A stretch of DNA of 64,000 nucleotides from Macrostomum lignano. Its lineage: Eukaryota. A program made the translations under genes and the position numbers. The stretch lies in contig NIVC01001306.1 in the NCBI GenBank assembly GCA_002269645.1, positions 1-64,000 of the forward strand, read 5' to 3'. This document shows positions 1 through 64,000 of this stretch, one piece after another. How positions within the stretch are numbered: the stretch's first letter is position 1; the number at the start of each line of letters is the position of its first letter. The notes under the pieces were generated by a model. That model saw only the letters and a list, made by a program, of their open reading frames with translations, made no database searches and had not been told where the DNA came from.

Positions 1-91
1 CGACGTCGGCCTGACGCTGCGCCAGCTCGCGTTGAAGTGACCGGATCTGATCGCGCTGGGCCTCCACTGTGGCTTTGAGCTTGACCAGCAC
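1..91 (-). CDS. RILPL: RILP-like protein, coding exon 2 (truncated by window edge)
   Basis: CAG acceptor at 92-94; reads VLVKLKATVEAQRDQIRSLQRELAQRQADV, resembling the RILPL1 coiled coil (VMKKLKEVVDKQRDEIR); phase 0 matches exon 1. Confidence 0.8.
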   Translation of the reverse strand, partial: MLVKLKATVEAQRDQIRSLQRELAQRQADV

Positions 92-152
92 CTGAGGTTG
101 AAGCAAAGTTTTTTGAAATTTGAATTTTCATTTCCTATCTTAATGATTTATC

Positions 153-338
153 AGGGCGATGTCTGAAGATGTACAGGGGGCGTTTGTCTGAAGATGTACA
201 GTAGGGCGATTGTCTGAAGATGCACAGTAGGGCGATTGTCTGAAGATGTACAGTAGGGCGATTGTCTGAAGATGTACAGTAGGGTGATTGTCTGAAGGTG
301 TACAGTAGGGTGAATGTCTAAAGATGTACAGTAGGGAT
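153..338. repeat. 26-bp minisatellite GTCTGAAGATGTACAGTAGGGCGATT, ~7 copies
   Basis: Direct tandem copies in the RILPL intron, ~60 bp from the acceptor. Confidence 0.9.
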
Positions 339-888
339 TATTTAAAATATTTAACATGTACAAGGAGAGGTTGTGCTTCAGAGAGTCTAATACTGTTGAA
401 TATTCTCATAGACCGGCTATAAACTATGATTGTAAACTATTGGAGAAATAAAGCCTTAGCCAACTGAGAGTTTTAATCCTCGTTTTCCAGGAAGAAATGA
501 ATTTCCGCTGTTGCTTGGATGAACTTCACAATACAGCTATGCTAAATCTGATTGACGGGTTGAACTTTCTAATTCATTTTTTCAAGTCCCTGAGAAATTT
601 CTTCATCAATTTGAGTTCATTTCCGATGGAGACTGAGTACACATTCAGCTGGTAGTAGAGACTCAATGTAAATGGTCCCACGAATGAGTGGACTTGAGTG
701 GTTAAGAGATTAAGTAGAAATCTCCTTTAGAGCTATTGAACTATTAAACAGTACAGTCAAGCAGCACTACAGGGCTTCTGATATTCCATTATAAAGGATA
801 ACTGATATGTTTCATTCGATACTAAATTAAAACAGCTATAGTAAGTTTAGTATGCTGTAAATACAGGTACAGAGACACGAACTACAGA

Positions 889-1546
<658 letters not shown>

Positions 1547-2041
1547 CTGCAGCTCGGCCGTCTCCTTGCTGGATTGTTTCTTCAACAGGCTGCCTCCCGC
1601 CTGCTGCTGCTGAAGAGTCTGCTGCTGCTGTTGCTGAACAGTCGTGGACTCGCCGCCCTCCTTGGCAGTTTGCAGCTCCTGCTGCAGCCGCCGGTTGTCC
1701 TCCTGCAGCCGGCTAACAACGTCCATGAGCTCCTGGGTCTCATTGCGCCAGAGCTCTTCAATCTGCTCCAGCTCCCGCTCGAACCGGCTGCGATCGCCCT
1801 GCCGGGACACTTTCTCGGTCTCCAGACGGTCCACAACTCGCTGCAGATCGACCAGCTCTTTGCTCTCGGTCTCGTGCCGAGTAGCCAAGTCCTCCAGCTC
1901 CTCCAGCACGGAGATCACCTTCGGCATGAGGCCGGCGACAGCGTCGACACCGTAGCGATCGATAATTAATTCGAAGTCTTTGCCAATGGCCGAGGCAGCG
2001 TCATAGACGTCGGCCACGGACAGCATGTCCGATGTGGGCAT
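1547..2041 (-). CDS. RILPL: RILP-like protein, coding exon 1 (RH1 domain)
   Basis: MPTSDMLSVADVYDAASAIGKDFELIIDRYGVDAVAGLMPKVISVLEELE matches the RH1 domain of RILP/RILPL/JIP3; GT donor at 1546-1545 after ELQ; the rest of the track ORF is microsatellite read-through. Confidence 0.85.
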
Positions 2042-4017
2042 GTCCGAACCTGTCTTTTTGCTTACTGATTTTTTATTGATTGGCTGGACTGATTGTTTTG
2101 GTTCGATCTTCTAGTAGTTCCAAGCTGCAGTTTGATTCACAATTAAAAAGCAGGGGACTTACACTAAAAACTAATTACCTGTAATACATCATTCATCTAC
2201 CAACTGGCTACCTTAATATAAAAGCTATACTTTTAAGATAGCTGAAGTTAGTAATATAGAAAAAAATGTTAATATTAAATAAAAAACTTATTATTAAAAC
2301 TTATATAACAACTATTAGAAAGCATTGGTTGTTTTGCTTTTTAAATGGGATAAAAATGTCAATTCATTCAAAATTTATTCCTATAATTAGAACAAGGGGT
2401 AGGGGTAGAATAGAATTATACCAAGTCAAGCCTACTATGCTGACCATAGACTAAACTTTTGATGTTTAGTCAGAACTATCAATTCAAAAACAAAAGCAAA
2501 TGAAGAAGCTAAAGAGAAACAAAAGAGCACATAAGCTCTTGAAAAAAGCAGAAGCTAATCTGAAGCAGAAGCAGAAGCAGAACAGCTGCAGGCTGCAGGC
2601 TGAGGGGTGACTTCATTGAAAAGTCATCAGTCAAGGGTGATGGCGATGCTGCGTGATTGACTTTTCAGACCTCTCGACTTGGTGTAACTCTAACCTCCTA
2701 CCCCTTGTTGTATTTATAGGCACAACTTTTGAATGAATTGAAATTTTTACCCTATTTAAAAAGCAAAACAACTGTTGGATTTTTTTCTACTTATAACGCA
2801 AGTTGCATCAGATTTGAATATCACAGTCAGCCTCTGTACTAGTTTTTCCTGCTTTTTCTGGGAGAACCCTTGTAATAGAGTTTTAAATAAGGCTAATTTC
2901 AAAAGAATACAAATACAATTGAATTCTAAAAAATGTTTTCTGTATTGTTGAAAATTTAGCTGCCTTTTTAAATAAGAAAAAATATACTATTGTACTTAAA
3001 GACATAGTTATAGATTATTTATATAAAAGCTATAATTTTATAAGCTTTTTATAAGGTTATAAGCAATGCCATATATTAACTGTCTTTATTATACATGTAT
3101 AAGTGTATAAATAAATTCAATTGTTTCTTATCTACTTTTAAAATAATTTTTACAAAACCTATTTATATATATTATTTTAAATTTAGCACTTGAAAGTTGG
3201 AATTGCAGAAAATGATTGATTAAGGAAGTTGTTAGATATACAGCAATCGAGTAATTTGGAATATTTGGTCCCAGCTCCCATCTCCCGTCTCCCATCTCCC
3301 ATCTACCATCTGCCATCTGCCATCTCCCTATAGTATTTGGAATAGCTATCTGTAAAACTTTCCTTAGATAATTCCAATGTGAGTATATTTTTTCAGTAAT
3401 ATAAAAATACTATACAGCACAGTTGTAGCAATTATGACTCAGACATCAAAGCAAATTATAGCAATAAATGAAATTGATTATTAGGCCTACGCCTACGCCT
3501 GCTACATTAGACTAGAGGATCTGGACTCTGGAGTGGATCTCCATAAATTACATAATTTATTCAATAAATAGAAACAAATTCCTAATCAGTTAAAAATGCT
3601 ACATAAATTAAAAAATATAACTTTTCTCCAGCAAACTTCTGTACTTCTGTACTATTATATATATTACATGCAAAACTGAAGGTTATACCGTTTTATAAAA
3701 TTTTGGTTAATTCGTGGAATGAGACGAACGAATCAGTTTCAAAATGGAGTTTACCTATTTATCGCGTTCATTTAGGAAGTAAAACGAAGCATAAACTTTA
3801 AAGTTTGCAAATATATAGTAACTGTTATTAAATTAATCCCTGATGTCAATACGTTTATATTTATTACAAAATTCAACATTAAGTTGACCTCTGTATAATA
3901 ATTTTTGAGTCATTCGAAACCGTTTGTCTTCGCTTCAGTTAACGAATTTTCATTTCTACTCCAACTCCACTCATTATCATGTACCAATTCTTTTCAGAAT
4001 CCGTCTTGTCAGCACTC

Positions 4018-4092
4018 ATTTTATAAAGCGCCGCAGGCACTCATTTTAGCGCCGCAGGCACTCATTTTAGCGCCGCAGGCACCCATTTTGGC
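4018..4092. repeat. 21-bp repeat CACTCATTTTAGCGCCGCAGG, ~3 copies (TTTAGCGCC family)
   Basis: Tandem copies; inverse of the 10448 array unit. Confidence 0.8.
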
Positions 4093-4725
4093 GCTGCTTT
4101 AATAAAACGTAGGCTAGTCAAAGCAAATACGTTTTTTTAAATGTATATTATTCGAAATTTTTGCCTAGTCTTCATAACAAAAATTAATTGAGTAACTAAA
4201 AACTTCATTCAAAAATGATTTAGTTTACGGTTGACGTGACACTGCCAGCTACATGATTAAATGAATCATATTTTTGCGTCTGCAATTTATTCAGTTTAAT
4301 ACAATTTACTTAAATAAAAACTTCTTTTGCTAGTCCTAAAATCTTAGGTGATGTGATGAATATAAAAAAAATCCAGCATTAGTAAAAAAGTACGGAAAGA
4401 ATTATTAGGTAACCATTGTCTATTTTTATCAATTTCGTTTGAAATCTGTCTACTAGTCAACAGTCAACAGAACTATCTGCAGGCTGCAGATCTGTTGTTA
4501 ATTTTCTTGGGCTGATTGGACACTGAAAGCAGGGGTCGAAAATTTAGAGTAATTATGAAACTATATGTGTACTATCAATCCCTATATTACATTGTACTTG
4601 ATTTTTGGCTATGCTATGCTATTTTTGGACCTAATTTTGCTATTTATTAAGCATATAGTTTATTTTCCATCAGATATAGCCTAGCTGAATGACCTGCATG
4701 AGAATACTTGGCAACACAGCGAAAA

Positions 4726-4894
4726 ATGGCGCAACAGGCTGTGAATGTTCACTCAACCTCGCAGACAACAGACAATATGAGCAGGCACGAGATGCTTGGC
4801 TGGATCAACGCGTCAATGCAGACTAATCTGGGCAAAATTGAGGAATTGGCTACTGGCGCAGTTTACTGCCAGTTAATGGATATGCTTTTTCCTG
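4726..4894 (+). CDS. MAPRE: EB1/MAPRE microtubule end-binding protein, exon 1 (CH domain start)
   Basis: [28 protein letters not shown]...[14 protein letters not shown] is the canonical EB1 N-terminus; GTAAGA donor, phase 1. Confidence 0.92.
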
Positions 4895-4968
4895 GTAAGA
4901 AGCCTCTGCTAGATAATTATATTAGTAATAAAAGGTAAAAAAATATTTTGATGTTGTTTCACTTTCAG

Positions 4969-5075
4969 GAACCTTGACATTTAAGAAAGTGAAATTCAAC
5001 ACAAACCTGGAGCACGAATACATCAACAACTTCAAGTTGTTGCAAGCTCTGTTTAAGAAGCACGGAGTTGACAAG
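4969..5075 (+). CDS. MAPRE: EB1/MAPRE exon 2
   Basis: TTTCAG acceptor; [31 protein letters not shown]; GTTAGT donor, phase 0. Confidence 0.92.
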
Positions 5076-5331
5076 GTTAGTGGCCAGTTATTTTGGTTAT
5101 GGTAATGTAGTACTTGACACTGTATTTCATTGCTATTGTTGATGCTGTTGCTAGGATAAATGCAAGTCGAAATATTGAGATGATTAGGGGCGTCGCCAAC
5201 TTGGGGGAGGGCAAGGGGGGGTGCTTTCACAAGGTCGAAATTTCACAACGTCGAAAAACAAATTCTTGGACAAGGTCGATGCTCCCCCCAAAAGCAGCAA
5301 AACAAAAAACAAAAGAAACCAAGACCTGTCC

Positions 5332-8300
5332 TTAGACCTTATAACAAACAGGTTTACGAGGCCGCAAATCATACGAGCTGTGGGGCTGGAGAGTCTTATC
5401 TCCAGAACTCAGCGGGGAGTCACAGTCAGTCACCTCGGGTTCACGCAGCTCCGAGTCAGAGCCAGCCTTTGCACCCTGAATCGATAGCCCAGCCTGATCC
5501 TCGGATCCAGCCGCCTCGGTCAGCCGCCGATCGGCCTCCGCCTCCGGGCGGCAGCTCCATTGGTTTGCGTGCGCCATCCGCCGTCCACCGTCTGGTAGGT
5601 CAGCTGAGGTCACCAGAGCTGTGTTCCGGCCGTGCTGCACGATGAACTTGGCCGGAACTGGAGCCGTGCCAGGCCGAGCCCTCAGCCAGATGGAGTCACC
5701 CACCTGCTCGGTCATCGTCAGCGGATGGCGCAGCCGGCGTCCCCACATGAGAATGTCCGGCGAGCTGGAACGATTCCCGCTAGGCCTGCTGGTGCGAATG
5801 GTTAGGAGCAATTTCTGCAGGAACTGGTCAAATGGGACCACTTTCGTCCACGTCTTCAGCCCGCCTTTGAGACTCCTCACCAACCGCTCAGCCTGCCCGT
5901 TCGATGCCGGATGGTACGGTGGGGTGTGCATCTCCTGGCAGCCGACACTGTTCAGCCACTGCGAGACTCTTTCCGACCTGAACTCAGGCGCATTATCCGA
6001 CACTAGCGTCCGTGGCACTCCATTTCTGGCGAACACCGCTCTCAGCACTCTCAGCACACTGCCCGCAGACCTGTCTGGGACCTGGACAGCTTCTGGCCAA
6101 CCCGAGTATGCATCAGACAGCAACAGTAGCAAGCCCACTCCTGGCACCTCACAGTGGTCCATGTGGACCCGGGACCACGGCTCGCTCTCGGATGGCCAGA
6201 TGTCAATTTTCCGCTGAACCACCGGCCGTCTTTCAGCGCACAGCTGACACCGCTCAACAAACTGACGGACATCGCGATCCAGTCCAGGCCACCAGAACTC
6301 CTTAGACACATGGGCCTTAGTATTTTCCGCGCTCGGGTGCACCTCATCATGCGCGGTCTCCAAAATGCGCCGCCGGAGAATGGTCGGAGGCACCACCCTG
6401 GTACCGTGGATGACCAGCCCGTTCTCCACAGACAACGCTTCCCGACACGCTTTGTACGGCCGCTCCAGCTGAGAGACCTGACCCCACCGGCCTGTCCTGA
6501 TTCTCTGCTGGAGTCTTTGAAGCAGTGAACACCGGGAAGTACTTTCTCTCAGCTCCTCCACGGTAACCAAGCCTCCGTCAGTGATCAACTCAGTCTGGTG
6601 AACCGACTCCGTCTCAGGATCGAGGTTTTCAAAGCTCAGCCTTGATAGAGCGTCAGCATCCTGCATCTTCTTTCCCGGCACATATTCAATCTCGTAATCA
6701 TAAGCCGATAGCCGCAGAGCCCACCGGGTTAGTCTGGCAGAAACAGTCTTTGGAAGATTCTTGCAAGGATTCAGAATAAACTTCAAAGGCTCGTGATCGG
6801 TCTGCAGAATGAATTTCTTCCCTAGCAACATTTTCCGAGCTCGTTCAACCGCCCAAACAATAGCCAGCGCTTCTCTCTCGATGTTTGAATAGTTGGTTTC
6901 TGCCTGTGTGAGCGCCCTGGACATGAACATGACGGGATGTCCAGATTGGACCAGCACCGCGCCCAAGGACTTCTCGCTCGCATCAACTCGAAGACAGACA
7001 GGCGCGGAAACATCAAACGGCTTGATGCACGGGTTTGAGGCCAGACTCCTTTTGACCTCCGAAAATGCCGCCTCAGCCACCGCGTTCCATTCAAAGACCC
7101 GGTCACCGCGGCGAAGCTCCTGAAGAGGCCGACATTTCTCAGAAAAGTTTGGAACCAGCCGTCCATAAAATTGAGCCAGTCCTAGAAATCTCTCCAAATC
7201 TTTCTTGGTCTTCGGCACCTCGACATCCATCACACGTTTCACCATGCCCGGATCGGGTTTTATTCCTTCATCATCAATAATGTGACCAAGAAACTTCAGG
7301 CTGTTGGCTTCCATCACGCACTTCGCCTCGTTGATCTTGACATTTGCGGCCTTTAACTTGTTGAGCACCTGCTCCCTAATTTTCTGCAACTCTGCCCGGC
7401 TTGCAGCACCGATCAGCACATCGTCCTGATATACTATGACACATGGATGGTCTCCCAGGAGCTTTTCCATCACACGTTGAAAAACAGATGGCGACACCTT
7501 AATGCCATACGGCAACCGGTTAAACCTGTAGCAACCAAACGGAGTGTTTATGGTGGTCACCGCCTTCGATTCCTCATCCAGGGGAACCTGATAGTACGCA
7601 TCCGATAGGTCCAACCGACAGAACAGCTTCTTGTTGGCCATTTTCGAAAAGGCTGTCTCAATCGAGGGAGTGAGGAAGGTCTGGTCTTGAACCAACCGAT
7701 TAACAGCCGAATAATCTCCACAAATTCTCACGGATGCCCGATCTGACTTCACCGTCACCACAATTGGACTGCCCCATTCCGACGACATCACCTTCTCAAC
7801 GATTCCAGCACTTTCCATCAGGTCCAGCTCCTTCTTAACCAAGTGCTTCAGCGCTAAGGGCAGTTCTCTGGCTGCCTGGAAAATTGGCCTAGCTCCAGCA
7901 CAAAGACGGATTTCTCCCGTAGCACCAGATATTCCCAACAAGCTCTCATACCTGTTGCTGGCGGCTGACTCATCAGAACTGGCATGGTGCACCGGTGCGA
8001 GGACCAGCAGATTCCGGCCGAGCAGCCCAAACTCCTGTTGGCAGTCGATGACGGGCAGCTCTGCCGCCTTGAAGCGGCCGATGTTGCCAGTGGTCTCCAC
8101 CAGGCATTCCAGAACGCCCATCTGTCTCATAACGTGTCCGTCATACGCCAGCATGCGCGACTTCGCCGACTTCAGCGGGGGCCTTCCGAGCTCATTCCAG
8201 ATCCTTCGTGAGATTAACGAGCAGGAGGCACCGCTGTCCTTCTCCATCAGTACTTCTCTGTGATTGATTTTCACAGTGCAGAACTCGGCAGGCTTTCCTT

Positions 8301-9234
8301 CTCCACAGTAGAATACGGGCTCATCACGATAGGAGTCTTCTGGACTCAGCTGAGTGCCGACTGCTTCAGCTGGGGTAGCGAAGTGGGTCCTGGCACCGCG
8401 GCACACACGGGCAAAGTGGCCAGGCTTTCCACATTGATTGCAGGTGGCTCTCAGGGCTCGGCAGTCAGCGGGCTTCTGGTGCGATCTCAACCCGCAACGC
8501 TGACAGCGCTGGTGTCCGAAGTTCTGCTTCTGCCTCATAACCGAATTAACGTTGACAGAGCCGGAGCTATCCGGATGGCAGTGAGCTTCATCAGCCGTAG
8601 TCAGACCCGCGGTCGACAGCGACCTAGCCTGGTGCACCACCGAATCCACAAGAGTCGAGTGAGCAGCAGTCTGGGACCCAGCTGAAAAGTTGCTGACCAT
8701 CAGCAGCTGCTGAACATATTCTGTGACCTGATCGACCGTCAGTTCTTGAGTAACTTCACGCTCGAGCACCTTGTTCCTGATGTTCGAGTTGGCCAGACCG
8801 GCAATGAGCCGCATCTTGATGAGCGCTTCGGCGGGGTCCGCTCCTTCCTTTTTAAGGCTCTCGAACTCGCATACGACGGCTTGCTCCCTGAGACGAGCGG
8901 CATAGCTGGTGACGGTTTCGCCTTCGGCCTGGCGCATAGACATGAAGGCTGTCCTCTCAGCGATCTGCAGTTTCTTCTTGGGCTCCACAAACGCCAGTAG
9001 GCATTGCTTGATTTCAGACCATTTCATCTCAGACGGGGTTTTTGGAGCAACCAGCTGCTTGACTTTTATGAGCTCAGCGACCCCGAGGCAGCCCATGAAA
9101 GCGTCGGTCAGCGCTCGTCTCTCGTCGGTATCTTCGACTCCTTTGGATCTGGCCTGGGCGTCAAATACTTCAACCCAGGCGCGAAGCTCATCTATGTTGC
9201 TCAACGGCAGCGTCTCTCTCAATTTGATGCTCAT
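5332..9234 (-). CDS. Gag-Pol polyprotein, 1300 aa, uninterrupted
   Basis: Two CCHC knuckles (CQRCGLRSHQKPADC, CNQCGKPGHFARVC), protease DSG, RT YQDD, RNase H VDAS, integrase HHCC and D,D,E, in gypsy order. Confidence 0.97.
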   Translation of the reverse strand: MSIKLRETLPLSNIDELRAWVEVFDAQARSKGVEDTDERRALTDAFMGCLGVAELIKVKQLVAPKTPSEMKWSEIKQCLLAFVEPKKKLQIAERTAFMSMRQAEGETVTSYAARLREQAVVCEFESLKKEGADPAEALIKMRLIAGLANSNIRNKVLEREVTQELTVDQVTEYVQQLLMVSNFSAGSQTAAHSTLVDSVVHQARSLSTAGLTTADEAHCHPDSSGSVNVNSVMRQKQNFGHQRCQRCGLRSHQKPADCRALRATCNQCGKPGHFARVCRGARTHFATPAEAVGTQLSPEDSYRDEPVFYCGEGKPAEFCTVKINHREVLMEKDSGASCSLISRRIWNELGRPPLKSAKSRMLAYDGHVMRQMGVLECLVETTGNIGRFKAAELPVIDCQQEFGLLGRNLLVLAPVHHASSDESAASNRYESLLGISGATGEIRLCAGARPIFQAARELPLALKHLVKKELDLMESAGIVEKVMSSEWGSPIVVTVKSDRASVRICGDYSAVNRLVQDQTFLTPSIETAFSKMANKKLFCRLDLSDAYYQVPLDEESKAVTTINTPFGCYRFNRLPYGIKVSPSVFQRVMEKLLGDHPCVIVYQDDVLIGAASRAELQKIREQVLNKLKAANVKINEAKCVMEANSLKFLGHIIDDEGIKPDPGMVKRVMDVEVPKTKKDLERFLGLAQFYGRLVPNFSEKCRPLQELRRGDRVFEWNAVAEAAFSEVKRSLASNPCIKPFDVSAPVCLRVDASEKSLGAVLVQSGHPVMFMSRALTQAETNYSNIEREALAIVWAVERARKMLLGKKFILQTDHEPLKFILNPCKNLPKTVSARLTRWALRLSAYDYEIEYVPGKKMQDADALSRLSFENLDPETESVHQTELITDGGLVTVEELRESTSRCSLLQRLQQRIRTGRWGQVSQLERPYKACREALSVENGLVIHGTRVVPPTILRRRILETAHDEVHPSAENTKAHVSKEFWWPGLDRDVRQFVERCQLCAERRPVVQRKIDIWPSESEPWSRVHMDHCEVPGVGLLLLLSDAYSGWPEAVQVPDRSAGSVLRVLRAVFARNGVPRTLVSDNAPEFRSERVSQWLNSVGCQEMHTPPYHPASNGQAERLVRSLKGGLKTWTKVVPFDQFLQKLLLTIRTSRPSGNRSSSPDILMWGRRLRHPLTMTEQVGDSIWLRARPGTAPVPAKFIVQHGRNTALVTSADLPDGGRRMAHANQWSCRPEAEADRRLTEAAGSEDQAGLSIQGAKAGSDSELREPEVTDCDSPLSSGDKTLQPHSSYDLRPRKPVCYKV

Positions 9235-9235
9235 G

Positions 9236-9253
9236 ATCCTGCTTGCGACGCCA
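9236..9253 (-). promoter_or_regulatory. Primer-binding site, tRNA-Ser-like
   Basis: TGGCGTCGCAAGCAGGAT, 3 nt after the LTR's terminal CA; the complement ends in CCA and resembles tRNA-Ser 3' ends. Confidence 0.8.
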
Positions 9254-9256
9254 AAA

Positions 9257-9544
9257 TGTTAGTCTAGGAAAACTGAGTCAAGTCATGTTTGCAAGCGAAG
9301 GAGAATACAATTGAAAGATCTCTACCGAAGTGACGAAAGTATTTATTTGACTACATAACACGAAACCACGTACATCAGTAGACAAACGCCATCCGATTGG
9401 CTGGGGGTTAAAACCATGCACACTGGCAAGCACAAATGTACACAGGTAGGGGTAAAACGATAGCGCGCAAGAATGATCAGTCACGGGAGGGAGAGAGAGA
9501 GAGACAAGTGAAACAACATGAAAAACCAAAGTACAACCCCAACA
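9257..9544 (-). repeat. LTR (288 bp), the only copy
   Basis: TG...CA termini with TGTT/AACA inverted ends; AATAAA on the - strand at 9342-9347; abuts the PBS. Confidence 0.85.
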
Positions 9545-10447
9545 GTCGAAATTTTACAAGGTCGAAAACTCTAGCAGAAGACTTCATAAGGTCGAAATTT
9601 CACAAGATCGAAATTTCACAACATCGAAAACTCGAAAAGCAGCCACTTTCATAAGGTCGAAATTTCACAACGTAGAAAACTCAAATGGCAGCCACTTTCA
9701 CAAGGTCGAAATTTCACAAGATCGAAATTTCACAACACCGAAAACTCTAGCAAGAGATTTCATAAAGTCGAAATTTCAAAAGGTCGAAATTTCATAACAT
9801 CGAAAACTCAAATAGTATCCACTTTCACAAGGTCGAAACTTCATAAGATCGAAATTTCACAAGGTCGAAAATTTAATATAACAAGAACTATACAGTAGTT
9901 TTCTACGTTGTGAAATTTCGACCTTGTGAAATTTCGACCTTATGAAGTCCCTTCCTAAAGTTTTCGATGTGAAATTTCGACCTTGTGAAGTTTCGACCTT
10001 GTGAAAGGGGCTGCTATTTGAGTTTTCGATGTTCTGAAATTTCGACCTTGTGAAACTTCGACTTTATGAAGTCTCTTGCTAAAGTTTTCGATGTTGTGAA
10101 ATTTCGACCTTGTGAAATTTCGACCTTATGAAAGTGGCTGCTTTTCGAGTTTTCGATGTTGTGAAATTTCGATCTTGTGAAATTTCGACCTTGTGAAAGT
10201 GGCTGCTTTTCGAGTTTTCGATGTTATGAAATTTCGACCTTGTGAAATTTCGACCTTATGAAGGAGGGTGCTTTCGACGTTGAGAAATTTCGAGTTTGTG
10301 AAACCCCCCCCCCCAAGGGGGACACAGAAGTAAAAGCTGTGGGGGGGAGATATGCCAATGCGTTGTCCTTCGCCCCACCTTGTGACCCGTTATCAAAATC
10401 AAGAATCAAGAACAGAGCGTCAAAATGAGTGACTGCCGATCACAGAA

Positions 10448-10782
10448 ATGAGTTCTGTGGCTCTAAAAATGAGCGTCTGTGGCGCTAAAATGAGTGTCTG
10501 TGGCGCTAAAATGAGTGTCTGTGGCGCTAAAATGAGTGCATGTGGCGCTAAAATGAGTGTCTGTGGCGCTAAAATGAGTGTCTTTGGCGCTAAAATGAGT
10601 ATCTGTGGCGCTAAAATGAGTGTATGTGACGCTAAAATGAGTGTCTGTGGCGCTAAAATGAGTGTCTTTGGCGCTAAAATGAGTATCTGTGGCGCTAAAA
10701 TGAGTGTATGTGACGCTAAAATGAGTGTCTGTGGCGCTAAAATGAGTGTCTTTGGCGCTAAAATGAGTGCATGTGGCGCCAA
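10448..10782. repeat. 21-bp minisatellite GTGGCGCTAAAATGAGTGTCT, ~16 copies
   Basis: Tandem copies; 7-aa periodic spurious ORFs. Confidence 0.95.
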
Positions 10783-11135
10783 AAATCAGTACTAACAACA
10801 CTGATTCCCAAAATATAGGAACTAGGAACTTTTCGTTTAAGATTCTTGACTTTTTTCTCCCCCACCATAAACTCTATAAACTCCATAAACCATGGTGACA
10901 CTATTTTAAATTGGTCCGACCAGTTGACTACAATCGCCACGGTCCGGAGCCTTGCGTTGGGTTCAATTTCAGCGCTTAAGTTGACATTATTTTTTGCAGT
11001 TACTAAAATACGATTTAGAAATGTCTTTCAAGCATTCTTCAAGCATCCAAATTTATTCTGTATGACTTGGCGTTTAGCTCCACCGCACCACACTGGAGTG
11101 GCTTGCCGCCTCACCCTCCACTTCAACCAAAACAG

Positions 11136-11753
11136 GAGGTGCCAATCGAACGCCTGGTGAAGGCCCGCTTCCAGGACAACTTCGAGTTCGCCCAGTGGTT
11201 CAAGCGCCTATTCGACGCCAACTATTCCGGCGAGCCGTACGACGCCCTGGCCGCCCGATCCGGCGAGGCCATCGCCGGCAGCGGCAAAGCTGGCGCCGGC
11301 CGGCGGACGTCAGGGGCGGCGACGACGATGGCGGCACCGGCGCAGCCGCGAAGGCAGCCGGCGCCGGAGAGACAGCGGCCGGCGCAGCCGCCTCAAAGAC
11401 CGCAGCAGCAGCCGCAGCAGCAGCCTCAACAGCAACCGCAGCCGACAGCAGCGGACCCAGCGGCCACCTACCGCGCTCCGGCAGGCGGCAGCGCCACGGC
11501 CGAACAGATGCGCAATCGCGTCGCCGCATTGTCCGCCCGCCGCGTGCAAGACCAGCACACCAAGGACGGCTTAGTGATGGAGCGCGATTTTTATTACGGC
11601 AAACTGCGCCAAGTAGAAATCATCTGCCAGACGGCGGAGCAGCCGAACGATCAGATCCGGCGCATCCTGGACATTCTGTACCAGACCGAGGACGGCTTCG
11701 CGCAGCCGCAGGAGGGTTCGCCGCCGTACACCGAAGAGCCCGAGGAGTATTGA
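11136..11753 (+). CDS. MAPRE: EB1/MAPRE exon 3 (CH end, linker, EBH domain, acidic EEY tail)
   Basis: ACAG acceptor; [48 protein letters not shown]-terminal EEY; total CDS 894 nt (297 aa). Confidence 0.93.
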
Positions 11754-14329
11754 TGATTAAATTTGATTTGAAGTCCCCAGTTTGACTACTATGAGTAAAA
11801 ATGTAAGTGTAAGAAAACTATATTTTGTAGCACTTTTCATTAAGCTTTTAAATTTGCTGTGAAGTGTTCGATTTATGTAATTTTAATTAATTTTAGCTAA
11901 CACTTCCTCTGTAGCCAACTTGCCTTTCTATGAAACAAAACAGCTCAATTGTTTTTATCATCGCTTCCATAAATAATTCATCGGAAAAGCACAGATTTTT
12001 TAGCGATTTTTAACACCTATATTTATTAGTGTTTTGTTGATTTCGAATTCAATGTTTAATTAGTGCTCAACTTTAAAATTGAATTATGACAGAAACTTCT
12101 AACATTGAATTAATCCATTTTGCGCTTTACTAACGATTTTATAGTGATATATTTCATTTTTTTCAATGAATCTCCTCAATTTTTTTGTGTATTGTAGAGC
12201 ATTTTTTAATAAAAGAAATGAGAAAGAAATAAATCTGTGTGGGTATGCGGATTTATTTACTAAACTTCGGACTTGATAGGAAATACTCAACTTAATCTGA
12301 GATTGACCTCCTATTCCACTCATTGAATTTATTGCACTTATTACAAGGCTGTTGAATGTAAAAGAAAATATGGTTTACAACATCTATCAGCGCGTTGAAA
12401 CCACTGCCGGCATATGTCGCCTGCGATAGGATGGCAATCGACAAGGCAAGTTGCTCGAGAGCCTCAGGTCCAACTGCTACTCGATGCCGTTGAGACGAAC
12501 CCTTTGTTCAGAAGAAATAAATATCGCGTGTAATTTTCATTGCAATCCGTGGACTTTTGGTAGCCGGGCAGGGATATGTCGTTTCTGCCCACCCTTGCAA
12601 ATCGGATGGGAATATTTACACCATGGACTTTCGTGCAGCCCCCCTTTCTGCCCTCAGAAGGTCTATGGAATTGGTATTCGCGCCTTCCCGCTGTGCCCCC
12701 CCCACCCCCGGGACAGCCCTGCAGCTAAGGTATATTCACCAGTCTCCATCATCCAGGTCATGTGTAGGAATCTGGCCTCTTTGTCAAGTCACCATTCCAA
12801 TCTCTATTAAGTCGTCCCATATCCTTCAAATAATTGCACAAAAAAAGTCCTAATTATGTCACTGGCAGTTGTCCTCTTGATGTCCATTTAGTTCAATTGC
12901 CAGTTGTCTCCACTCTCGTTCTTGTTGAAAATACCACACAATCAAAACACGAATATTTCAAGACGCTGTGCTAATTTTCAACAGACGAAATCAGTCTGAT
13001 TGAATGTGCCTCGATAATGCATCGATACACATCTGATAATTAAGTCTAACAATAGACATACGAAAGGACCCGGGCTCGAATCTCTTCGTTTTAAGCCAGA
13101 CAGAGTGCTTTGAATTCAAAGTACTCAATGTACTTTCGACCTGTTAGAGCGATACAAGTAGGCCATGCAGTTCGCAGGTGATGAGTCTGGCGAACAGGCA
13201 AGCAGCCAGGCCCATTCCGCTGACTCCTGAGCTCACACAGGGTGTACAGTGGCCCTGACTTTCTCATTGGCAGGCATGGTGCATAGGCACTTATGCGACT
13301 TGGGGCTTCCCCCCGTGTCCTATCATCAGCTGTTAGATGAGCTCACCGAGGAGCGATAAAAGTAGGTGAAAATCGAACAATTGATAGGGCAGTTATATTC
13401 CAGTTGCAGCAGTTGTTTATTGTATTTACACCTTCAGAAATATGTATATTTATATAGAGAGAGAGAGACAGACACAAGCTAGATTATCCCTAGCTTATTT
13501 GAATTGAATTTGTTGCATTTTCATTCACAAACAGCAAGCGTAAAAGACCGATAACGCGACATCGACATCGATATGCATACCAGCATAAAAGTATGCATGT
13601 TGAGATAGGATTACGAAATAATTGAAAATTATTAATAATTAATAAACTGGCCTAGGCCACCATTTGTTGAGAATGAGGGCGTCCCTTCCATGTAAGCAAG
13701 TAAATTATAATGAATTTCAAAAAATTGATTGGGTCTATTATTTTTATTAATGAAAGATAGTAGTTTATAAATGGATTCAACAGTATTGTAAAATAAGCTC
13801 ATTAGATTAAAATATTAATACAAAACTGTCGAGAATTGTTGCAAGAAGGAAAAAAGTACAAACCATTAATAAAGTAAGCTCGATTATTTTTAAACGTCAA
13901 CCTAATTTTAAAAATAAAACCGCACTCATGACGTGAACAGACCAGAATAACAAAAAAACCCGGCTTTATTTGTCTAAATCGAGTACAGATACATGTACAT
14001 TATTTTAATTTGAAGTTAGAAAAAAACTACACTATATCGGCGATTTTAGATCGCTTCGTCAACTACCATAGTATTGATGCACACGTGTGTACTGATATGT
14101 ACAGGGCACTGGTAGCATAAAGTTGCATAGTTTCTTAATAATCAGTTCATAGAAATGGGCTCTTCTTTAGTACATTGAGATGTGAGAAACCGATATCGAA
14201 TTGAATTCATCAAGTACAATTATTTGCATAATAGGGCCTGTAGACTAACATGATTCTATTGCAATACTTATGAGATTTTGTAATTTTGTGTCGCCTGATC
14301 TCTTCCGCCATCTCCCCAGAAATATTTCC

Positions 14330-15040
14330 TCTCTCCTCGCCCCTGCATGCTCTCTTTCCGCCCCTCCCTCCTCTCTTTCCGCCCTCCCTCCTCTCTTTCC
14401 GCCCCTCCCTCCTCTCTTTCCGCCCCTCCCTCCTCTCTTTCCGCCCCTCCCTCCTCTCTTTCCGCCTCTCCCTCCTCTCTTTCCGCCTCTCCCTCCTCTC
14501 TTTCCGCCCCTCCCTCCTCTCTTTCCGCCCCTCCCTCCTCTCTTTCCGCCTCTCCCTCCTCTCTCTACCCTTCACTCCTCTCTCTCCAACCTTCACTCCT
14601 CTCTCTCCAACCTTCACTCCTCTCTCTCCAACCTTCACTCCTCTCTCTCCACCCTTCACTCCTCTCTCTCCAACCTTCACTCCTCTCTCTCCAACCTTCA
14701 CTCCTCTCTCTCCAACCTTCACTCCTCTCTCTCCAACCTTCACTCCTCTCTCTCCACCCTTCACTCCTCTCTCTCCAACCTTCTCTCTCTCCAACCTTCA
14801 CTCCTCTCTCTCCACCCTTCACTCCTCTCTCTCCACCCTTCACTCCTCTCTCTCCAACCTTCACTCCTCTCTCTCCAACCTTCTCTCTCCAACCTTCACT
14901 CCTCTCTCTCCACCCTTCACTCCTCTCTCTCCAACCTTCACTCCTCTCTCTCCAACCTTCACTCCTCTCTCTCCAACCTTCACTCCTCTCTCTCCAACCT
15001 TCTCTCTCTCCAACCTTCACTGCTCTCTCTCCAACCTTCC
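14330..15040. repeat. Two adjacent 21-bp CT-rich minisatellites (CTCCCTCCTCTCTTTCCGCCC, then CTCTCTCCAACCTTCACTCCT)
   Basis: Tandem copies; 7-aa periodic ORFs in all frames. Confidence 0.93.
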
Positions 15041-15278
15041 CTACAATCTTTACGCGCCTTCCTTCCTTTCTTCCCTTTTTAATCTTATAAACCGCCGCAT
15101 GGCTTCTCCCATAAATATTTCTTTTTTAATCTATCCACAGTAAAAGTTATTATTCTTAGTTTTCACACGAGAATCTGTTGTGTACGAGCGTAGTTTTGGC
15201 CGAATTCAAACCGAGTGCCGCTAAGACCGCTGCTATAAAATAGGATTAACCGCACATCAGGGAGGCGCGACAAGCAAG

Positions 15279-15279
15279 C

Positions 15280-15312
<33 letters not shown>
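15279..15312. repeat. (CAA)n microsatellite
   Basis: Direct reading. Confidence 0.9.
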
Positions 15313-15313
<1 letters not shown>

Positions 15314-15631
15314 TCAGAAACAGGCGGGCAAGCGGGCAAAGGCTAGAAAGTGGAGATCAGGGACAAAATTACTAAGTTGGGGAGTATTAATTTATATGGC
15401 TGAGAATAGTACACGATATTTTGCGTCTGTCATGATAAGAATATGCAAATAACACTACTTAGAGACAAGTAGTAACAGGCAGAATATCGCGAGCATTATA
15501 TCATATTTTCTTCTAGTTTCGACAAGAAAAAATCAAATTGCAACAACAAATAATCTTCTTTAATAACAGATATCAGATATAGGCAAAGGTAAAGCAAAAA
15601 AGCTTAACGAACGGAGAGAGACGGATGGGGG

Positions 15632-15717
15632 TTAATCAAAGCCGACCTTGGCCACCTTCCAGTCCAGGGTCAGGTCTGGCGGCATTGCACTGCTGATGCC
15701 GGGAAATCCAGACGGAT
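15632..15717 (-). CDS. PKNOX: PKNOX/Prep predicted terminal exon 5 (NPSGFPGISSAMPPDLTLDWKVAKVGFD*)
   Basis: CTTACAG acceptor; phase 1 matches the GTGAGC donor at 17018; GC-rich coding-like island. Confidence 0.55.
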
Positions 15718-15830
15718 CTGTAAGCCAGGGAATGGCATACGGCATTATTAACTGCGTGTAGTCTTTACTTTGCAGGCAACTCAAAAATTAGCTCAAAAGT
15801 CATGCAGAAGCACGGTCTCTAGGATAGTAA

Positions 15831-16120
15831 TAATAATAAATAATACTAGTAATAATTGATTAAACTTGCTCAGCCTTAGCTATTGCGCGGCGCATCTGAA
15901 GGCTGCGTACGGCTGTTCAGTCCAAGGACTGGGGGGGTCGCCACACACAGCCTCAATTACCCCAGCTAATGCTGGCACCCATTTTACAGCTGGGTGAACT
16001 GAAGCAATGCAGAGTTAAGTGTCTTGCTCAAGGACACTAATTGTTTCAGTGTGATCGGGAATCGAATCCCCGACCTTTCAACCGTGAGTCCGACGCTCTA
16101 ATCAACAGGCTACAACCCCT
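15831..16120 (-). mobile_element. tRNA-derived SINE, family 1, copy a
   Basis: A/B-box-like head (GATTAGAGCG...GATTCGATTCC), (TTA)n tail, 11-bp TSD TAGGATAGTAA at 15820-15830 and 16121-16131; second copy at ~49.9-50.2 kb. Confidence 0.85.
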
Positions 16121-16134
16121 TAGGATAGTAAACA

Positions 16135-16905
16135 GCTTAAAAAATCTCACCCCATGGGATAGTAGATAACTACAAAATCTCACTCCATAGGATAGTAGAT
16201 AACTACAAAATCTCACCCCATGGAAAAGTGAATAACTACAAAATCTCACCCCATGGGATAGTAGATAACTACAAAATCTCACCCCATGGGATAGTAGATA
16301 ACTACAAAATCTCACTCCATGGAAAAGTGAATAACTACAAAATCTCACCCCATGGGATAGTAGATAACTACAAAATCTCACCCCATGGGAAAGTAGATAA
16401 CTACAAAATCTCACCCCATGGGATAGTAGATAACTACAAAATCTCACCCCATGGGATAGTAGATAACTACAAAATCTCACCCCATGGGATAGTAGATAAC
16501 TACAAAATCTCACCCCATGGGATAGTAGATAACTACAAAATCCCACTCCATAGGATAGTAGAAAACTACAAAATCTCACTCCATGGAAAAGTGAATAACT
16601 ACAGAATCTCACCCCATGGGATAGTAGTTAACTACAAAATCTCACCCCATGGGATAGTAGATAACTACAAAATCTTACTCCATGGAAAAGTGAATAACTA
16701 CAAAATCTCACCCCATGGGATAGTAGATAACTACAAAATCTCACCCCATGGGATAGTAGATAACTACAAAATCTCACTCCATGGAAAAGTGAATAACTAC
16801 AAAATCTCACCCCATGGGAAAGTAAATAACTACAAAATCTCACTCCATGGAAAAGTGAATAAACTGCAAAATCTCACCACATGGGATAGTAGATGTCTAC
16901 AAAAA
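16135..16905. repeat. 33-bp minisatellite CCATGGGATAGTAGATAACTACAAAATCTCACC
   Basis: Tandem copies; 11-aa periodic spurious ORFs. Confidence 0.95.
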
Positions 16906-17018
16906 AACTCACCCTATTTAATACAAAGGCAATGCATGTCTATTAGTTCAAATCCCAGCTAATCTACTGATAGTAGCATAATAATTTTCCCGCTAAAAAT
17001 AAATAAACAGTCGCTCAC

Positions 17019-17736
17019 TGTGCTGCGCCAGGTACTGCTGGTGCTGCTGGTGAAGGTGCTGATGCTGGTGCTGGGCCGAATGCCCAAAACCGCCGCCAAC
17101 GCCGCCACTGCCGCCGCCTCCGGCCCCGCCGACGCCAGCAACGGCATCGGCGACCTCGTCGTCCTCGTCTGGCCCGTCAGAATCGTCGCCGGCTTCGTCG
17201 TAGCTGCCGCCGTCGTCGTCGGAGTCGACGGGATTGGGCATCGGGTTGGACAGCTGGGCCGCTGACGCTGGGGTGCCGAAGCCAGCTTGCTGCTGATGAA
17301 ATGGCGGCAACTGCTGCTGATGGAGCTGATGATGGGGATACAGGCCTAGCAGAGGCTTAGTGTCGTGATGCTGCTGCTGCTGCTGGCTGGCGACCGCCTC
17401 CTCCTTGACTACTCCAGTTGGACCAGACGATGACTGGAGCTGCTGCTGCTGCTGGTGCGCCGCCGAGGACTTGCCAGTCGGAGCCGATGCTGCCGCAGCT
17501 GCAGCTGCCGCCGCGGCCGCCTGACTACTAGCGAGATTAGCCGGCCAGAAGCGGACATTGCTTGGCCGATTTTGTTGAGCTTTTTTCTTCTTCTGGCTAC
17601 TCTCGGGCGATGAGGCGTCCAGCATCGGTTGGAGGATGCGCCGGCGAGCGTTAATGAACCAGTTGTTCACCTGCAGCAGGGTCAGGTTGGTCTGGCCCGC
17701 CAGCTGCCGCTTCTCGTCCTCGGTCGGGTACGGATG
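17019..17736 (-). CDS. PKNOX: PKNOX/Prep exon 4 (homeodomain helices 2-3 and C-terminal region)
   Basis: [39 protein letters not shown]...[10 protein letters not shown] matches the PKNOX (Prep) TALE class; CAG acceptor at 17737-17739; unspliced, the frame stops at 16993. Confidence 0.93.
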
Positions 17737-17874
17737 CTGCAGATGAAGATCGGGGATTAGTGCTCACTGATTGGAGAAATATTTTTGTTTTTTTCTTTCT
17801 TAGCAATTTTGATAACGGGCGTTGAGCTCAGTTAAAATCGCATTACAAAATCTCAGTACTTGCGGGTAGTCTTA

Positions 17875-18405
17875 GTCTACAAAATCTCACCCATTAAAAA
17901 GCGAAAGACCAAAGTTCACTCCATAGAGAGAGCCATAGACTACAAAATCTCACCCTTAAGGAGCAAAATCTCACCCTTAGAACAGCAGCCGAAGACTACA
18001 AAATCTCATCCTTAAGGAACACAATCTCACCCTTAGGACGGTAGCCAAAAATTACAAAATCTCATCCTTAAGGAACAAAATCTCACCCTTAGGACGGTAG
18101 CCAAAAACTACAAAATCTCATCCTTAAGGAACAAAATCTCACCTTAAGGAAAAAAATCTCACCCTTGGGACAGTAGCTAAAAACTACAAAATCTCACCCT
18201 TAGGACAGTACCCATAGACTACAAAATCTCACCCTTAGGACAGTACCCATAGACTACAAAATCTCACCCTTAAGACAGCAGCCATAGACTACAAAATCTC
18301 ACCCTTAAGACAGCAGCCATAGACTACAAAATCTCACCCTTAAGACAGCAGCCATAGACTACAAAATCTCACCCTTAAGAAACAAAATCTCACCCTTAGG
18401 GCAGT
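17875..18405. repeat. ~35/21-bp minisatellite with core ACTACAAAATCTCACCC
   Basis: Tandem copies; same core as the 16135 array. Confidence 0.9.
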
Positions 18406-19823
18406 GAAACGCTAAAAAACTAAATAATCTCATCCATAAGATAATAGAACATGCCGAAATTTTTTAAGCCCGAATAAAATCACTACCAGAAGCCATTCTA
18501 CTGGTATCCAGGTGGCAATAAGAACTGAGAAGCCACAGAAATAGAAGAGCTTACAGAAACAGCGGCAGACCAATCCAAGGACTCAAACTAAAGACTGAAG
18601 ATTGAAAACCTAAAACAGCTTGAAGAAGTGAACAGTGCGCCGGCAGAGGGGCGGAAAGATGAAAAAGCGATGATTAGTTAGAATGCTACGCCAGCAAATG
18701 AACTGGAACCTTTCTCGGGAACCTTTCAGGCCGGTCCCGCCTCATGCCAATCATTCGTCATTGATTTTTTTAGAAAAAGAACTCTCTCTCTCTCTCCATG
18801 CCGACACAGCTCTCTCCCATGGCGCGCCACATATCTAGTCTACTGGGCCCTGCTCCCCTCACTCTTCTAACACTTGAAAACTGCGGCCATTTCCTACCAA
18901 AATATTCTCTCACAAACTCTCTCTCTCTCCCTCACTCTAAAGCCTAAAATCATTTGAAAGATTGGCAGTTCTCAGTGTCTCTGTCCCTCTCCGCGTGTGA
19001 ATTACGAGTGCTCCCAGCCAATCTTCTCCATTGCGGCGGCGGCGGCAGCTCGGGTTGCGGCACAGAGCAGGAGGGCGAATTGTTGACGCGAAAATCCCGC
19101 AGAGAGAGAGAGTGAGTGAGAGAGAAGGGGAACTACGACATGGGGAGAGTAAAGTGCCGGCAGCTCCGCCCACTTTTTCCTTTCCTTTCCTTCCGTATGG
19201 CCGACACTTCCCCCTCTCTCACCGGGCTCTCCTCACACCTTTCACATTTTTATCTCGCGCCACAGGGGGCGCCACACAGAATAGAGAAGGAAAATGGTCC
19301 GAGAATTGAGGGGGGGGCCCACAATCCTGTTGAATTTTTGGTCCCAATTTTTCGGCAAGTTGAATTGAGGAAAAGAGCCGATGGTTGAGCATGGGAGAGG
19401 AAGCGGAGGGTTGGGCCTTTAGCCACGCGCTGGTCCCAGAACTCACTTAGAGCTCCGAGCGCCGTCTTCTAAGCGCTATGCCGCCCGCCCCCATGTTCTC
19501 TTTTCAAAAATTTATTTTGACTGACAAGCGGCGGGCCTCGGAGCACAATAGACTCTCGACTCTGGCAAGGCGCCGAGAGGAAAAGCTTCAAATAATAATG
19601 GCGATGCCGGGGCGGGGATATCGAAACCATTCTCTCCCTCAACTGCCCGCATCAGTTTCAGCGCCTATTATTCTCATCCAAGTCTGCTGCTTCTAGGAGA
19701 TTGCGTCGCAGAAACATCCTGGCTCCGCCCTTACACAGCCTCGCGACCCCTTGTCGGCGATTGCCGTGAGAAAATTTCTCCCTAAAGCCAACTGATGTTT
19801 CAGGAGCAGACCGCGCCTGGTTT

Positions 19824-20725
19824 CTAGTTTGTGAAGCTTCTAGTTTGTGAAGCTTCTAGCTTGTGAAGCTTCTAGTTTGTGAAGCTTCTAGTTTGTGAAG
19901 CTTCTAGTTTGTGAAGCTTCTAGTTTGTGAAGCTTCTAGTTTGTGAAGCTTCTAGTTTGTGAAGCTTCTAGTTTGTGAAGCTTTTAGTTTGTGAAGCTTC
20001 TAGTTTGTGAAGCTTCTAGCTTGTGAAGCTTCTAGTTTGTGAAGCTTTTAGTTTGTGAAACTTCTAGAATAGTTTGTGAAGCTTCTAGTTTGTGAAGCTT
20101 CTAGTTTGTGAAGCTTCTAGCTTGTGAAGCTTCTAGTTTGTGAAGCTTTTAGTTTGTGAAGCTTCTAGTTTGTGAAGCTTCTAGTTTGTGAAGCTTCTAG
20201 TTTGTGAAGCTTCTAGCTTGTGAAGCTTCTAGTTTGTAAAGCTTTTAGTTTGTGAATCTTTTAGTTTGTGAAGCTTCTTGTTTGTGAAGCTTCTAGTTTG
20301 TGAAGCTTCTAGTTTGTGAAGCTTCTAGTTTGTGAAGCTTCTAGTTTTTGAAACTTCTAGAATAGTTTGTGAAGCTTCTAGTTTGTGAAGCTTTTAGTTT
20401 GTGAAGCTTTTAGTTTGTGAAGCTTTTAGTTTGTGAAGCTTCTAGTTTGTGAAGCTTCTAGTTTGTGAAGCTTCTAGTTTGTGAAACTTCTAGAATAGTT
20501 TGTGAAGCTTCTAGTTTGTGAAGCTTTTAGTTTGTGAAACTTCTAGAATAGTTTGTGAAGCTTCTAGTTAGTGAAGCTTCTAGTTTGTGAAACTTTTAGT
20601 TTGTGAAGCTTTTAGTTTGTAAAGCTTTTAGTTTGTGAATCTTTTAGTTTGTGAAGCTTCTTGTTTGTGAAGCTTCTAGTTTGTGAAGCTTCTAGCTTGT
20701 GAAGCTTCTAGTTTGTGAAGCTTCT
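19824..20725. repeat. 16-bp minisatellite TAGTTTGTGAAGCTTC
   Basis: More than 50 tandem copies. Confidence 0.96.
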
Positions 20726-21552
20726 TGTCTGTGAAAGCGCCCCAGCGAACTTATTCCCAGCCGGGAATATGCGTAAACACACCGAGAGTTACAAGCGCAC
20801 AAGGTTAACCCCCCTGTGGTGACACATCGTTACCAAGTTAACGAAGGACTGGCGTGTGAAAAAAATAAATCAAAAATCAGATGCGCGCCCGGCACATATA
20901 GGCCAGTTGTTGCCTATGCGGTTGGCAATGTTATAAATGCATATAGGGAGGTGGCATATGGGGATGCCTAAATAACAGTAAAACAAGCCGCAAGCTGTCG
21001 AGGCCCCGGAGACTCAGAGGTCAGAGGGCAGGCCAAGCCGGGTTTCTAAGCCCTACGCTTGCAACACTTTATTGACAAAATGTAATTCTATTTATTAACA
21101 AAAGAGCCAGCCGATTACCCATGCCTTATATACATTGCCCTACTCCACCCTATATAAGCACACACTCTCAGATCAAGCAAACAGGTTCAAGACCGCAGGT
21201 CACGAGTCCCGGCCCCTTATAAACAGGACTATAACAGCAGGCCTTCCAGTTTAGTCAAATATAAAAGCCACGCTCGCATTGAAAATGCCGTCTATGCCTT
21301 CGCAACAAGCCGAGATAACAAATTACCAAGAGATCCGCTGGCTTGGCCTTTTAGCTCAATTGTTGACACAAACTTTGAGACAGATAGCGAATAAAGAGGC
21401 CCCATTAAAAACCTGTAACAACTACAGTATTACTTCTTCTGAGATCTTGGATTGCAATCTAAATTTATTGTTTAAATTTTCAAAGTGAAAACAAAAAAGT
21501 TAACGATGCAGACAGTTTTAACATTCCTTGACAGGTTTTGATTGCAATAACT

Positions 21553-22301
21553 CAGTGGCTTAGTCAGATGGATTTTCATCTGGGGAGGGGGGTGGTCACG
21601 AGCCAGAGCCACAACACCCGTAGTCAATGCCATTGTGACATAATGTCGGGGAGGGGGGGCAGAGTTCCAGATTCCTGTCAGTAGAACATACTTTAGCGCC
21701 GAATGGAAGATTTTAGCGCCAATTTAGCGCCGAATAAAAGACGTAAGCGCCAATTTAGCGCCGAATGAAAGACTTTAGCGCCAATTTAGCGCCGAATGGA
21801 AGATTTTAGCGCCAATTTAGCGCCGAATGAAAGACTTAAGCGCCAATTTAGCGCCGAATGGAAGATTTTAGCGCCAATTTAGCGCCGAATGAAAGACTTA
21901 AGCGCCAATTTAGCGCCGAATGGAAGATTTTAGCGCCAATTTAGCGCCGAATGAAAGACTTAAGCGCCAATTTAGCGCCGAATGGAAGATTTTAGCGCCA
22001 ATTTAGCGCCGAATGAAAGACTTAAGCGCCAATTTAGCGCCGAATGGAAGATTTTAGCGCCAATTTAGCGCCGAATGAAAGACTTTAGCGCCAATTTAGC
22101 GCCAAATGGAAGATTTGGGCGCCAATTTAGCGCCAAAGTGGACTTACGCGCCAATTTAGCGCCAAAGGCGAGATTTTAGCTTATAAAGTCGTGCCTCGTA
22201 CCACAACCTTTTTCTAACAATTGCAAAAACTAAGACCCAAAATTTTACTGGTCAGCAATCTGGGGGTTGCGACCCCTCTGACCCCCTTGACTACACCACT
22301 G
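21553..22301. mobile_element. hAT-type MITE carrying an internal 31-bp TTTAGCGCC array
   Basis: TIRs CAGTGGCTTAGTCA / TGACTACACCACTG; degenerate 8-bp TSD CAATAACT vs CAATGGTT; array at 21692-22165. Confidence 0.65.
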
Positions 22302-23302
22302 CAATGGTTTCATTTTGTGCCAAATAACTAGCCCGTGTGCGAATATCATCGTATAAAATAGAAAATATGAAGCTACTTCTTAGAATTTTATAAATTACTT
22401 CACAAAAATTCAGTTTGACCAAGCAGAAGTCGAAACTGAGAAAACTTGCAGTCAGCCTGCCTGAAAATGTGTGTTTGGAGAAGAGTTGCTACTCAGGTTT
22501 CGGGTTCGGGGCCGCCACCTTGAACTAGCGTTAGAAACACTGAAGACAGATACCGTCGCACGAGTTACAACTGACTTACTCAAAAACTGTTAAGCCCTAC
22601 AATTCTTCCGATAAGGCGCCCCACCACACTCATCTCCTCGACCAGAGCGAGAATTGATGCCGAAATGATTCAATATTTGTACAAGCCCGTACGCACACAT
22701 ACCCTACTAAGGCATTGCCTCGAGTGTGCAGCCCGCCCCCCTTCCCAGCTAACACGGAGGGAGAAAGAAAGAAAGGATAAAAACCGTGGGCAATTCTCCT
22801 TTACAAGGCGCCATCAGTTTTGAGTTAATTTTCTCAAACAGGCGGCAGAAGAGAGGCAGGGTAGGGAATGAAATTCATATTTTATCACCAAGGCTGACAC
22901 TTCAACACTTGGTGAAGAAGTGTCTCCTAAGCCTAAGACGCGGAGAGCAGCCACTGCTGTATCTGTTTACTTCTCGTCCACTTATCCCAAGCATGCCTAG
23001 CATTGGCAATTGCTCGCAATACACTGCAACTCATCTGCAAGCATTACACATGTTAGATATAGTTAGATTCATGGCCTGGTAGAAACCCCTGATAGATGTT
23101 CTGCATGCTTGTCAATTTAAAAATCCAATTCTAATGCCAATTTCGTTTTAGTCTGCCATATCTATATATTTAGTTGCTAGGGCGAAGAATGTGCTGAAAT
23201 TCCGGCGCGGGAGGTCTGAATAAGTGCGCATGCGTATTTTTTAGCAAGTTTAGCGCGCAAAACCATTATGACCTGTGTGACAATTTTGACTTCAATCACT
23301 AT

Positions 23303-24498
23303 CATGCTTGATTATCAATCTGCGTACGCTTGTGCCGGTGCTTGATTATCAATCTGCGCGCTTGTGCCAGTGCTTGATTATCAATCTGCGCGCTTGTGCC
23401 AGTGCTTGATTATCAATCTGCGCGCTTGTGCCAGTGCTTGATTATCAATCTGCGCGCTTGTGCCAGTGGTTGATTATCAATCTGCGCGCTTGTGCCAGTG
23501 CTTGATTATCAATCTGCGCGCTTTTGCCAGTGGTTGATTATCAATCTGCGCGCTTTTGCCAGTGCTTGATTATCAATCTGCGCGCTTTTGCCAGTGGTTG
23601 ATTATCAATCTGCGCGCTTGTGCCAGTGCTTGATTATCAATCTGCGCGCTTGTGCCAGTGGTTGATTATCAATCTGCGTGCGCTTGTGCCAGTGGTTGAT
23701 TATCAATCTGCGTGCGCTTGTGCCAGTGCTTGATTATCAATCTGCGTGCGCTTGTGCCAGTGCTTGATTATCAATCTGCGTGCGCTTGTGCCGGTGCTTG
23801 ATTATCAATCTGCGCGCTTGTGCCGGTGCTTGATTATCAATCTGCGCGCTTGTGCTAGTGCTTGATTATCGATCTGCGTGCGCTTGTGCCGGTGTTTGAT
23901 TATCAATCCGCGCGCTTGTGCCGGTGCTTGATTATCAATCTGCGTGCGCTTGTGCCGGTGCTTGATTATCAATCTGCGTGCGCTTGTGCCGGTGCTTGAT
24001 TATCGATCTGCGCGCTTGTGCTAGTGCTTGATTATCGATCTGCGTGCGCTTGTGCCGGTGTTTGATTATCAATCCGCGCGCTTGTGCCGGTGCTTGATTA
24101 TCAATCTGCGTGCGCTTGTGCCGGTGCTTGATTATCAATCTGCGTGCGCTTGTGCCGGTGCTTGATTATCGATCTGCGCGCTTGTGCTAGTGCTTGATTA
24201 TCGATCTGCGTGCGCTTGTGCCGGTGTTTGATTATCAATCCGCGCGCTTGTGCCGGTGCTTGATTATCAATCTGCGTGCGCTTGTGCCAGTGCTTGATTA
24301 TCAATCTGCGTGCGCTTGTGCCGGTGCTTGTTTATCAATCTGCGTGCGCTTGTGCCAGTGGTTGATTATCAATCTGCGTGCGCTTGTGCCAGTGCTTGAT
24401 TATCAATCTGCGTGCGCTTGTGCCGGTGCTTGATTATCAATCTGCGTGCGCTTGTGCCGGTGCTTGATTATCAATCTGCGCGCTTGTGCCAGTGCTTG
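23303..24498. repeat. 32/34-bp minisatellite TGCTTGATTATCAATCTGCG(TG)CGCTTGTGCCAG
   Basis: ~35 tandem copies. Confidence 0.96.
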
Positions 24499-26375
24499 AG
24501 CCCTACTGTCCACAGCCGGTGGAAGAGGTGCTGCTGCCTGACGCACATATGCGCCCTGTGGCGCTGTTCATCAAGACCTCTTATAACAGCGTGCTGTGTT
24601 GCCGCTGTTATATGCCAAGAAGCCAAAAAATCACAAAACCAAAATATTTTCGACGCAAAGATTTTTAAGAGTTAAAAAACCTCGAAAAATTGTTTTCAAC
24701 ACTTTGCCAGCAAATATACAAGCTGCAAAAATGTGTCGCAAATTTTTTTTTCTGTCAGAACCATACAGGTCTCTCCCTGACTTCTGTTCATTCCAAACAA
24801 TTTTCCACTTTCCCTGTCAGCTGAACTGCAGCCGCAGGAACACACACGCGCACACAAGCGGACAGATTGAATAGAGAGATTGCCAATCTCTTAACTATAA
24901 CAGCTCCATACACGAGCTATCTGTTGCGGAGGTCCCAACCTCAGCCATCCCCAGGGCAAGCGGGCGCCGCCACACCTTGGGTGGGCAATCCAGCGGCAAG
25001 CAGTAGCCGGGCAAAATGGCTGCTGCAGCTGATCACAGCTTTGCCAGCACAGGAAACAAAACGCTGCGAACAGGCAGGCAACACGGCTTTGGGGGTTGGA
25101 GGCTGCGATCCGGCAAAACAGACGATTAGATTAGAAAAAGAAGAAGACACGCGAAAGAAGAAAGAAGGCAATAGCCTGTTCAAAGCCAGATAGAGACAGA
25201 GAAGTGAAACAGTGAGGCTGCGCTATCCAGTTAGTTTGAAGGGGTGGAGGCAGAATAAGCCATCTGAAGGAAGCCATCAAGACTTTCAGGTGCCCCCGCA
25301 GCCGCCCCTGGCTCACTTTCACTCCTCCGGCTCCTGCCCCTCCTCTCGCGTATCTCCATCGCATAACACAGCTGTGAAATTCTGGCAAGAAAAAGTGAAC
25401 CGAAAGATAAAAATAACCCCCGCTGCTGCCCCGCCGGCCCATCCTCTCCATCCTAGGTGTCCATCAGTCAGAGAGAGAGAGAGAGATGCTTCCATAACTA
25501 TTTTGTATTAGTTTTGCGCCGCCGCAAGCGCAGTTTTTAATGCGATGTCAAGACAGCTTCTTCTCCTTCCTTAGATGCGATGTTTGCGCGCGCTGCTCTC
25601 GCACACTTGGCTTTAGTTATCGATGCCGCAAATCTGTGCCCGGCCCGAACCAAACCAAAGATTTGGTGTCAGCAGCGCCGCGCTGTGGGACCTCTCGTGC
25701 GCGTCTACCTATCAGCCATATATCACTCACACACTCTCTCTCTCACTCTAACATAAGCGTGTTAATAAACCATCTTCCTACCGACCACCTTATAAAGAAA
25801 CCTTGGGGCTCGCAAGATTCCCAGAATCTGATTTCGCGTGTCATATTTTTTCAAGCCGAAGCGCAGGGGAAAAAACCCAGTTATAAAAGCATTTGGCTTT
25901 TAAACCCGTTTTAACATTTGCCGTTTTTTTCTCTCGCACCTCACCTTCAGGCACAGATGCGTAATTAAGCTTTTTTTCTTTTAACAGGAATCTAGTCAAA
26001 CCCTTTGCCACTTAATTTGGTCATTAGGGAGAATTACTTACAACAATTATTCTCTCTATAATTGAATTTGCATCATTGCCTACAGCAAAAAAATCTGAAT
26101 TTTTAGCAGTAGGGAACTACGAATACTATACGAGCGTAGGCTTGAAAAAAATAACTGGGGAGAAAAAGCGCGTAAAGAACTGCTATCATCTGTTGTCATC
26201 TATAAATTTAATGAAGCCAGCCACTGCACTAATTATGCTGTAAACGGGAGCTTGTAAAGGAGCTTTGGGGAATTTCCAGACAATTTAAGGAATATAATTA
26301 CATTCTGACCAGACAATTAATAACTAGCAAACCATTTTGCCAATCTCCGTTCTCAGTCAGTGAACAGAATATTTG

Positions 26376-26870
26376 AGCGCCAATTTAGCGCTAAAAGCGA
26401 GATTTTAGCGCCAAAGATGAGATTTTAGCGCCAACGGTGAGATTTTAGCGCCAAAATGAGATATTAGCGCCAACGATGATATTTTAGCGCCTAAGGTGAG
26501 ATTTTAGCGCCAACCGTCAGATTTTAGCGCCAACGGTAAGATTTTAGCGCCAAAGATGAGATTTTAGCGCCAAAGATGAGATTTTAGCGCCAACAGTGAG
26601 ATTTTAGCGCCAAAGATTAGATTTTAGCGCCAAAGATGAGATTCTAGCGCCAACGGTGAGTTTTTAGCGCCAAAATGAGATTTTAGCGCCAAAATTTGCG
26701 CCAAAGACAAGGTTTTAGCATCAATTTAGCACCAAAATCGAGATTTGAGCGCCAATTTAGCGCCAAATGTGAGATTCTAGCACCAAAGGCGAGATTTCAG
26801 CGCCAATTTAGCGCCAAAAGCAAGATTTTAGCGCCAAAGGCGAGACTTTAGCGCCAGTTTAGCGCCGATA
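26376..26870. repeat. ~20-bp minisatellite GAGATTTTAGCGCCAAAGAT (TTTAGCGCC family)
   Basis: Tandem, moderately diverged copies. Confidence 0.92.
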
Positions 26871-29800
26871 GATTTTTACGTGTACTATCACTATTCTATT
26901 TAAAAATTAATAAAATTAAAACTGAAAAGTTTAACGGTGATATAGCAATTTTTTGTCGTCAAGGGGGTCCTGTTGGTATATGTCTGCCAACCCGGATCCT
27001 AAAAACTATGTCTTTTGCCTATATTATTTGATTCCCAAATTTCTGTCGCGTGTCCACTCATACATGCAAATTCGACTTTCACCTGGCCATTAGAGACAGA
27101 CAGACACCTGAGCGCTACAGGGGTGACCACCAGCAGGTTGAGAGAGAGAGAGAGAGAGAGAGAGGGTGGGGCGGGGCGGGGCGGCGCGGCGCGGCGGGAT
27201 CGCAGTCGCCAACTTTTAATGCCCGACGGACGGACGACAATTCCTTCAATATTTCATCTATGGTTAATGGCTGTTCAACAACATGGGGGAAACGGTTCAC
27301 AGAATCTAGAGCCAAGGCATGCCTAGTCGAATATATTCGATGCATTTTTAATCAGACACTTCACGGACCCGCACCACCACAAGGGGAGGCGGCCTGCAGT
27401 TCCGCTCCTCCCCCATCCGCCACTTTCTCTCTCCCCTGTCGCAGTCGGGGTCCATGCCATAGACAACAGACATCTGGCGCTCCTCTCTGGCTAGAAAGCT
27501 ACTACGGCTAAGGGGCCGCCGCTGCGTTGCGTATAAAATAATATAAACTGCCGGCCAGCGCCTGCCCCGCCTGTCCAGCTTGACTATTTCATATTATTAT
27601 TATTATTACTACATACTATAACTATTTATTATACAGAGAAGACGGTCAACTTGACCATAGGCTAACAATCAAATATAGTTCAATCCCCCTAGTCGTCACC
27701 CAGTTATTAGGAATTAAGACTAACAATATCTGATGGTATTATATCTTTAAAATACTTATAGTTTAGAAAATTCGATTACTCTTAGCTAACCTTTAAGATA
27801 CTCGAGTGTCTACAAGCCATAGGGCACGGCTGAGGAAGTTGGTCCCACTTTCTATCTCTCTAATATATCTGCGTCACAAGTGGGGAGAATTATTGTGCTC
27901 CTCTGTTCTAAGCCCCAATTTGAGAACAATTGAGAACACCATGTCTTACCTTGGCTGGCTACGACTCCGCCCCGCATGCCTTATATTATAGCAAATGCAT
28001 AAATTTATGACACTTATAATCATAACCTAAGACAGCTAGATATGATGATGATGACTCAAGTGGGAGGAGAAGCTGGACATTCAAGTTGATTGCCGTCGGG
28101 CCATCTTAACGACAGACAAACCAATGAGTAGTTTGAGTAGCTATGGAGCTTGCAGAGGCGCTCTAAGTACCCAGAAACTAACAAAGCAACTGTTTACACA
28201 ATTTACATGTTTAATAATCCAAAGTGAAGCATAGGATTGAAGTAAAGAAACAACTGTTCTGCATAAGCAACAGGTGTGGTGGAGTTTACTTGTATTCTGC
28301 CACTAGCGCTTAACTCTCTCAGACTCTATTTTATAATGGCTCTGTGAAGATGAAAATCTTCTTTTTTAAAAGAAGAAAAGATAGAGAATCTATCGAACTG
28401 AGGTAAACAAAGACTTGCACTGTTTACTGACTGTTCATTGATAAAATAGGAACAAAGGATCAAACGCTAGGAATATCTCTATTTCCTAGTGCAATTGATT
28501 GCTTGATAAAAACTTCTATATATGGAGAAAAGCCGTAGCAATACTACAAGAAAATAATAATTAGAGTAGAAAATTCCTAAGCAAACCATGTTGTGATGGC
28601 AGCAAGCGATACAACTGTTGTGAATTAATAGGCGGAGCCCCAGTCGGTCATTAAGGAGAAATCATCGGGCCATGGGGGGTGCAGGGCGATTTTTCTATTT
28701 ATCCCCTAGCCTCTGTAGTGCTAGCACCCCCAATCTATAAAGGGGGTTGGTTGGGTCGGGACAGCGGGGTAGTGCATATTCGAAATGCATTTTCTCTTAC
28801 TAGTAAATGCATATAAGCAGGCGGTGGTAGGGCAGAGTTCCCGCTGCGAAGGACGCTGCGGAATAATATATCCCCGCAGATTCGGCCGCATCAGACCCCA
28901 CCGGTTGAAAGCCCCCGCTTTGCCTTTCTCGACACAGTTAAAAAAAATCTCCCCGCCCCCTCTCCTTTTTGATTCTTTTTAGTGGCCTCACGCCGAGCAA
29001 GCTAAGGGCTCCAAAGCTTTGCCCCGAGAGGTCGCTCGGGGGATCGGGCGGATGGTGCATTTGCGACTTATTGCAGCAAATGCTGAGGAAGCAGAGACGG
29101 GGAGAGATGGGGGGGAGTGGTCGGGTGGCAAGCTGGCAAATTCGGATCCGGGGATAGCTTCAGAGAGAGGACGAGGCGCGCTCCCCCCTCCCAACCCCGC
29201 TCCGCCCCGACCTGCGAGGGCCGCGTCAATCAACTACAGGATTTGGTCGATTTCAAGTGTCAATCAGATTTCGGCTTGGGCCGCCCGACCTACCGATACA
29301 CAAGTCATTAGTTTGGTATACAGAGAGAGGAGGTGAAGAGGGGAGAGTAAGAAGGGAAAGGAGGAGGGGAATGTGGGATTTGGGAAGAGCTGCTGCTGAG
29401 AGGGAGATGGGGAGGAGCAGGCAGTGGGAAAGCGGTGCCCTCAGCGGCTCGAGGCTGAAGAGGCGGCGAGCCAGCATCCAATCCCGTATTCTCAAAAGCT
29501 TTCGCACTATTAAAAGGGCTTAAGTGAGGAGGCTGGAGTAATAATATTATTAAAAAATTGTGTTCAGAATGAGTTAGCAGGTGCCAAAAGCCTCGAGTGG
29601 GTGCGAACTTCAATAAGATGAAATCATCCCCCAAAAAAATCCAGTTTGGCAGGTAAAAACGTAACAGGATAAGGGGTCGGTGTGACAAAAGGTGCAAATT
29701 GATCGGTCCGCTGCTTCCGCAAGTTCATAGGGCGGTTATAATAATTATCGGATCATAGATTTAAAATCATAATTGGCACTCATAAAATTGAATTTTAATT

Positions 29801-30850
29801 GTCTGATTTAATAAGCTAAGCTGAAAATTGGCTGAATTGTTAATGCCTAAAACCAGCCGTCAGAAAAGAATCCATACTCTATTTCACAAGAGCACTGGCC
29901 GAACGGCGCCAGACATCCTGACGCTGTCCAGGCAGGTTGTCAAAAATTGACAAGAACTACTCTGCGCTCGTAGATAAAAATAAAACACGCACCGATACGA
30001 GACACACTGCTGGAGATTAAAAACCGTTTTTAATAATGACAATATACGAATCAGGTAAAGTAAATTTACTTGCAGAAGAAACACACTTAAAGAAGGCCTA
30101 CAAATGAGAAAGATTTCGTGTTGTAAAAAATAGCTAGTGTTTCACAGATAGCGCCCACGCGAACACAGACAGACAGACAGACAGGCTGGCAGGCAGACAG
30201 ACGACAAGGGCAAATGTTTTATAAAATTGTCAAAGCCACTGCGTGCTGGCAACCCGCTGCACTGTGACTTTGCGCTGCCACAGGCCTTAACAACACAACC
30301 TCACTCCGCGACCCCCACTCGAGCCCACAACCCCACCCCTCCAAGCGTTTGATTGACAACCGTTTTACACCTCTTGATAAGGACTCTAGTGGCAGGCACC
30401 CCCTCCCTATCTGGCCTTGCTTCATCACCTCACCTCTCCTCCAGGTGTCAAGAGATGCAGCAAGCCCCTCTATGTGTGTGTCGTTTGGGCCTGGTGAAAC
30501 TGCAGCATATCGCTAGCCAACTAAGAACCATCCCCTGGGGGGAGACACATTACACTACACACGGGGGCTCTACATACCTGTGTGTGAGAGAGCCGGACAG
30601 GCGGTCCCACCTAGGCATTCTTGCCTCCAAGCCTGTGTGTAGAACAAAAAAACACTTTCTCTTCACTATACTGCGCCTTAATAACCTTAATAACCTCTCA
30701 GACTGAAAAACATGAAATCTAATTTCTAACTAACGCTATGAAAATGAAAAAACACGCGTTCTCACACGCTGACTGTTCTGGGAAAAGCTGCTGGGTTTAA
30801 GTTAATGAAAAATGATAGATATGAGACGCATGGAAACTATAATAACTCAC

Positions 30851-31392
30851 CACTAGATGCTGAAATAGCCACTGTTTCATTATCTGCGTAGCGCGTTTCG
30901 GTAAAACGCCGCGTTTCTGCTTGTTTTTATCGTCTAACGAATCTGTTGGACTGCCCAGCTGGTGGTGATGGTGATGGCTGGACTGCTGATGGTGCTGCTG
31001 CTGATGCAGCGGAAGCGGAATATGAGTGCCGCCGCTGCCGCCAGTCGGCATCAAGCCCGGATGGTGGCCGGGCTGTCTGGGCGCCGCTGCCGAGCCGGGA
31101 TATGCATAGTGGGGATAAGCTGGGCCGCCGCTGCCGCCGCCGCTGTGCAGCAGGTGATGATGCTGATGGGCGTGATGATGATCGGGGTACAGGTGCGACG
31201 GGTGGCCACCGTAGAAGCCGTTTTGGCTGCCTCCGTTGCCGGAATGGATGGCCGCTGCTGCTGCTGCGGCGGCCGCCGCGGCCGCTGCCGCCGTCGCGTG
31301 CGGCTGCTGCGAATGCGACTGGCCGCCGGCTGCCGCCGCCGCCGAGGGCGAAGCGTCGCCCGACTCGGAACTGGGCGAATTGGGCATGGAGT
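30851..31392 (-). CDS. PKNOX: PKNOX/Prep exon 3 (linker and homeodomain helix 1)
   Basis: Ends DDKNKQKRGVLPKRATQIMKQWLFQHLV|GTGAGT, joining HPYP; phase 1 in, phase 0 out. Confidence 0.9.
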
Positions 31393-31434
31393 CTGCGGGC
31401 GGCACAGGGCGGGACGGCGGCTCAGGGGAGTTCT

Positions 31435-31695
31435 TAACTGAGGACTCAGGGAGTTCGGACTGAAGACTCAGGGAGTTCGGACTGAAGACTCAGGGAGTTC
31501 GGACTGAAGATTTAGGGCTTTCGATCCATATTTAGGAGTTTGAATTGAAATAGTGCATAGACTAAACTGATCGATCTCAACTAAGCGTAAGAATGGTTTT
31601 AAGTTAAGACTCAAGGGTTTGAGTTGAGACTCAGGGGTTCAATTGAGACTCAGGGGTTTGAATTGAGACTCATGGGTTTGAACTAAGACTCAGGG
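31435..31695. repeat. 20-22-bp GACTCAGGG repeats filling most of the 328-bp prep intron 2
   Basis: GACTCAGGGAGTTCGGACTGAA x3 plus diverged GACTCAGGGGTTTGAATTGA units. Confidence 0.85.
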
Positions 31696-31720
31696 CTTCA
31701 TTAAAAGCGAACACACGCAC

Positions 31721-32166
31721 CGTGCTGCAGAAAGTCGGCTTGCTGATAGCGGCACCGCACGGTATTAATATACCTCGAGCAGAAGTCGCGGCACAATTCA
31801 TTGACCTTCTCCAATTCAATAATGTGAATGCCGAGCACCTGGACAGCTTCGATCATCAGTTGGTCCAAATCCGGGTTGGAGCCGCAGTCTAAACTGCCTC
31901 TGCCGCCGCCGCTGTCGCTGCCAGTTGCAGAGTCTCGCTGTTGCTGCTGCTGCTGCTGCTGCTGGTGCTGCTGCAGAAACGCCTGAACATCGGCGTCAAG
32001 CGACTCCTTGCCAGATGTCTGCGTGTCCAACTGAGCCGTGGACGCCTCGCATCGTTCCAGCACGCTGGCCAGCAGGGGAAACAGAGGGTGCGCGTAGATG
32101 CACTTCTTCTCGCTTTCTTGCTGCGGATGGGCGGCGGCCAGCTCCACGGAGGTCAGAGTTGGGGCG
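31721..32166 (-). CDS. PKNOX: PKNOX/Prep exon 2 (MEINOX/HM1-HM2 PBX-interaction domain)
   Basis: EKKCIYAHPLFPLLASVLERCE and LDQLMIEAVQVLGIHIIELEKVNELCRDFCSRYI; phase 2 in, phase 1 out. Confidence 0.92.
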
Positions 32167-32239
32167 CTGAGAATGCACGGGCGAGCGGCGAGATGTACCG
32201 ATAAATTAAATTCGACACAAATCAGAGAACAGAGGCTTG

Positions 32240-32700
32240 TCACTCTCCGATCTCTCTAGCCGCTAAGTCACTCTCCGATCTCTCTCTAGCCGCTAAGTCA
32301 CTCTCCGATCTATTTAACCGCTAAGTCACTCTCCGATCTCTCTAGCCGCTAAGTCACTCTCCGATCTATTTAACCGCTAAGTCACTCTCCGATCTCTCTA
32401 GCCGCTAAATCACTCTCCGATCTCTCTAGCCGCTAAGTCACTCTCCGATCTCTCTAGCCGCTAAGTCACTCTCCGATCTCTCTAGCCGCTAAGTCACTCT
32501 CCGATCTCTCTCTAGCCGCTAAGTCACTCTCCGATCTATTTAACCGCTAAGTCACTCTCCGATCTCTCTAGCCGCTAAGTCACTCTCCGATCTATTTAAC
32601 CGCTAAGTCACTCTCCGATCTCTCTAGCCGCTAAATCACTCTCCGATCTCTCTAGCCACTAAGTCACTCTCCGATCTCTCTAACCGCTAAGTCACTCTCA
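32240..32700. repeat. 28-bp minisatellite TCTCTAGCCGCTAAGTCACTCTCCGATC
   Basis: ~16 tandem copies. Confidence 0.94.
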
Positions 32701-35700
32701 TATCTATAGAAACACTGCGATACATCGCCACCCCATTGTCACTTATCCTTTCTTTAACTCAATCACGCAACTCTCGTATTTCGAATCGTACAGCGACTTT
32801 TATTGACTAATATTGTCATCCATCTATTAGGCATCTAATAATAATAAGCAAGCGATTTCCCGTCTGTCTCAATTCTGCCACTCAAGATGAAATGATTTTT
32901 AAATAAAGCCGACCCCATCAAATACGAGAGACAATATTAGACAAGAACATGAGACAACCCAAGAACTCTGAGTCCAACCGATTAACCTAGCCGTCACTTA
33001 TTCTCGCTCCTCACTCTACCAAAATATTCTGCCGCAGCGGAATATTCCCAAGCAGACAGTGAAATCTCCATCAACCTGAAAGCAAATCGGGCCTTTCATC
33101 CCGCAGCCTCTTAAAACAGGAAGGAAAATGGGAGCTGGGACAGAGAAAAAGAAGCGCTGAAGTGGGAAGGCGAAATGGAAGGCGATTGACAAGCCGAGAG
33201 TTTGCTTGCTAGGCTTGTCTTTCAAAATTTGAATTTCTTCGTCTGACAGGTAAAACAGAAATGCTAGCACAGAATCCAGCGCCACCTGCTATTGTCACAC
33301 ATCTGTATACTATACTCAAAAATCCATGCTCGCCTCGAAACCCAGCAGAAATTGAAGCGTCAATCAGTTTTTAAAAAGAGAAATTCTTGCCAAAAATACT
33401 TCTAACATTCAGGCAGCCACGATAGAAGACAAAATAAAAAAAAGTAAATGTCTCTAAAACATCATCGGTATGCAGAAAGCAGACAGCAAGAAAGATTTCC
33501 AGACAAAGATAAGCATCAACGCAATGCGGAAGAAACCGTATTGAAATCGTTGGGGATTTCAACAGCTAAATCCCTCGAAAGTTATGATCCCAACCCGGAG
33601 GAACCGAAGGGATGAAGGGCGATTTAGCGGAGTCCGTAGCTTAAGTCCCGATTGATCCCTTAGCCTGAATTGGTTTGTGTAAGGCTTGATGATGCCCCCC
33701 GCTGAAGACTTGCATGCAGCACAAGTGTGTTTTGCGTGTGTGCAGTGTGTGCAATGACTGGCCAAGTATCAATAACACACTCGTTTTACGATTAGTTATT
33801 TATTTCGAATCTACATAGAATTAGTTGTATAAATATAAAACATTGGCAGTTACGTCACTGAATGCAAAGGTCGGAGCAGGAGAGAGAGATAGAGCGGAAT
33901 CTGTCCTTAGACTGTATGGTCCGGATCCCAGTTCAACAGCAGATTACCAATTGTTCCAACCTGACTGTCAGTTCCAATTGCAGCATCTAGATAGGCCTAA
34001 TCAACGGGTCTGTATAGCGCCAGCGGTGACAGATCCTCTTGACTGAATGCTCTAGTAGCTGAATTTGCATCTAACTCCCCGCTTGACCGGGAAAGAAGGG
34101 AGCAAGAATTCGAGAATCCAGATCGAGTGCTGAGGTCCTTGTGAGTTGAGGATAAAGTAGAAGCCTCTTCAGAGGTGTCCATCATCGGACACTCGCCGCC
34201 GCCGGTTGGCGAGGAGACAGGAACCGCCCCCCCCCACACTCCGATCTCGCGGCTATAATAAGGCGGCATTAAGGAGATCGAGTGTCTCTCTTTAACAGCT
34301 AGCGCAAGAGCAGCTCCTTTGGCCTTGCAGCGCGAGTGTAGAAGGCTACTGCTATGGGGGGGGGGCGAGGGCGAGGGGTCAGCTCGACGAGCCTCAGAGA
34401 AGGGAAGTGAAACTTTCTCTTGCTCACCACCCGTTCTCAGCTGGCTCGCCACCCATATCAACAGTGATTGACACCAACTTATAGCGGCTTGCAACGAAGT
34501 GGGGGGTGGAGCTGAGTAGGGGGTCGAAAAGGGCCTCAATTATGAACAAGGCGGGGCTGGCCAATCTCCGCCTTCAAGCCTTGCCCCCCCTCCCGATCCT
34601 GAAAAAGGGATTCTCTATGCAGTGCATGCAGAGGCTCTTTGACTCAACAAGAAACCGAATACTGTTCAAATATTCGCTATGGCAACCCGATTGGTTGAAC
34701 AGACACAAATATTAAAAAATGGCTCAACACTTTACCAACTAACCACTGAGCTCTATTGAAGGCCTCACGGGGAAGGCATAATAATCATTTCTATATATAC
34801 TAATATGATTAGGCCGGTGGCACACACAGACAGAGAAGCCAGCAATAGCACGCAAAGATTAAATTGGGAAGGAATGCTCAGGCAAAAGCACCATACGGTC
34901 AGTAAAAGCACCAACTGTTGCTTTTTAGTATAGTTGGACAGATTAACTATTGGGGAATCAGAATAGCCACACACGCATGCGCTTAGCGGACAATAAGAAT
35001 TAAATAGGACTCGATACCTTTATTGTCCTAAATGAATATATTATTTAGCTTAGTATTAGTATTAGACTGGGTTAGCGGATAGGCAACGGATCGGTGAAGA
35101 GAGAAATGAAAAAGAGAGAGAGAGAGAGAGCACAGCGGGCCTGACAAAGGAGCTTATTGCCGCAGCAGTGGCGGCGGCAGCAATTTGAACAGTCGGGGGT
35201 TGCATGATTCACCAGAGCAGCAGCAGCGGCATAAGCTCTCTCTCTATCTCTCTCTTTCGCATTCTCTTCATATATTCTTCTCTTTCTCTTCTGCATGGCC
35301 TGTCGGGCCGCAACAGGTGTAGCTCCGCGGGGGCGAGGCAGCGAGAGGGGAGCCTTAGAGGGGAGGGGGAGGGAGAAAGCAAAAAACTGGAATTAAGAAG
35401 GGAAGACACGGCCAGACCAGAAGAATTTCGACACTAAAAAGAGAGGCAAGCGATTGCGCCAGGGTTTAACCTGAGGGCGAAGCTCGGAATTGGTATAGAT
35501 GGGCGAAGAAAATGAGGATAGATGCTAATCCCTCCATCCCCAGAATGCTGACTGACCATTTGACCGGGCTGCACACTCTACCCTGCATGTAACTCTTTGA
35601 AATATAACTTTGAAACTGAACATGACAAATATGAGATAGAACTAATATTACCTATTCTGAATAGAAGATATTACTTACCGGTATAAGGCATTTCAAACAG

Positions 35701-35734
35701 CTTAAAGAAGCTTAAAGAATGACGACCAGGTCTG

Positions 35735-36305
35735 AGGATCTTGGATGGTGGAAGTCCAACATGAGGATCTTGGATTGTGGAAGTCCAACATGAGGATCTT
35801 GGATTGTGGAAGTCCAACATGAGCATCTTGGATTGTGGAAGTCCAACATGAGCATCTTGGATTGTGGAAGTCCAACATGAGCATCTTGGATTGTGGAAGT
35901 CCAACATGAGCATCTTGGATTGTGGAAGTCCAACATGAGGATCTTGGATTGTGGAAGTCCAACATGAGCATCTTGGATTGTGGAAGTCCAACATGAGGAT
36001 CTTGGATTGTGGAAGTCCAACATGAGCATCTTGGATTGTGGAAGTCCAACATGAGGATCTTGGATTGTGGAAGTCCAACATGAGGATCTTGGATTGTGGA
36101 AGTCCAACATGAGGATCTTGGATTGTGGAAGTCCAACATGAGGATCTTGGATTGTGGAAGTCCAACAGGAGGATCTTGGATTGTGGAAGTCCAACATGAG
36201 GATCTTGGATTGTGGAAGTCCAACAAGAGGATCTTGGATTGTGGAAGTCCAACATGAGGATCTTGGATTGTGGAAGTCCAACATGAGGATCTTGGATTGT
36301 GGAAG
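35735..36305. repeat. 29-bp minisatellite TGGATTGTGGAAGTCCAACATGAGGATCT
   Basis: ~19 tandem copies. Confidence 0.95.
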
Positions 36306-36309
36306 TCTA

Positions 36310-36550
36310 ATATGAGGATGACCTGAGAGATCTGGGAGGGTGACTGCTCAAGCCTGAAGATCCGGGAGGGTAACTGCTCAAGCCTGAAGATCTGAGAGGG
36401 TGACTGCTCAAACCTGAGGATCTGAGAGAGTGACTGCTCAAACCTGAGGATCTGAGAGAGTGATTGCTCAAACCTGAGGATCTGAGAGAGTGATTGCTCA
36501 AACCTGAGGATCTGGGAGGGTGACTGCTCAAGCCTGAAGATCTGGGAGGG
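36310..36550. repeat. 30-bp minisatellite with GTGACTGCTCAA(G/A)CCTGA(A/G)GATCTG core
   Basis: ~7 copies directly abutting the 29-bp array. Confidence 0.88.
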
Positions 36551-38961
36551 TGTGGTTACTCAGCCTGGAGATTTTGGCGCAAAAACAAAATTATCAATCA
36601 AAATATACTAGTAAAGTCCTAACGATCAGCGCAACTCTCGCTAGTAAATTAGCATGCTCGGCAAGACGACCGTGAATCTGAGGAAGAAGTCCCTCCAACC
36701 CCCATTCCCCGCATAAGACGTCTCAGCCAGGCCGCCCCGAAGCGGCTCTCGACACAAGTCCAACAAAACTTCCACACTCCTCTTATAAAACCCGCTTTTC
36801 CCAAACCACATAAGGGTCCCAGAGAGAGAGGGAGCAGCAGCTATAGCTTTGCGAACCAGATCGGGGCGGGGCTGTCAATCAAGTAGCAAAACTGCGTGCA
36901 TGTGGCCAGCGCAGGTGGTGGTCAGCGTGTGCTGAGAACTGGCAGCAGAGTCTTATCTCCCGCTCTCTCTCTCCCCCCTTTCTTTTATTATTCTTAACTG
37001 CGCGCATAGGCGGAGTCCGAATTGTCTAATAGCTATCTAGAGTGTTGCGTCTGCGTTCTCACCATTTTGGAACAAGAAAGTTTAGTCAGTCAGTCAGTGC
37101 TCAGTAGTATATGCTAAGTATCCCTGGATAATGGTGTCTATCTATTCATTAAAATATGAGCTAGACTTCAATATGTTTTATACTTCACTGTTGTTTCAAC
37201 TACTAGAAAAATGGTATGCACCGCAATAACCCCCAAGGCAGCTCTCTCTAAGTAGTGACTTCTGCTAGCTAGCAGTCATCAATCGAGAATAGTGGCAGAC
37301 AACTCTTGCGCAAGTGGAAGCCAGGGCCAGACTTGTTGCACTTTTTTGTCGTTTTCTGTTATACACTGACTCAGCCACTCAAGCAAATGACAGAGGTCTA
37401 TTTCTTAAGCACTGGTCTCTCCGCCAGATAGGGTAATAAGCTAGAGACATGGCATCGGACAGGACCACTTCACTTTCACCAAGGAGGAGCTGCTCTGTAA
37501 AATTCTTGTTTCGTTGAGAAGACACTTTGGAAAACAGTTCTTTAAAAAAGGTAGAGAAGAGAGGAGAGACCAGAGCAGGCAGCGGAGACAGAAGTCATAG
37601 AGTCAGCATATCGACAATCAACAGGCAAAGTTAGCGACGGTTTTAGCAAAGCGGAAGATGAACCCAACTGGGGTTTTCCCTGGATAGGGGGGGAGAACTT
37701 CGGCGCACCGGGGGTCCTGCACGAGGCTTCCTGTCCGCATGTGCAGCTCCAGTCTTCCTCAGAGAGAGAGAGGAAAAAGGCGAAAGCAGTCCTAATTGAT
37801 TTTAAATTATTTCTATGCTTCTAGCACTCCATTATGACTTGATAACAGGGCCTGATTAAGGTTGAACTGCTTCGTATAAGTTAGGACCGCTTGGGCAGCT
37901 TGGCTAGACGACAACTGACACGCAGTCAGCTGCCACTTGGGGGAGGATAGAAGCGGGCCCAGGGGATAAGGGGACAGTTGCGCTGAAATCCCCAAGGAGA
38001 GAAGAAGGCGCGAAGGAGGAGGCGGAGTTCAAGCAGCAGAAGAAAAAGAAGCAGGACGATACGGAAATCTTTTCCAGAAAAAGCAAGGAGTTTTTAAGCC
38101 TTTAAAGACTAATTCTCCGCAAGCTGCACTCTTGCATCGCAATGAAGGCCATGCCTCTTTTTCCACACACCTGGAGAAACGGAAAATGGGAAAAAAGATA
38201 GAGAAAATTTGGGGAGAAATCAAGAGGCTGGTCCGCGACAGAGAAAGAGAAGATTTTCTCTCTCTTTTTTCATTTGCCTTCTCCCCTTCTCTTCTGGTGC
38301 CAAAAAAATCTAGAGATTGTAAAATCAAATTGCACAGTAACAAGCCGAGCTTTTTTACAACTTAATTTTTCTTTTGAAAGTTGTCTGTGCTTCTTATAAA
38401 TCCTACAGTAGATTCAGTCTGTCTGTATAAACGAGATGATTTTTAATTTAAATAATCGCTACACGCAAGGGAACTGAGAACTATTAAACCGGAGGCATAC
38501 AGAGGGAAAAGTCATCATATCAGTACAGTATGCAGGTAACTTATTAACACAGTATTGTCGCTAAAGTTCGCCATGTAATAACAGCTGTTCCTATCTAGCC
38601 AGCTGGTTTTACTTATATTATATAGAGTAACGGACTGGCAAAGTGTGAAAAGAAGAATTCAAGCTGTTCACCTGAAGCTATCCACCAAGCACACACTGTA
38701 GCACTTTTTGTGCAAAGTTAAGCTAGATAATTAAATACTGATTTTATATACAACTGAAGTTATTCAGTTATATCTACAGATTTTAAGGTCTTGACCCGTG
38801 ACAGTTATACTATGACATCGGCATTACATAATCATATACATGTAAGATAAGATCTGAAAATTCTGAAAAAATACTTCCGCTAAAGACTCTCCTTTCAACT
38901 TCAGCACAATCTACCATTGCACAAAACTAAAAAACACAGGTTGAAACAATGAGCCACTCAC

Positions 38962-39188
38962 TTGTGCAAATCCTGCATTAGGCTATTAGTAGTCGAGGAC
39001 ACCAGATTAACCTGAGTAGAATTACTAATATTGTTGTTGTCTAGTTGTGCCCGGCAGCGCTGTTGTACAGTGCCAGCATCCCGGCGATGATGGGGCAAAC
39101 CTGCGAATGATGATGATGATGATGATAATGGTGATGATGAAGCGGCAACGGGCAATATGGCGCTGCTGTCTTCAGCTTCCTCTTCTTC

Positions 39189-39225
<37 letters not shown>

Positions 39226-39296
39226 AAGCTTCTGCTCCGTCTGCTTTCGCCATCACCAGTGCCGAGCTCAGAATTGGGCGCAGAAGTTGCTGACAT
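38962..39296 (-). CDS. PKNOX: PKNOX/Prep coding exon 1 (Ser-rich N-terminus)
   Basis: ATG at 39296 with an upstream in-frame stop; AA|GTGAGT donor gives the phase 2 needed by exon 2; assigned by phase and proximity only, not by homology. Confidence 0.6.
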
Positions 39297-41183
39297 CACC
39301 GTGGCGTTATGTCATACACAAGAAACTATTTAACAAAATCAAACAGGTTTACAACAGATCAAAGAGCGAGTAAAAGAATCAGGAGATTATGGCTTAAGGC
39401 AACAATTGTGAGTTTATAAAGAAAAACTTTTGTGGTAAAAAATTAGCCAACTATATAAAATATTGTAAAAACTGAGTACAATAAATAAAGATATATATAA
39501 ATTTATACCAGATGTATAAGGCAACTTAGGCGTTGTGCTGAGTGGCTCAGGCGGCAGGCTGCGATCTACACATATAAGGCAAAGAGCGAGATTGTTCCGA
39601 TCAAAAAGTGCAAAAAATATAAATATATAAATTGATTTCAATCGTTAACTACAGCACATCAAAGTGTAGACAAGAAGGGGCGGGCTTGGACAAAAGCCGA
39701 AGCAAAAACAATAGAAAACTTATTTAAACTCGAGCATATGAAAAAGGCCGCCAGAAGTGCAGGAAAGAAGGCGAAAAGCGCCTGTTAAAAAATTGAAGCT
39801 CGCAGTTACAAACAAAAGAAACTTTGCTCTCCAACAGTACTGCAAAATGGATACAGTCGGCAAATCTCTCGGAATTAAAACAGATCCGGCCAGGCATTCA
39901 AAGCCCAGACAGCAGCCTACAGAATGACGCCGATTAGTTAGGCTGCAACAGTTATTGCGAATTATATGCGGTTATGATGAATTACTATAAGATTCATTGC
40001 CTGCAACAACTAGGAGTATAATTTGGACGCTATTCTGCACTTCTTGAATCTGACAGTGCAGCTAACAATTAAGCTTTCTATAGTTGCAGGTTGATGCGCA
40101 AAGATGAGCAGTTTTGCGTAATTTTAAATGACATTTTAAAATAGGCAGACAAAATGAGAAACAGTAGGTTTCGTTTCGTAAGTGAAATTGTGTCAGAAAT
40201 TTAAAAAAATATGGCAGTGGCTGGATATACGAATACAACATTTCTTTGAAAAAAACCTATTTAAACTAATCAATCAAAATTCATCGCGAAAATTTAGCAA
40301 GCTTTGAAATCGTTTCTATAGTAGAGAGCCGTCAATTTTATAATCTATTGAAAGATTGAAAGAGGAATGCCAAAAAGCCGGGGAGAGGCGCAGGGAAACG
40401 AGACCGGAAAGGCCGAACTCCACTCAAGCTCTTTCTTCTTCCTTCACTGACCTGCAGCAATAAGTCTTAATCGCCATTTATGAAAGCTGAAATACCATTG
40501 ATTAGTAAATGAGCGCCACTTGACACACAGAAACTGAATGACCAGCGAAGCTTAAAAGTGATTTTCGATCAATTTTTTTTTGTTCACTCGCAAAGTGAGC
40601 ACAAAAGAGCGCACAGCAACCCATCACAGCGCAGGCTATTCAATATTGTAGCAGCAAGCCATTGACTTGTGAATCAAGTCGGATGGGGCAGCCACGGCCG
40701 TGTCGCCATTTCCGATTTGACTGGACAAAACACGGCTTCCCCCCCTCACAGTACCGGTAGATTTGAGCAACCCGGGCGTCACCAAAAGCATTCTTTGAAG
40801 CCTTGGCAGCCTTACACGCACAAAGCCACACCTGCGCTGGAATGTCCAGAGAGGATGCAGCTCAAATGCTTAACAATGGTAGGCGGAGACTTTCACAGCG
40901 CAGACGCCACTAAGGAGAGACGGAAGAAAAATGAAAAGCAAAGGACTGGAGTTGAAAGGCAAAAAATTAAGAACGGAAACTGGTGGTTCCAGTCCGGAAT
41001 TCTCAGACGGCGCGAAATAGATTATTCAATCTATTCTAATGTACACAAATTGACTTTTTACTATAGACACCGTCAGTGCATGGTGCAAGACTGCTTTTTT
41101 AAATACGGTCTTAACGTATAGATTAAGAATCTGTGTAGTTTTCGCAGCTTGGAATCGAATCGAATCATCGGCTGAAACGACAT

Positions 41184-41217
<34 letters not shown>

Positions 41218-41586
41218 TACGAAAAGATCCAGTTTGGAGAAACACGGACAAGAATTGTCGGGCGCTCACTTACCAAAACAATAGTCGTGAGAAGGCCAAG
41301 TAAGATAGTTTGATACAGCAGTAGTTTTAGTTATAGTTGTAGTAACAACAGAAGCGTCAGAAACTGCCAACCTGACAGGTGAGGTCCGACTCGCACCGGA
41401 GCAAGCATTTAAATGGACAGGTGTTAAAGACCGGCGGTCCGCCATGCCATTTGAGGGGAAGGGGAGGGGTGTGAGAAAGGAGTGGGGAGGAGGAGGCCGA
41501 TGAAAGGCCCCGGGCGCAGAATAATTTGCCAACGCCAACTGGAGTGGCTCGACCGGGTGAGCCCGAAAACGGCCCGACGGCTTGCC

Positions 41587-41706
41587 ATTGGCCCGGGGCC
41601 GTCATTTGTCAATAAAATGGGCGGCCATGGCAGCACGGGAGGAGGCGAACTCCGAGATTGGTCGCCATTGGGCCTTGCACTGGCGGCGATTGATGGCACA
41701 GCCAAT
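41587..41706. promoter_or_regulatory. Cluster of four CCAAT boxes, candidate prep promoter
   Basis: ATTGG at 41587, 41657 and 41667, CCAAT at 41702, in a GC-rich island 2.3 kb upstream of the ATG. Confidence 0.35.
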
Positions 41707-42175
41707 GGCGACTGGGCAGAACATCAAAGCCGACAACACGGCTAGATGGTGAGACTTCCAAGGTCTCGAAGGAACTGACACGATGGGAATCTGTTTCGAA
41801 AGATCGATATCTGCTTTGCAAGCAGACACTTGGTATCCACATACCAACAAACAACATCACATCGTTTTTGAAGAACGAGTTAATTGCTACTTGCTGCCCT
41901 GGTCTCTTTCTAGTAAATATTTGATTTTCTTATAGTTTAAAAGGAATCCGGACCAATTATTTTACTAATACTAATATTTACAATGATTTACTAATAGCAG
42001 CTTTTAAATAGCAAATCTTAGGCGCATGTTTAATAAAGCCTAAATCAGGATCTAAATAGTTTCTAGTTCTAGGATCTTAAATCCTAATAGTTATACTATT
42101 GGATCTCTCAATATTTCTTCCAACATTAATAACAACTGTCTACGGCCCCGACATCCCGCTAAATTTCATAAAACC

Positions 42176-42607
42176 TAAACTTTACAAGACCTAAACTTCA
42201 CAAGACCTAAACTTCACAAGACCTAAACTTCACAAGACCTAAACTTCACAAGACCTAAACTTCACAAGACCTAAACTTCACAAGACCTAAACTTCACAAG
42301 ACCTAAACTTCACAAGACCTAAACTTCACAAGACCTAAACTTCACAAGACCTAAACTTCACAAGACCTAAACTTCACAAGACCTAAACTTCACAAGACCT
42401 AAACTTCACAAGACCTAAACTTCACAAGACCTAAACTTCACAAGACCTAAACTTCACAAGACCTAAACTTCACAAGACCTAAACTTCACAAGACCTAAAC
42501 TTCACAAGACCTAAACTTCACAAGACCTAAACTTCACAAGACCTAAACTTCACAAGACCTAAACTTCACAAGACCTAAACTTCAGAAGACCTAAACTTCA
42601 GAAGACT
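42176..42607. repeat. Near-perfect 16-bp minisatellite AGACCTAAACTTCACA
   Basis: ~26 tandem copies. Confidence 0.96.
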
Positions 42608-42724
42608 TATCACAAACTTATTGCAATGAAAGTTCGTTCTTATCAAAGTTAAGCATTGTGAAACTGGCTGCTGGTTGAACTTTTCGGCGATGCAAAATTT
42701 AGATCTTGTAAAAGCACCCGAGAC

Positions 42725-42948
42725 CAGTGGCGGATCCAGGACTTTTGCCGGGGGGTCAGCCGACCTCCTTGCCCCCGGGCCACATCCGCCTATGAGTTCA
42801 AGCCTTGAACTTGAGATACTCTTAAGAAATATAACTATGAATGGACAATCGAAAAAACTTGCTTTTGATTTCCCGGGGGTCATGACCCGCTTTATTTTCT
42901 CGAGGGGGGAGGTCAGCCGACCCCCTTGACCCCCTGGATCCGCCAACG
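42725..42948. mobile_element. hAT-type MITE, 224 bp
   Basis: TIRs CAGTGGCGGATCCAGG / CCTGGATCCGCCAACG; perfect 8-bp TSD CCCGAGAC at 42717-42724 and 42949-42956. Confidence 0.9.
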
Positions 42949-44003
42949 CCCGAGACTAAGCATATTTTCATAAAAATTGAAACAGTATTTAGCAAAGCAA
43001 TGCTTATTGCTGCACTAAGATACAATAACGTACAACAAACCAGATCAGGGAGCAGTGGGTTTTGTAACTACGATTTACATTAATCACAGGCGTCCCATGC
43101 AGGCTGGCTTCCTAAATGTTATACTTTTAGGCGCTCCTCCTCCGTCTACTAAATCCCTATATAGTGTTATAACAAAGGTAATCCAAGCGCGAACAACAAC
43201 TATTAAGAGTGCTGTAATGAGCGTATGCATACAGAGCGCAGAGATTACCGTTCACTCTCACACCTTTCACCCCACCACCCTATTCAAGATCCACCGGCCT
43301 TGGTTTCTCCTCCCGCCAATTGCGGAACAGAGCAGAGCGTTGCCACCCCCCAATTTCCCTTCTATATATACACACTCACGTCTCAATGACTATACAAAAG
43401 CATCTGCTATGGAAAAGGATGCTAACATATTAGCCAGGCCAGCCAGTACCAACCAATCCTGCCCGATCCACTACAAGCTGTCAATCCAGAACCAAAGGGG
43501 AGGGGGGAGATGTGTCCTAATTGGGCTCCGGAGGCTCAAGGTTAGAAGGCCATGGGGATGCAGGTGGGAGGAGCTAGAGAAGCCTATTTTTTCTCCAAAT
43601 CTCGCTTCGTGCTCACTTGAGTTCAGCCGCGCTGATAAAAGATGCCAGCCCCATCGATCGAAGGGTTTGAGATCGTTCTCACAGTCTCTCTTCTCAACAG
43701 GGATGTCCATAGCCCATTAGTATATTCGTTTGGAGAATGGAATCGACAGAAAGTCACAGAGGTAGGTCTTATGAACGCGCCGTTAACTTGAACTTGGCCA
43801 AACAAAGTCTTATGACCCTACTAGTAGTAGTGAGGTTAGCTATATGCCGGAAAGGTAGCTCGCAAAATTAAAAAGGAATGCTTTATTCTTTGTACGTGCA
43901 AATAATGTTACAGCCACTGCCACCAATAACAAAAATTGAAACGTATGATTGGCGCTTCCAACGATATTTAGATAGACAAGTTAAACAAAGTGTCATTCTA
44001 GAG

Positions 44004-45210
44004 CAGGAGTTGGCAAACTTTTTTACCCCATGGGCCATATATATTAATCTAGCTCATGATTGTGGGTTAGATGAGACAGGAAAGATGAGGAAATAGAGGA
44101 GCTGAGAGAAGGAAAAAGGAGATGAGACAAGAGAAGGGAGGTTAGAGAGCTGAAAGATAAGATGAAAGAAGAGATGAGAGAGAAGATAACAGACAAGAAA
44201 TGAGAGGAGAGAGAAGAGGACAGCTGAGATAGCCAGACTTAATTATGAATTTCAAAACATATTCCAATTGCAATATGATACTGAGATTAATATATATGCC
44301 TCAACATAGTGTTTCATAACTTATAGCTATTTACAAAATGGATAATAGGGCCCAGTTATTATGCATGTTGACCACATGTTATGTGGTAACCATGTTTAAC
44401 TTTTATGATTTATAATTGTTTGATTCCATATATACATATATAGCCATATTAGTTTGGGGTTTTTGGGGATTAGCTAAGGTTTCTTATAATTTTTAATTAT
44501 ACTAATATACAAAATATGTAGCTTTGAGGATAGCCTTAGATTAGAATATCAAAGCCACTTAGTGGCATAGTCAAAATGGGTACAAAGGGACTTATATTAT
44601 GCCTTAAAGTTTTTTGGTAAATTTTGTTTTTTTCTGCTATTTTCACAATTTATTCAACAATTACAAGTATTTGTGGTCTTCTATGATTCATATAGCTACA
44701 CCCTTCAAAAATTTCTAGCTATTATTCTAAGGCTCTCTGAACCCTATAAACATATTTATAAATGCATGCTATCTATATTACAATAAAATATAATCTCTAT
44801 ACTTGTTTTATAGGTTTTATAGTCTGCCTATTGTTTTATAGGCAGACTAACCTAGAAGTTAGTGAGTTATAAGGCTAAAATTAAATAGGCCCAAATTTTA
44901 AAAACTTTTACAATAGGGTACCTACAACTCATTCTAATCAATATTTGTTTTTAGTAATAACTTTGTATTTATTTTATCATATTTATCAGTCATAATATAT
45001 TATAAAATCATACTATGTATCAAGTATATAAAAAATTTATATTCATTAGGATTTAGGTATAAATATATTTTTATACAAAATATCTATAACTATATAAATG
45101 AAAATTCTATTTGTCTTTTATATATATATATTAAACTATAGATATACTTACTTACTACCAATGGGGGCAGAGCGCCACGAATAGGCCACGAGGCCCCTAT
45201 TGCAACCCCA
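44004..45210. mobile_element. Decayed hAT-MITE-like element, possibly with a nested LINE remnant
   Basis: Starts CAGGAGTTGGCAAAC; 44046-44077 is 23/32 identical to the MITE at 59868-59899 and is followed by the same kind of AG-rich tract; a frameshifted MIYNCLIPY/TYIAILVWG near 44405-44460 resembles an L2/CR1 RT C-terminal motif. Confidence 0.4.
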
Positions 45211-47047
45211 AGCTAAAAAACAAACTATAGATATATAGTAAAGCCTTTTTTTGTTAAAATTTGAAATTTATTGGAAGTTAGATCCTAGAAGCCTGACTCT
45301 AGAAGTTTGACTCTAGGAGCTCAAATCCTAATTCCTAAGGATAAAAGTTGCTAATTGGCAAGTTGTAAAAAAGTTGCTTGTTAAATATTTTATTGGAATC
45401 TACCAAAGTAATGTTTATCTTACTTTTACTTTTCTTTCTGTAGCATTGACAATAAGTAAAACTTTATTATTTATTAATAAGCATATAGCCAATATGATTT
45501 TGAACTCCTAAAGTCAAAACCAAGTTTTGTGTATACTAAAAATATTGCTTCTAGCTTTTTATAAGGGATAAACCAAGAATATAACTAGAATATTGTTGTA
45601 GAATAAGGTTAGCCATAAGTTTCTTCAGCTAAAATTAGAATGATAAGCTATTTGAGTGAGTGAATAATGATGCCCAGATAGATAAGGATATATATTTAAC
45701 TAGTTTTAAAGCCATTCATGAATCATAAGGAATCATGAATAGAATAAATTATGAATAGCATCAATCGAAGCACCTTAGCTTAAGTTAAGCCAGCTTAGTA
45801 ACTCTTAATGACTTAAGCTTAAGTTCCTAAATACACTATATTTTATTATATACTCAGAGTCAGACTGAAAACGATAGATAGATAGTTTGTGATAATTAGC
45901 TGTATTATGAAAATTAGGTCAAATATAAAAAAATTATTGACTATTCAGACCTTAGGTAATGTTTCTAAATTTTATTCTACACGCGTGAATCACAAGATGC
46001 AAATTCGGCTTTGGGGTGATGAAAACATGAACGTAAGAGATTAAATAAATAGTTGGAACAAAAAATAAATATAATAGTAATATTCTAGATTCAATGTGGG
46101 TGGATCAATCACAATAAGGTTAAATTATTAGATACTGATAGTGATAGATTTCAAAAGCTGTGCCTACCCTGCTGTTTCGTAGCCTGTTAAAGCGCGATAA
46201 TTTTATAGAAAATGTAACGTTTTGAACAAGTGCCTTTTTCGTCATCGGACGCAAAAGCTTCAATCACGCCATCTACATTCCGGAAACTGTAAAACTCATT
46301 ACAACTCTTCCAGAAAGGATTTTGTAACTTTTAATCCTACCGTCTATTATTTTTAGGTTATGGTAATATATATAAAGCACATATAGAAAAAAGCAAGCAG
46401 TTTTTAATTATTGTGTGTAAACTATTAAATTTTAGAAATAGACGCCTTTTAAGATTACCTTAAAGGTAATTTCCTTAAGATTACCTTAATTTACCTTAAA
46501 GATGACCTGACCTACCTTAAGATTACCTTAAATGCTGAAAATGCGTCTATCTGGAAGATGTATGAAGTGATATCATAATTTCTTAGCAAAAAGCCAGTCG
46601 ACAGTAGACGTATAAAGAGAGTCCAAACTCCAAAATTCCATAGCGAAATTTCTGGTCGTTAAAAGTATTGCTTTATGCCAGGAGTCTAATTACCTGACAA
46701 TCGACCAAGGGACTTACGCAATCCATTTTGTTAACCGCGACAGGTCTTACACAGCAGCACATGAAAATGAAAACAGTAAAAAATGAAAGCGTTGGTTTCT
46801 CTTCCGATCTTCGTTGCTATCAATAGAACTCCTTGATATGAATATGTAATTGATGGCAAAAATAGAAAATAAGAGAATCCCATAGACTACTGCATGATAT
46901 ATGCGTGTCCTTTGCAAAATACCATGTATCTACGTTGGCCATCTTGCAAGTTCCATGCTATTATTTTATGCTATGAAGCTATATATAGTGTTAAGATGTA
47001 AACCCTTTGCAATGTAAGGACCTGCCAAGCGAACACCCGGTACAGCC

Positions 47048-47382
47048 ATGAAATCGGCTGCTAAACTCAGTTCGAGTGGCCACAGCAAACGATATCATCA
47101 TCAGCACCGACGCCAGAGGCAGCGTTCCCTACGGCCAGAATTCGGGTCCACCGTGCAATACATACCCAGTATGATGGATACTCTGCTGGTTGAGATGGGT
47201 TACACTGCCAGCCATTTTCAATCGGTAAAGAAAAGAATATGCCAAATTTATCAACTGCTGGTTGAGGCGCTCAGCCGCCACGACCCGCTGCCTTGGCTGG
47301 TTCGCGACGCCATCGAGTCTTTGGTGCTGGCGCCTCCGCTTTTGAATGTGTCGCAGCCGCAGCAACAATCGCTTCAGGCTAG
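47048..47382 (+). CDS. Uncharacterised protein, exon 1 of 3
   Basis: ATG-initiated coding-like ORF; AG|GTACGA donor, phase 2. Confidence 0.6.
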
Positions 47383-47506
47383 GTACGAGCTACATGTAGT
47401 TTATCAGATTTTTCAGGGAGTAATAGGGCTACTAATGGGTATTGATTCATAATGGTTTACGAGTAGTTTTTAAAATACCTGAAATTTCCTTCGCAATTCC
47501 TCCCAG

Positions 47507-47958
47507 GCCATCAGTTGCGACCTGCATGTGTCTCAACAGCAGCGGCGCGAATTCTTGGGGCCATCCGCAGCAGCTCAGTGAAAAGCCGCGGCTTCAGAGC
47601 AAGAGCGACATTGACACCATCACGGCTATGGACATCCCTTATACTCTGCGCCATTTCGACTGTGACATATCGGCTGCTGTCAACATCAGCGAAGGCACTT
47701 CGCGGCGCGTCACAGGCGGCGGAACTGGCGGCACAGTCAGCTTCTCGTTGTCGGAAGGTCGCACCACCTGCGCACGGAGTCGCGTCAGCTTTGAGAACTC
47801 GAAAAGCGACGCGCCTCAGCGAGCTGTCTGTCGCGCGATTGCCGAAGTCCTGGTGACTCGGCGGCTGACTTCGATTGTGCGTCGAGCAGCGAGGGCAGCA
47901 GCGACAGCCGGAGGCAACGGCAGTGTCTGTGAGACGAGCGGAACTCCTGCCGGCACAT
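47507..47958 (+). CDS. Uncharacterised protein, exon 2 of 3
   Basis: CCCAG acceptor; open frame in the required phase; GTGAGT donor, phase 1. Confidence 0.65.
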
Positions 47959-47989
47959 GTGAGTCATTTTGAAATTTATAATTGAATCA

Positions 47990-48300
47990 TGCTCATAGCA
48001 ATACCGCTGTCCTCATGCTCATAGCAAGTTCTCATGCTCATAGCAATACTTCTGCCCTCATGCTCATAGCAATACCTCTGTCCTCATGCTCATAGAAATA
48101 CTTCTGTCCTCATGCTCATAGCAATACCGCTGTCCTCATGCTCATAGCAATACCTCTGTCCTCATGCTCATAGCAATACCTCTGTCCTCATGCTCATAGC
48201 AATACCTCTGTCCTCATGCTCATAGCAATACCTCTGTCCTCATGCTTATAGCAATACCTCTGTCCTCATGCTCATAGCAATACCTCTGTCCTCATGCTCA
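47990..48300. repeat. 26-bp minisatellite CTCATGCTCATAGCAATACCTCTGTC filling a 355-bp intron
   Basis: ~11 tandem copies. Confidence 0.93.
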
Positions 48301-48313
48301 TCCGTTTCGACAG

Positions 48314-48987
48314 ACGCACCACACAACAGTCTGGCATCCGCAGCCAGCAAAGCCGCAAGTTCAACCGTTTCATCTCGGACTTCTTCCCCGCCCGGCCTCC
48401 CAATGTTAAAATGCCACGTCTCGGACCGCGGCGGCGGCGGCAGATGCAACGGTTCAAGGAGCTTGACCGCGCCGATTCCCCTGACAGCGGCTGGTGCGAT
48501 GGACGGCAGCAACTCAAATCGGGCAACCAATACTCTGATGAGCAACGGAGCGCCATCGTCGTTTGTGTCAATGGTGGCACCCTCGGAGTTTGGTGGATCT
48601 GCCAGCACCGTCGGCTACGGCGAAGCCGGTGAAGCGACTGGAGGCGTCGGAATCGGCCGCCTGTGCCCGAAGCACCTGGACCGATCGAGCGGCCCAGCGA
48701 GCGAATCCTCCTGCGCAGTCTGCGCTTCTCAGCACTTTTTGCACCACCATTTGCAACGCTTAGCACAGGAGTCTGGCGGCGTCGGGTTGGCCCGCCTTGA
48801 AGACGCTCTGTGCGATGCTTTGCACCTGCAGGAGCAGTGGCGCCGCAGTGTGCGCTGGGTGGCCACCTGCGTCAAAGACAACAGGCTGCCAGAGTCGATC
48901 CGGCCGCTGGTTCGCTGCGTTTGTGCCGCCGAGACCAACTGCTGCGGCAGCTGCGAGGAAGGCGGCGTCAGGAAGACGAAAAAATGA
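48314..48987 (+). CDS. Uncharacterised protein, exon 3 of 3 (Cys/His-rich C-terminus); total ~486 aa
   Basis: GACAG acceptor; phase 1 consistent; open to TGA at 48987. Confidence 0.65.
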
Positions 48988-49879
48988 GCCTGTGCCGTAG
49001 CGTCATCACCCATGAACAGTGCAGCAAGGCGAGCGGCGGTGGCTTTAGAGTCGTTGGAGGCTGGCCGCCACCCTCGAAGCCCAAAGACGCAAAGTAGCTC
49101 CAGCACTCTCCGCTCTTAGTTGGCATCAGTTTTGCGTCTTTGCCTTTCATTTATTGATTTTGCACTCAAGCTACTTTTCCTTGCAATGCGGCGCTTCTGT
49201 CCTGTCAGCGCAGCGACCAGCCATTGAATTTTTAACTTAAAATAAAGAAGTGGGACGGCGATGTATAATGTCAGATTTAGCTTCAAAAGTTTTTTACAAG
49301 CCACGTCGTATTTAAGCCGCTGATCTCCCAGATGGACACACGTTGAAATGGTTTAGAAGTATCAAATCCAAGAGCTAAAAGGTCGTCTAGCGGCATGATG
49401 AAGCGCCTGTAACCAAGTTTGTTGACTTTGCAATTTGTTGAATACAGCATCCAAGTGTGTTTACGTGGCTATGCCAATTTCATTTGGTAGAAATATGAAT
49501 CACAGATTCCTATACTACTAATAGTAATCACTAGTACTTAAATGTACTTGCCATAAAGCACCTAAACCCGCTTCTCTGGCTCTTGATTTAAAATCCTTAA
49601 TTTATGAACTTAGAACTTAGCAAGTGGTGCTCATGCAGTTTCTCTGAAAACTTAAAGATTCATGCTCCACTGCAGGGAACTCCAGAACATATTTGCATAT
49701 TTTAACTGGTGTCATACCGTTGTCTTGTCAGAACATACGACTAAATGCGCGATGAGTAAAAATAAATCTGGTGTCAATAGTGGGTCAAGTTTCCCAGTAG
49801 TAAATAAATTTGTGCTTATCGTAAAATATCCGCCCATTTTGTGCTATGCAAATCGAAACCATCTTTTGTCCAATTACAT

Positions 49880-50212
49880 AGTAGTAGTAATAATAATAAT
49901 AATAATAATAACTGATTACACCCACAGAATACACAGGTATTTCGTGTATTACACCCGCCCTAATTGGGCCAAATGCGCAACCGACAGCTCAGCCGCAACT
50001 ATTGCGCGGCGCATCTGAAGGCTGCGTACGGCTGTTCAGCCCAAAGACGGGGGGGTCGCCACACACAGCCTCAATTACCCCAGCTAATGCTGGCACCCAT
50101 TTTACAGCTGGGTGAACTGAAGCAATGCCGAGTTGTGTCTTGCTTAAGAACACCAATTGTTCCGAGTGGGATCGGGAATCGAACCCCCGACATTTCAGTC
50201 GTGAGTCCGACT
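49880..50212 (-). mobile_element. tRNA-derived SINE, family 1, copy b (5'-truncated)
   Basis: Close match to 15880-16095 over ~210 bp; (TTA)n tail. Confidence 0.85.
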
Positions 50213-51644
50213 AGGCTAAAAATGACCTGCTTCTGCTTCAAAATTCTGCTTCAAATGACCTACGATCTCATTCAAAAGTCCATAGTGCTTTGGCAGACCC
50301 TTATGGATGGAGATAATTTTTTCCTCTTATCCAGCTTTAATCTCATAAAGTTGGTTGTGTATAATTTAAATTAATAATTTTTAGTCTATTGTACCTGGTT
50401 GTTCCTAACTTTAGTCAGGTTCCCTACAGCTGTCAAATGACTCGAGAAGAATGCTGAGTCAGTCACCAATCGAGAGCTCACAACGTGTCGTGGCGCAGAA
50501 CTGTAAAGTGCATATTCTCATTATAGGTCGGCTCGTACAAGCGTACTAACTAAGCGGCCACGCGTCCAACAAAATCTTGGCGCACATTATAGATCTGCTG
50601 CGACTTTGATAAATTGTCCATTATATGGGCTTCTGTTGGAACTGTAAGAGAATAAGCGACGTTGCTGGACGGAACAAACGAGGCCAGGCAATCGCCTTCA
50701 GCGCAAAGTGGCTTAATGCCCTCAATACCGAACGGGACTGGCCTGACCTCATTGCCCCCACGCCGCTGCATGACCCTCCCCAAGCTGCATGCGGGCCCTT
50801 CTGTAGGATTCGAGAGATTGCGATCGGAGTTGCTGGGGTAAGGCGGCAGCCAGGCAGGGACTTAATGCCCGTTGGTGGCGGAAACTGCGGGATCCGAAAG
50901 TGGTTGTCATTGCTTCCTTTTTCGCTGTTCGCTGTGCGAGGCCGCGACAGAGACAGATGGCTGCTGGAGTGCCGCGGATAAATATTACCCTGCCGCTAGG
51001 GCGTACGCGTCTCTCAGGCATCTACCATCTAGCTACCCGCCAAGCTGGCATCGTAAAGCCCAAGCAGGTTAAAGTTGTTAGCATAGGGGAATTCCCACTC
51101 TGCATGCATCAGGTTTTTTCGGTTCTCTCCCTCTCTGGAACAGCAAAATGTCTGCTTAGATAAGCAATGGGAATAAGGTCTGACCGGGCAACCGCACAAC
51201 AGCCTCTGTAGTTTATGCAACCAACTTTACAGCGTTTGACCTGGCGCACCAACACGCATCGATAGTGAAACATACAGATAGAAGACACGTTGGATGTTTC
51301 ATAAAAATGCGACTATACCGTGTAGTTTAATGCCAAAAATTTGCCGAGGAACGACGGCGGGACATCGATGCGGATGCATGCACGGGTGCAGTGTCGAGGC
51401 AGCCAATCGGGATTTGATTGTCACGTGACTCGCTCTCGGCCGGGAAACTGGGTCGGATAAGGAAAATAGCCGGAGCCAATCTCGCCTTCGGGCAACGTGG
51501 GGAGTCGTGCAGAAGAAAGCCAATTGCTGGCATAAAAAGCTGACCAGCATTGTACGAAGCCGCGAGTTTTCACTCGACCGCGCCAACTCCTCCGCGAGTG
51601 AAAAGTCTTCGCAGCGTTCTGCTCAAAGAGTTCCTCCGGCCCCG

Positions 51645-51681
51645 ATGCTTCGGTCAGCAATTTTGGTGTGCCTTGCGGCCG
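51645..51681 (+). CDS. iGluR-like receptor A, exon 1 (signal peptide)
   Basis: MLRSAILVCLAA then G|GTAAGT; phase 1 fits exon 2 and completes a hydrophobic signal peptide. Confidence 0.6.
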
Positions 51682-53409
51682 GTAAGTGTTAGATACACCG
51701 ATTCGGTATAGCACGAAATAGCTTCTCAACTCACTTTGCAGCGGACATGGAAAGTATCAGAGAACCAGCAGCCAACTAGGATGCAAGTAGTCATGCCCGT
51801 TTCCCTGACACCTAAGTGCACGACACGCTCATGCATACGTACTCCCACGGGGTGTACTGAGGACCTGACTTTCGCATCGGCTGGTATTATACATAATCGT
51901 ATTCTCTGAGGGTGGGCTCTCACGGGTATATAAATCACACCCAGGTGAAGCCCATGAAAGCCCTAAGATTTTGAGTTGCGTACTCGTTATCAATCCAAAT
52001 GACCACGTGGCTAAAGAAGGATCCAACTACAGCTAGAGGCTTTGCAGAAAGTGAAATTACCTTAATGAGGCGTTTTACCAGCTTGAATTTCACCTCCTTA
52101 GAATATAGAATCTTTCACAAGATCAACACTTCACCAGCCGGAAATGTCACATTGTTGAAATCTCAGCAATTTGATGCTTGGAGCTTGTGAATCGCATTTT
52201 TCTGTTTGACCGAATCAGCCAGCTCGCAAGTATTCGATTGCAAATTACCTAATTACTAGGAAGAGAAAAAGTCAATCGCGGGAATTAATATAATTGTTTC
52301 TCCTCGTTGTTTTCGCGGAGTCCCGGAGCCTAGAGCAGACAGGCTTTAAGCATCGCTGCAGGCTATTAAGTCAATATTAGCTGGATTATATCTGAAGAAG
52401 ATCGGGGGGGGGGTCTCTGCCATGCGCAGTGCTTTTTGGACTCAATTTAATACAAGTCGCTTGCGTGATTGATTGATAAGGGAAGTGAATTGTAGTATAC
52501 ACTAGAAGGCTAAACGTGCCCCAAGGAAGGTGGGGTTGAAGGTCGATTTGCACAGGCATCATTGCCAATGTCCTGAACTCTTAGATGCATGATAAGAGCG
52601 CTGCATCAGCCCAGTACAATGGGAAACGACTGGCACGGGGCTCACGCTCCCGAGTATCTGTTGCATTGTTTGGCCTCTGCAAGGCCAGCTCTCCCGAACA
52701 ACATAGAAGAATTGCAGCTGCCTCGGGGATACGTTTGTCCCACGGCGAATTGGGAAAATCCACTGGGACTCTATTCCCCTCAAAAACAACTCAGAAAGTT
52801 GCTTGGCGACCTCGCCGTGACCTGAATTTATTCCCACACCCAATTGTTAAGCTGTTATCAATTCCTACCACAATAGTTTTTCAATCTTACAAATCGATAA
52901 AGTCGAATCGAAGCCGGGGCAGATTAGGAGAATTCAGGTCACGAGTCGGTAAATCCCAAGCGACTTACGCCTACTAAGCTGACAAAGTTTCTGAGAAAGC
53001 AAAGCTGCAGGCAAATGGCACTTCCATGTCACAAGTCGCGGACTCACTGATCGATTAAGCTTCTCTGCATCTCTGCAGCTCCCAAAAGTCGAATAAGATG
53101 AAGAAATTGCGCTTCTTTCATTCGCTGATCGATGCGAGCTCATTTGCTTAAGCGTTCAGTGAGAAAAGACCAGGCTAAATAAGTTGTTTTGATTTTTTAA
53201 AAACAAAAGTAGTTTTACACCAATGACTGGATGAAATTGTTGCAATGAGCGTCCTTGGGCAGATTAAACCATGTAAAATTCACAATTCATAAGCTCCCTA
53301 ACATCTTAACAAACCTAGGAATAAAAGCCAAGTATATGTAACTCGTATTCTGATTTTTCAAGCCTAATGTGACTATTTAAGACTTTAATCCTCATTTATC
53401 ACTTTCCAG

Positions 53410-53477
53410 CAATCTGCACCAATCAGCAGATGGTCGTGGCCAGTCAGACGCCTGAATACGTGGTGACAACCATACTG
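53410..53477 (+). CDS. iGluR-like receptor A, exon 2
   Basis: TTTCCAG acceptor; ends YVVTTIL (S1 start motif VTTIL); GTGAGC donor. Confidence 0.7.
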
Positions 53478-53577
53478 GTGAGCTTCTGCTCAGGCTGAGT
53501 TTCATATCCGCTGTTAGACTAACCAGAGTTTCCTTTTTAAAAGATAAAACCAATGAGACGCTCAATTTCCCTTGCAG

Positions 53578-54067
53578 TTGGAGGGCTTCGCTACCCAGGA
53601 CATCAACGGGCGCTGGATCGGCTTCTTCCCCGACCTCATTACCGAGCTGGCCGGCCGGCTGGGCTTCCGGCCGGACATCCGACGAGTTCCGGACGGACGC
53701 TACGGCAGCTACAACAACTCCACCCGCAGCTGGGATGGCCTCATCGGCGAGGTCTACGACAAGCGGGCCGACTTCGCCGCGGCCCCACTAACTGTCACCG
53801 CCTATCGCGAGGAATCCGTCGACTTCTCGCACGGCGTACTCAACTTCGGCCTAGTCGTGGTCGCCCGCCCGGCCAAGTGGATCAACGTTGCTGTTCGCCG
53901 CGGGCCCGCCTTCTTCCTGGCTGTGTTCGACGTCTGGGTTTGGCTCGCCTGCGGTGGACTGATGCTGCTCACCAGCCTGCTGCTGTACTGCAACTCGCGC
54001 TGCAATCCGCGCGAGCTGGAGGACCTGTACCTGTTTGGCGCAGTCTGCGCCACTGTTCGCTGCCAGG
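53578..54067 (+). CDS. iGluR-like receptor A, exon 3 (S1, M1, M2 pore loop)
   Basis: GFFPDL, DGRYGS, WDGLIGEV, ADFAAAPLTVTAYREESVDFS, hydrophobic M1, CQG. Confidence 0.92.
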
Positions 54068-54081
54068 GTGCGTGCTGCTAC

Positions 54082-54082
<1 letters not shown>

Positions 54083-54119
<37 letters not shown>
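54083..54119. repeat. (GT)n microsatellite 15 nt after the splice donor
   Basis: Direct reading. Confidence 0.92.
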
Positions 54120-54120
<1 letters not shown>

Positions 54121-54883
54121 ATGCACTTATTTACTGATGCCCCGTCATAACCGTCAATCTCGTGGTCAAGTCTATATTTCCAGCTGGCAGGGCAGTTGAA
54201 GGTCGTCAGTCGTTTCTTCATCGTGTAGTACGAGTAGTCGACGCGATGCCAGCAGAAGTTGCTGAATAGGAAGTTAGTCACACTCGGGCATTGAATTCGA
54301 TTTATGTAGCTCGTATTTGAGAATTCCCTTATAGAACAATGTGCACTTGAGTATTGTGCCTGTACATTGCTTCGATGTACATTACAAATAAGCAAGGGCG
54401 TATGGTAGAATAGACTGCAGATTGCAGAGCCTACGTTTATTGTCCTCTTGCTTCCCGAGTCAAGCGAGGTGTCTTTTGAGGTCGAAAGAATGGCCGAATC
54501 TTGAGCGCCTGCCTCTTCAACCGCCACTTTCCCTCGTTGTTTCAGTAAATTATGTGCATCTCACATGCCCCCATCTCTTCTTGTCTGGATGATACCTCTT
54601 TGGCAAGATTGCCTACGTCCAGATTGCTTCCATCGGGGATCGATTTCAGCTCCAATTGCTTGTGTTGATCCTGATGCTGTTACGGATGGATACCATCAAC
54701 TAACCTATTTGTACTGCAGCTGTGGAGGTGCCGGTGTTTGTCGCTGTCCATCATAGCCTTTTATCATATCTTAGTGGAATGATCATCAAGACAAAGTCGC
54801 TTAGAATCCAGTGAGACAGCGTTGCCGGCCCCATTAAGCAGAGTTGGCTGCCGTGAGAGAGTAGAAAACTAAGCTGAGCTCCA

Positions 54884-55247
54884 AGAGGGGGCCGTAGCCC
54901 AGCGGTAGCGCAGCTGCTCTGGTGTGCCAGCGACCCAGGTTCGATTCCAAGTGCAGTCACATTAATTTGGGGCTGAATTGGAATCTCGGCTTGGCTCCGC
55001 TCGTGCAATTAACGGCCTTTAGAGCCAACCCCCCAAGGCGCAGGGAAGTGTACATGCCTAACGATATTATAAAGTTAGGGCCGCTGTACACTCCTGTGTG
55101 AGTGTGTGCCTGCGTACGTATCCGCGCGCTTGTATGCCTGCTCAGGGGAGTCGGCGGAATGGGCAGTAATGCCTCTCGCCGGTTGTGTGCCTATGTCGCT
55201 TAAAGTGCGCCAGGGTGCACACAACCCCCCTGCCTCTAATAAAAAAA
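54884..55247 (+). mobile_element. tRNA-derived SINE, family 2, copy a
   Basis: tRNA-like head (GTAGCCCAGCGGTAGCGC...GGTTCGATTCC), A-tail, 13-bp TSD AAGCTGAGCTCCA at 54871-54883 and 55248-55260. Confidence 0.88.
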
Positions 55248-55460
55248 AAGCTGAGCTCCACTTCATACTAAGTGGAAGTGGAAGTGCCCCTCTTACAGTG
55301 AGTCAGGCATACTACTATACATGAATAAAGGAGAGAAGACGTCAAAGAGAAAGGATGCAAGAACCCAAAGAGTAGCTTACCAAGGACATTTTTGGGTATT
55401 TCACGAAACCCCCAGCTAACCCTAGACCTGAAACTCTTACAACATCATCACCCCCTAAAG

Positions 55461-56257
55461 GCACCGCAAGTCAGCCGCGCTCCCTGGCTGGCCGCTGTCT
55501 GAGCACCGCCTGGTGGCTGTTTGCCGCGATCACTGCAGTAGCCTACGCTGGCGGATTTCTGTGTACCCTGGTGGCCTCCGAGGGCTCCCGCTCGCGTCAC
55601 ATGTACGCCCCCATGATCAACATCCGGGACAGGTTCAGCGCTGACCCCGACTATCTGAAAGACTTCACGCCGGTCTGGATTAAAGGCGGCAGCACGGATC
55701 ACTTCTTTGCCACGGCTAAAGAGGCTCTGTTCCAGCAGTTCAACCGGAAGCACCAGGCTGCACTGCGCAAGAGACCGGAACTGCAGGTTTACTCTACGAA
55801 GGAGCTCATTGGCCTGGTCCTGGCTGACACTCAGGTTCTAGCCGTGATGGAGGCGCCCATGGCCGACTTCTTTGTGAAGAAAACCGACTGCGAAGTCATC
55901 GTACTGGGTGACCTCACCAACGACAAGAGCTACGGCTTGGCCTTTGCACAGAACTCCAGCCTGTTGGGTCGCTTCAATCTAGAGCTGCTGCGCCTCCAGG
56001 AGGACGGCCGAGTGCTGGACATCTATCGACGCTACTTTGGCTCGCCCGGCAGCCTTTGCGGCACCAAGCTGGAGGCCTCCACGCGCAGCCAGATCTCCGA
56101 GGTTGGCGACATCCTAGCTCGCATGTTCCGTGGCAGCATTCCGCTGACGTTGAAGAGCTTCGTGGGACCGATTGGATTTTACTTTGCTGGCGTGGGACTG
56201 TCGCTCATTGCCTTCCTGGTTGACTTGATCATTCACCACGGCTACGAGAGGACTCAG
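55461..56257 (+). CDS. iGluR-like receptor A, exon 4 (M3, S2, M4)
   Basis: PRSLAGRCLSTAWWLF, GSTDHFF, VMEAPMADF, SYGLAF, M4; CAG|GTGACT donor (or read-through stop at 56269). Confidence 0.9.
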
Positions 56258-56394
56258 GTGACTAGTTAACTCTGTAGTAGTATACCTATGTTTCAACTTT
56301 GAGCTCACCAGTTTACCTTTAAATCTTGCATGCTTTGCTCACCGATCTGTCTTTGTAAACCTATTTCCTGGCTTTATTGTTCATTTTAATCCGG

Positions 56395-57000
56395 GATTCA
56401 TGCTCACCTGTTCACTGGTAAATTGGGGTTCATGCTCACCTGTTCACTGGTAAATTGGGGTTCATGCTCACCTGTCCAACTGCTAAATTGGGGTTCATGC
56501 TCACCTGTTCACAGATAAATTGTGGTTCATGCTTACCTGTCCAACTGGTAAATTGGGGTTCACGCTCACCTGTCCAACTGGTAAATTGGGGTTCACGCTC
56601 ACCTGTCCAAATGGTAAATTGTGGTTCATGCTCACCTGTCCAACTGGTAAATTGGGCTTCATGCTCACCTGTCCAACTGGTAAATTGGGGTTCACGCTCA
56701 CCTGTCCAACTGGTAAATTGGGGTTCACGCTCACCTGTCCAACTGGTAAATTGGGCTTCATGCTCACCTGTCCAACTGGTAAATTGGGGTTCACGCTCAC
56801 CTGTCCAACTGGTAAATTGGGGTTCACGCTCACCTGTCCAACTGGTAAATTGGGGTTCATGCTCACCTGTTCAACTGGTAAATTGGGGTTCATGCTTACC
56901 TGTCCAACTGGTAAATTGGGGTTCACGCTCACCTGTCCAACTGGTAAATTGGGGTTCATGCTCACCTGTCCAACTGGTAAATTGGGGTTCATGTTTACCT
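56395..57000. repeat. 33-bp minisatellite CTCACCTGTCCAACTGGTAAATTGGGGTTCATG
   Basis: ~18 tandem copies. Confidence 0.95.
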
Positions 57001-57271
57001 ATCTACTTTAAAACTGCCTTCGTGCTCAACAGATATATGCCAGAGAAATCTGACTCTATACTCACGTTCCTGCCTTCATACTTGTTTTAATTTTCACCTA
57101 ACTATCTATCTGTAAACTGCCTGAATACTTATACGAGGTACCCACGCTTAGCAGCTGTTGCTATCTTTTAGGTTGTCACCTATCGAATGATTCTAGATTA
57201 GTAGAAACTTACCATACCGTAAATTCTGTTCAAAAATTTCATCAAAATGATATTTTATTTTTCTACTTCAG

Positions 57272-57358
57272 TCAAGCTCCGCCGATCAACCGAAGCCGCC
57301 ATCGGAGGGCGCCGCCGGCGTCGCTTTAACTACGGCTGTACCCATTGCAGAGGACTGA
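57272..57358 (+). CDS. iGluR-like receptor A, predicted last exon
   Basis: TTCAG acceptor, phase 0; SSSADQPKPPSEGAAGVALTTAVPIAED*; AATAAA ~60 nt downstream. Confidence 0.6.
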   Translation, partial: SSSADQPKPPSEGAAGVALTTAVPIAED

Positions 57359-57654
57359 CTGAGAGCGCGTTGGCGCCATTATGATTGATTTATGGATCAT
57401 GGTTTATTTAAACGATTGCAATAAATTCCAACAGCTGCCCTTAGCAACAAAGGACACTTTTTCGGGATTGTCCCTTTGATTAATTTTGAAACAGTGTATG
57501 ATAGATATAGGTAACTACTGTAGTTAGTACTGAATAGTAGTCTATCCAACTCATTTTTGGTTTAGTAGTCCTTGGTAGGATGAGGTTCTACAGTGTAAAT
57601 TGAACACTTGGTAGTTAGTTGAAACTTCCGAAATATGATAAGTGCGTCTTGTTC

Positions 57655-57893
57655 ACCTTATCAGCGCTGAGGTGTGGCTTCTGACCGCTGCCTCGCTCTT
57701 CATCTGAACCTTATCAGCGCTGAGGTGTGGCTTCTGACCGATGCCTCGCGCTTCATCTGAACCTTATCAGCGCAGAGGTGTGGCTTCTGACCGCTGCCTC
57801 GCGCTTCATCTGAACCTTATCAGCGCAGAGGTGTGGCTTCTGACCGCTGCCTCGCACTTCATCTGAACCTTATCAGCCCTCAGGTGGGGCTTC
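57655..57893. repeat. 53-bp tandem repeat, ~4.5 copies
   Basis: Units start at 57655, 57708, 57761, 57814 and 57867. Confidence 0.93.
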
Positions 57894-58321
57894 CGCTAAA
57901 AGTAGTTTATAGTGATTGATACAACGATAGGATAGGTCATATGTTATACTGCCAGGCACAATTCACAATGCGCATTATTCACCGTGTCACTCTTCATAAA
58001 GCACTGCGCACTGTACCCTGGTAGCATGCTTAAAAGTATCCCATACAACTTTTGCTGTTGTTGTTTTTTTAATTTCCTTTTCGAATCTTAAAATACGAAT
58101 TCTTTAAATGATCATATCTTTTTCTTTGACGCTAAGCTATGTTATTTCTTCGATATTTTCAAGTTGAAGCTGTGAATAAAAACTGAGATATTATTAACCT
58201 ATGCAGCACCAATAATAAAGAAGCACATTTTCGAAGGCACAAGTTTACGGCTCGTACGCACGGACACAAATCAACTCAACTCCGAGTTATCACGCACGCC
58301 GATTTTTAGCTGACAGCAGGG

Positions 58322-59312
58322 TCGGCTGGGGTAACACCTTGAAGGCTGGGGGTAACAACTTGAAGGTTGGGGGGGTAACAACTTGAAGGTTGGGGGGGGG
58401 GTAACAACTTGAAGGTTGGGGGGGGGTAACAACTTGAAGGTTGGGGGGGGGTAACAACTTGAAGGTTGGGGGGGTAACAACTTGAAGGTTGGGGAGGGGG
58501 TAACAACTTGAAGGTTGGGGGGGGGGTAACAACTTGAAGGTTGGGGTGGGTAACAACTTGAAGGCTGGGGGTAACAGTTTGAAGGCTGGGGGTAACAGCT
58601 TGAAGGCTGGGGGGTAACAGTTTGAAGGCTGGGGGGTAACAGCTTGAAGGCTGGGGGGTAACAACTTGAAGGCTGGGGGTGGGTAACAACTTGAAGGCTG
58701 GGGGTAACAGTTTGAAGGCTGGGGGTAACAGCTTGAAGGCTGGGGGTAACAACTTGAAGGCTGGGGGTAACAACTTGAAGGCTGGGGGTAACAGTTTGAA
58801 GGCTGGGGGGTAACAACTTGATGGCTGGGGGTAACAACTTGAAGGCTGGGGGTAACAACTTGAAGGCTGGGGGTAACAACTTGAAGGCTGGGGGATAACA
58901 ACTTGAAGGCTGGGGGGTAACAACTTGAAGGCTGGGGGTAACAACTTGAAGGCTGGGGGTAACAACTTGATGGCTGGGGGGTAACAACTTGAAGGCTGGG
59001 GGTAACAACTTGATGGCTGGGGGTAACAACTTGAAGGCTGGGGGTAACAACTTGAAGGCTGGGGGGTAACAACTTGAATGCTAGGGGTAACAACTTGAAG
59101 GCTGGGGGTAACAACTTGATGGCTGGGGGTAACAACTTAAAGGCTGGGGGGTAACAACTTGAATGCTAGGGGTAACAACTTGAAGGCTGGGGGTAACAAC
59201 TTGATGGCTGGGGGTAACAACTTAAAGGCTGGGGGGTAACAACTTGAATGCTAGGGGTAACAACTTGAAGGCTGGGGGTAACAACTTGATGGCTGGGGGG
59301 TAACAACTTGAA
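58322..59312. repeat. G-rich 21-23-bp minisatellite GGGG(G)TAACAACTTGAAGGCT
   Basis: ~45 copies with variable G-run length. Confidence 0.95.
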
Positions 59313-59651
59313 GGCAGATTTCAAGCAACATTCTACTATCTTAATACAAATAAAGGATGTGGAAAATTTCATAGTGCATTCAAACAAAGTTCAAGTACTT
59401 GTGAAGATTTAAAACTACGAGACATATGGACTTGCGAGTTGTTAATGGAGCAAGTTACGTGCAATTCAAAAGTTATTCGACAGTTTCAAGAAGGTAAGAT
59501 ATTGTAACACGATTTTACAATTCCAGCGTCTAGCTACTTATTTTAAAGTTCCTCAAAGTGTTGCAGGCATCCTCCAAAACAGCTGTTGGGAAAACGCAAG
59601 TTGACATCCATGCAGTTTATCAGCCAACCGAAACAGCCGAACCGAAAGAGT

Positions 59652-59813
59652 TCACGGCGACAGCTGCTGCTGATCGTCCGAGAACCTCAGCGCGCCAAAG
59701 GAGGCCTCGGGCTCCGGAAGCTGCTCCGCCCGCTCCGGCTGCTCCGCGGTGTTCTGAAGCGGCTGGTTGCCCTGCTGCAGTTGGAGGGCGGATGAGCTCA
59801 GATTGACTTTGAC
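59652..59813 (-). CDS. iGluR-like receptor B, predicted last exon
   Basis: AAACAG acceptor, phase 0; VKVNLSSSALQLQQ...QQQLSP*; intron position equivalent to receptor A's last intron. Confidence 0.6.
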   Translation of the reverse strand, partial: VKVNLSSSALQLQQGNQPLQNTAEQPERAEQLPEPEASFGALRFSDDQQQLSP

Positions 59814-59840
59814 CTGTTTAACAAGAGCATTTCTGTAGTG

Positions 59841-60111
59841 CAGGGGTCGGATAGGGGTCAGATAAAGAATCTAGATCATTGCTGCGGGCCAGGTGAGAGA
59901 GGGAGAGGGAATAGAGAAGAGAGAAAAGGATAGATGGTATGAGAGAAGAGAGAAGAGATGAAAGAGAAGATAAGGGAGAGGAGAGAGGAGAGGAAAGAGC
60001 AGAGAGATAAGAAGACACAAACCCTTAGTGGGCCGGATTGCTATGTGGAAGTTTCAAAGGACTCGAGGGCCGGATAGAGAGGCTTCGCGGGCCGGTGTTT
60101 TCCAACCCCTG
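59841..60111. mobile_element. hAT-type MITE, 271 bp
   Basis: TIRs CAGGGGTCGG / CCAACCCCTG; perfect 8-bp TSD CTGTAGTG at 59833-59840 and 60112-60119. Confidence 0.88.
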
Positions 60112-60739
60112 CTGTAGTGGTCGCGAGAGATTCAATTTAGACTACTGAGAAAAGTAGACGAATAAAGATTTAAATCGTAAAATCTCAAAAAAGCCCAAAA
60201 TGTCACAATAAAAGAAATGACAGCAATAAAAGAAGCGTCTGTGTTCACTGAGAGTAGTGGCAGAGGGCGGCGTGTGGCTGACTGACGAAGGCAAACAAGA
60301 CAGAAACCGGTCACAGTCCACTTGCGCAAGGTTTGACCCTCACTGTCAGTGTGTCACAGTGGCGATTATCCAGCTAAGGATCAGGCTCGCAAACAAGACT
60401 GACCCGCTGCAGGGAGTGACAGTTAACTATGTGTAGCCAGAGGCGTTGGTCGACGCTTTATCGGCTTACTCCTACCATTCGCCGGGGTAAATTGCGAATA
60501 AAAACACAAAAATGTAGCAAAAGATGCAAAAAAAATTGTAACGTTGGCATCCATCAGTGTAATCGGAAGGCTGCAACTCTCAGTAGCAACTCTCGCCCAT
60601 GTCTGAGCCACCACAAGATCTGCTGCGTACTAACTCTGACCAACTCCGCTTAACCGCCACCGAAATAAGTCTTCTGAAGCCTCTTGCTACCCTGATGGAT
60701 AGCCAACACGCTTCGATACTTCAAAAAACATCATGTTAA

Positions 60740-61096
60740 CATGAAGGGCGGAGCCTACTGGTCTAGCGCTGCGCTCTGATGTGCCAGCGGCCCAGGCTCG
60801 ATTCCAAGTGCATTTAAATTAATTTAGGGCTGAATTGGAATCTCGGCTTGGCTCTGCTTGTGCAATTAGCGCGCAATTAAAAGTGTACATGCCTAACGAT
60901 AAATAAAGTTAGGGCCGCTTTCACTCCTGTGTCAGTGTGTTCCTGTGTGAATGACTGCGTACGTATCCGCGCGCTTGTGTGCCTGCTCAGGGGAGTCGGC
61001 GGAATGGGCAGTAATGCCTCTCGCCGGTTGTGCGACAATGTCGGTTAAAGTGCGCCAGGGTGCACACAGCTTCCTGCCTCTCACTAAATTAACTAA
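60740..61096 (+). mobile_element. tRNA-derived SINE, family 2, copy b
   Basis: Colinear with 54884-55247; 10-bp TSD ATCATGTTAA at 60730-60739 and 61097-61106. Confidence 0.85.
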
Positions 61097-61545
61097 ATCA
61101 TGTTAAAATACAAAGTGCGCAATTATTCGAATACTATCGAAGATGCATAATTACGCTGTGCTCGCAATCAGTCACAAATGATTAAATGTGGGTAGTGCAA
61201 AATCAGTTCGAAAATTGAATAGAAATATTTAGTTTTCTTCCTCAAAATCATTAGCAAATTTTTAATTACTGTCTGTTTCTAGCAAAATTTGCGATTGCCA
61301 GTCTGAATCTACGGATGTGTGCGCACTTGCCTCTGAGGACTGGGACGGATAGCGACTCGCAAATTCCTATGTGGAAGCAATATGAAATTTTATTGACGCA
61401 TTGTCGAGCAATGATGAGCTTTGGAGCGCAGAACAGTGACGACAGGTTTTTCACAAGTTATGCAGATTTTGCAAAAAAGCTGAAACTCTAAAGGAAAGCA
61501 TTCGGGCCATTTCGGAACTTTGAACATCTTTTGAAGTCCAAAGCT

Positions 61546-61700
61546 CAGAGGGAAATTTTCAGTGAACTATCAAAGTTCAGAGGGGAATTTCAGTGAACTA
61601 TCAAAGCTCAGAGGGGAATTATCAGTCAACTATCAAAGCTCAGAAGGGAATTTTCAGTCAACTATCAAACCTCAGAAGGGAATTTTCAGTCAACTATCAA
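61546..61700. repeat. ~32-bp repeat TCAGTGAACTATCAAAGCTCAGAGGGGAATTT, ~5 copies
   Basis: Tandem copies. Confidence 0.85.
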
Positions 61701-61866
61701 ACCTCAGATGGGAATTATTGGTCAAGTAGCAATACCATGGATCAGATGAAATAAGTCTCGAAAGCTTTATGGCAGGAGGCTAAGGGTGCTAGTGCTCATA
61801 ATCAACACACAAAAAATCTCGTAGGGTATCACAGAGAAACTGGACCACAACTGGCCCGAGACAAAC

Positions 61867-62037
61867 CTTGTATCTCTCGTATCGAGTAAAAATATAGACG
61901 TCCGCCAGAGCGGCCGCGGCGCTCAGAAGCAGGCTGGCAAAGTAGAACAGCACCGGGCCGGAGAAGCTGTGTAGCGTGAGCGGCAGACTGCTGCGAAACA
62001 TTCGCGCCATCTCCTCACCAGCCAGACTCATGGCCAC
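61867..62037 (-). CDS. iGluR-like receptor B exon (pre-M4 and M4)
   Basis: MARMFRSSLPLTLHSFSGPVLFYF parallels receptor A's LARMFRGSIPLTLKSFVGPIGFYF; CAG acceptor, GTTTGT donor. Confidence 0.85.
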
Positions 62038-62048
62038 CTGCGGTGCAG

Positions 62049-62474
<426 letters not shown>

Positions 62475-62491
62475 GGAGAACGAACTCTCAC

Positions 62492-63114
62492 CGTTTCAGC
62501 CGGCGGCACGCTCTGCCAGCAGGGCCCATGATCCATCAGGAAGTACTTCCTGTACATTTTGTTGATAAACCCGGACTCGCGCAGCGTCAGCAGGACTTTG
62601 TTGACGTCGCGGAGCTTCTTCGACCCGACTGGGAAGGCGAAGGCGTAGCTGTTGTCGCTGATCAGGGTGGCGGCGGCAATCACCTCGCAGCCGCTGTACC
62701 GCGAGTAGAAATCGGCCATAGTGGATTCCATCACTGCAAAGTAGCGATCGTCGGTTTTGACCAGCTCCAGCAGGGCCTCCACGGTGTTGACGTTGGCCAG
62801 CTTGGAGTTCTTGTTCAGGCCGGCCATGTACTGCCTGTAGAACATCTGCATCACCGGGTCCTGCGAATTCTTAAAGAATCTGTGCGTGTTGCTGTTGGGA
62901 AACCACACAGGTGTGGCGCCCTTGAACGCATCTGTGCCGACTGGGTTCAGCTCCGGAATGTCCTCGATCCCGAACTGGCGCTCCAGGCCGCCGCGGCTGG
63001 CCACCAAGGCGCAGAGGAAGGCGGCCGTGTAAGAGGCAGCGAATGCGCAGACGAACAACCACCAGAAGGCGCTGAGGCAGCGACCCACCAGGGATTTTGG
63101 TGAGCGGCGGTAGC
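62492..63114 (-). CDS. iGluR-like receptor B exon (M3, S2); upstream exons lie beyond the window
   Basis: PKSLVGRCLSAFWWLF, SYTAAFLCAL, VMESTMADF, SYAFAFP; phase-1 acceptor as in receptor A; GTGAGA donor. Confidence 0.9.
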
Positions 63115-63171
63115 CTGTTAGTGAGGGTAATTTTGTGGTACTAGTAACTCGGACTCGCCACTAGCGTTATC

Positions 63172-64000
63172 TCATACAGACAGGTACCAATGTCTCATAC
63201 AGACAGGTACAAGTGTCAGACAGACAGGTACCACTGTCTCATACAGACAGGTACCACTGTCTCATACAGACAGGTACCAATGTCTCATACAGACAGGTAC
63301 CACTGTCTCATACAGACAGGTACCACTGTCTCATACAGACAGGTACAAATGTCAGACAGACAGGTACCACTGTCTCATACAGACAGGTACAAATGTCAGA
63401 CAGACAGGTACCACTGTCTCATACAGACAGGTACAAGTGTCAGACAGACAGGTACCACTGTCTCATACAGACAGGTACAAGTGTCAGACAGACAGGTACC
63501 ACTGTCTCATACAGACAGGTACCACTGTCTCATACAGACAGGTACCACTGTCTCATACAGACAGGTACCAATGTCTTATAGACAGGTACCAATGTCTCAG
63601 ACACTCAGGTACCAATGTCTCATAGACAGGTACCAATGTCTCATACAGACAGGTACAAGTGTCTCATACAGACAGGTACAAGTGTCAGACAGACAGGTAC
63701 CACTGTCTCATACAGACAGGTACCACTGTCTCATACAGACAGGTACCAATGTCTCATACAGACAGGTACCACTGTCTCATACAGACAGGTACCACTGTCT
63801 CATACAGACAGGTACAAATGTCAGACAGACAGGTACCACTGTCTCATACAGACAGGTACAAATGTCAGACAGACAGGTACCACTGTCTCATACAGACAGG
63901 TACAAGTGTCAGACAGACAGGTACCACTGTCTCATACAGACAGGTACCAATGTCTCATACAGACAGGTACCACTGTCTCATACAGACAGGTACCACTGTC
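63172..64000. repeat. 23-bp minisatellite CCACTGTCTCATACAGACAGGTA (runs off the window)
   Basis: Tandem copies with variants. Confidence 0.95.

Follow-up and report, generated by a model that had tools for sequence, protein, structure and literature searches.

A Macrostomum lignano gypsy element with one LTR and integrase-type junctions most likely records a rare copying error

A Ty3/gypsy retrotransposon with a single long terminal repeat (LTR) was found in a 64-kb stretch of Macrostomum lignano DNA, which was analyzed as a whole and is referred to here as the window. The element, 4,265 bp long, lies on the minus strand at positions 5280-9544, and target 5-mers directly adjoin both of its ends. 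Since both joined ends carry CA-3' and are flanked by a 5-bp duplication, we favor joining of a one-LTR DNA by integrase, and the insertion is most likely a rare copying error placed by the normal enzyme. The first-pass annotation had read these junctions as the signature of integration from a 1-LTR circle; the CA ends and the duplication favor the integrase part of that claim, but they do not single out a circle. A linear one-LTR defect that arose before integration and was then joined by integrase, with a route through nicked intermediates included, is an explanation on which we find ourselves evenly balanced. Our gradings of this and the other explanations are judgements and were not computed.

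Read along the element strand, the insertion begins with its sole LTR (9257-9544, minus strand), which is 288 bp long, is bounded by TG and CA, and has CCAAT at LTR position 145 and AATAAA at LTR position 198. A 3-nt spacer, TTT (9254-9256, minus strand), separates the U5 CA from an 18-nt primer-binding site (PBS) that begins with TGG (9236-9253, minus strand) and that may, judging by tRNA features, be tRNA-Ser-like. The single, unbroken gag-pol frame (5332-9234, minus strand; 1,300 aa) encodes two zinc knuckles, protease, RT, RNase H and integrase (HHCC, DD35E). RT, RNase H, H2C2 and integrase were found above the Pfam cut-off, protease and zinc knuckle below it, and all of the expected catalytic residues were located. 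The closest PDB structure is Ty3-G Gag-Pol (E 6e-75). The internal region ends in a T-tract and polypurine tract (PPT) of T4, G6 and AG (5282-5293, minus strand) and a terminal CA (5280-5281, minus strand) at the site where a 3' LTR would start; the host 5-mer then follows without a gap. This CA may, we infer, be either a spacer between PPT and LTR or a copy of a base pair of the U5 end. The two copies of the duplication, GTCGA, lie at 5275-5279 and 9545-9549 (plus strand). The annotation had described this single-LTR anatomy, from PBS and gag-pol to the PPT-CA end and flanking 5-mers, correctly to the base.

It had also reported the absence of a 3' LTR, with which our searches agree. Using the LTR and the whole element as queries, blastn (word 7, E<=10) detected no second LTR or remnant of one in the 64-kb window, and matches other than self were short (<=27 nt) and mostly simple repeats. 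The window is free of N, and these results rule out a hidden or displaced second LTR within it. No AATAAA or ATTAAA occurs on the element strand within the 455 bp after pol. An element that has neither a downstream LTR nor a poly(A) signal should be a dead-end copy.

Several features place this element among Ty3/gypsy retrotransposons. Its pol order is PR-RT-RH-IN with a gypsy-type RT, as seen in the order of the Pfam domains and in the Ty3-G structure as best PDB match; a PBS follows the 5' LTR and a PPT ends the internal region. A duplication within the 4-6 bp range lies beside the CA ends, although the periodicity of the surrounding array weakens this last point. A complete copy has two LTRs and only one is present in the window; the element is a defective copy. 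Homologue names and the two zinc knuckles in gag-pol, a Mag trait, suggest that it may be Mag-like. The nearest named homologues are M. lignano proteins and K02A2.6-like proteins. The gag-pol protein falls in a cluster of ten, in which the nine siblings match the window frame at 97.9-99.6% protein identity over their main alignments, indicating a young, multi-copy family; a sister family stands at about 73% identity and more distant relatives at 40-60%. The M. lignano proteins PAA47395, PAA66364, PAA71974 and PAA81576 reach pol's end. One gene model from another source, P0008, covers two same-strand element copies, hinting at a tandem arrangement. When 17 sibling and near-relative proteins were compared with the window by tblastn, no model read through the PPT or into an LTR, and a phmmer search of the antisense frame at 5280-5642 against 1.84 billion representatives gave no matches at E<=0.001. 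No published family identifier could be matched to the element: the expression table in the available part of PMC12801592 contains neither Mlig032248 nor Mlig032217 nor the 288-bp LTR, and the sequence archive of that study holds six heat-shock families only. A scan of bacterial and archaeal genome contigs yielded two loci from 13 candidates, with 30% and 27% identity. The first of these relatives (L001, 30% identical) has two LTRs that are 98% identical to each other and a 5-bp duplication, while the second (L002) showed no repeat of at least 40 nt.

The target is a foldback-like host array of 16-bp units arranged in blocks, and an EB1-like gene, encoded by the other strand, contains this site in one of its introns. 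The outer part of its left arm is at 5185-5279 and the remainder of that arm at 9545-9875; the inverted right arm, at 9897-10320, was used in place of the empty site. Of the 55 positions in the left flank of the array, 3 end in GTCGA, as do 8 of the 326 in its right part. Since GTCGA is so frequent in the array, a chance match of the duplication costs only 0.03-0.05, and the annotation's own caveat that recurrence in the array weakens the target-site duplication is borne out by these counts. The inverted second arm has a matching block in the same register across the insertion site. Seven blocks were counted in each arm; their unit numbers are 2, 2, 3, 2, 3, 3 and 3 for the arm that carries the insertion and 2, 3, 3, 3, 3, 3 and 3 for its partner. 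This register makes a large flanking deletion unlikely. The block that received the insertion has two units and its counterpart three, which leaves a 16-bp ambiguity corresponding to the loss of one unit; one uninterrupted block in the interrupted arm is likewise a unit short, with two. The 5-bp length of the duplication is that reported for Ty3 integration in the available part of 10.1101/2021.07.27.453949 and that seen in L001, which fits the earlier statement that gypsy integrases join CA ends with short target-site duplications.

A further observation concerns the start of U3. At the true U5 end, CA is followed by 3 nt and then by the TGG of the PBS, and this spacing would recur if the PPT-side CA were followed by the LTR start. 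LTR positions 4-13 (9532-9541, minus strand) could form nine of ten possible pairs with the last ten bases at the primer 3' end (seven Watson-Crick and two G.U), and over 10 nt only the true PBS matches the primer better anywhere in the element. Among the seven CA-N3-TGG sites other than the PBS, six internal and one at the LTR start, the LTR start pairs best (9/10, compared with 4-7/10). The likeness was noticed post hoc, and its shuffle p ranges from 0.002 to 0.047 depending on the null, the highest value coming from a null that keeps the first five bases of the LTR as well as the local composition. It fades with length, ranking ninth among 101 TGG sites at 12 nt and fourth at 18 nt, and the duplex energy ranks tenth of 101 (-13.0 kcal/mol, compared with -36.0 kcal/mol for the true PBS). 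Our literature search listed no direct precedent for priming from a cryptic PBS. This PBS-like start of U3 suggests an error of reverse transcription that gave a linear one-LTR cDNA, inserted in the normal way by integrase.

The parent of such a copy would be an active Mag-like gypsy family with two LTRs, or with tandem copies, and the present insertion a one-off defective progeny. Reverse transcription would have yielded a linear DNA that began with an ordinary 5' LTR and stopped on the right at the PPT/U3 border, with CA close to the tip of that end, and the element's integrase would have joined both CA ends in concert, generating the 5-bp duplication. One way to this DNA, which we regard as possible and hold tentatively, is misplaced tRNA priming or a jump at the start of U3. 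The tRNA primer would anneal to the PBS-like start of the 3' U3, or jump onto it after copying about 5 nt, so that the minus strand would begin 3 nt past a CA, as at the true U5 end. Ordinary plus-strand strong-stop DNA could then transfer to its PBS and provide the 5' LTR, leaving a right end of PPT-CA plus 3 nt, a normal-looking substrate from which integrase would trim the 3 nt as usual. Another way, somewhat more doubtful in our judgement and near in spirit to the earlier circle idea, is processing guided by a nick in an intermediate that is either open-circular or linear. Here the plus strand would be nicked at the PPT/U3 border, integrase would cut U3 across from the nick as it usually does, and filling-in would bring the PPT end to CA; a nicked one-LTR circular intermediate is modelled in the available part of bioRxiv 10.1101/2022.09.25.509424, which we count in favor of this second way. 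Both ways, the first in its form with de novo priming, need a CA before the 3' LTR in the family. The two bases at this position are AA in Mlig-id115 (Mag), GA in L001, and GT and AT in two CsRN1 consensuses, whose boundaries were set by eye, with the 5' end of id55 not seen. CA is therefore found in 0/4 and is not general among these comparison elements, all of which belong to other families. For HTLV-1, the available part of PMC6950816 describes how integrase joined one LTR and internal viral sequence, flanked by a correct short repeat, and aberrant ends made by host enzymes in HIV are described in that of PMC5041404 as usually involving long duplications or deletions. Against our favored explanation stand the single locus and the PPT end, which is a poor att site since its last six bases match U5 at 3/6, compared with 5/6 for U3.

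The circle reading proposes that a covalently closed 1-LTR circle was cut by integrase on both strands between CA and TG and its product integrated, and we consider it very unlikely. The product expected from such a route is exactly the one observed, the circles of Drosophila gypsy-type elements are chiefly of the 1-LTR form (10.1101/2022.09.25.509424; PMC12951756), and foamy-virus integrase cleaves its two-LTR junction in vitro (PMC1180852), as far as the available parts of these sources describe. However, ordinary linear two-LTR cDNA and nicked intermediates would contain an identical PPT/U3 junction, so that a circle cannot be recognized from the product. The predicted palindrome at the junction is only CATG, 4 bp, with just one att site, and it is not special within the element, where 14 of 16 CATG sites are palindromes of equal length and two are longer. 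The foamy-virus substrate, in the available part of PMC1180852, is a 20-nt bipartite palindrome made by two att sites, mutated or foreign junctions are uncut, and cleavage leaves 5' overhangs; the junction here lacks such an extended palindrome and has a PPT end matching U5 at 3/6, and a circle cut here would be blunt. The accessible text of one review treats linear DNA as the retroviral integration precursor and sets the circle-junction model aside (PMC11054761), and in Drosophila nomad abundant 1-LTR circles accompany rare integration, according to the part of PMC12951756 available. Two further studies bear on neighboring questions: that of ZAM integrase deals with target palindromes rather than circle junctions, and a letter on an HIV 3'-PPT mutant makes a case for unintegrated 1-LTR circles as a source of replication, not for their integration. 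The circle route, as the annotation predicted, would require CA ahead of the 3' LTR in two-LTR siblings, a dinucleotide that the four comparison elements, from other families, lack at that place. One copy cannot demonstrate the proposed DNA-circle route.

Among the remaining explanations, the one we take most seriously, while still doubting it, is a normal two-LTR insertion that later lost its 3' LTR through microhomology-mediated repair or slippage between CA-T at the two borders. Should CA precede the 3' LTR in this family, the borders would share CA and the first base of the duplication, T, which lengthens the microhomology to 3 bp; a short inverted repeat is made by the two ends of the LTR (5/6), the long inverted array around the element could favor rearrangement, and with 1,928 LTR-bearing copies in the genome, as given in the available part of PMC12801592, rare events are expected somewhere. 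Yet a 3-mer is common to 647 of the 29,651 pairs of breakpoints around the site, so that a deletion of this sort would pick the exact pair about 1 time in 650; the element is young and shows no other damage, and the PBS-like spacing is left unexplained. Loss of the 3' LTR as an artefact of assembly or polishing is highly improbable in our view: M. lignano is hard to assemble and residual errors are described, but the public assembly holding the identical protein cluster, from which the window presumably derives, was made from PacBio reads with Canu (both from the available part of PMC5730564), a 288-bp repeat is short relative to such reads, collapse normally leaves a solo LTR rather than a base-exact loss of one LTR, and the window contains no N. 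It seems extremely unlikely that single-LTR elements are the usual mobile form of the family. Standard reverse transcription needs an RNA with a 3' U3-R, which a lone one-LTR copy cannot make. The copy described here has no 3' R or downstream poly(A) signal, and L001, the sole relative with a complete element readable, has two LTRs; the two same-strand copies spanned by P0008 do leave room for tandem or circular templates, which could supply a full RNA. The 78 published M. lignano Mag families, retained only with predicted LTRs in their consensus according to the available part of PMC12801592, provide no test here. Finally, we give scarcely any weight to integrase joining at one end and host repair at the other, or to integrase-independent insertion through PPT homology. 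Both pathways are documented (PMC5041404; Tf1, PMC11042837; each as far as available) and a duplication is weak evidence within the array, but at neither junction do the flanks have more than one base in common with the PPT or LTR sequence to be expected there, and a 5-bp repeat or a stop at CA on the LTR border is rare in such events.

Taken as a single copy, this insertion is a curiosity with a retroviral precedent. Full-text literature searches listed no account of a gypsy insert that stops precisely at the PPT/LTR border and has a duplication, a weak absence given that most subscription journals lie outside their coverage. The single-LTR route, if general for the family, had been presented as undescribed, a claim that cannot be kept in that form: one-LTR inserts with a correct duplication are already reported for HTLV-1, where they are read as integrase using internal sequence in the available part of PMC6950816. 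A broader and rather unlikely possibility is that the family repeatedly makes integration-competent one-LTR DNAs ending at the PPT/U3 border, either with the start of U3 serving as another PBS, at the spacing of the U5 end, or from nicked or closed 1-LTR circles reopened there by integrase. If this were true, one-LTR copies with target-site duplications would arise regularly, and in an animal germ line the 1-LTR intermediates would be no dead end. Genomic one-LTR fragments are usually blamed on later deletion, and 1-LTR circles are usually seen as a sink that excludes retrotransposon DNA from chromosomes; a recurrent integrase-made class ending at the PPT would revise both views. Such a class would also escape LTR finders that require two repeats. 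M. lignano, which is tractable and in which the family is young and multi-copy, would be suited to testing this.

Comparison with known systems shows both likenesses and differences, here as described in the available part of each source. The Mag clade of M. lignano (PMC12801592) shares with this element the single gag-pol frame, the PR-RT-RH-IN order, a TG...CA LTR, a tRNA PBS, a PPT and a 5-bp duplication; unlike those elements, the present copy is missing its 3' LTR. The foamy-virus two-LTR circle junction (PMC1180852) resembles the proposed circle cut in being an internal two-strand cleavage beside CA, but it has two att sites, a long palindrome and overhangs, whereas the M. lignano junction has one att site and 4 bp. 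The 1-LTR eccDNA and nicked circle of HMS-Beagle and nomad (10.1101/2022.09.25.509424; PMC12951756) likewise combine one LTR with a full internal region, yet there circles are end products and linear two-LTR DNA is the integration precursor. Integrase-independent insertion of Tf1 (PMC11042837) also produces junctions at PPT or PBS borders; it requires a target homologous with the PPT or with the PBS and gives mostly tandems, and neither is seen here. The part of an XMRV study available to us contained no one-LTR case. There is also a likeness to defective HTLV-1 proviruses (review PMC6950816), which have lost the 5' LTR and kept a 6-bp repeat, and which are read as integrase-made from a pre-integration defect. 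Like them, the M. lignano copy combines one LTR, an internal end and a correct short duplication, but the HTLV-1 proviruses lack the 5' LTR and end inside pol or env, whereas the M. lignano copy lacks the 3' LTR and ends precisely at the PPT/LTR border.

The single-LTR gypsy copy lies in antisense orientation to an EB1-like gene (4729-11753, plus strand), which is represented by a CH-domain exon at 4729-4893 and by an EB1 C-terminal motif within 11019-11750. One intron of this gene, of about 6 kb, holds the gypsy copy, the foldback-like host repeat that it interrupts and a 21-bp array at 10446-10784. The host repeat (5185-5279, 9545-9875 and 9897-10320) consists of two inverted arms, each with seven blocks of 16-bp units; the arms are G-rich at their outer ends and are separated by a centre of about 20 bp. 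A second 16-bp array at 42159-42606 is approximately 67% alike to the foldback unit, and unrelated minisatellites are very dense across the whole window (69 TRF rows). Other genes detected were a TALE/Meis-type homeobox gene, with exons at 16996-17763 and 31704-32255 and an exon spread of at least 15 kb, and a gene with a RILP-homology-1 domain at 1403-2107, all three stretches on the minus strand.

Two independent gene models similar to the gag-pol frame of the gypsy copy, P0008 and P0054, leave out an identical stretch. In both, the window equivalents of positions 7951 and 6498 are joined, and gag-protease leads directly into integrase without reverse transcriptase and RNase H. This skip may represent a splice form, predicted or real, or a deletion common to both. 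Since P0008 also spans two same-strand copies of the element in a single model, it suggests that a tandem or adjacent pair of elements lies at another genomic location.

At L001:2539-6937 lies a gypsy element that is complete, with two LTRs and a 5-bp duplication. The record that contains it is 323 kb long and carries the title of a Stappiaceae bacterial MAG; the gypsy-bearing DNA is probably eukaryotic host DNA within that assembly. Many of the 40-60% identical relatives in the list of homologue matches are carried by contigs of about 4.0-4.4 kb, a size that corresponds to one LTR plus the internal region. These contigs are likely to be repeats collapsed in assembly, or possibly, as an alternative, circles.

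What the first reader, a model, noticed from the sequence alone, without database searches (positions are those of the whole stretch)
29225..36881. Cluster of PBX-PREP/MEIS binding motifs inside the prep gene itself (candidate autoregulatory module)
Seen: six exact TGATTGAC 8-mers in 7.7 kb of non-repetitive prep intron sequence, at 29225(-), 29259(-), 30350(+), 33359(-), 34465(+) and 36874(-). The last is the full decamer TGATTGACAG next to a GGGGCGGGG box. Near-matches occur at ~19518, ~33183 and ~43478. By eye I found only one other exact copy in the window (2654). Uniform-composition expectation for 7.7 kb, both strands, is about 0.25. Established: PBX-PREP/MEIS dimers bind TGANTGACAG, and Prep specifies anterior fate in planarians. 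Inference: a TALE feedback loop maintaining prep expression. The interval was chosen post hoc.
Basis: partly seen in the sequence, partly recalled or inferred. Interest (0 to 1): 0.7.

Follow-up and report, generated by a model that had tools for sequence, protein, structure and literature searches.

The report
TALE motif cluster in flatworm prep
Six exact copies of the DNA word bound by Pbx–Prep/Meis proteins sit in the introns of the Macrostomum lignano prep gene, far more than chance predicts, which makes a plausible but untested feedback element.

Summary
TGATTGAC occurs at all six stated positions and strands, against 0.22–0.34 expected. The scan-statistic p for a pre-specified motif is about 1e-5 to 4e-4. 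It is the only one of 1,680 same-composition 8-mers with 5 or more copies in any 7.66-kb span. The sites lie in unique sequence and their flanks are unrelated.

- There are two outside copies (549 and 2654), not one.
- The interval is not plain non-repetitive intron: it holds two coding exons (988 bp) and 1,478 bp of tandem arrays.
- The organism is Macrostomum lignano, a macrostomid flatworm and not a planarian.

The gene is a genuine PKNOX/Prep orthologue on the minus strand, and its recognition helix is identical to human PKNOX1.

Caveats: only one site is the full decamer TGATTGACAG. The TGACAG half-site and one-mismatch variants are not enriched. No site has the vertebrate DECA–11 bp–CCAAT geometry. 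Eight outgroup PKNOX loci show no cluster. Homeologue and sister-species conservation could not be retrieved.

Best reading (about 0.5): intronic Pbx–Prep/Meis sites that put prep under TALE auto- or cross-regulation, a kind already known in mouse. The sign of the feedback and the partner protein are unknown. Interest is moderate.

The parts
29225..29232 (-). DECA core TGATTGAC (extended TGATTGACGC). Lies in the 13-kb intron between exons B and C, 1.6 kb downstream of exon B.
29259..29266 (-). DECA core TGATTGAC (extended TGATTGACAC). Lies 34 bp from the previous site in the same orientation.
30350..30357 (+). DECA core TGATTGAC (extended TGATTGACAA). Lies 494 bp downstream of exon B in the same intron.
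30331..30338 (+). Sp/KLF-type box CCCCACCC, starting 19 bp before the 30350 site. One of only 11 such boxes in the window.
33359..33366 (-). DECA core TGATTGAC (extended TGATTGACGC). Lies 1.2 kb upstream of exon A in the intron between exon -1 and exon A.
34465..34472 (+). DECA core TGATTGAC (extended TGATTGACAC). Lies 2.3 kb upstream of exon A.
36872..36881 (-). The only full decamer, TGATTGACAG. Lies 4.7 kb upstream of exon A and 2.1 kb downstream of the exon -1 donor.
36863..36871 (+). GC box GGGGCGGGG directly abutting the decamer.
31721..32166 (-). prep exon A, encoding the Meis_PKNOX_N (HM) domain. Canonical AG acceptor and GT donor.
30851..31392 (-). prep exon B, encoding a low-complexity Q/H/A-rich linker and the start of the homeodomain.
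16993..17736 (-). prep exon C, encoding the rest of the homeodomain (WFINARRR), the C-terminal tail and the stop codon.
38964..39101 (-). prep upstream exon (-1) according to the UniRef M. lignano model P0004. Canonical splice sites.
41272..41418 (-). prep upstream exon (-2) according to P0004. This is a predicted, partial model.

Best explanation
The six sites are binding sites for TALE heterodimers, with Pbx on the TGAT half and Prep or Meis on the TGAC half. They form two intronic regulatory modules in the M. lignano prep gene. One module has three sites within 1.13 kb, 0.5-1.6 kb downstream of exon B. The other is a looser set 1.2-4.7 kb upstream of exon A, and its most upstream member is a full decamer fused to a GC box. 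Binding would place prep transcription under TALE control, meaning autoregulation by Pbx-Prep and/or cross-regulation by Pbx-Meis, possibly helped by Sp/KLF factors at the adjacent GC boxes. Shown here: the sites exist, are independent and are over-represented; the gene is prep; its recognition helix is identical to human PKNOX1. Inferred: occupancy, enhancer activity, which gene is regulated, and the sign of the feedback.
For: There are 6 sites against 0.22-0.34 expected. The scan P for a pre-specified motif is 1.4e-5 to 4.5e-4. It is the only one of 1,680 composition-matched 8-mers with 5 or more copies in 7.66 kb. The sites lie in unique DNA with unrelated flanks, so they are not copies of one element. 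Four sites are sense and two antisense to the gene, which fits a DNA-level rather than RNA-level element. The encoded homeodomain matches the human PKNOX1 homeodomain (1x2n, E 4.8e-32), with helix 3 [17 protein letters not shown] identical. The literature gives TGATTGACAG as the Pbx-Prep DECA site, with GAnnGAC as the conserved core in vivo, and all six sites keep that core. A CC(C/A)C(G/A)CCC Sp/KLF motif co-occurs with DECA at zebrafish Prep peaks. Here 2 of the window's 11 such boxes start within 20 bp of a site, against about 0.05 expected, although that threshold was chosen post hoc. TALE proteins occupy validated enhancers at TALE genes in mouse (PMC5580710).
Against: Only 1 of 6 sites has the canonical Prep half-site TGACAG; the others end AC, AC, AA, GC and GC. 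TGACAG alone (4 observed, 3.2 expected) and one-mismatch variants (8 observed, about 6 expected in the interval; 59 observed, about 53 expected window-wide) are not enriched, whereas natural homotypic clusters usually include weaker sites. No site has the DECA-11 bp-CCAAT geometry typical of vertebrate Prep-Pbx sites. Eight outgroup PKNOX loci (about 227 kb) carry 12 sites against about 10.8 expected, and never more than 2 per 7.66 kb. There is no conservation, chromatin or expression evidence. The interval and motif were picked by a reader scanning many windows, which adds a selection effect. Across all 8-mers, clusters of this size are common.
Confidence: 0.5

Rival explanations
1. Chance coincidence. 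An ordinary 8-mer happens to cluster here and happens to be the TALE site. It was picked up because the reader recognised the gene and looked for that word.
For: Random order-3 Markov sequences of this size contain about 10.7 8-mers (about 0.5 complex ones) with at least 6 copies in 7.66 kb. In the real window 25 8-mers reach that level. Only exact matches are enriched, with no halo of weaker variants or half-sites. Five of six sites lack the canonical AG end. No cluster appears in eight outgroup loci. A post hoc promoter-proximal pattern in the outgroups failed its hold-out test, which shows how easily such patterns arise.
Against: For this one pre-specified word the scan P is 1e-5 to 4e-4. 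It ranks first of 1,680 composition-matched words. Allowing about 10 TALE-type words still leaves roughly 1e-4 to 5e-3. GC boxes adjoin two of the sites.
Confidence: 0.2
2. The sites are real regulatory sites but do not form a prep feedback loop. They could be read by another factor with overlapping specificity. Or they could be TALE-bound elements serving another purpose, for example an alternative or internal promoter of GC-box plus DECA type near 36.8 kb, an unannotated transcript, or long-range control of a neighbouring gene.
For: Vertebrate Prep-Pbx DECA sites are found at many genes, not just TALE genes, together with Sp/KLF and NF-Y motifs. The full decamer is fused to a GC box, with TATA-like sequence about 85-95 bp away (TTATAAAA at about 36,785). 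G- or C-runs flank 4 of the 5 independent site positions. Sequence cannot assign an enhancer to its target gene.
Against: All six sites lie inside the prep transcription unit and bracket its HM and homeodomain exons. The nearest other genes are more than 10 kb away. No other factor is known to prefer exactly TGATTGAC; this rests on my own knowledge and is not a test.
Confidence: 0.25
3. The sites are remnants of a dispersed repeat, transposon end or local duplication that carried the 8-mer.
For: About 20% of the window is tandem arrays, and M. lignano introns here are repeat-rich. Two sites lie only 34 bp apart.
Against: No direct or inverted repeat family includes any site. Core-masked flanks of 250 bp on each side align no better than random unique segments, 22.3 bits against a control mean of 26.3 and maximum of 38.2. 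No tandem-array unit contains the word.
Confidence: 0.03

Closest known systems
Vertebrate DECA sites (TGATTGACAG) bound by Prep-Pbx dimers (zebrafish blastula, mouse ES cells; PMC6023610; bioRxiv 10.64898/2026.02.16.706105)
   Same: The 8-bp core is identical at all six sites and one site is the full decamer. The in vivo conserved core GAnnGAC is kept. An Sp/KLF-type GC box lies next to two sites, matching the co-motif reported at zebrafish Prep peaks.
   Different: None has the constrained DECA-11 bp-CCAAT (NF-Y) geometry. Five of six lack the terminal AG. The flatworm arrangement is a homotypic cluster spread over introns. Occupancy is untested.
Auto- and cross-regulatory enhancers at mouse TALE genes such as Meis1/2/3, Pbx1 and Tgif2 (De Kumar et al. 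2017, PMC5580710)
   Same: TALE-type sites within or near a TALE gene, which implies network feedback.
   Different: The mouse elements were defined by ChIP-seq, chromatin marks and zebrafish reporter assays, and were found as HOXA1-bound regions. Here there is only sequence, and TGACAG half-sites are not enriched.
Hoxb1 autoregulatory element dependent on exd/Pbx (Popperl et al. 1995, listed in the references of PMC5580710; details from my own knowledge)
   Same: Several copies of a bipartite Pbx-partner site driving feedback on the partner's own gene.
   Different: Those are Pbx-Hox sites (TGATNNAT) in one compact, deeply conserved 5' enhancer. These are Pbx-Prep/Meis-type sites scattered over 7.7 kb with no demonstrated conservation.
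Smed-prep of the planarian Schmidtea mediterranea (PMC2858555)
   Same: Orthologous TALE gene in another flatworm.
   Different: A different order of flatworms. As far as I found, no cis-regulatory elements of Smed-prep are described, and no prep function is reported for M. lignano in the papers searched.

Membership tests
PKNOX/Prep TALE homeobox gene | N-terminal MEINOX (Meis_PKNOX_N) domain | tested here: met
   PF16493, E 4.3e-27, 95 bits against a cutoff of 27
PKNOX/Prep TALE homeobox gene | TALE homeodomain with the WFINARRR recognition helix | tested here: met
   PF05920, E 1.3e-20. Helix 3 is identical to the human PKNOX1 structure 1x2n.
PKNOX/Prep TALE homeobox gene | Closer to PKNOX than to MEIS | tested here: met
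   The best-scoring named hits are PKNOX1/2. The PKNOX1 homeodomain scores 112 bits against 102 bits for MEIS. No phylogeny was made.
DECA (Pbx-Prep/Meis) binding site | 10-bp TGATTGACAG with adjacent Pbx (TGAT) and Prep/Meis (TGACAG) half-sites | tested here: inconclusive
   The full decamer is present at 1 of 6 sites. The 8-bp core and the in vivo core GAnnGAC are present at 6 of 6. Positions 9-10 are AC, AC, AA, GC and GC at the other five.
DECA (Pbx-Prep/Meis) binding site | Occupancy by Pbx and Prep/Meis in vivo or binding in vitro | not testable with these tools
   No ChIP, ATAC or EMSA data are accessible here. M. lignano single-nucleus ATAC data exist (PMC11398382).
DECA-CCAAT-Sp2 composite element | GAnnGAC-11 bp (10-12)-CCAAT geometry | tested here: not met
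   A regex scan with spacers of 9-13 bp on both strands found no match anywhere in the window. The only CCAAT within 150 bp of a cluster site is at +96.
TALE auto-/cross-regulatory enhancer | Over-representation of TALE sites within a TALE gene locus | tested here: met
   6 sites against about 0.3 expected, scan P 1e-5 to 4e-4, and rank 1 of 1,680 matched words
TALE auto-/cross-regulatory enhancer | Evolutionary conservation of the sites | tested here: inconclusive
   Close relatives were not retrievable. Eight distant PKNOX loci show no cluster, which is uninformative about a lineage-specific element.
TALE auto-/cross-regulatory enhancer | Enhancer activity and dependence of the gene on Pbx/Prep | not testable with these tools
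   Requires reporter transgenesis and RNAi.

The most novel reading that the evidence does not exclude
A lineage-specific homotypic cluster of Pbx-Prep sites inside prep forms a positive-feedback switch that locks in prep expression, and with it regional (anterior) identity, in a regenerating flatworm. It would be the first defined cis-regulatory feedback element of a flatworm positional-control gene. It sits in the one flatworm where reporter transgenesis can test it.
Probability: 0.2. Interest if true: 0.6.

Novelty: new member of a known kind. Interest (0 to 1): 0.4.

Why it matters
How flatworm positional-control genes such as prep are kept on in the right region during homeostasis and regeneration is largely unknown at the level of cis-regulatory DNA. 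If these sites are functional, they give a compact, mutable candidate enhancer set and a simple circuit (TALE feedback). To my knowledge M. lignano is the only flatworm with routine transgenesis, so the test is feasible there. It would also show DECA-type Pbx-Prep sites working outside vertebrates and without the NF-Y (CCAAT) partner geometry. If they are not functional, this is a useful warning about motif coincidences in single windows.

Tried and rejected
1. Conservation in M. lignano homeologues or sister species was not possible. The only close protein, P0004 (UniRef), has no contig on record. No other Macrostomum relative appeared with the HM+HD query or with exon C plus the lineage-specific tail. 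A metagenome scan found nothing.
2. Same-genome background beyond the window was not obtainable for the same reason. The 56 kb outside the interval (2 sites) served as the local background.
3. Deep conservation: I fetched PKNOX loci of Capitella, Lineus, Tubulanus, Mytilus, Haliotis, Argopecten, Lingula and Parasteatoda. They carry 12 sites against about 10.8 expected, and never more than 2 per 7.66 kb.
4. A post hoc lead was rejected. In the first five loci a site always lay within -3.3 to +1.5 kb of the gene start. I pre-registered a window of -3.5 to +2.5 kb, and 0 of 3 new loci had a site there (the Lingula locus is one-third N).
5. The vertebrate DECA-CCAAT composite is absent.
6. The hidden repeat or transposon origin was rejected.
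7. There is no enrichment of the TGACAG half-site, of TGAT or TGAC, or of one-mismatch variants.
8. No extra shared word occurs in the flanks of the sites beyond G/C runs: no 7-mer is shared by three or more sites.
9. Three look-ups (P0016, P0039, P0018) found no gene on record. One DNA search failed on pattern syntax and was replaced by a regex.


Full report
**What is in the sequence.** A pattern search finds TGATTGAC eight times in the 64-kb window. The sites are 549+, 2654+, 29225-, 29259-, 30350+, 33359-, 34465+ and 36874-. Only 36872-36881(-) is the full decamer TGATTGACAG. The other five continue AC, AC, AA, GC and GC. GGGGCGGGG at 36863-36871 abuts the decamer.

**What the locus is.** The window is eukaryotic, about 46% G+C, and roughly 20% of it is minisatellite arrays. 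A TALE homeobox gene lies on the minus strand.
- Exon A (32166-31721) encodes a Meis_PKNOX_N domain.
- Exon B (31392-30851) encodes a Q/H/A-rich linker and the start of the homeodomain.
- Exon C (17736-16993) encodes the rest of the homeodomain (…[14 protein letters not shown]…), a tail and the stop codon.
- All junctions are canonical AG/GT.

The best-scoring named protein hits are PKNOX1/2. One UniRef entry from Macrostomum lignano (P0004) is 100% identical and adds two upstream exons at 39101-38964 and 41418-41272. The homeodomain matches the solved human PKNOX1 homeodomain (1x2n, E 4.8e-32) with an identical recognition helix. A conserved TGACAG-type specificity is therefore a fair inference.

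With the P0004 model, all six sites are intronic. Three lie 0.5-1.6 kb downstream of exon B in the 13-kb intron. Three lie 1.2-4.7 kb upstream of exon A. The interval as a whole is not 'non-repetitive intron': it includes 988 bp of coding exon and 1,478 bp of tandem arrays, leaving 5,191 bp.

**Is it more than chance?**
- Dinucleotide shuffles of the window give 2.14 ± 1.55 sites, and none of 100 shuffles reaches 8.
- Markov models of order 1-5 trained outside the interval predict 0.22-0.33 sites per 7,657 bp, against 6 observed.
- A scan statistic lets the 7,657-bp span fall anywhere. It gives P = 1.4e-5 to 4.5e-4 for background rates of 2.2-4.0 per window.
- Counting the 34-bp pair as a single event gives 2.9e-4 to 2.4e-3.
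- I tested all 1,680 strand-collapsed permutations of the same eight letters as an empirical, composition-matched null. GTCAATCA is the only one with 5 or more copies in any 7.66-kb span, and the next best have 4.
- The sites are independent events. No direct or inverted repeat family contains them. With the core masked, their 250-bp flanks align no better than random unique segments.

The caveat matters. If one looks at all 8-mers, clusters of this size are expected. Random order-3 Markov sequences give about 10.7 such words, of which about 0.5 are compositionally complex. The real window has 25, nearly all low-complexity. The evidence therefore rests on the word being the TALE site inside a TALE gene.

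**Does the rest of the sequence behave like a TALE module?** Partly.
- For: the literature defines TGATTGACAG as the Pbx-Prep DECA site, with Pbx on the 5' half (PMC6023610).
- For: a 2026 preprint gives GAnnGAC as the conserved core in vivo, and all six sites keep it.
- For: zebrafish Prep peaks carry a CC(C/A)C(G/A)CCC Sp/KLF co-motif. Here only 11 such boxes exist in 64 kb, and two start within 20 bp of a site (30331 and 36864). About 0.05 would be expected, though I chose the distance threshold post hoc.
- Against: the Prep/Meis half-site TGACAG is not enriched (4 observed, 3.2 expected). TGAT and TGAC are not enriched either.
- Against: one-mismatch variants are not enriched, with 8 observed against about 6 expected in the interval.
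- Against: no site has the DECA-11 bp-CCAAT geometry that characterises vertebrate Prep-Pbx/NF-Y/Sp2 elements.
- Against: beyond G/C runs, no further word is shared among the flanks.

**Related sequences.** I could not retrieve the M. lignano homeologue or any sister-species locus. P0004 has no contig on record. Neither protein query found another Macrostomum relative. The metagenome scan was empty.

As a distant test I fetched PKNOX loci from eight other invertebrates, about 227 kb in all. They hold 12 sites against about 10.8 expected, and never more than two in 7.66 kb. In the first five loci a site always lay near the gene start. I wrote down a fixed window before fetching three more loci, and none of them had a site there. 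That lead is dropped. If the M. lignano cluster is functional, it is lineage-specific.

**Mechanism.** The best-supported reading is that Pbx-Prep/Meis heterodimers bind these cores. The two intronic modules would then place prep under TALE control. This is the same kind of circuit documented by ChIP and reporter assays for mouse TALE genes (PMC5580710). I give this 0.5. Sequence cannot tell Prep from Meis as the partner, nor activation from repression. Rivals are:
- real sites with another reader or another target, including a GC-box plus DECA promoter-like element at 36.8 kb (0.25);
- pure coincidence (0.2);
- repeat origin (0.03, effectively excluded).

**Novelty and interest.** TALE feedback on TALE genes and DECA sites are both known, so this would be a new member of a known kind: the first such element proposed in a flatworm. 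It is a prediction from one window without conservation or chromatin support. A specialist would find it reasonable rather than surprising. Its value is that it is cheaply testable. M. lignano single-nucleus ATAC data and the M. cliftonense and M. hystrix assemblies already exist (PMC11398382 and PMC10468722), and to my knowledge the species supports reporter transgenesis. Interest is 0.4.

Noticed in passing
window 5332-9234 (-): An uninterrupted 1,300-aa gag-pol ORF of a Ty3/gypsy-type LTR retrotransposon, with aspartyl protease, RT, RNase H and integrase domains. Because the ORF is intact, it may be a young or active element. LTRs and copy number were not examined.
   Followed up: partly
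window 9546-9871 and 9897-10277: Two adjacent minisatellite arrays whose 16-nt units are reverse complements of each other (TTCACAAGATCGAAAT and TTTCGACCTTGTGAAA). Together they form a large imperfect palindrome of about 700 bp. Related CTTGTGAA/TTCACAAG-type 16-mers recur at 19822-20735 and 42159-42606.
   Followed up: no
window 17931-26866 (prep 13-kb intron): Five separate minisatellite arrays with units of 16-62 nt fill much of the intron. Arrays built on TTTAGCGCCAA occur twice (21692-22180 and 26384-26866). Even the 328-bp intron between exons A and B consists largely of 20-22-nt arrays (31421-31695), and a 28-nt array (32239-32699) starts 73 bp upstream of exon A.
   Followed up: no
window 1403-2041 (-) and 891-1546: An exon encoding a RILP-homology RH1 domain (PF09744, E 3.7e-27). 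Its ORF runs into a (GACA)n microsatellite of about 164 copies.
   Followed up: partly
window 11067-11753 (+): The terminal exon of an EB1/MAPRE-type microtubule end-binding protein (EB1 C-terminal motif, E 3.5e-13, ending in EEY).
   Followed up: partly
window 53572-56269 (+) and 62015-63088 (-): An ionotropic glutamate-receptor-like exon (Lig_chan-Glu_bd, E 3e-23) at 53572-54150. The ORFs at 55571-56269 and 62475-63088 look related to each other by eye, but Pfam found no family in either. The minus-strand ORF reads in frame through a perfect (AGAT)106 microsatellite at 62049-62474.
   Followed up: partly
window 38958-39299 (-): The reading frame of upstream exon -1 stays open 5' of the P0004 acceptor, back to a GTG-ATG start (MMSATSAPN…). 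The real first coding exon may therefore begin near 39.3 kb rather than splice from 41.3 kb. The true TSS is unknown, and this affects how promoter-proximal the 36.87-kb decamer is.
   Followed up: no
L005 7824 and 7890 (Haliotis cracherodii); L002 11463 (Lineus longissimus): Haliotis has two same-strand DECA cores 66 bp apart, one of them a full decamer, about 2.1 kb upstream of its pknox gene. Lineus has a full decamer 1.5 kb inside its gene. The apparent promoter-proximal pattern across five loci failed a pre-registered hold-out test on three more.
   Followed up: yes
window 30851-31392 (-), exon B, and 16993-17500 (-): M. lignano Prep carries long poly-A, poly-Q and His-rich tracts between the HM domain and the homeodomain and in the C-terminal tail. 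These inflated similarity scores to unrelated low-complexity PKNOX models (the top three hits).
   Followed up: no
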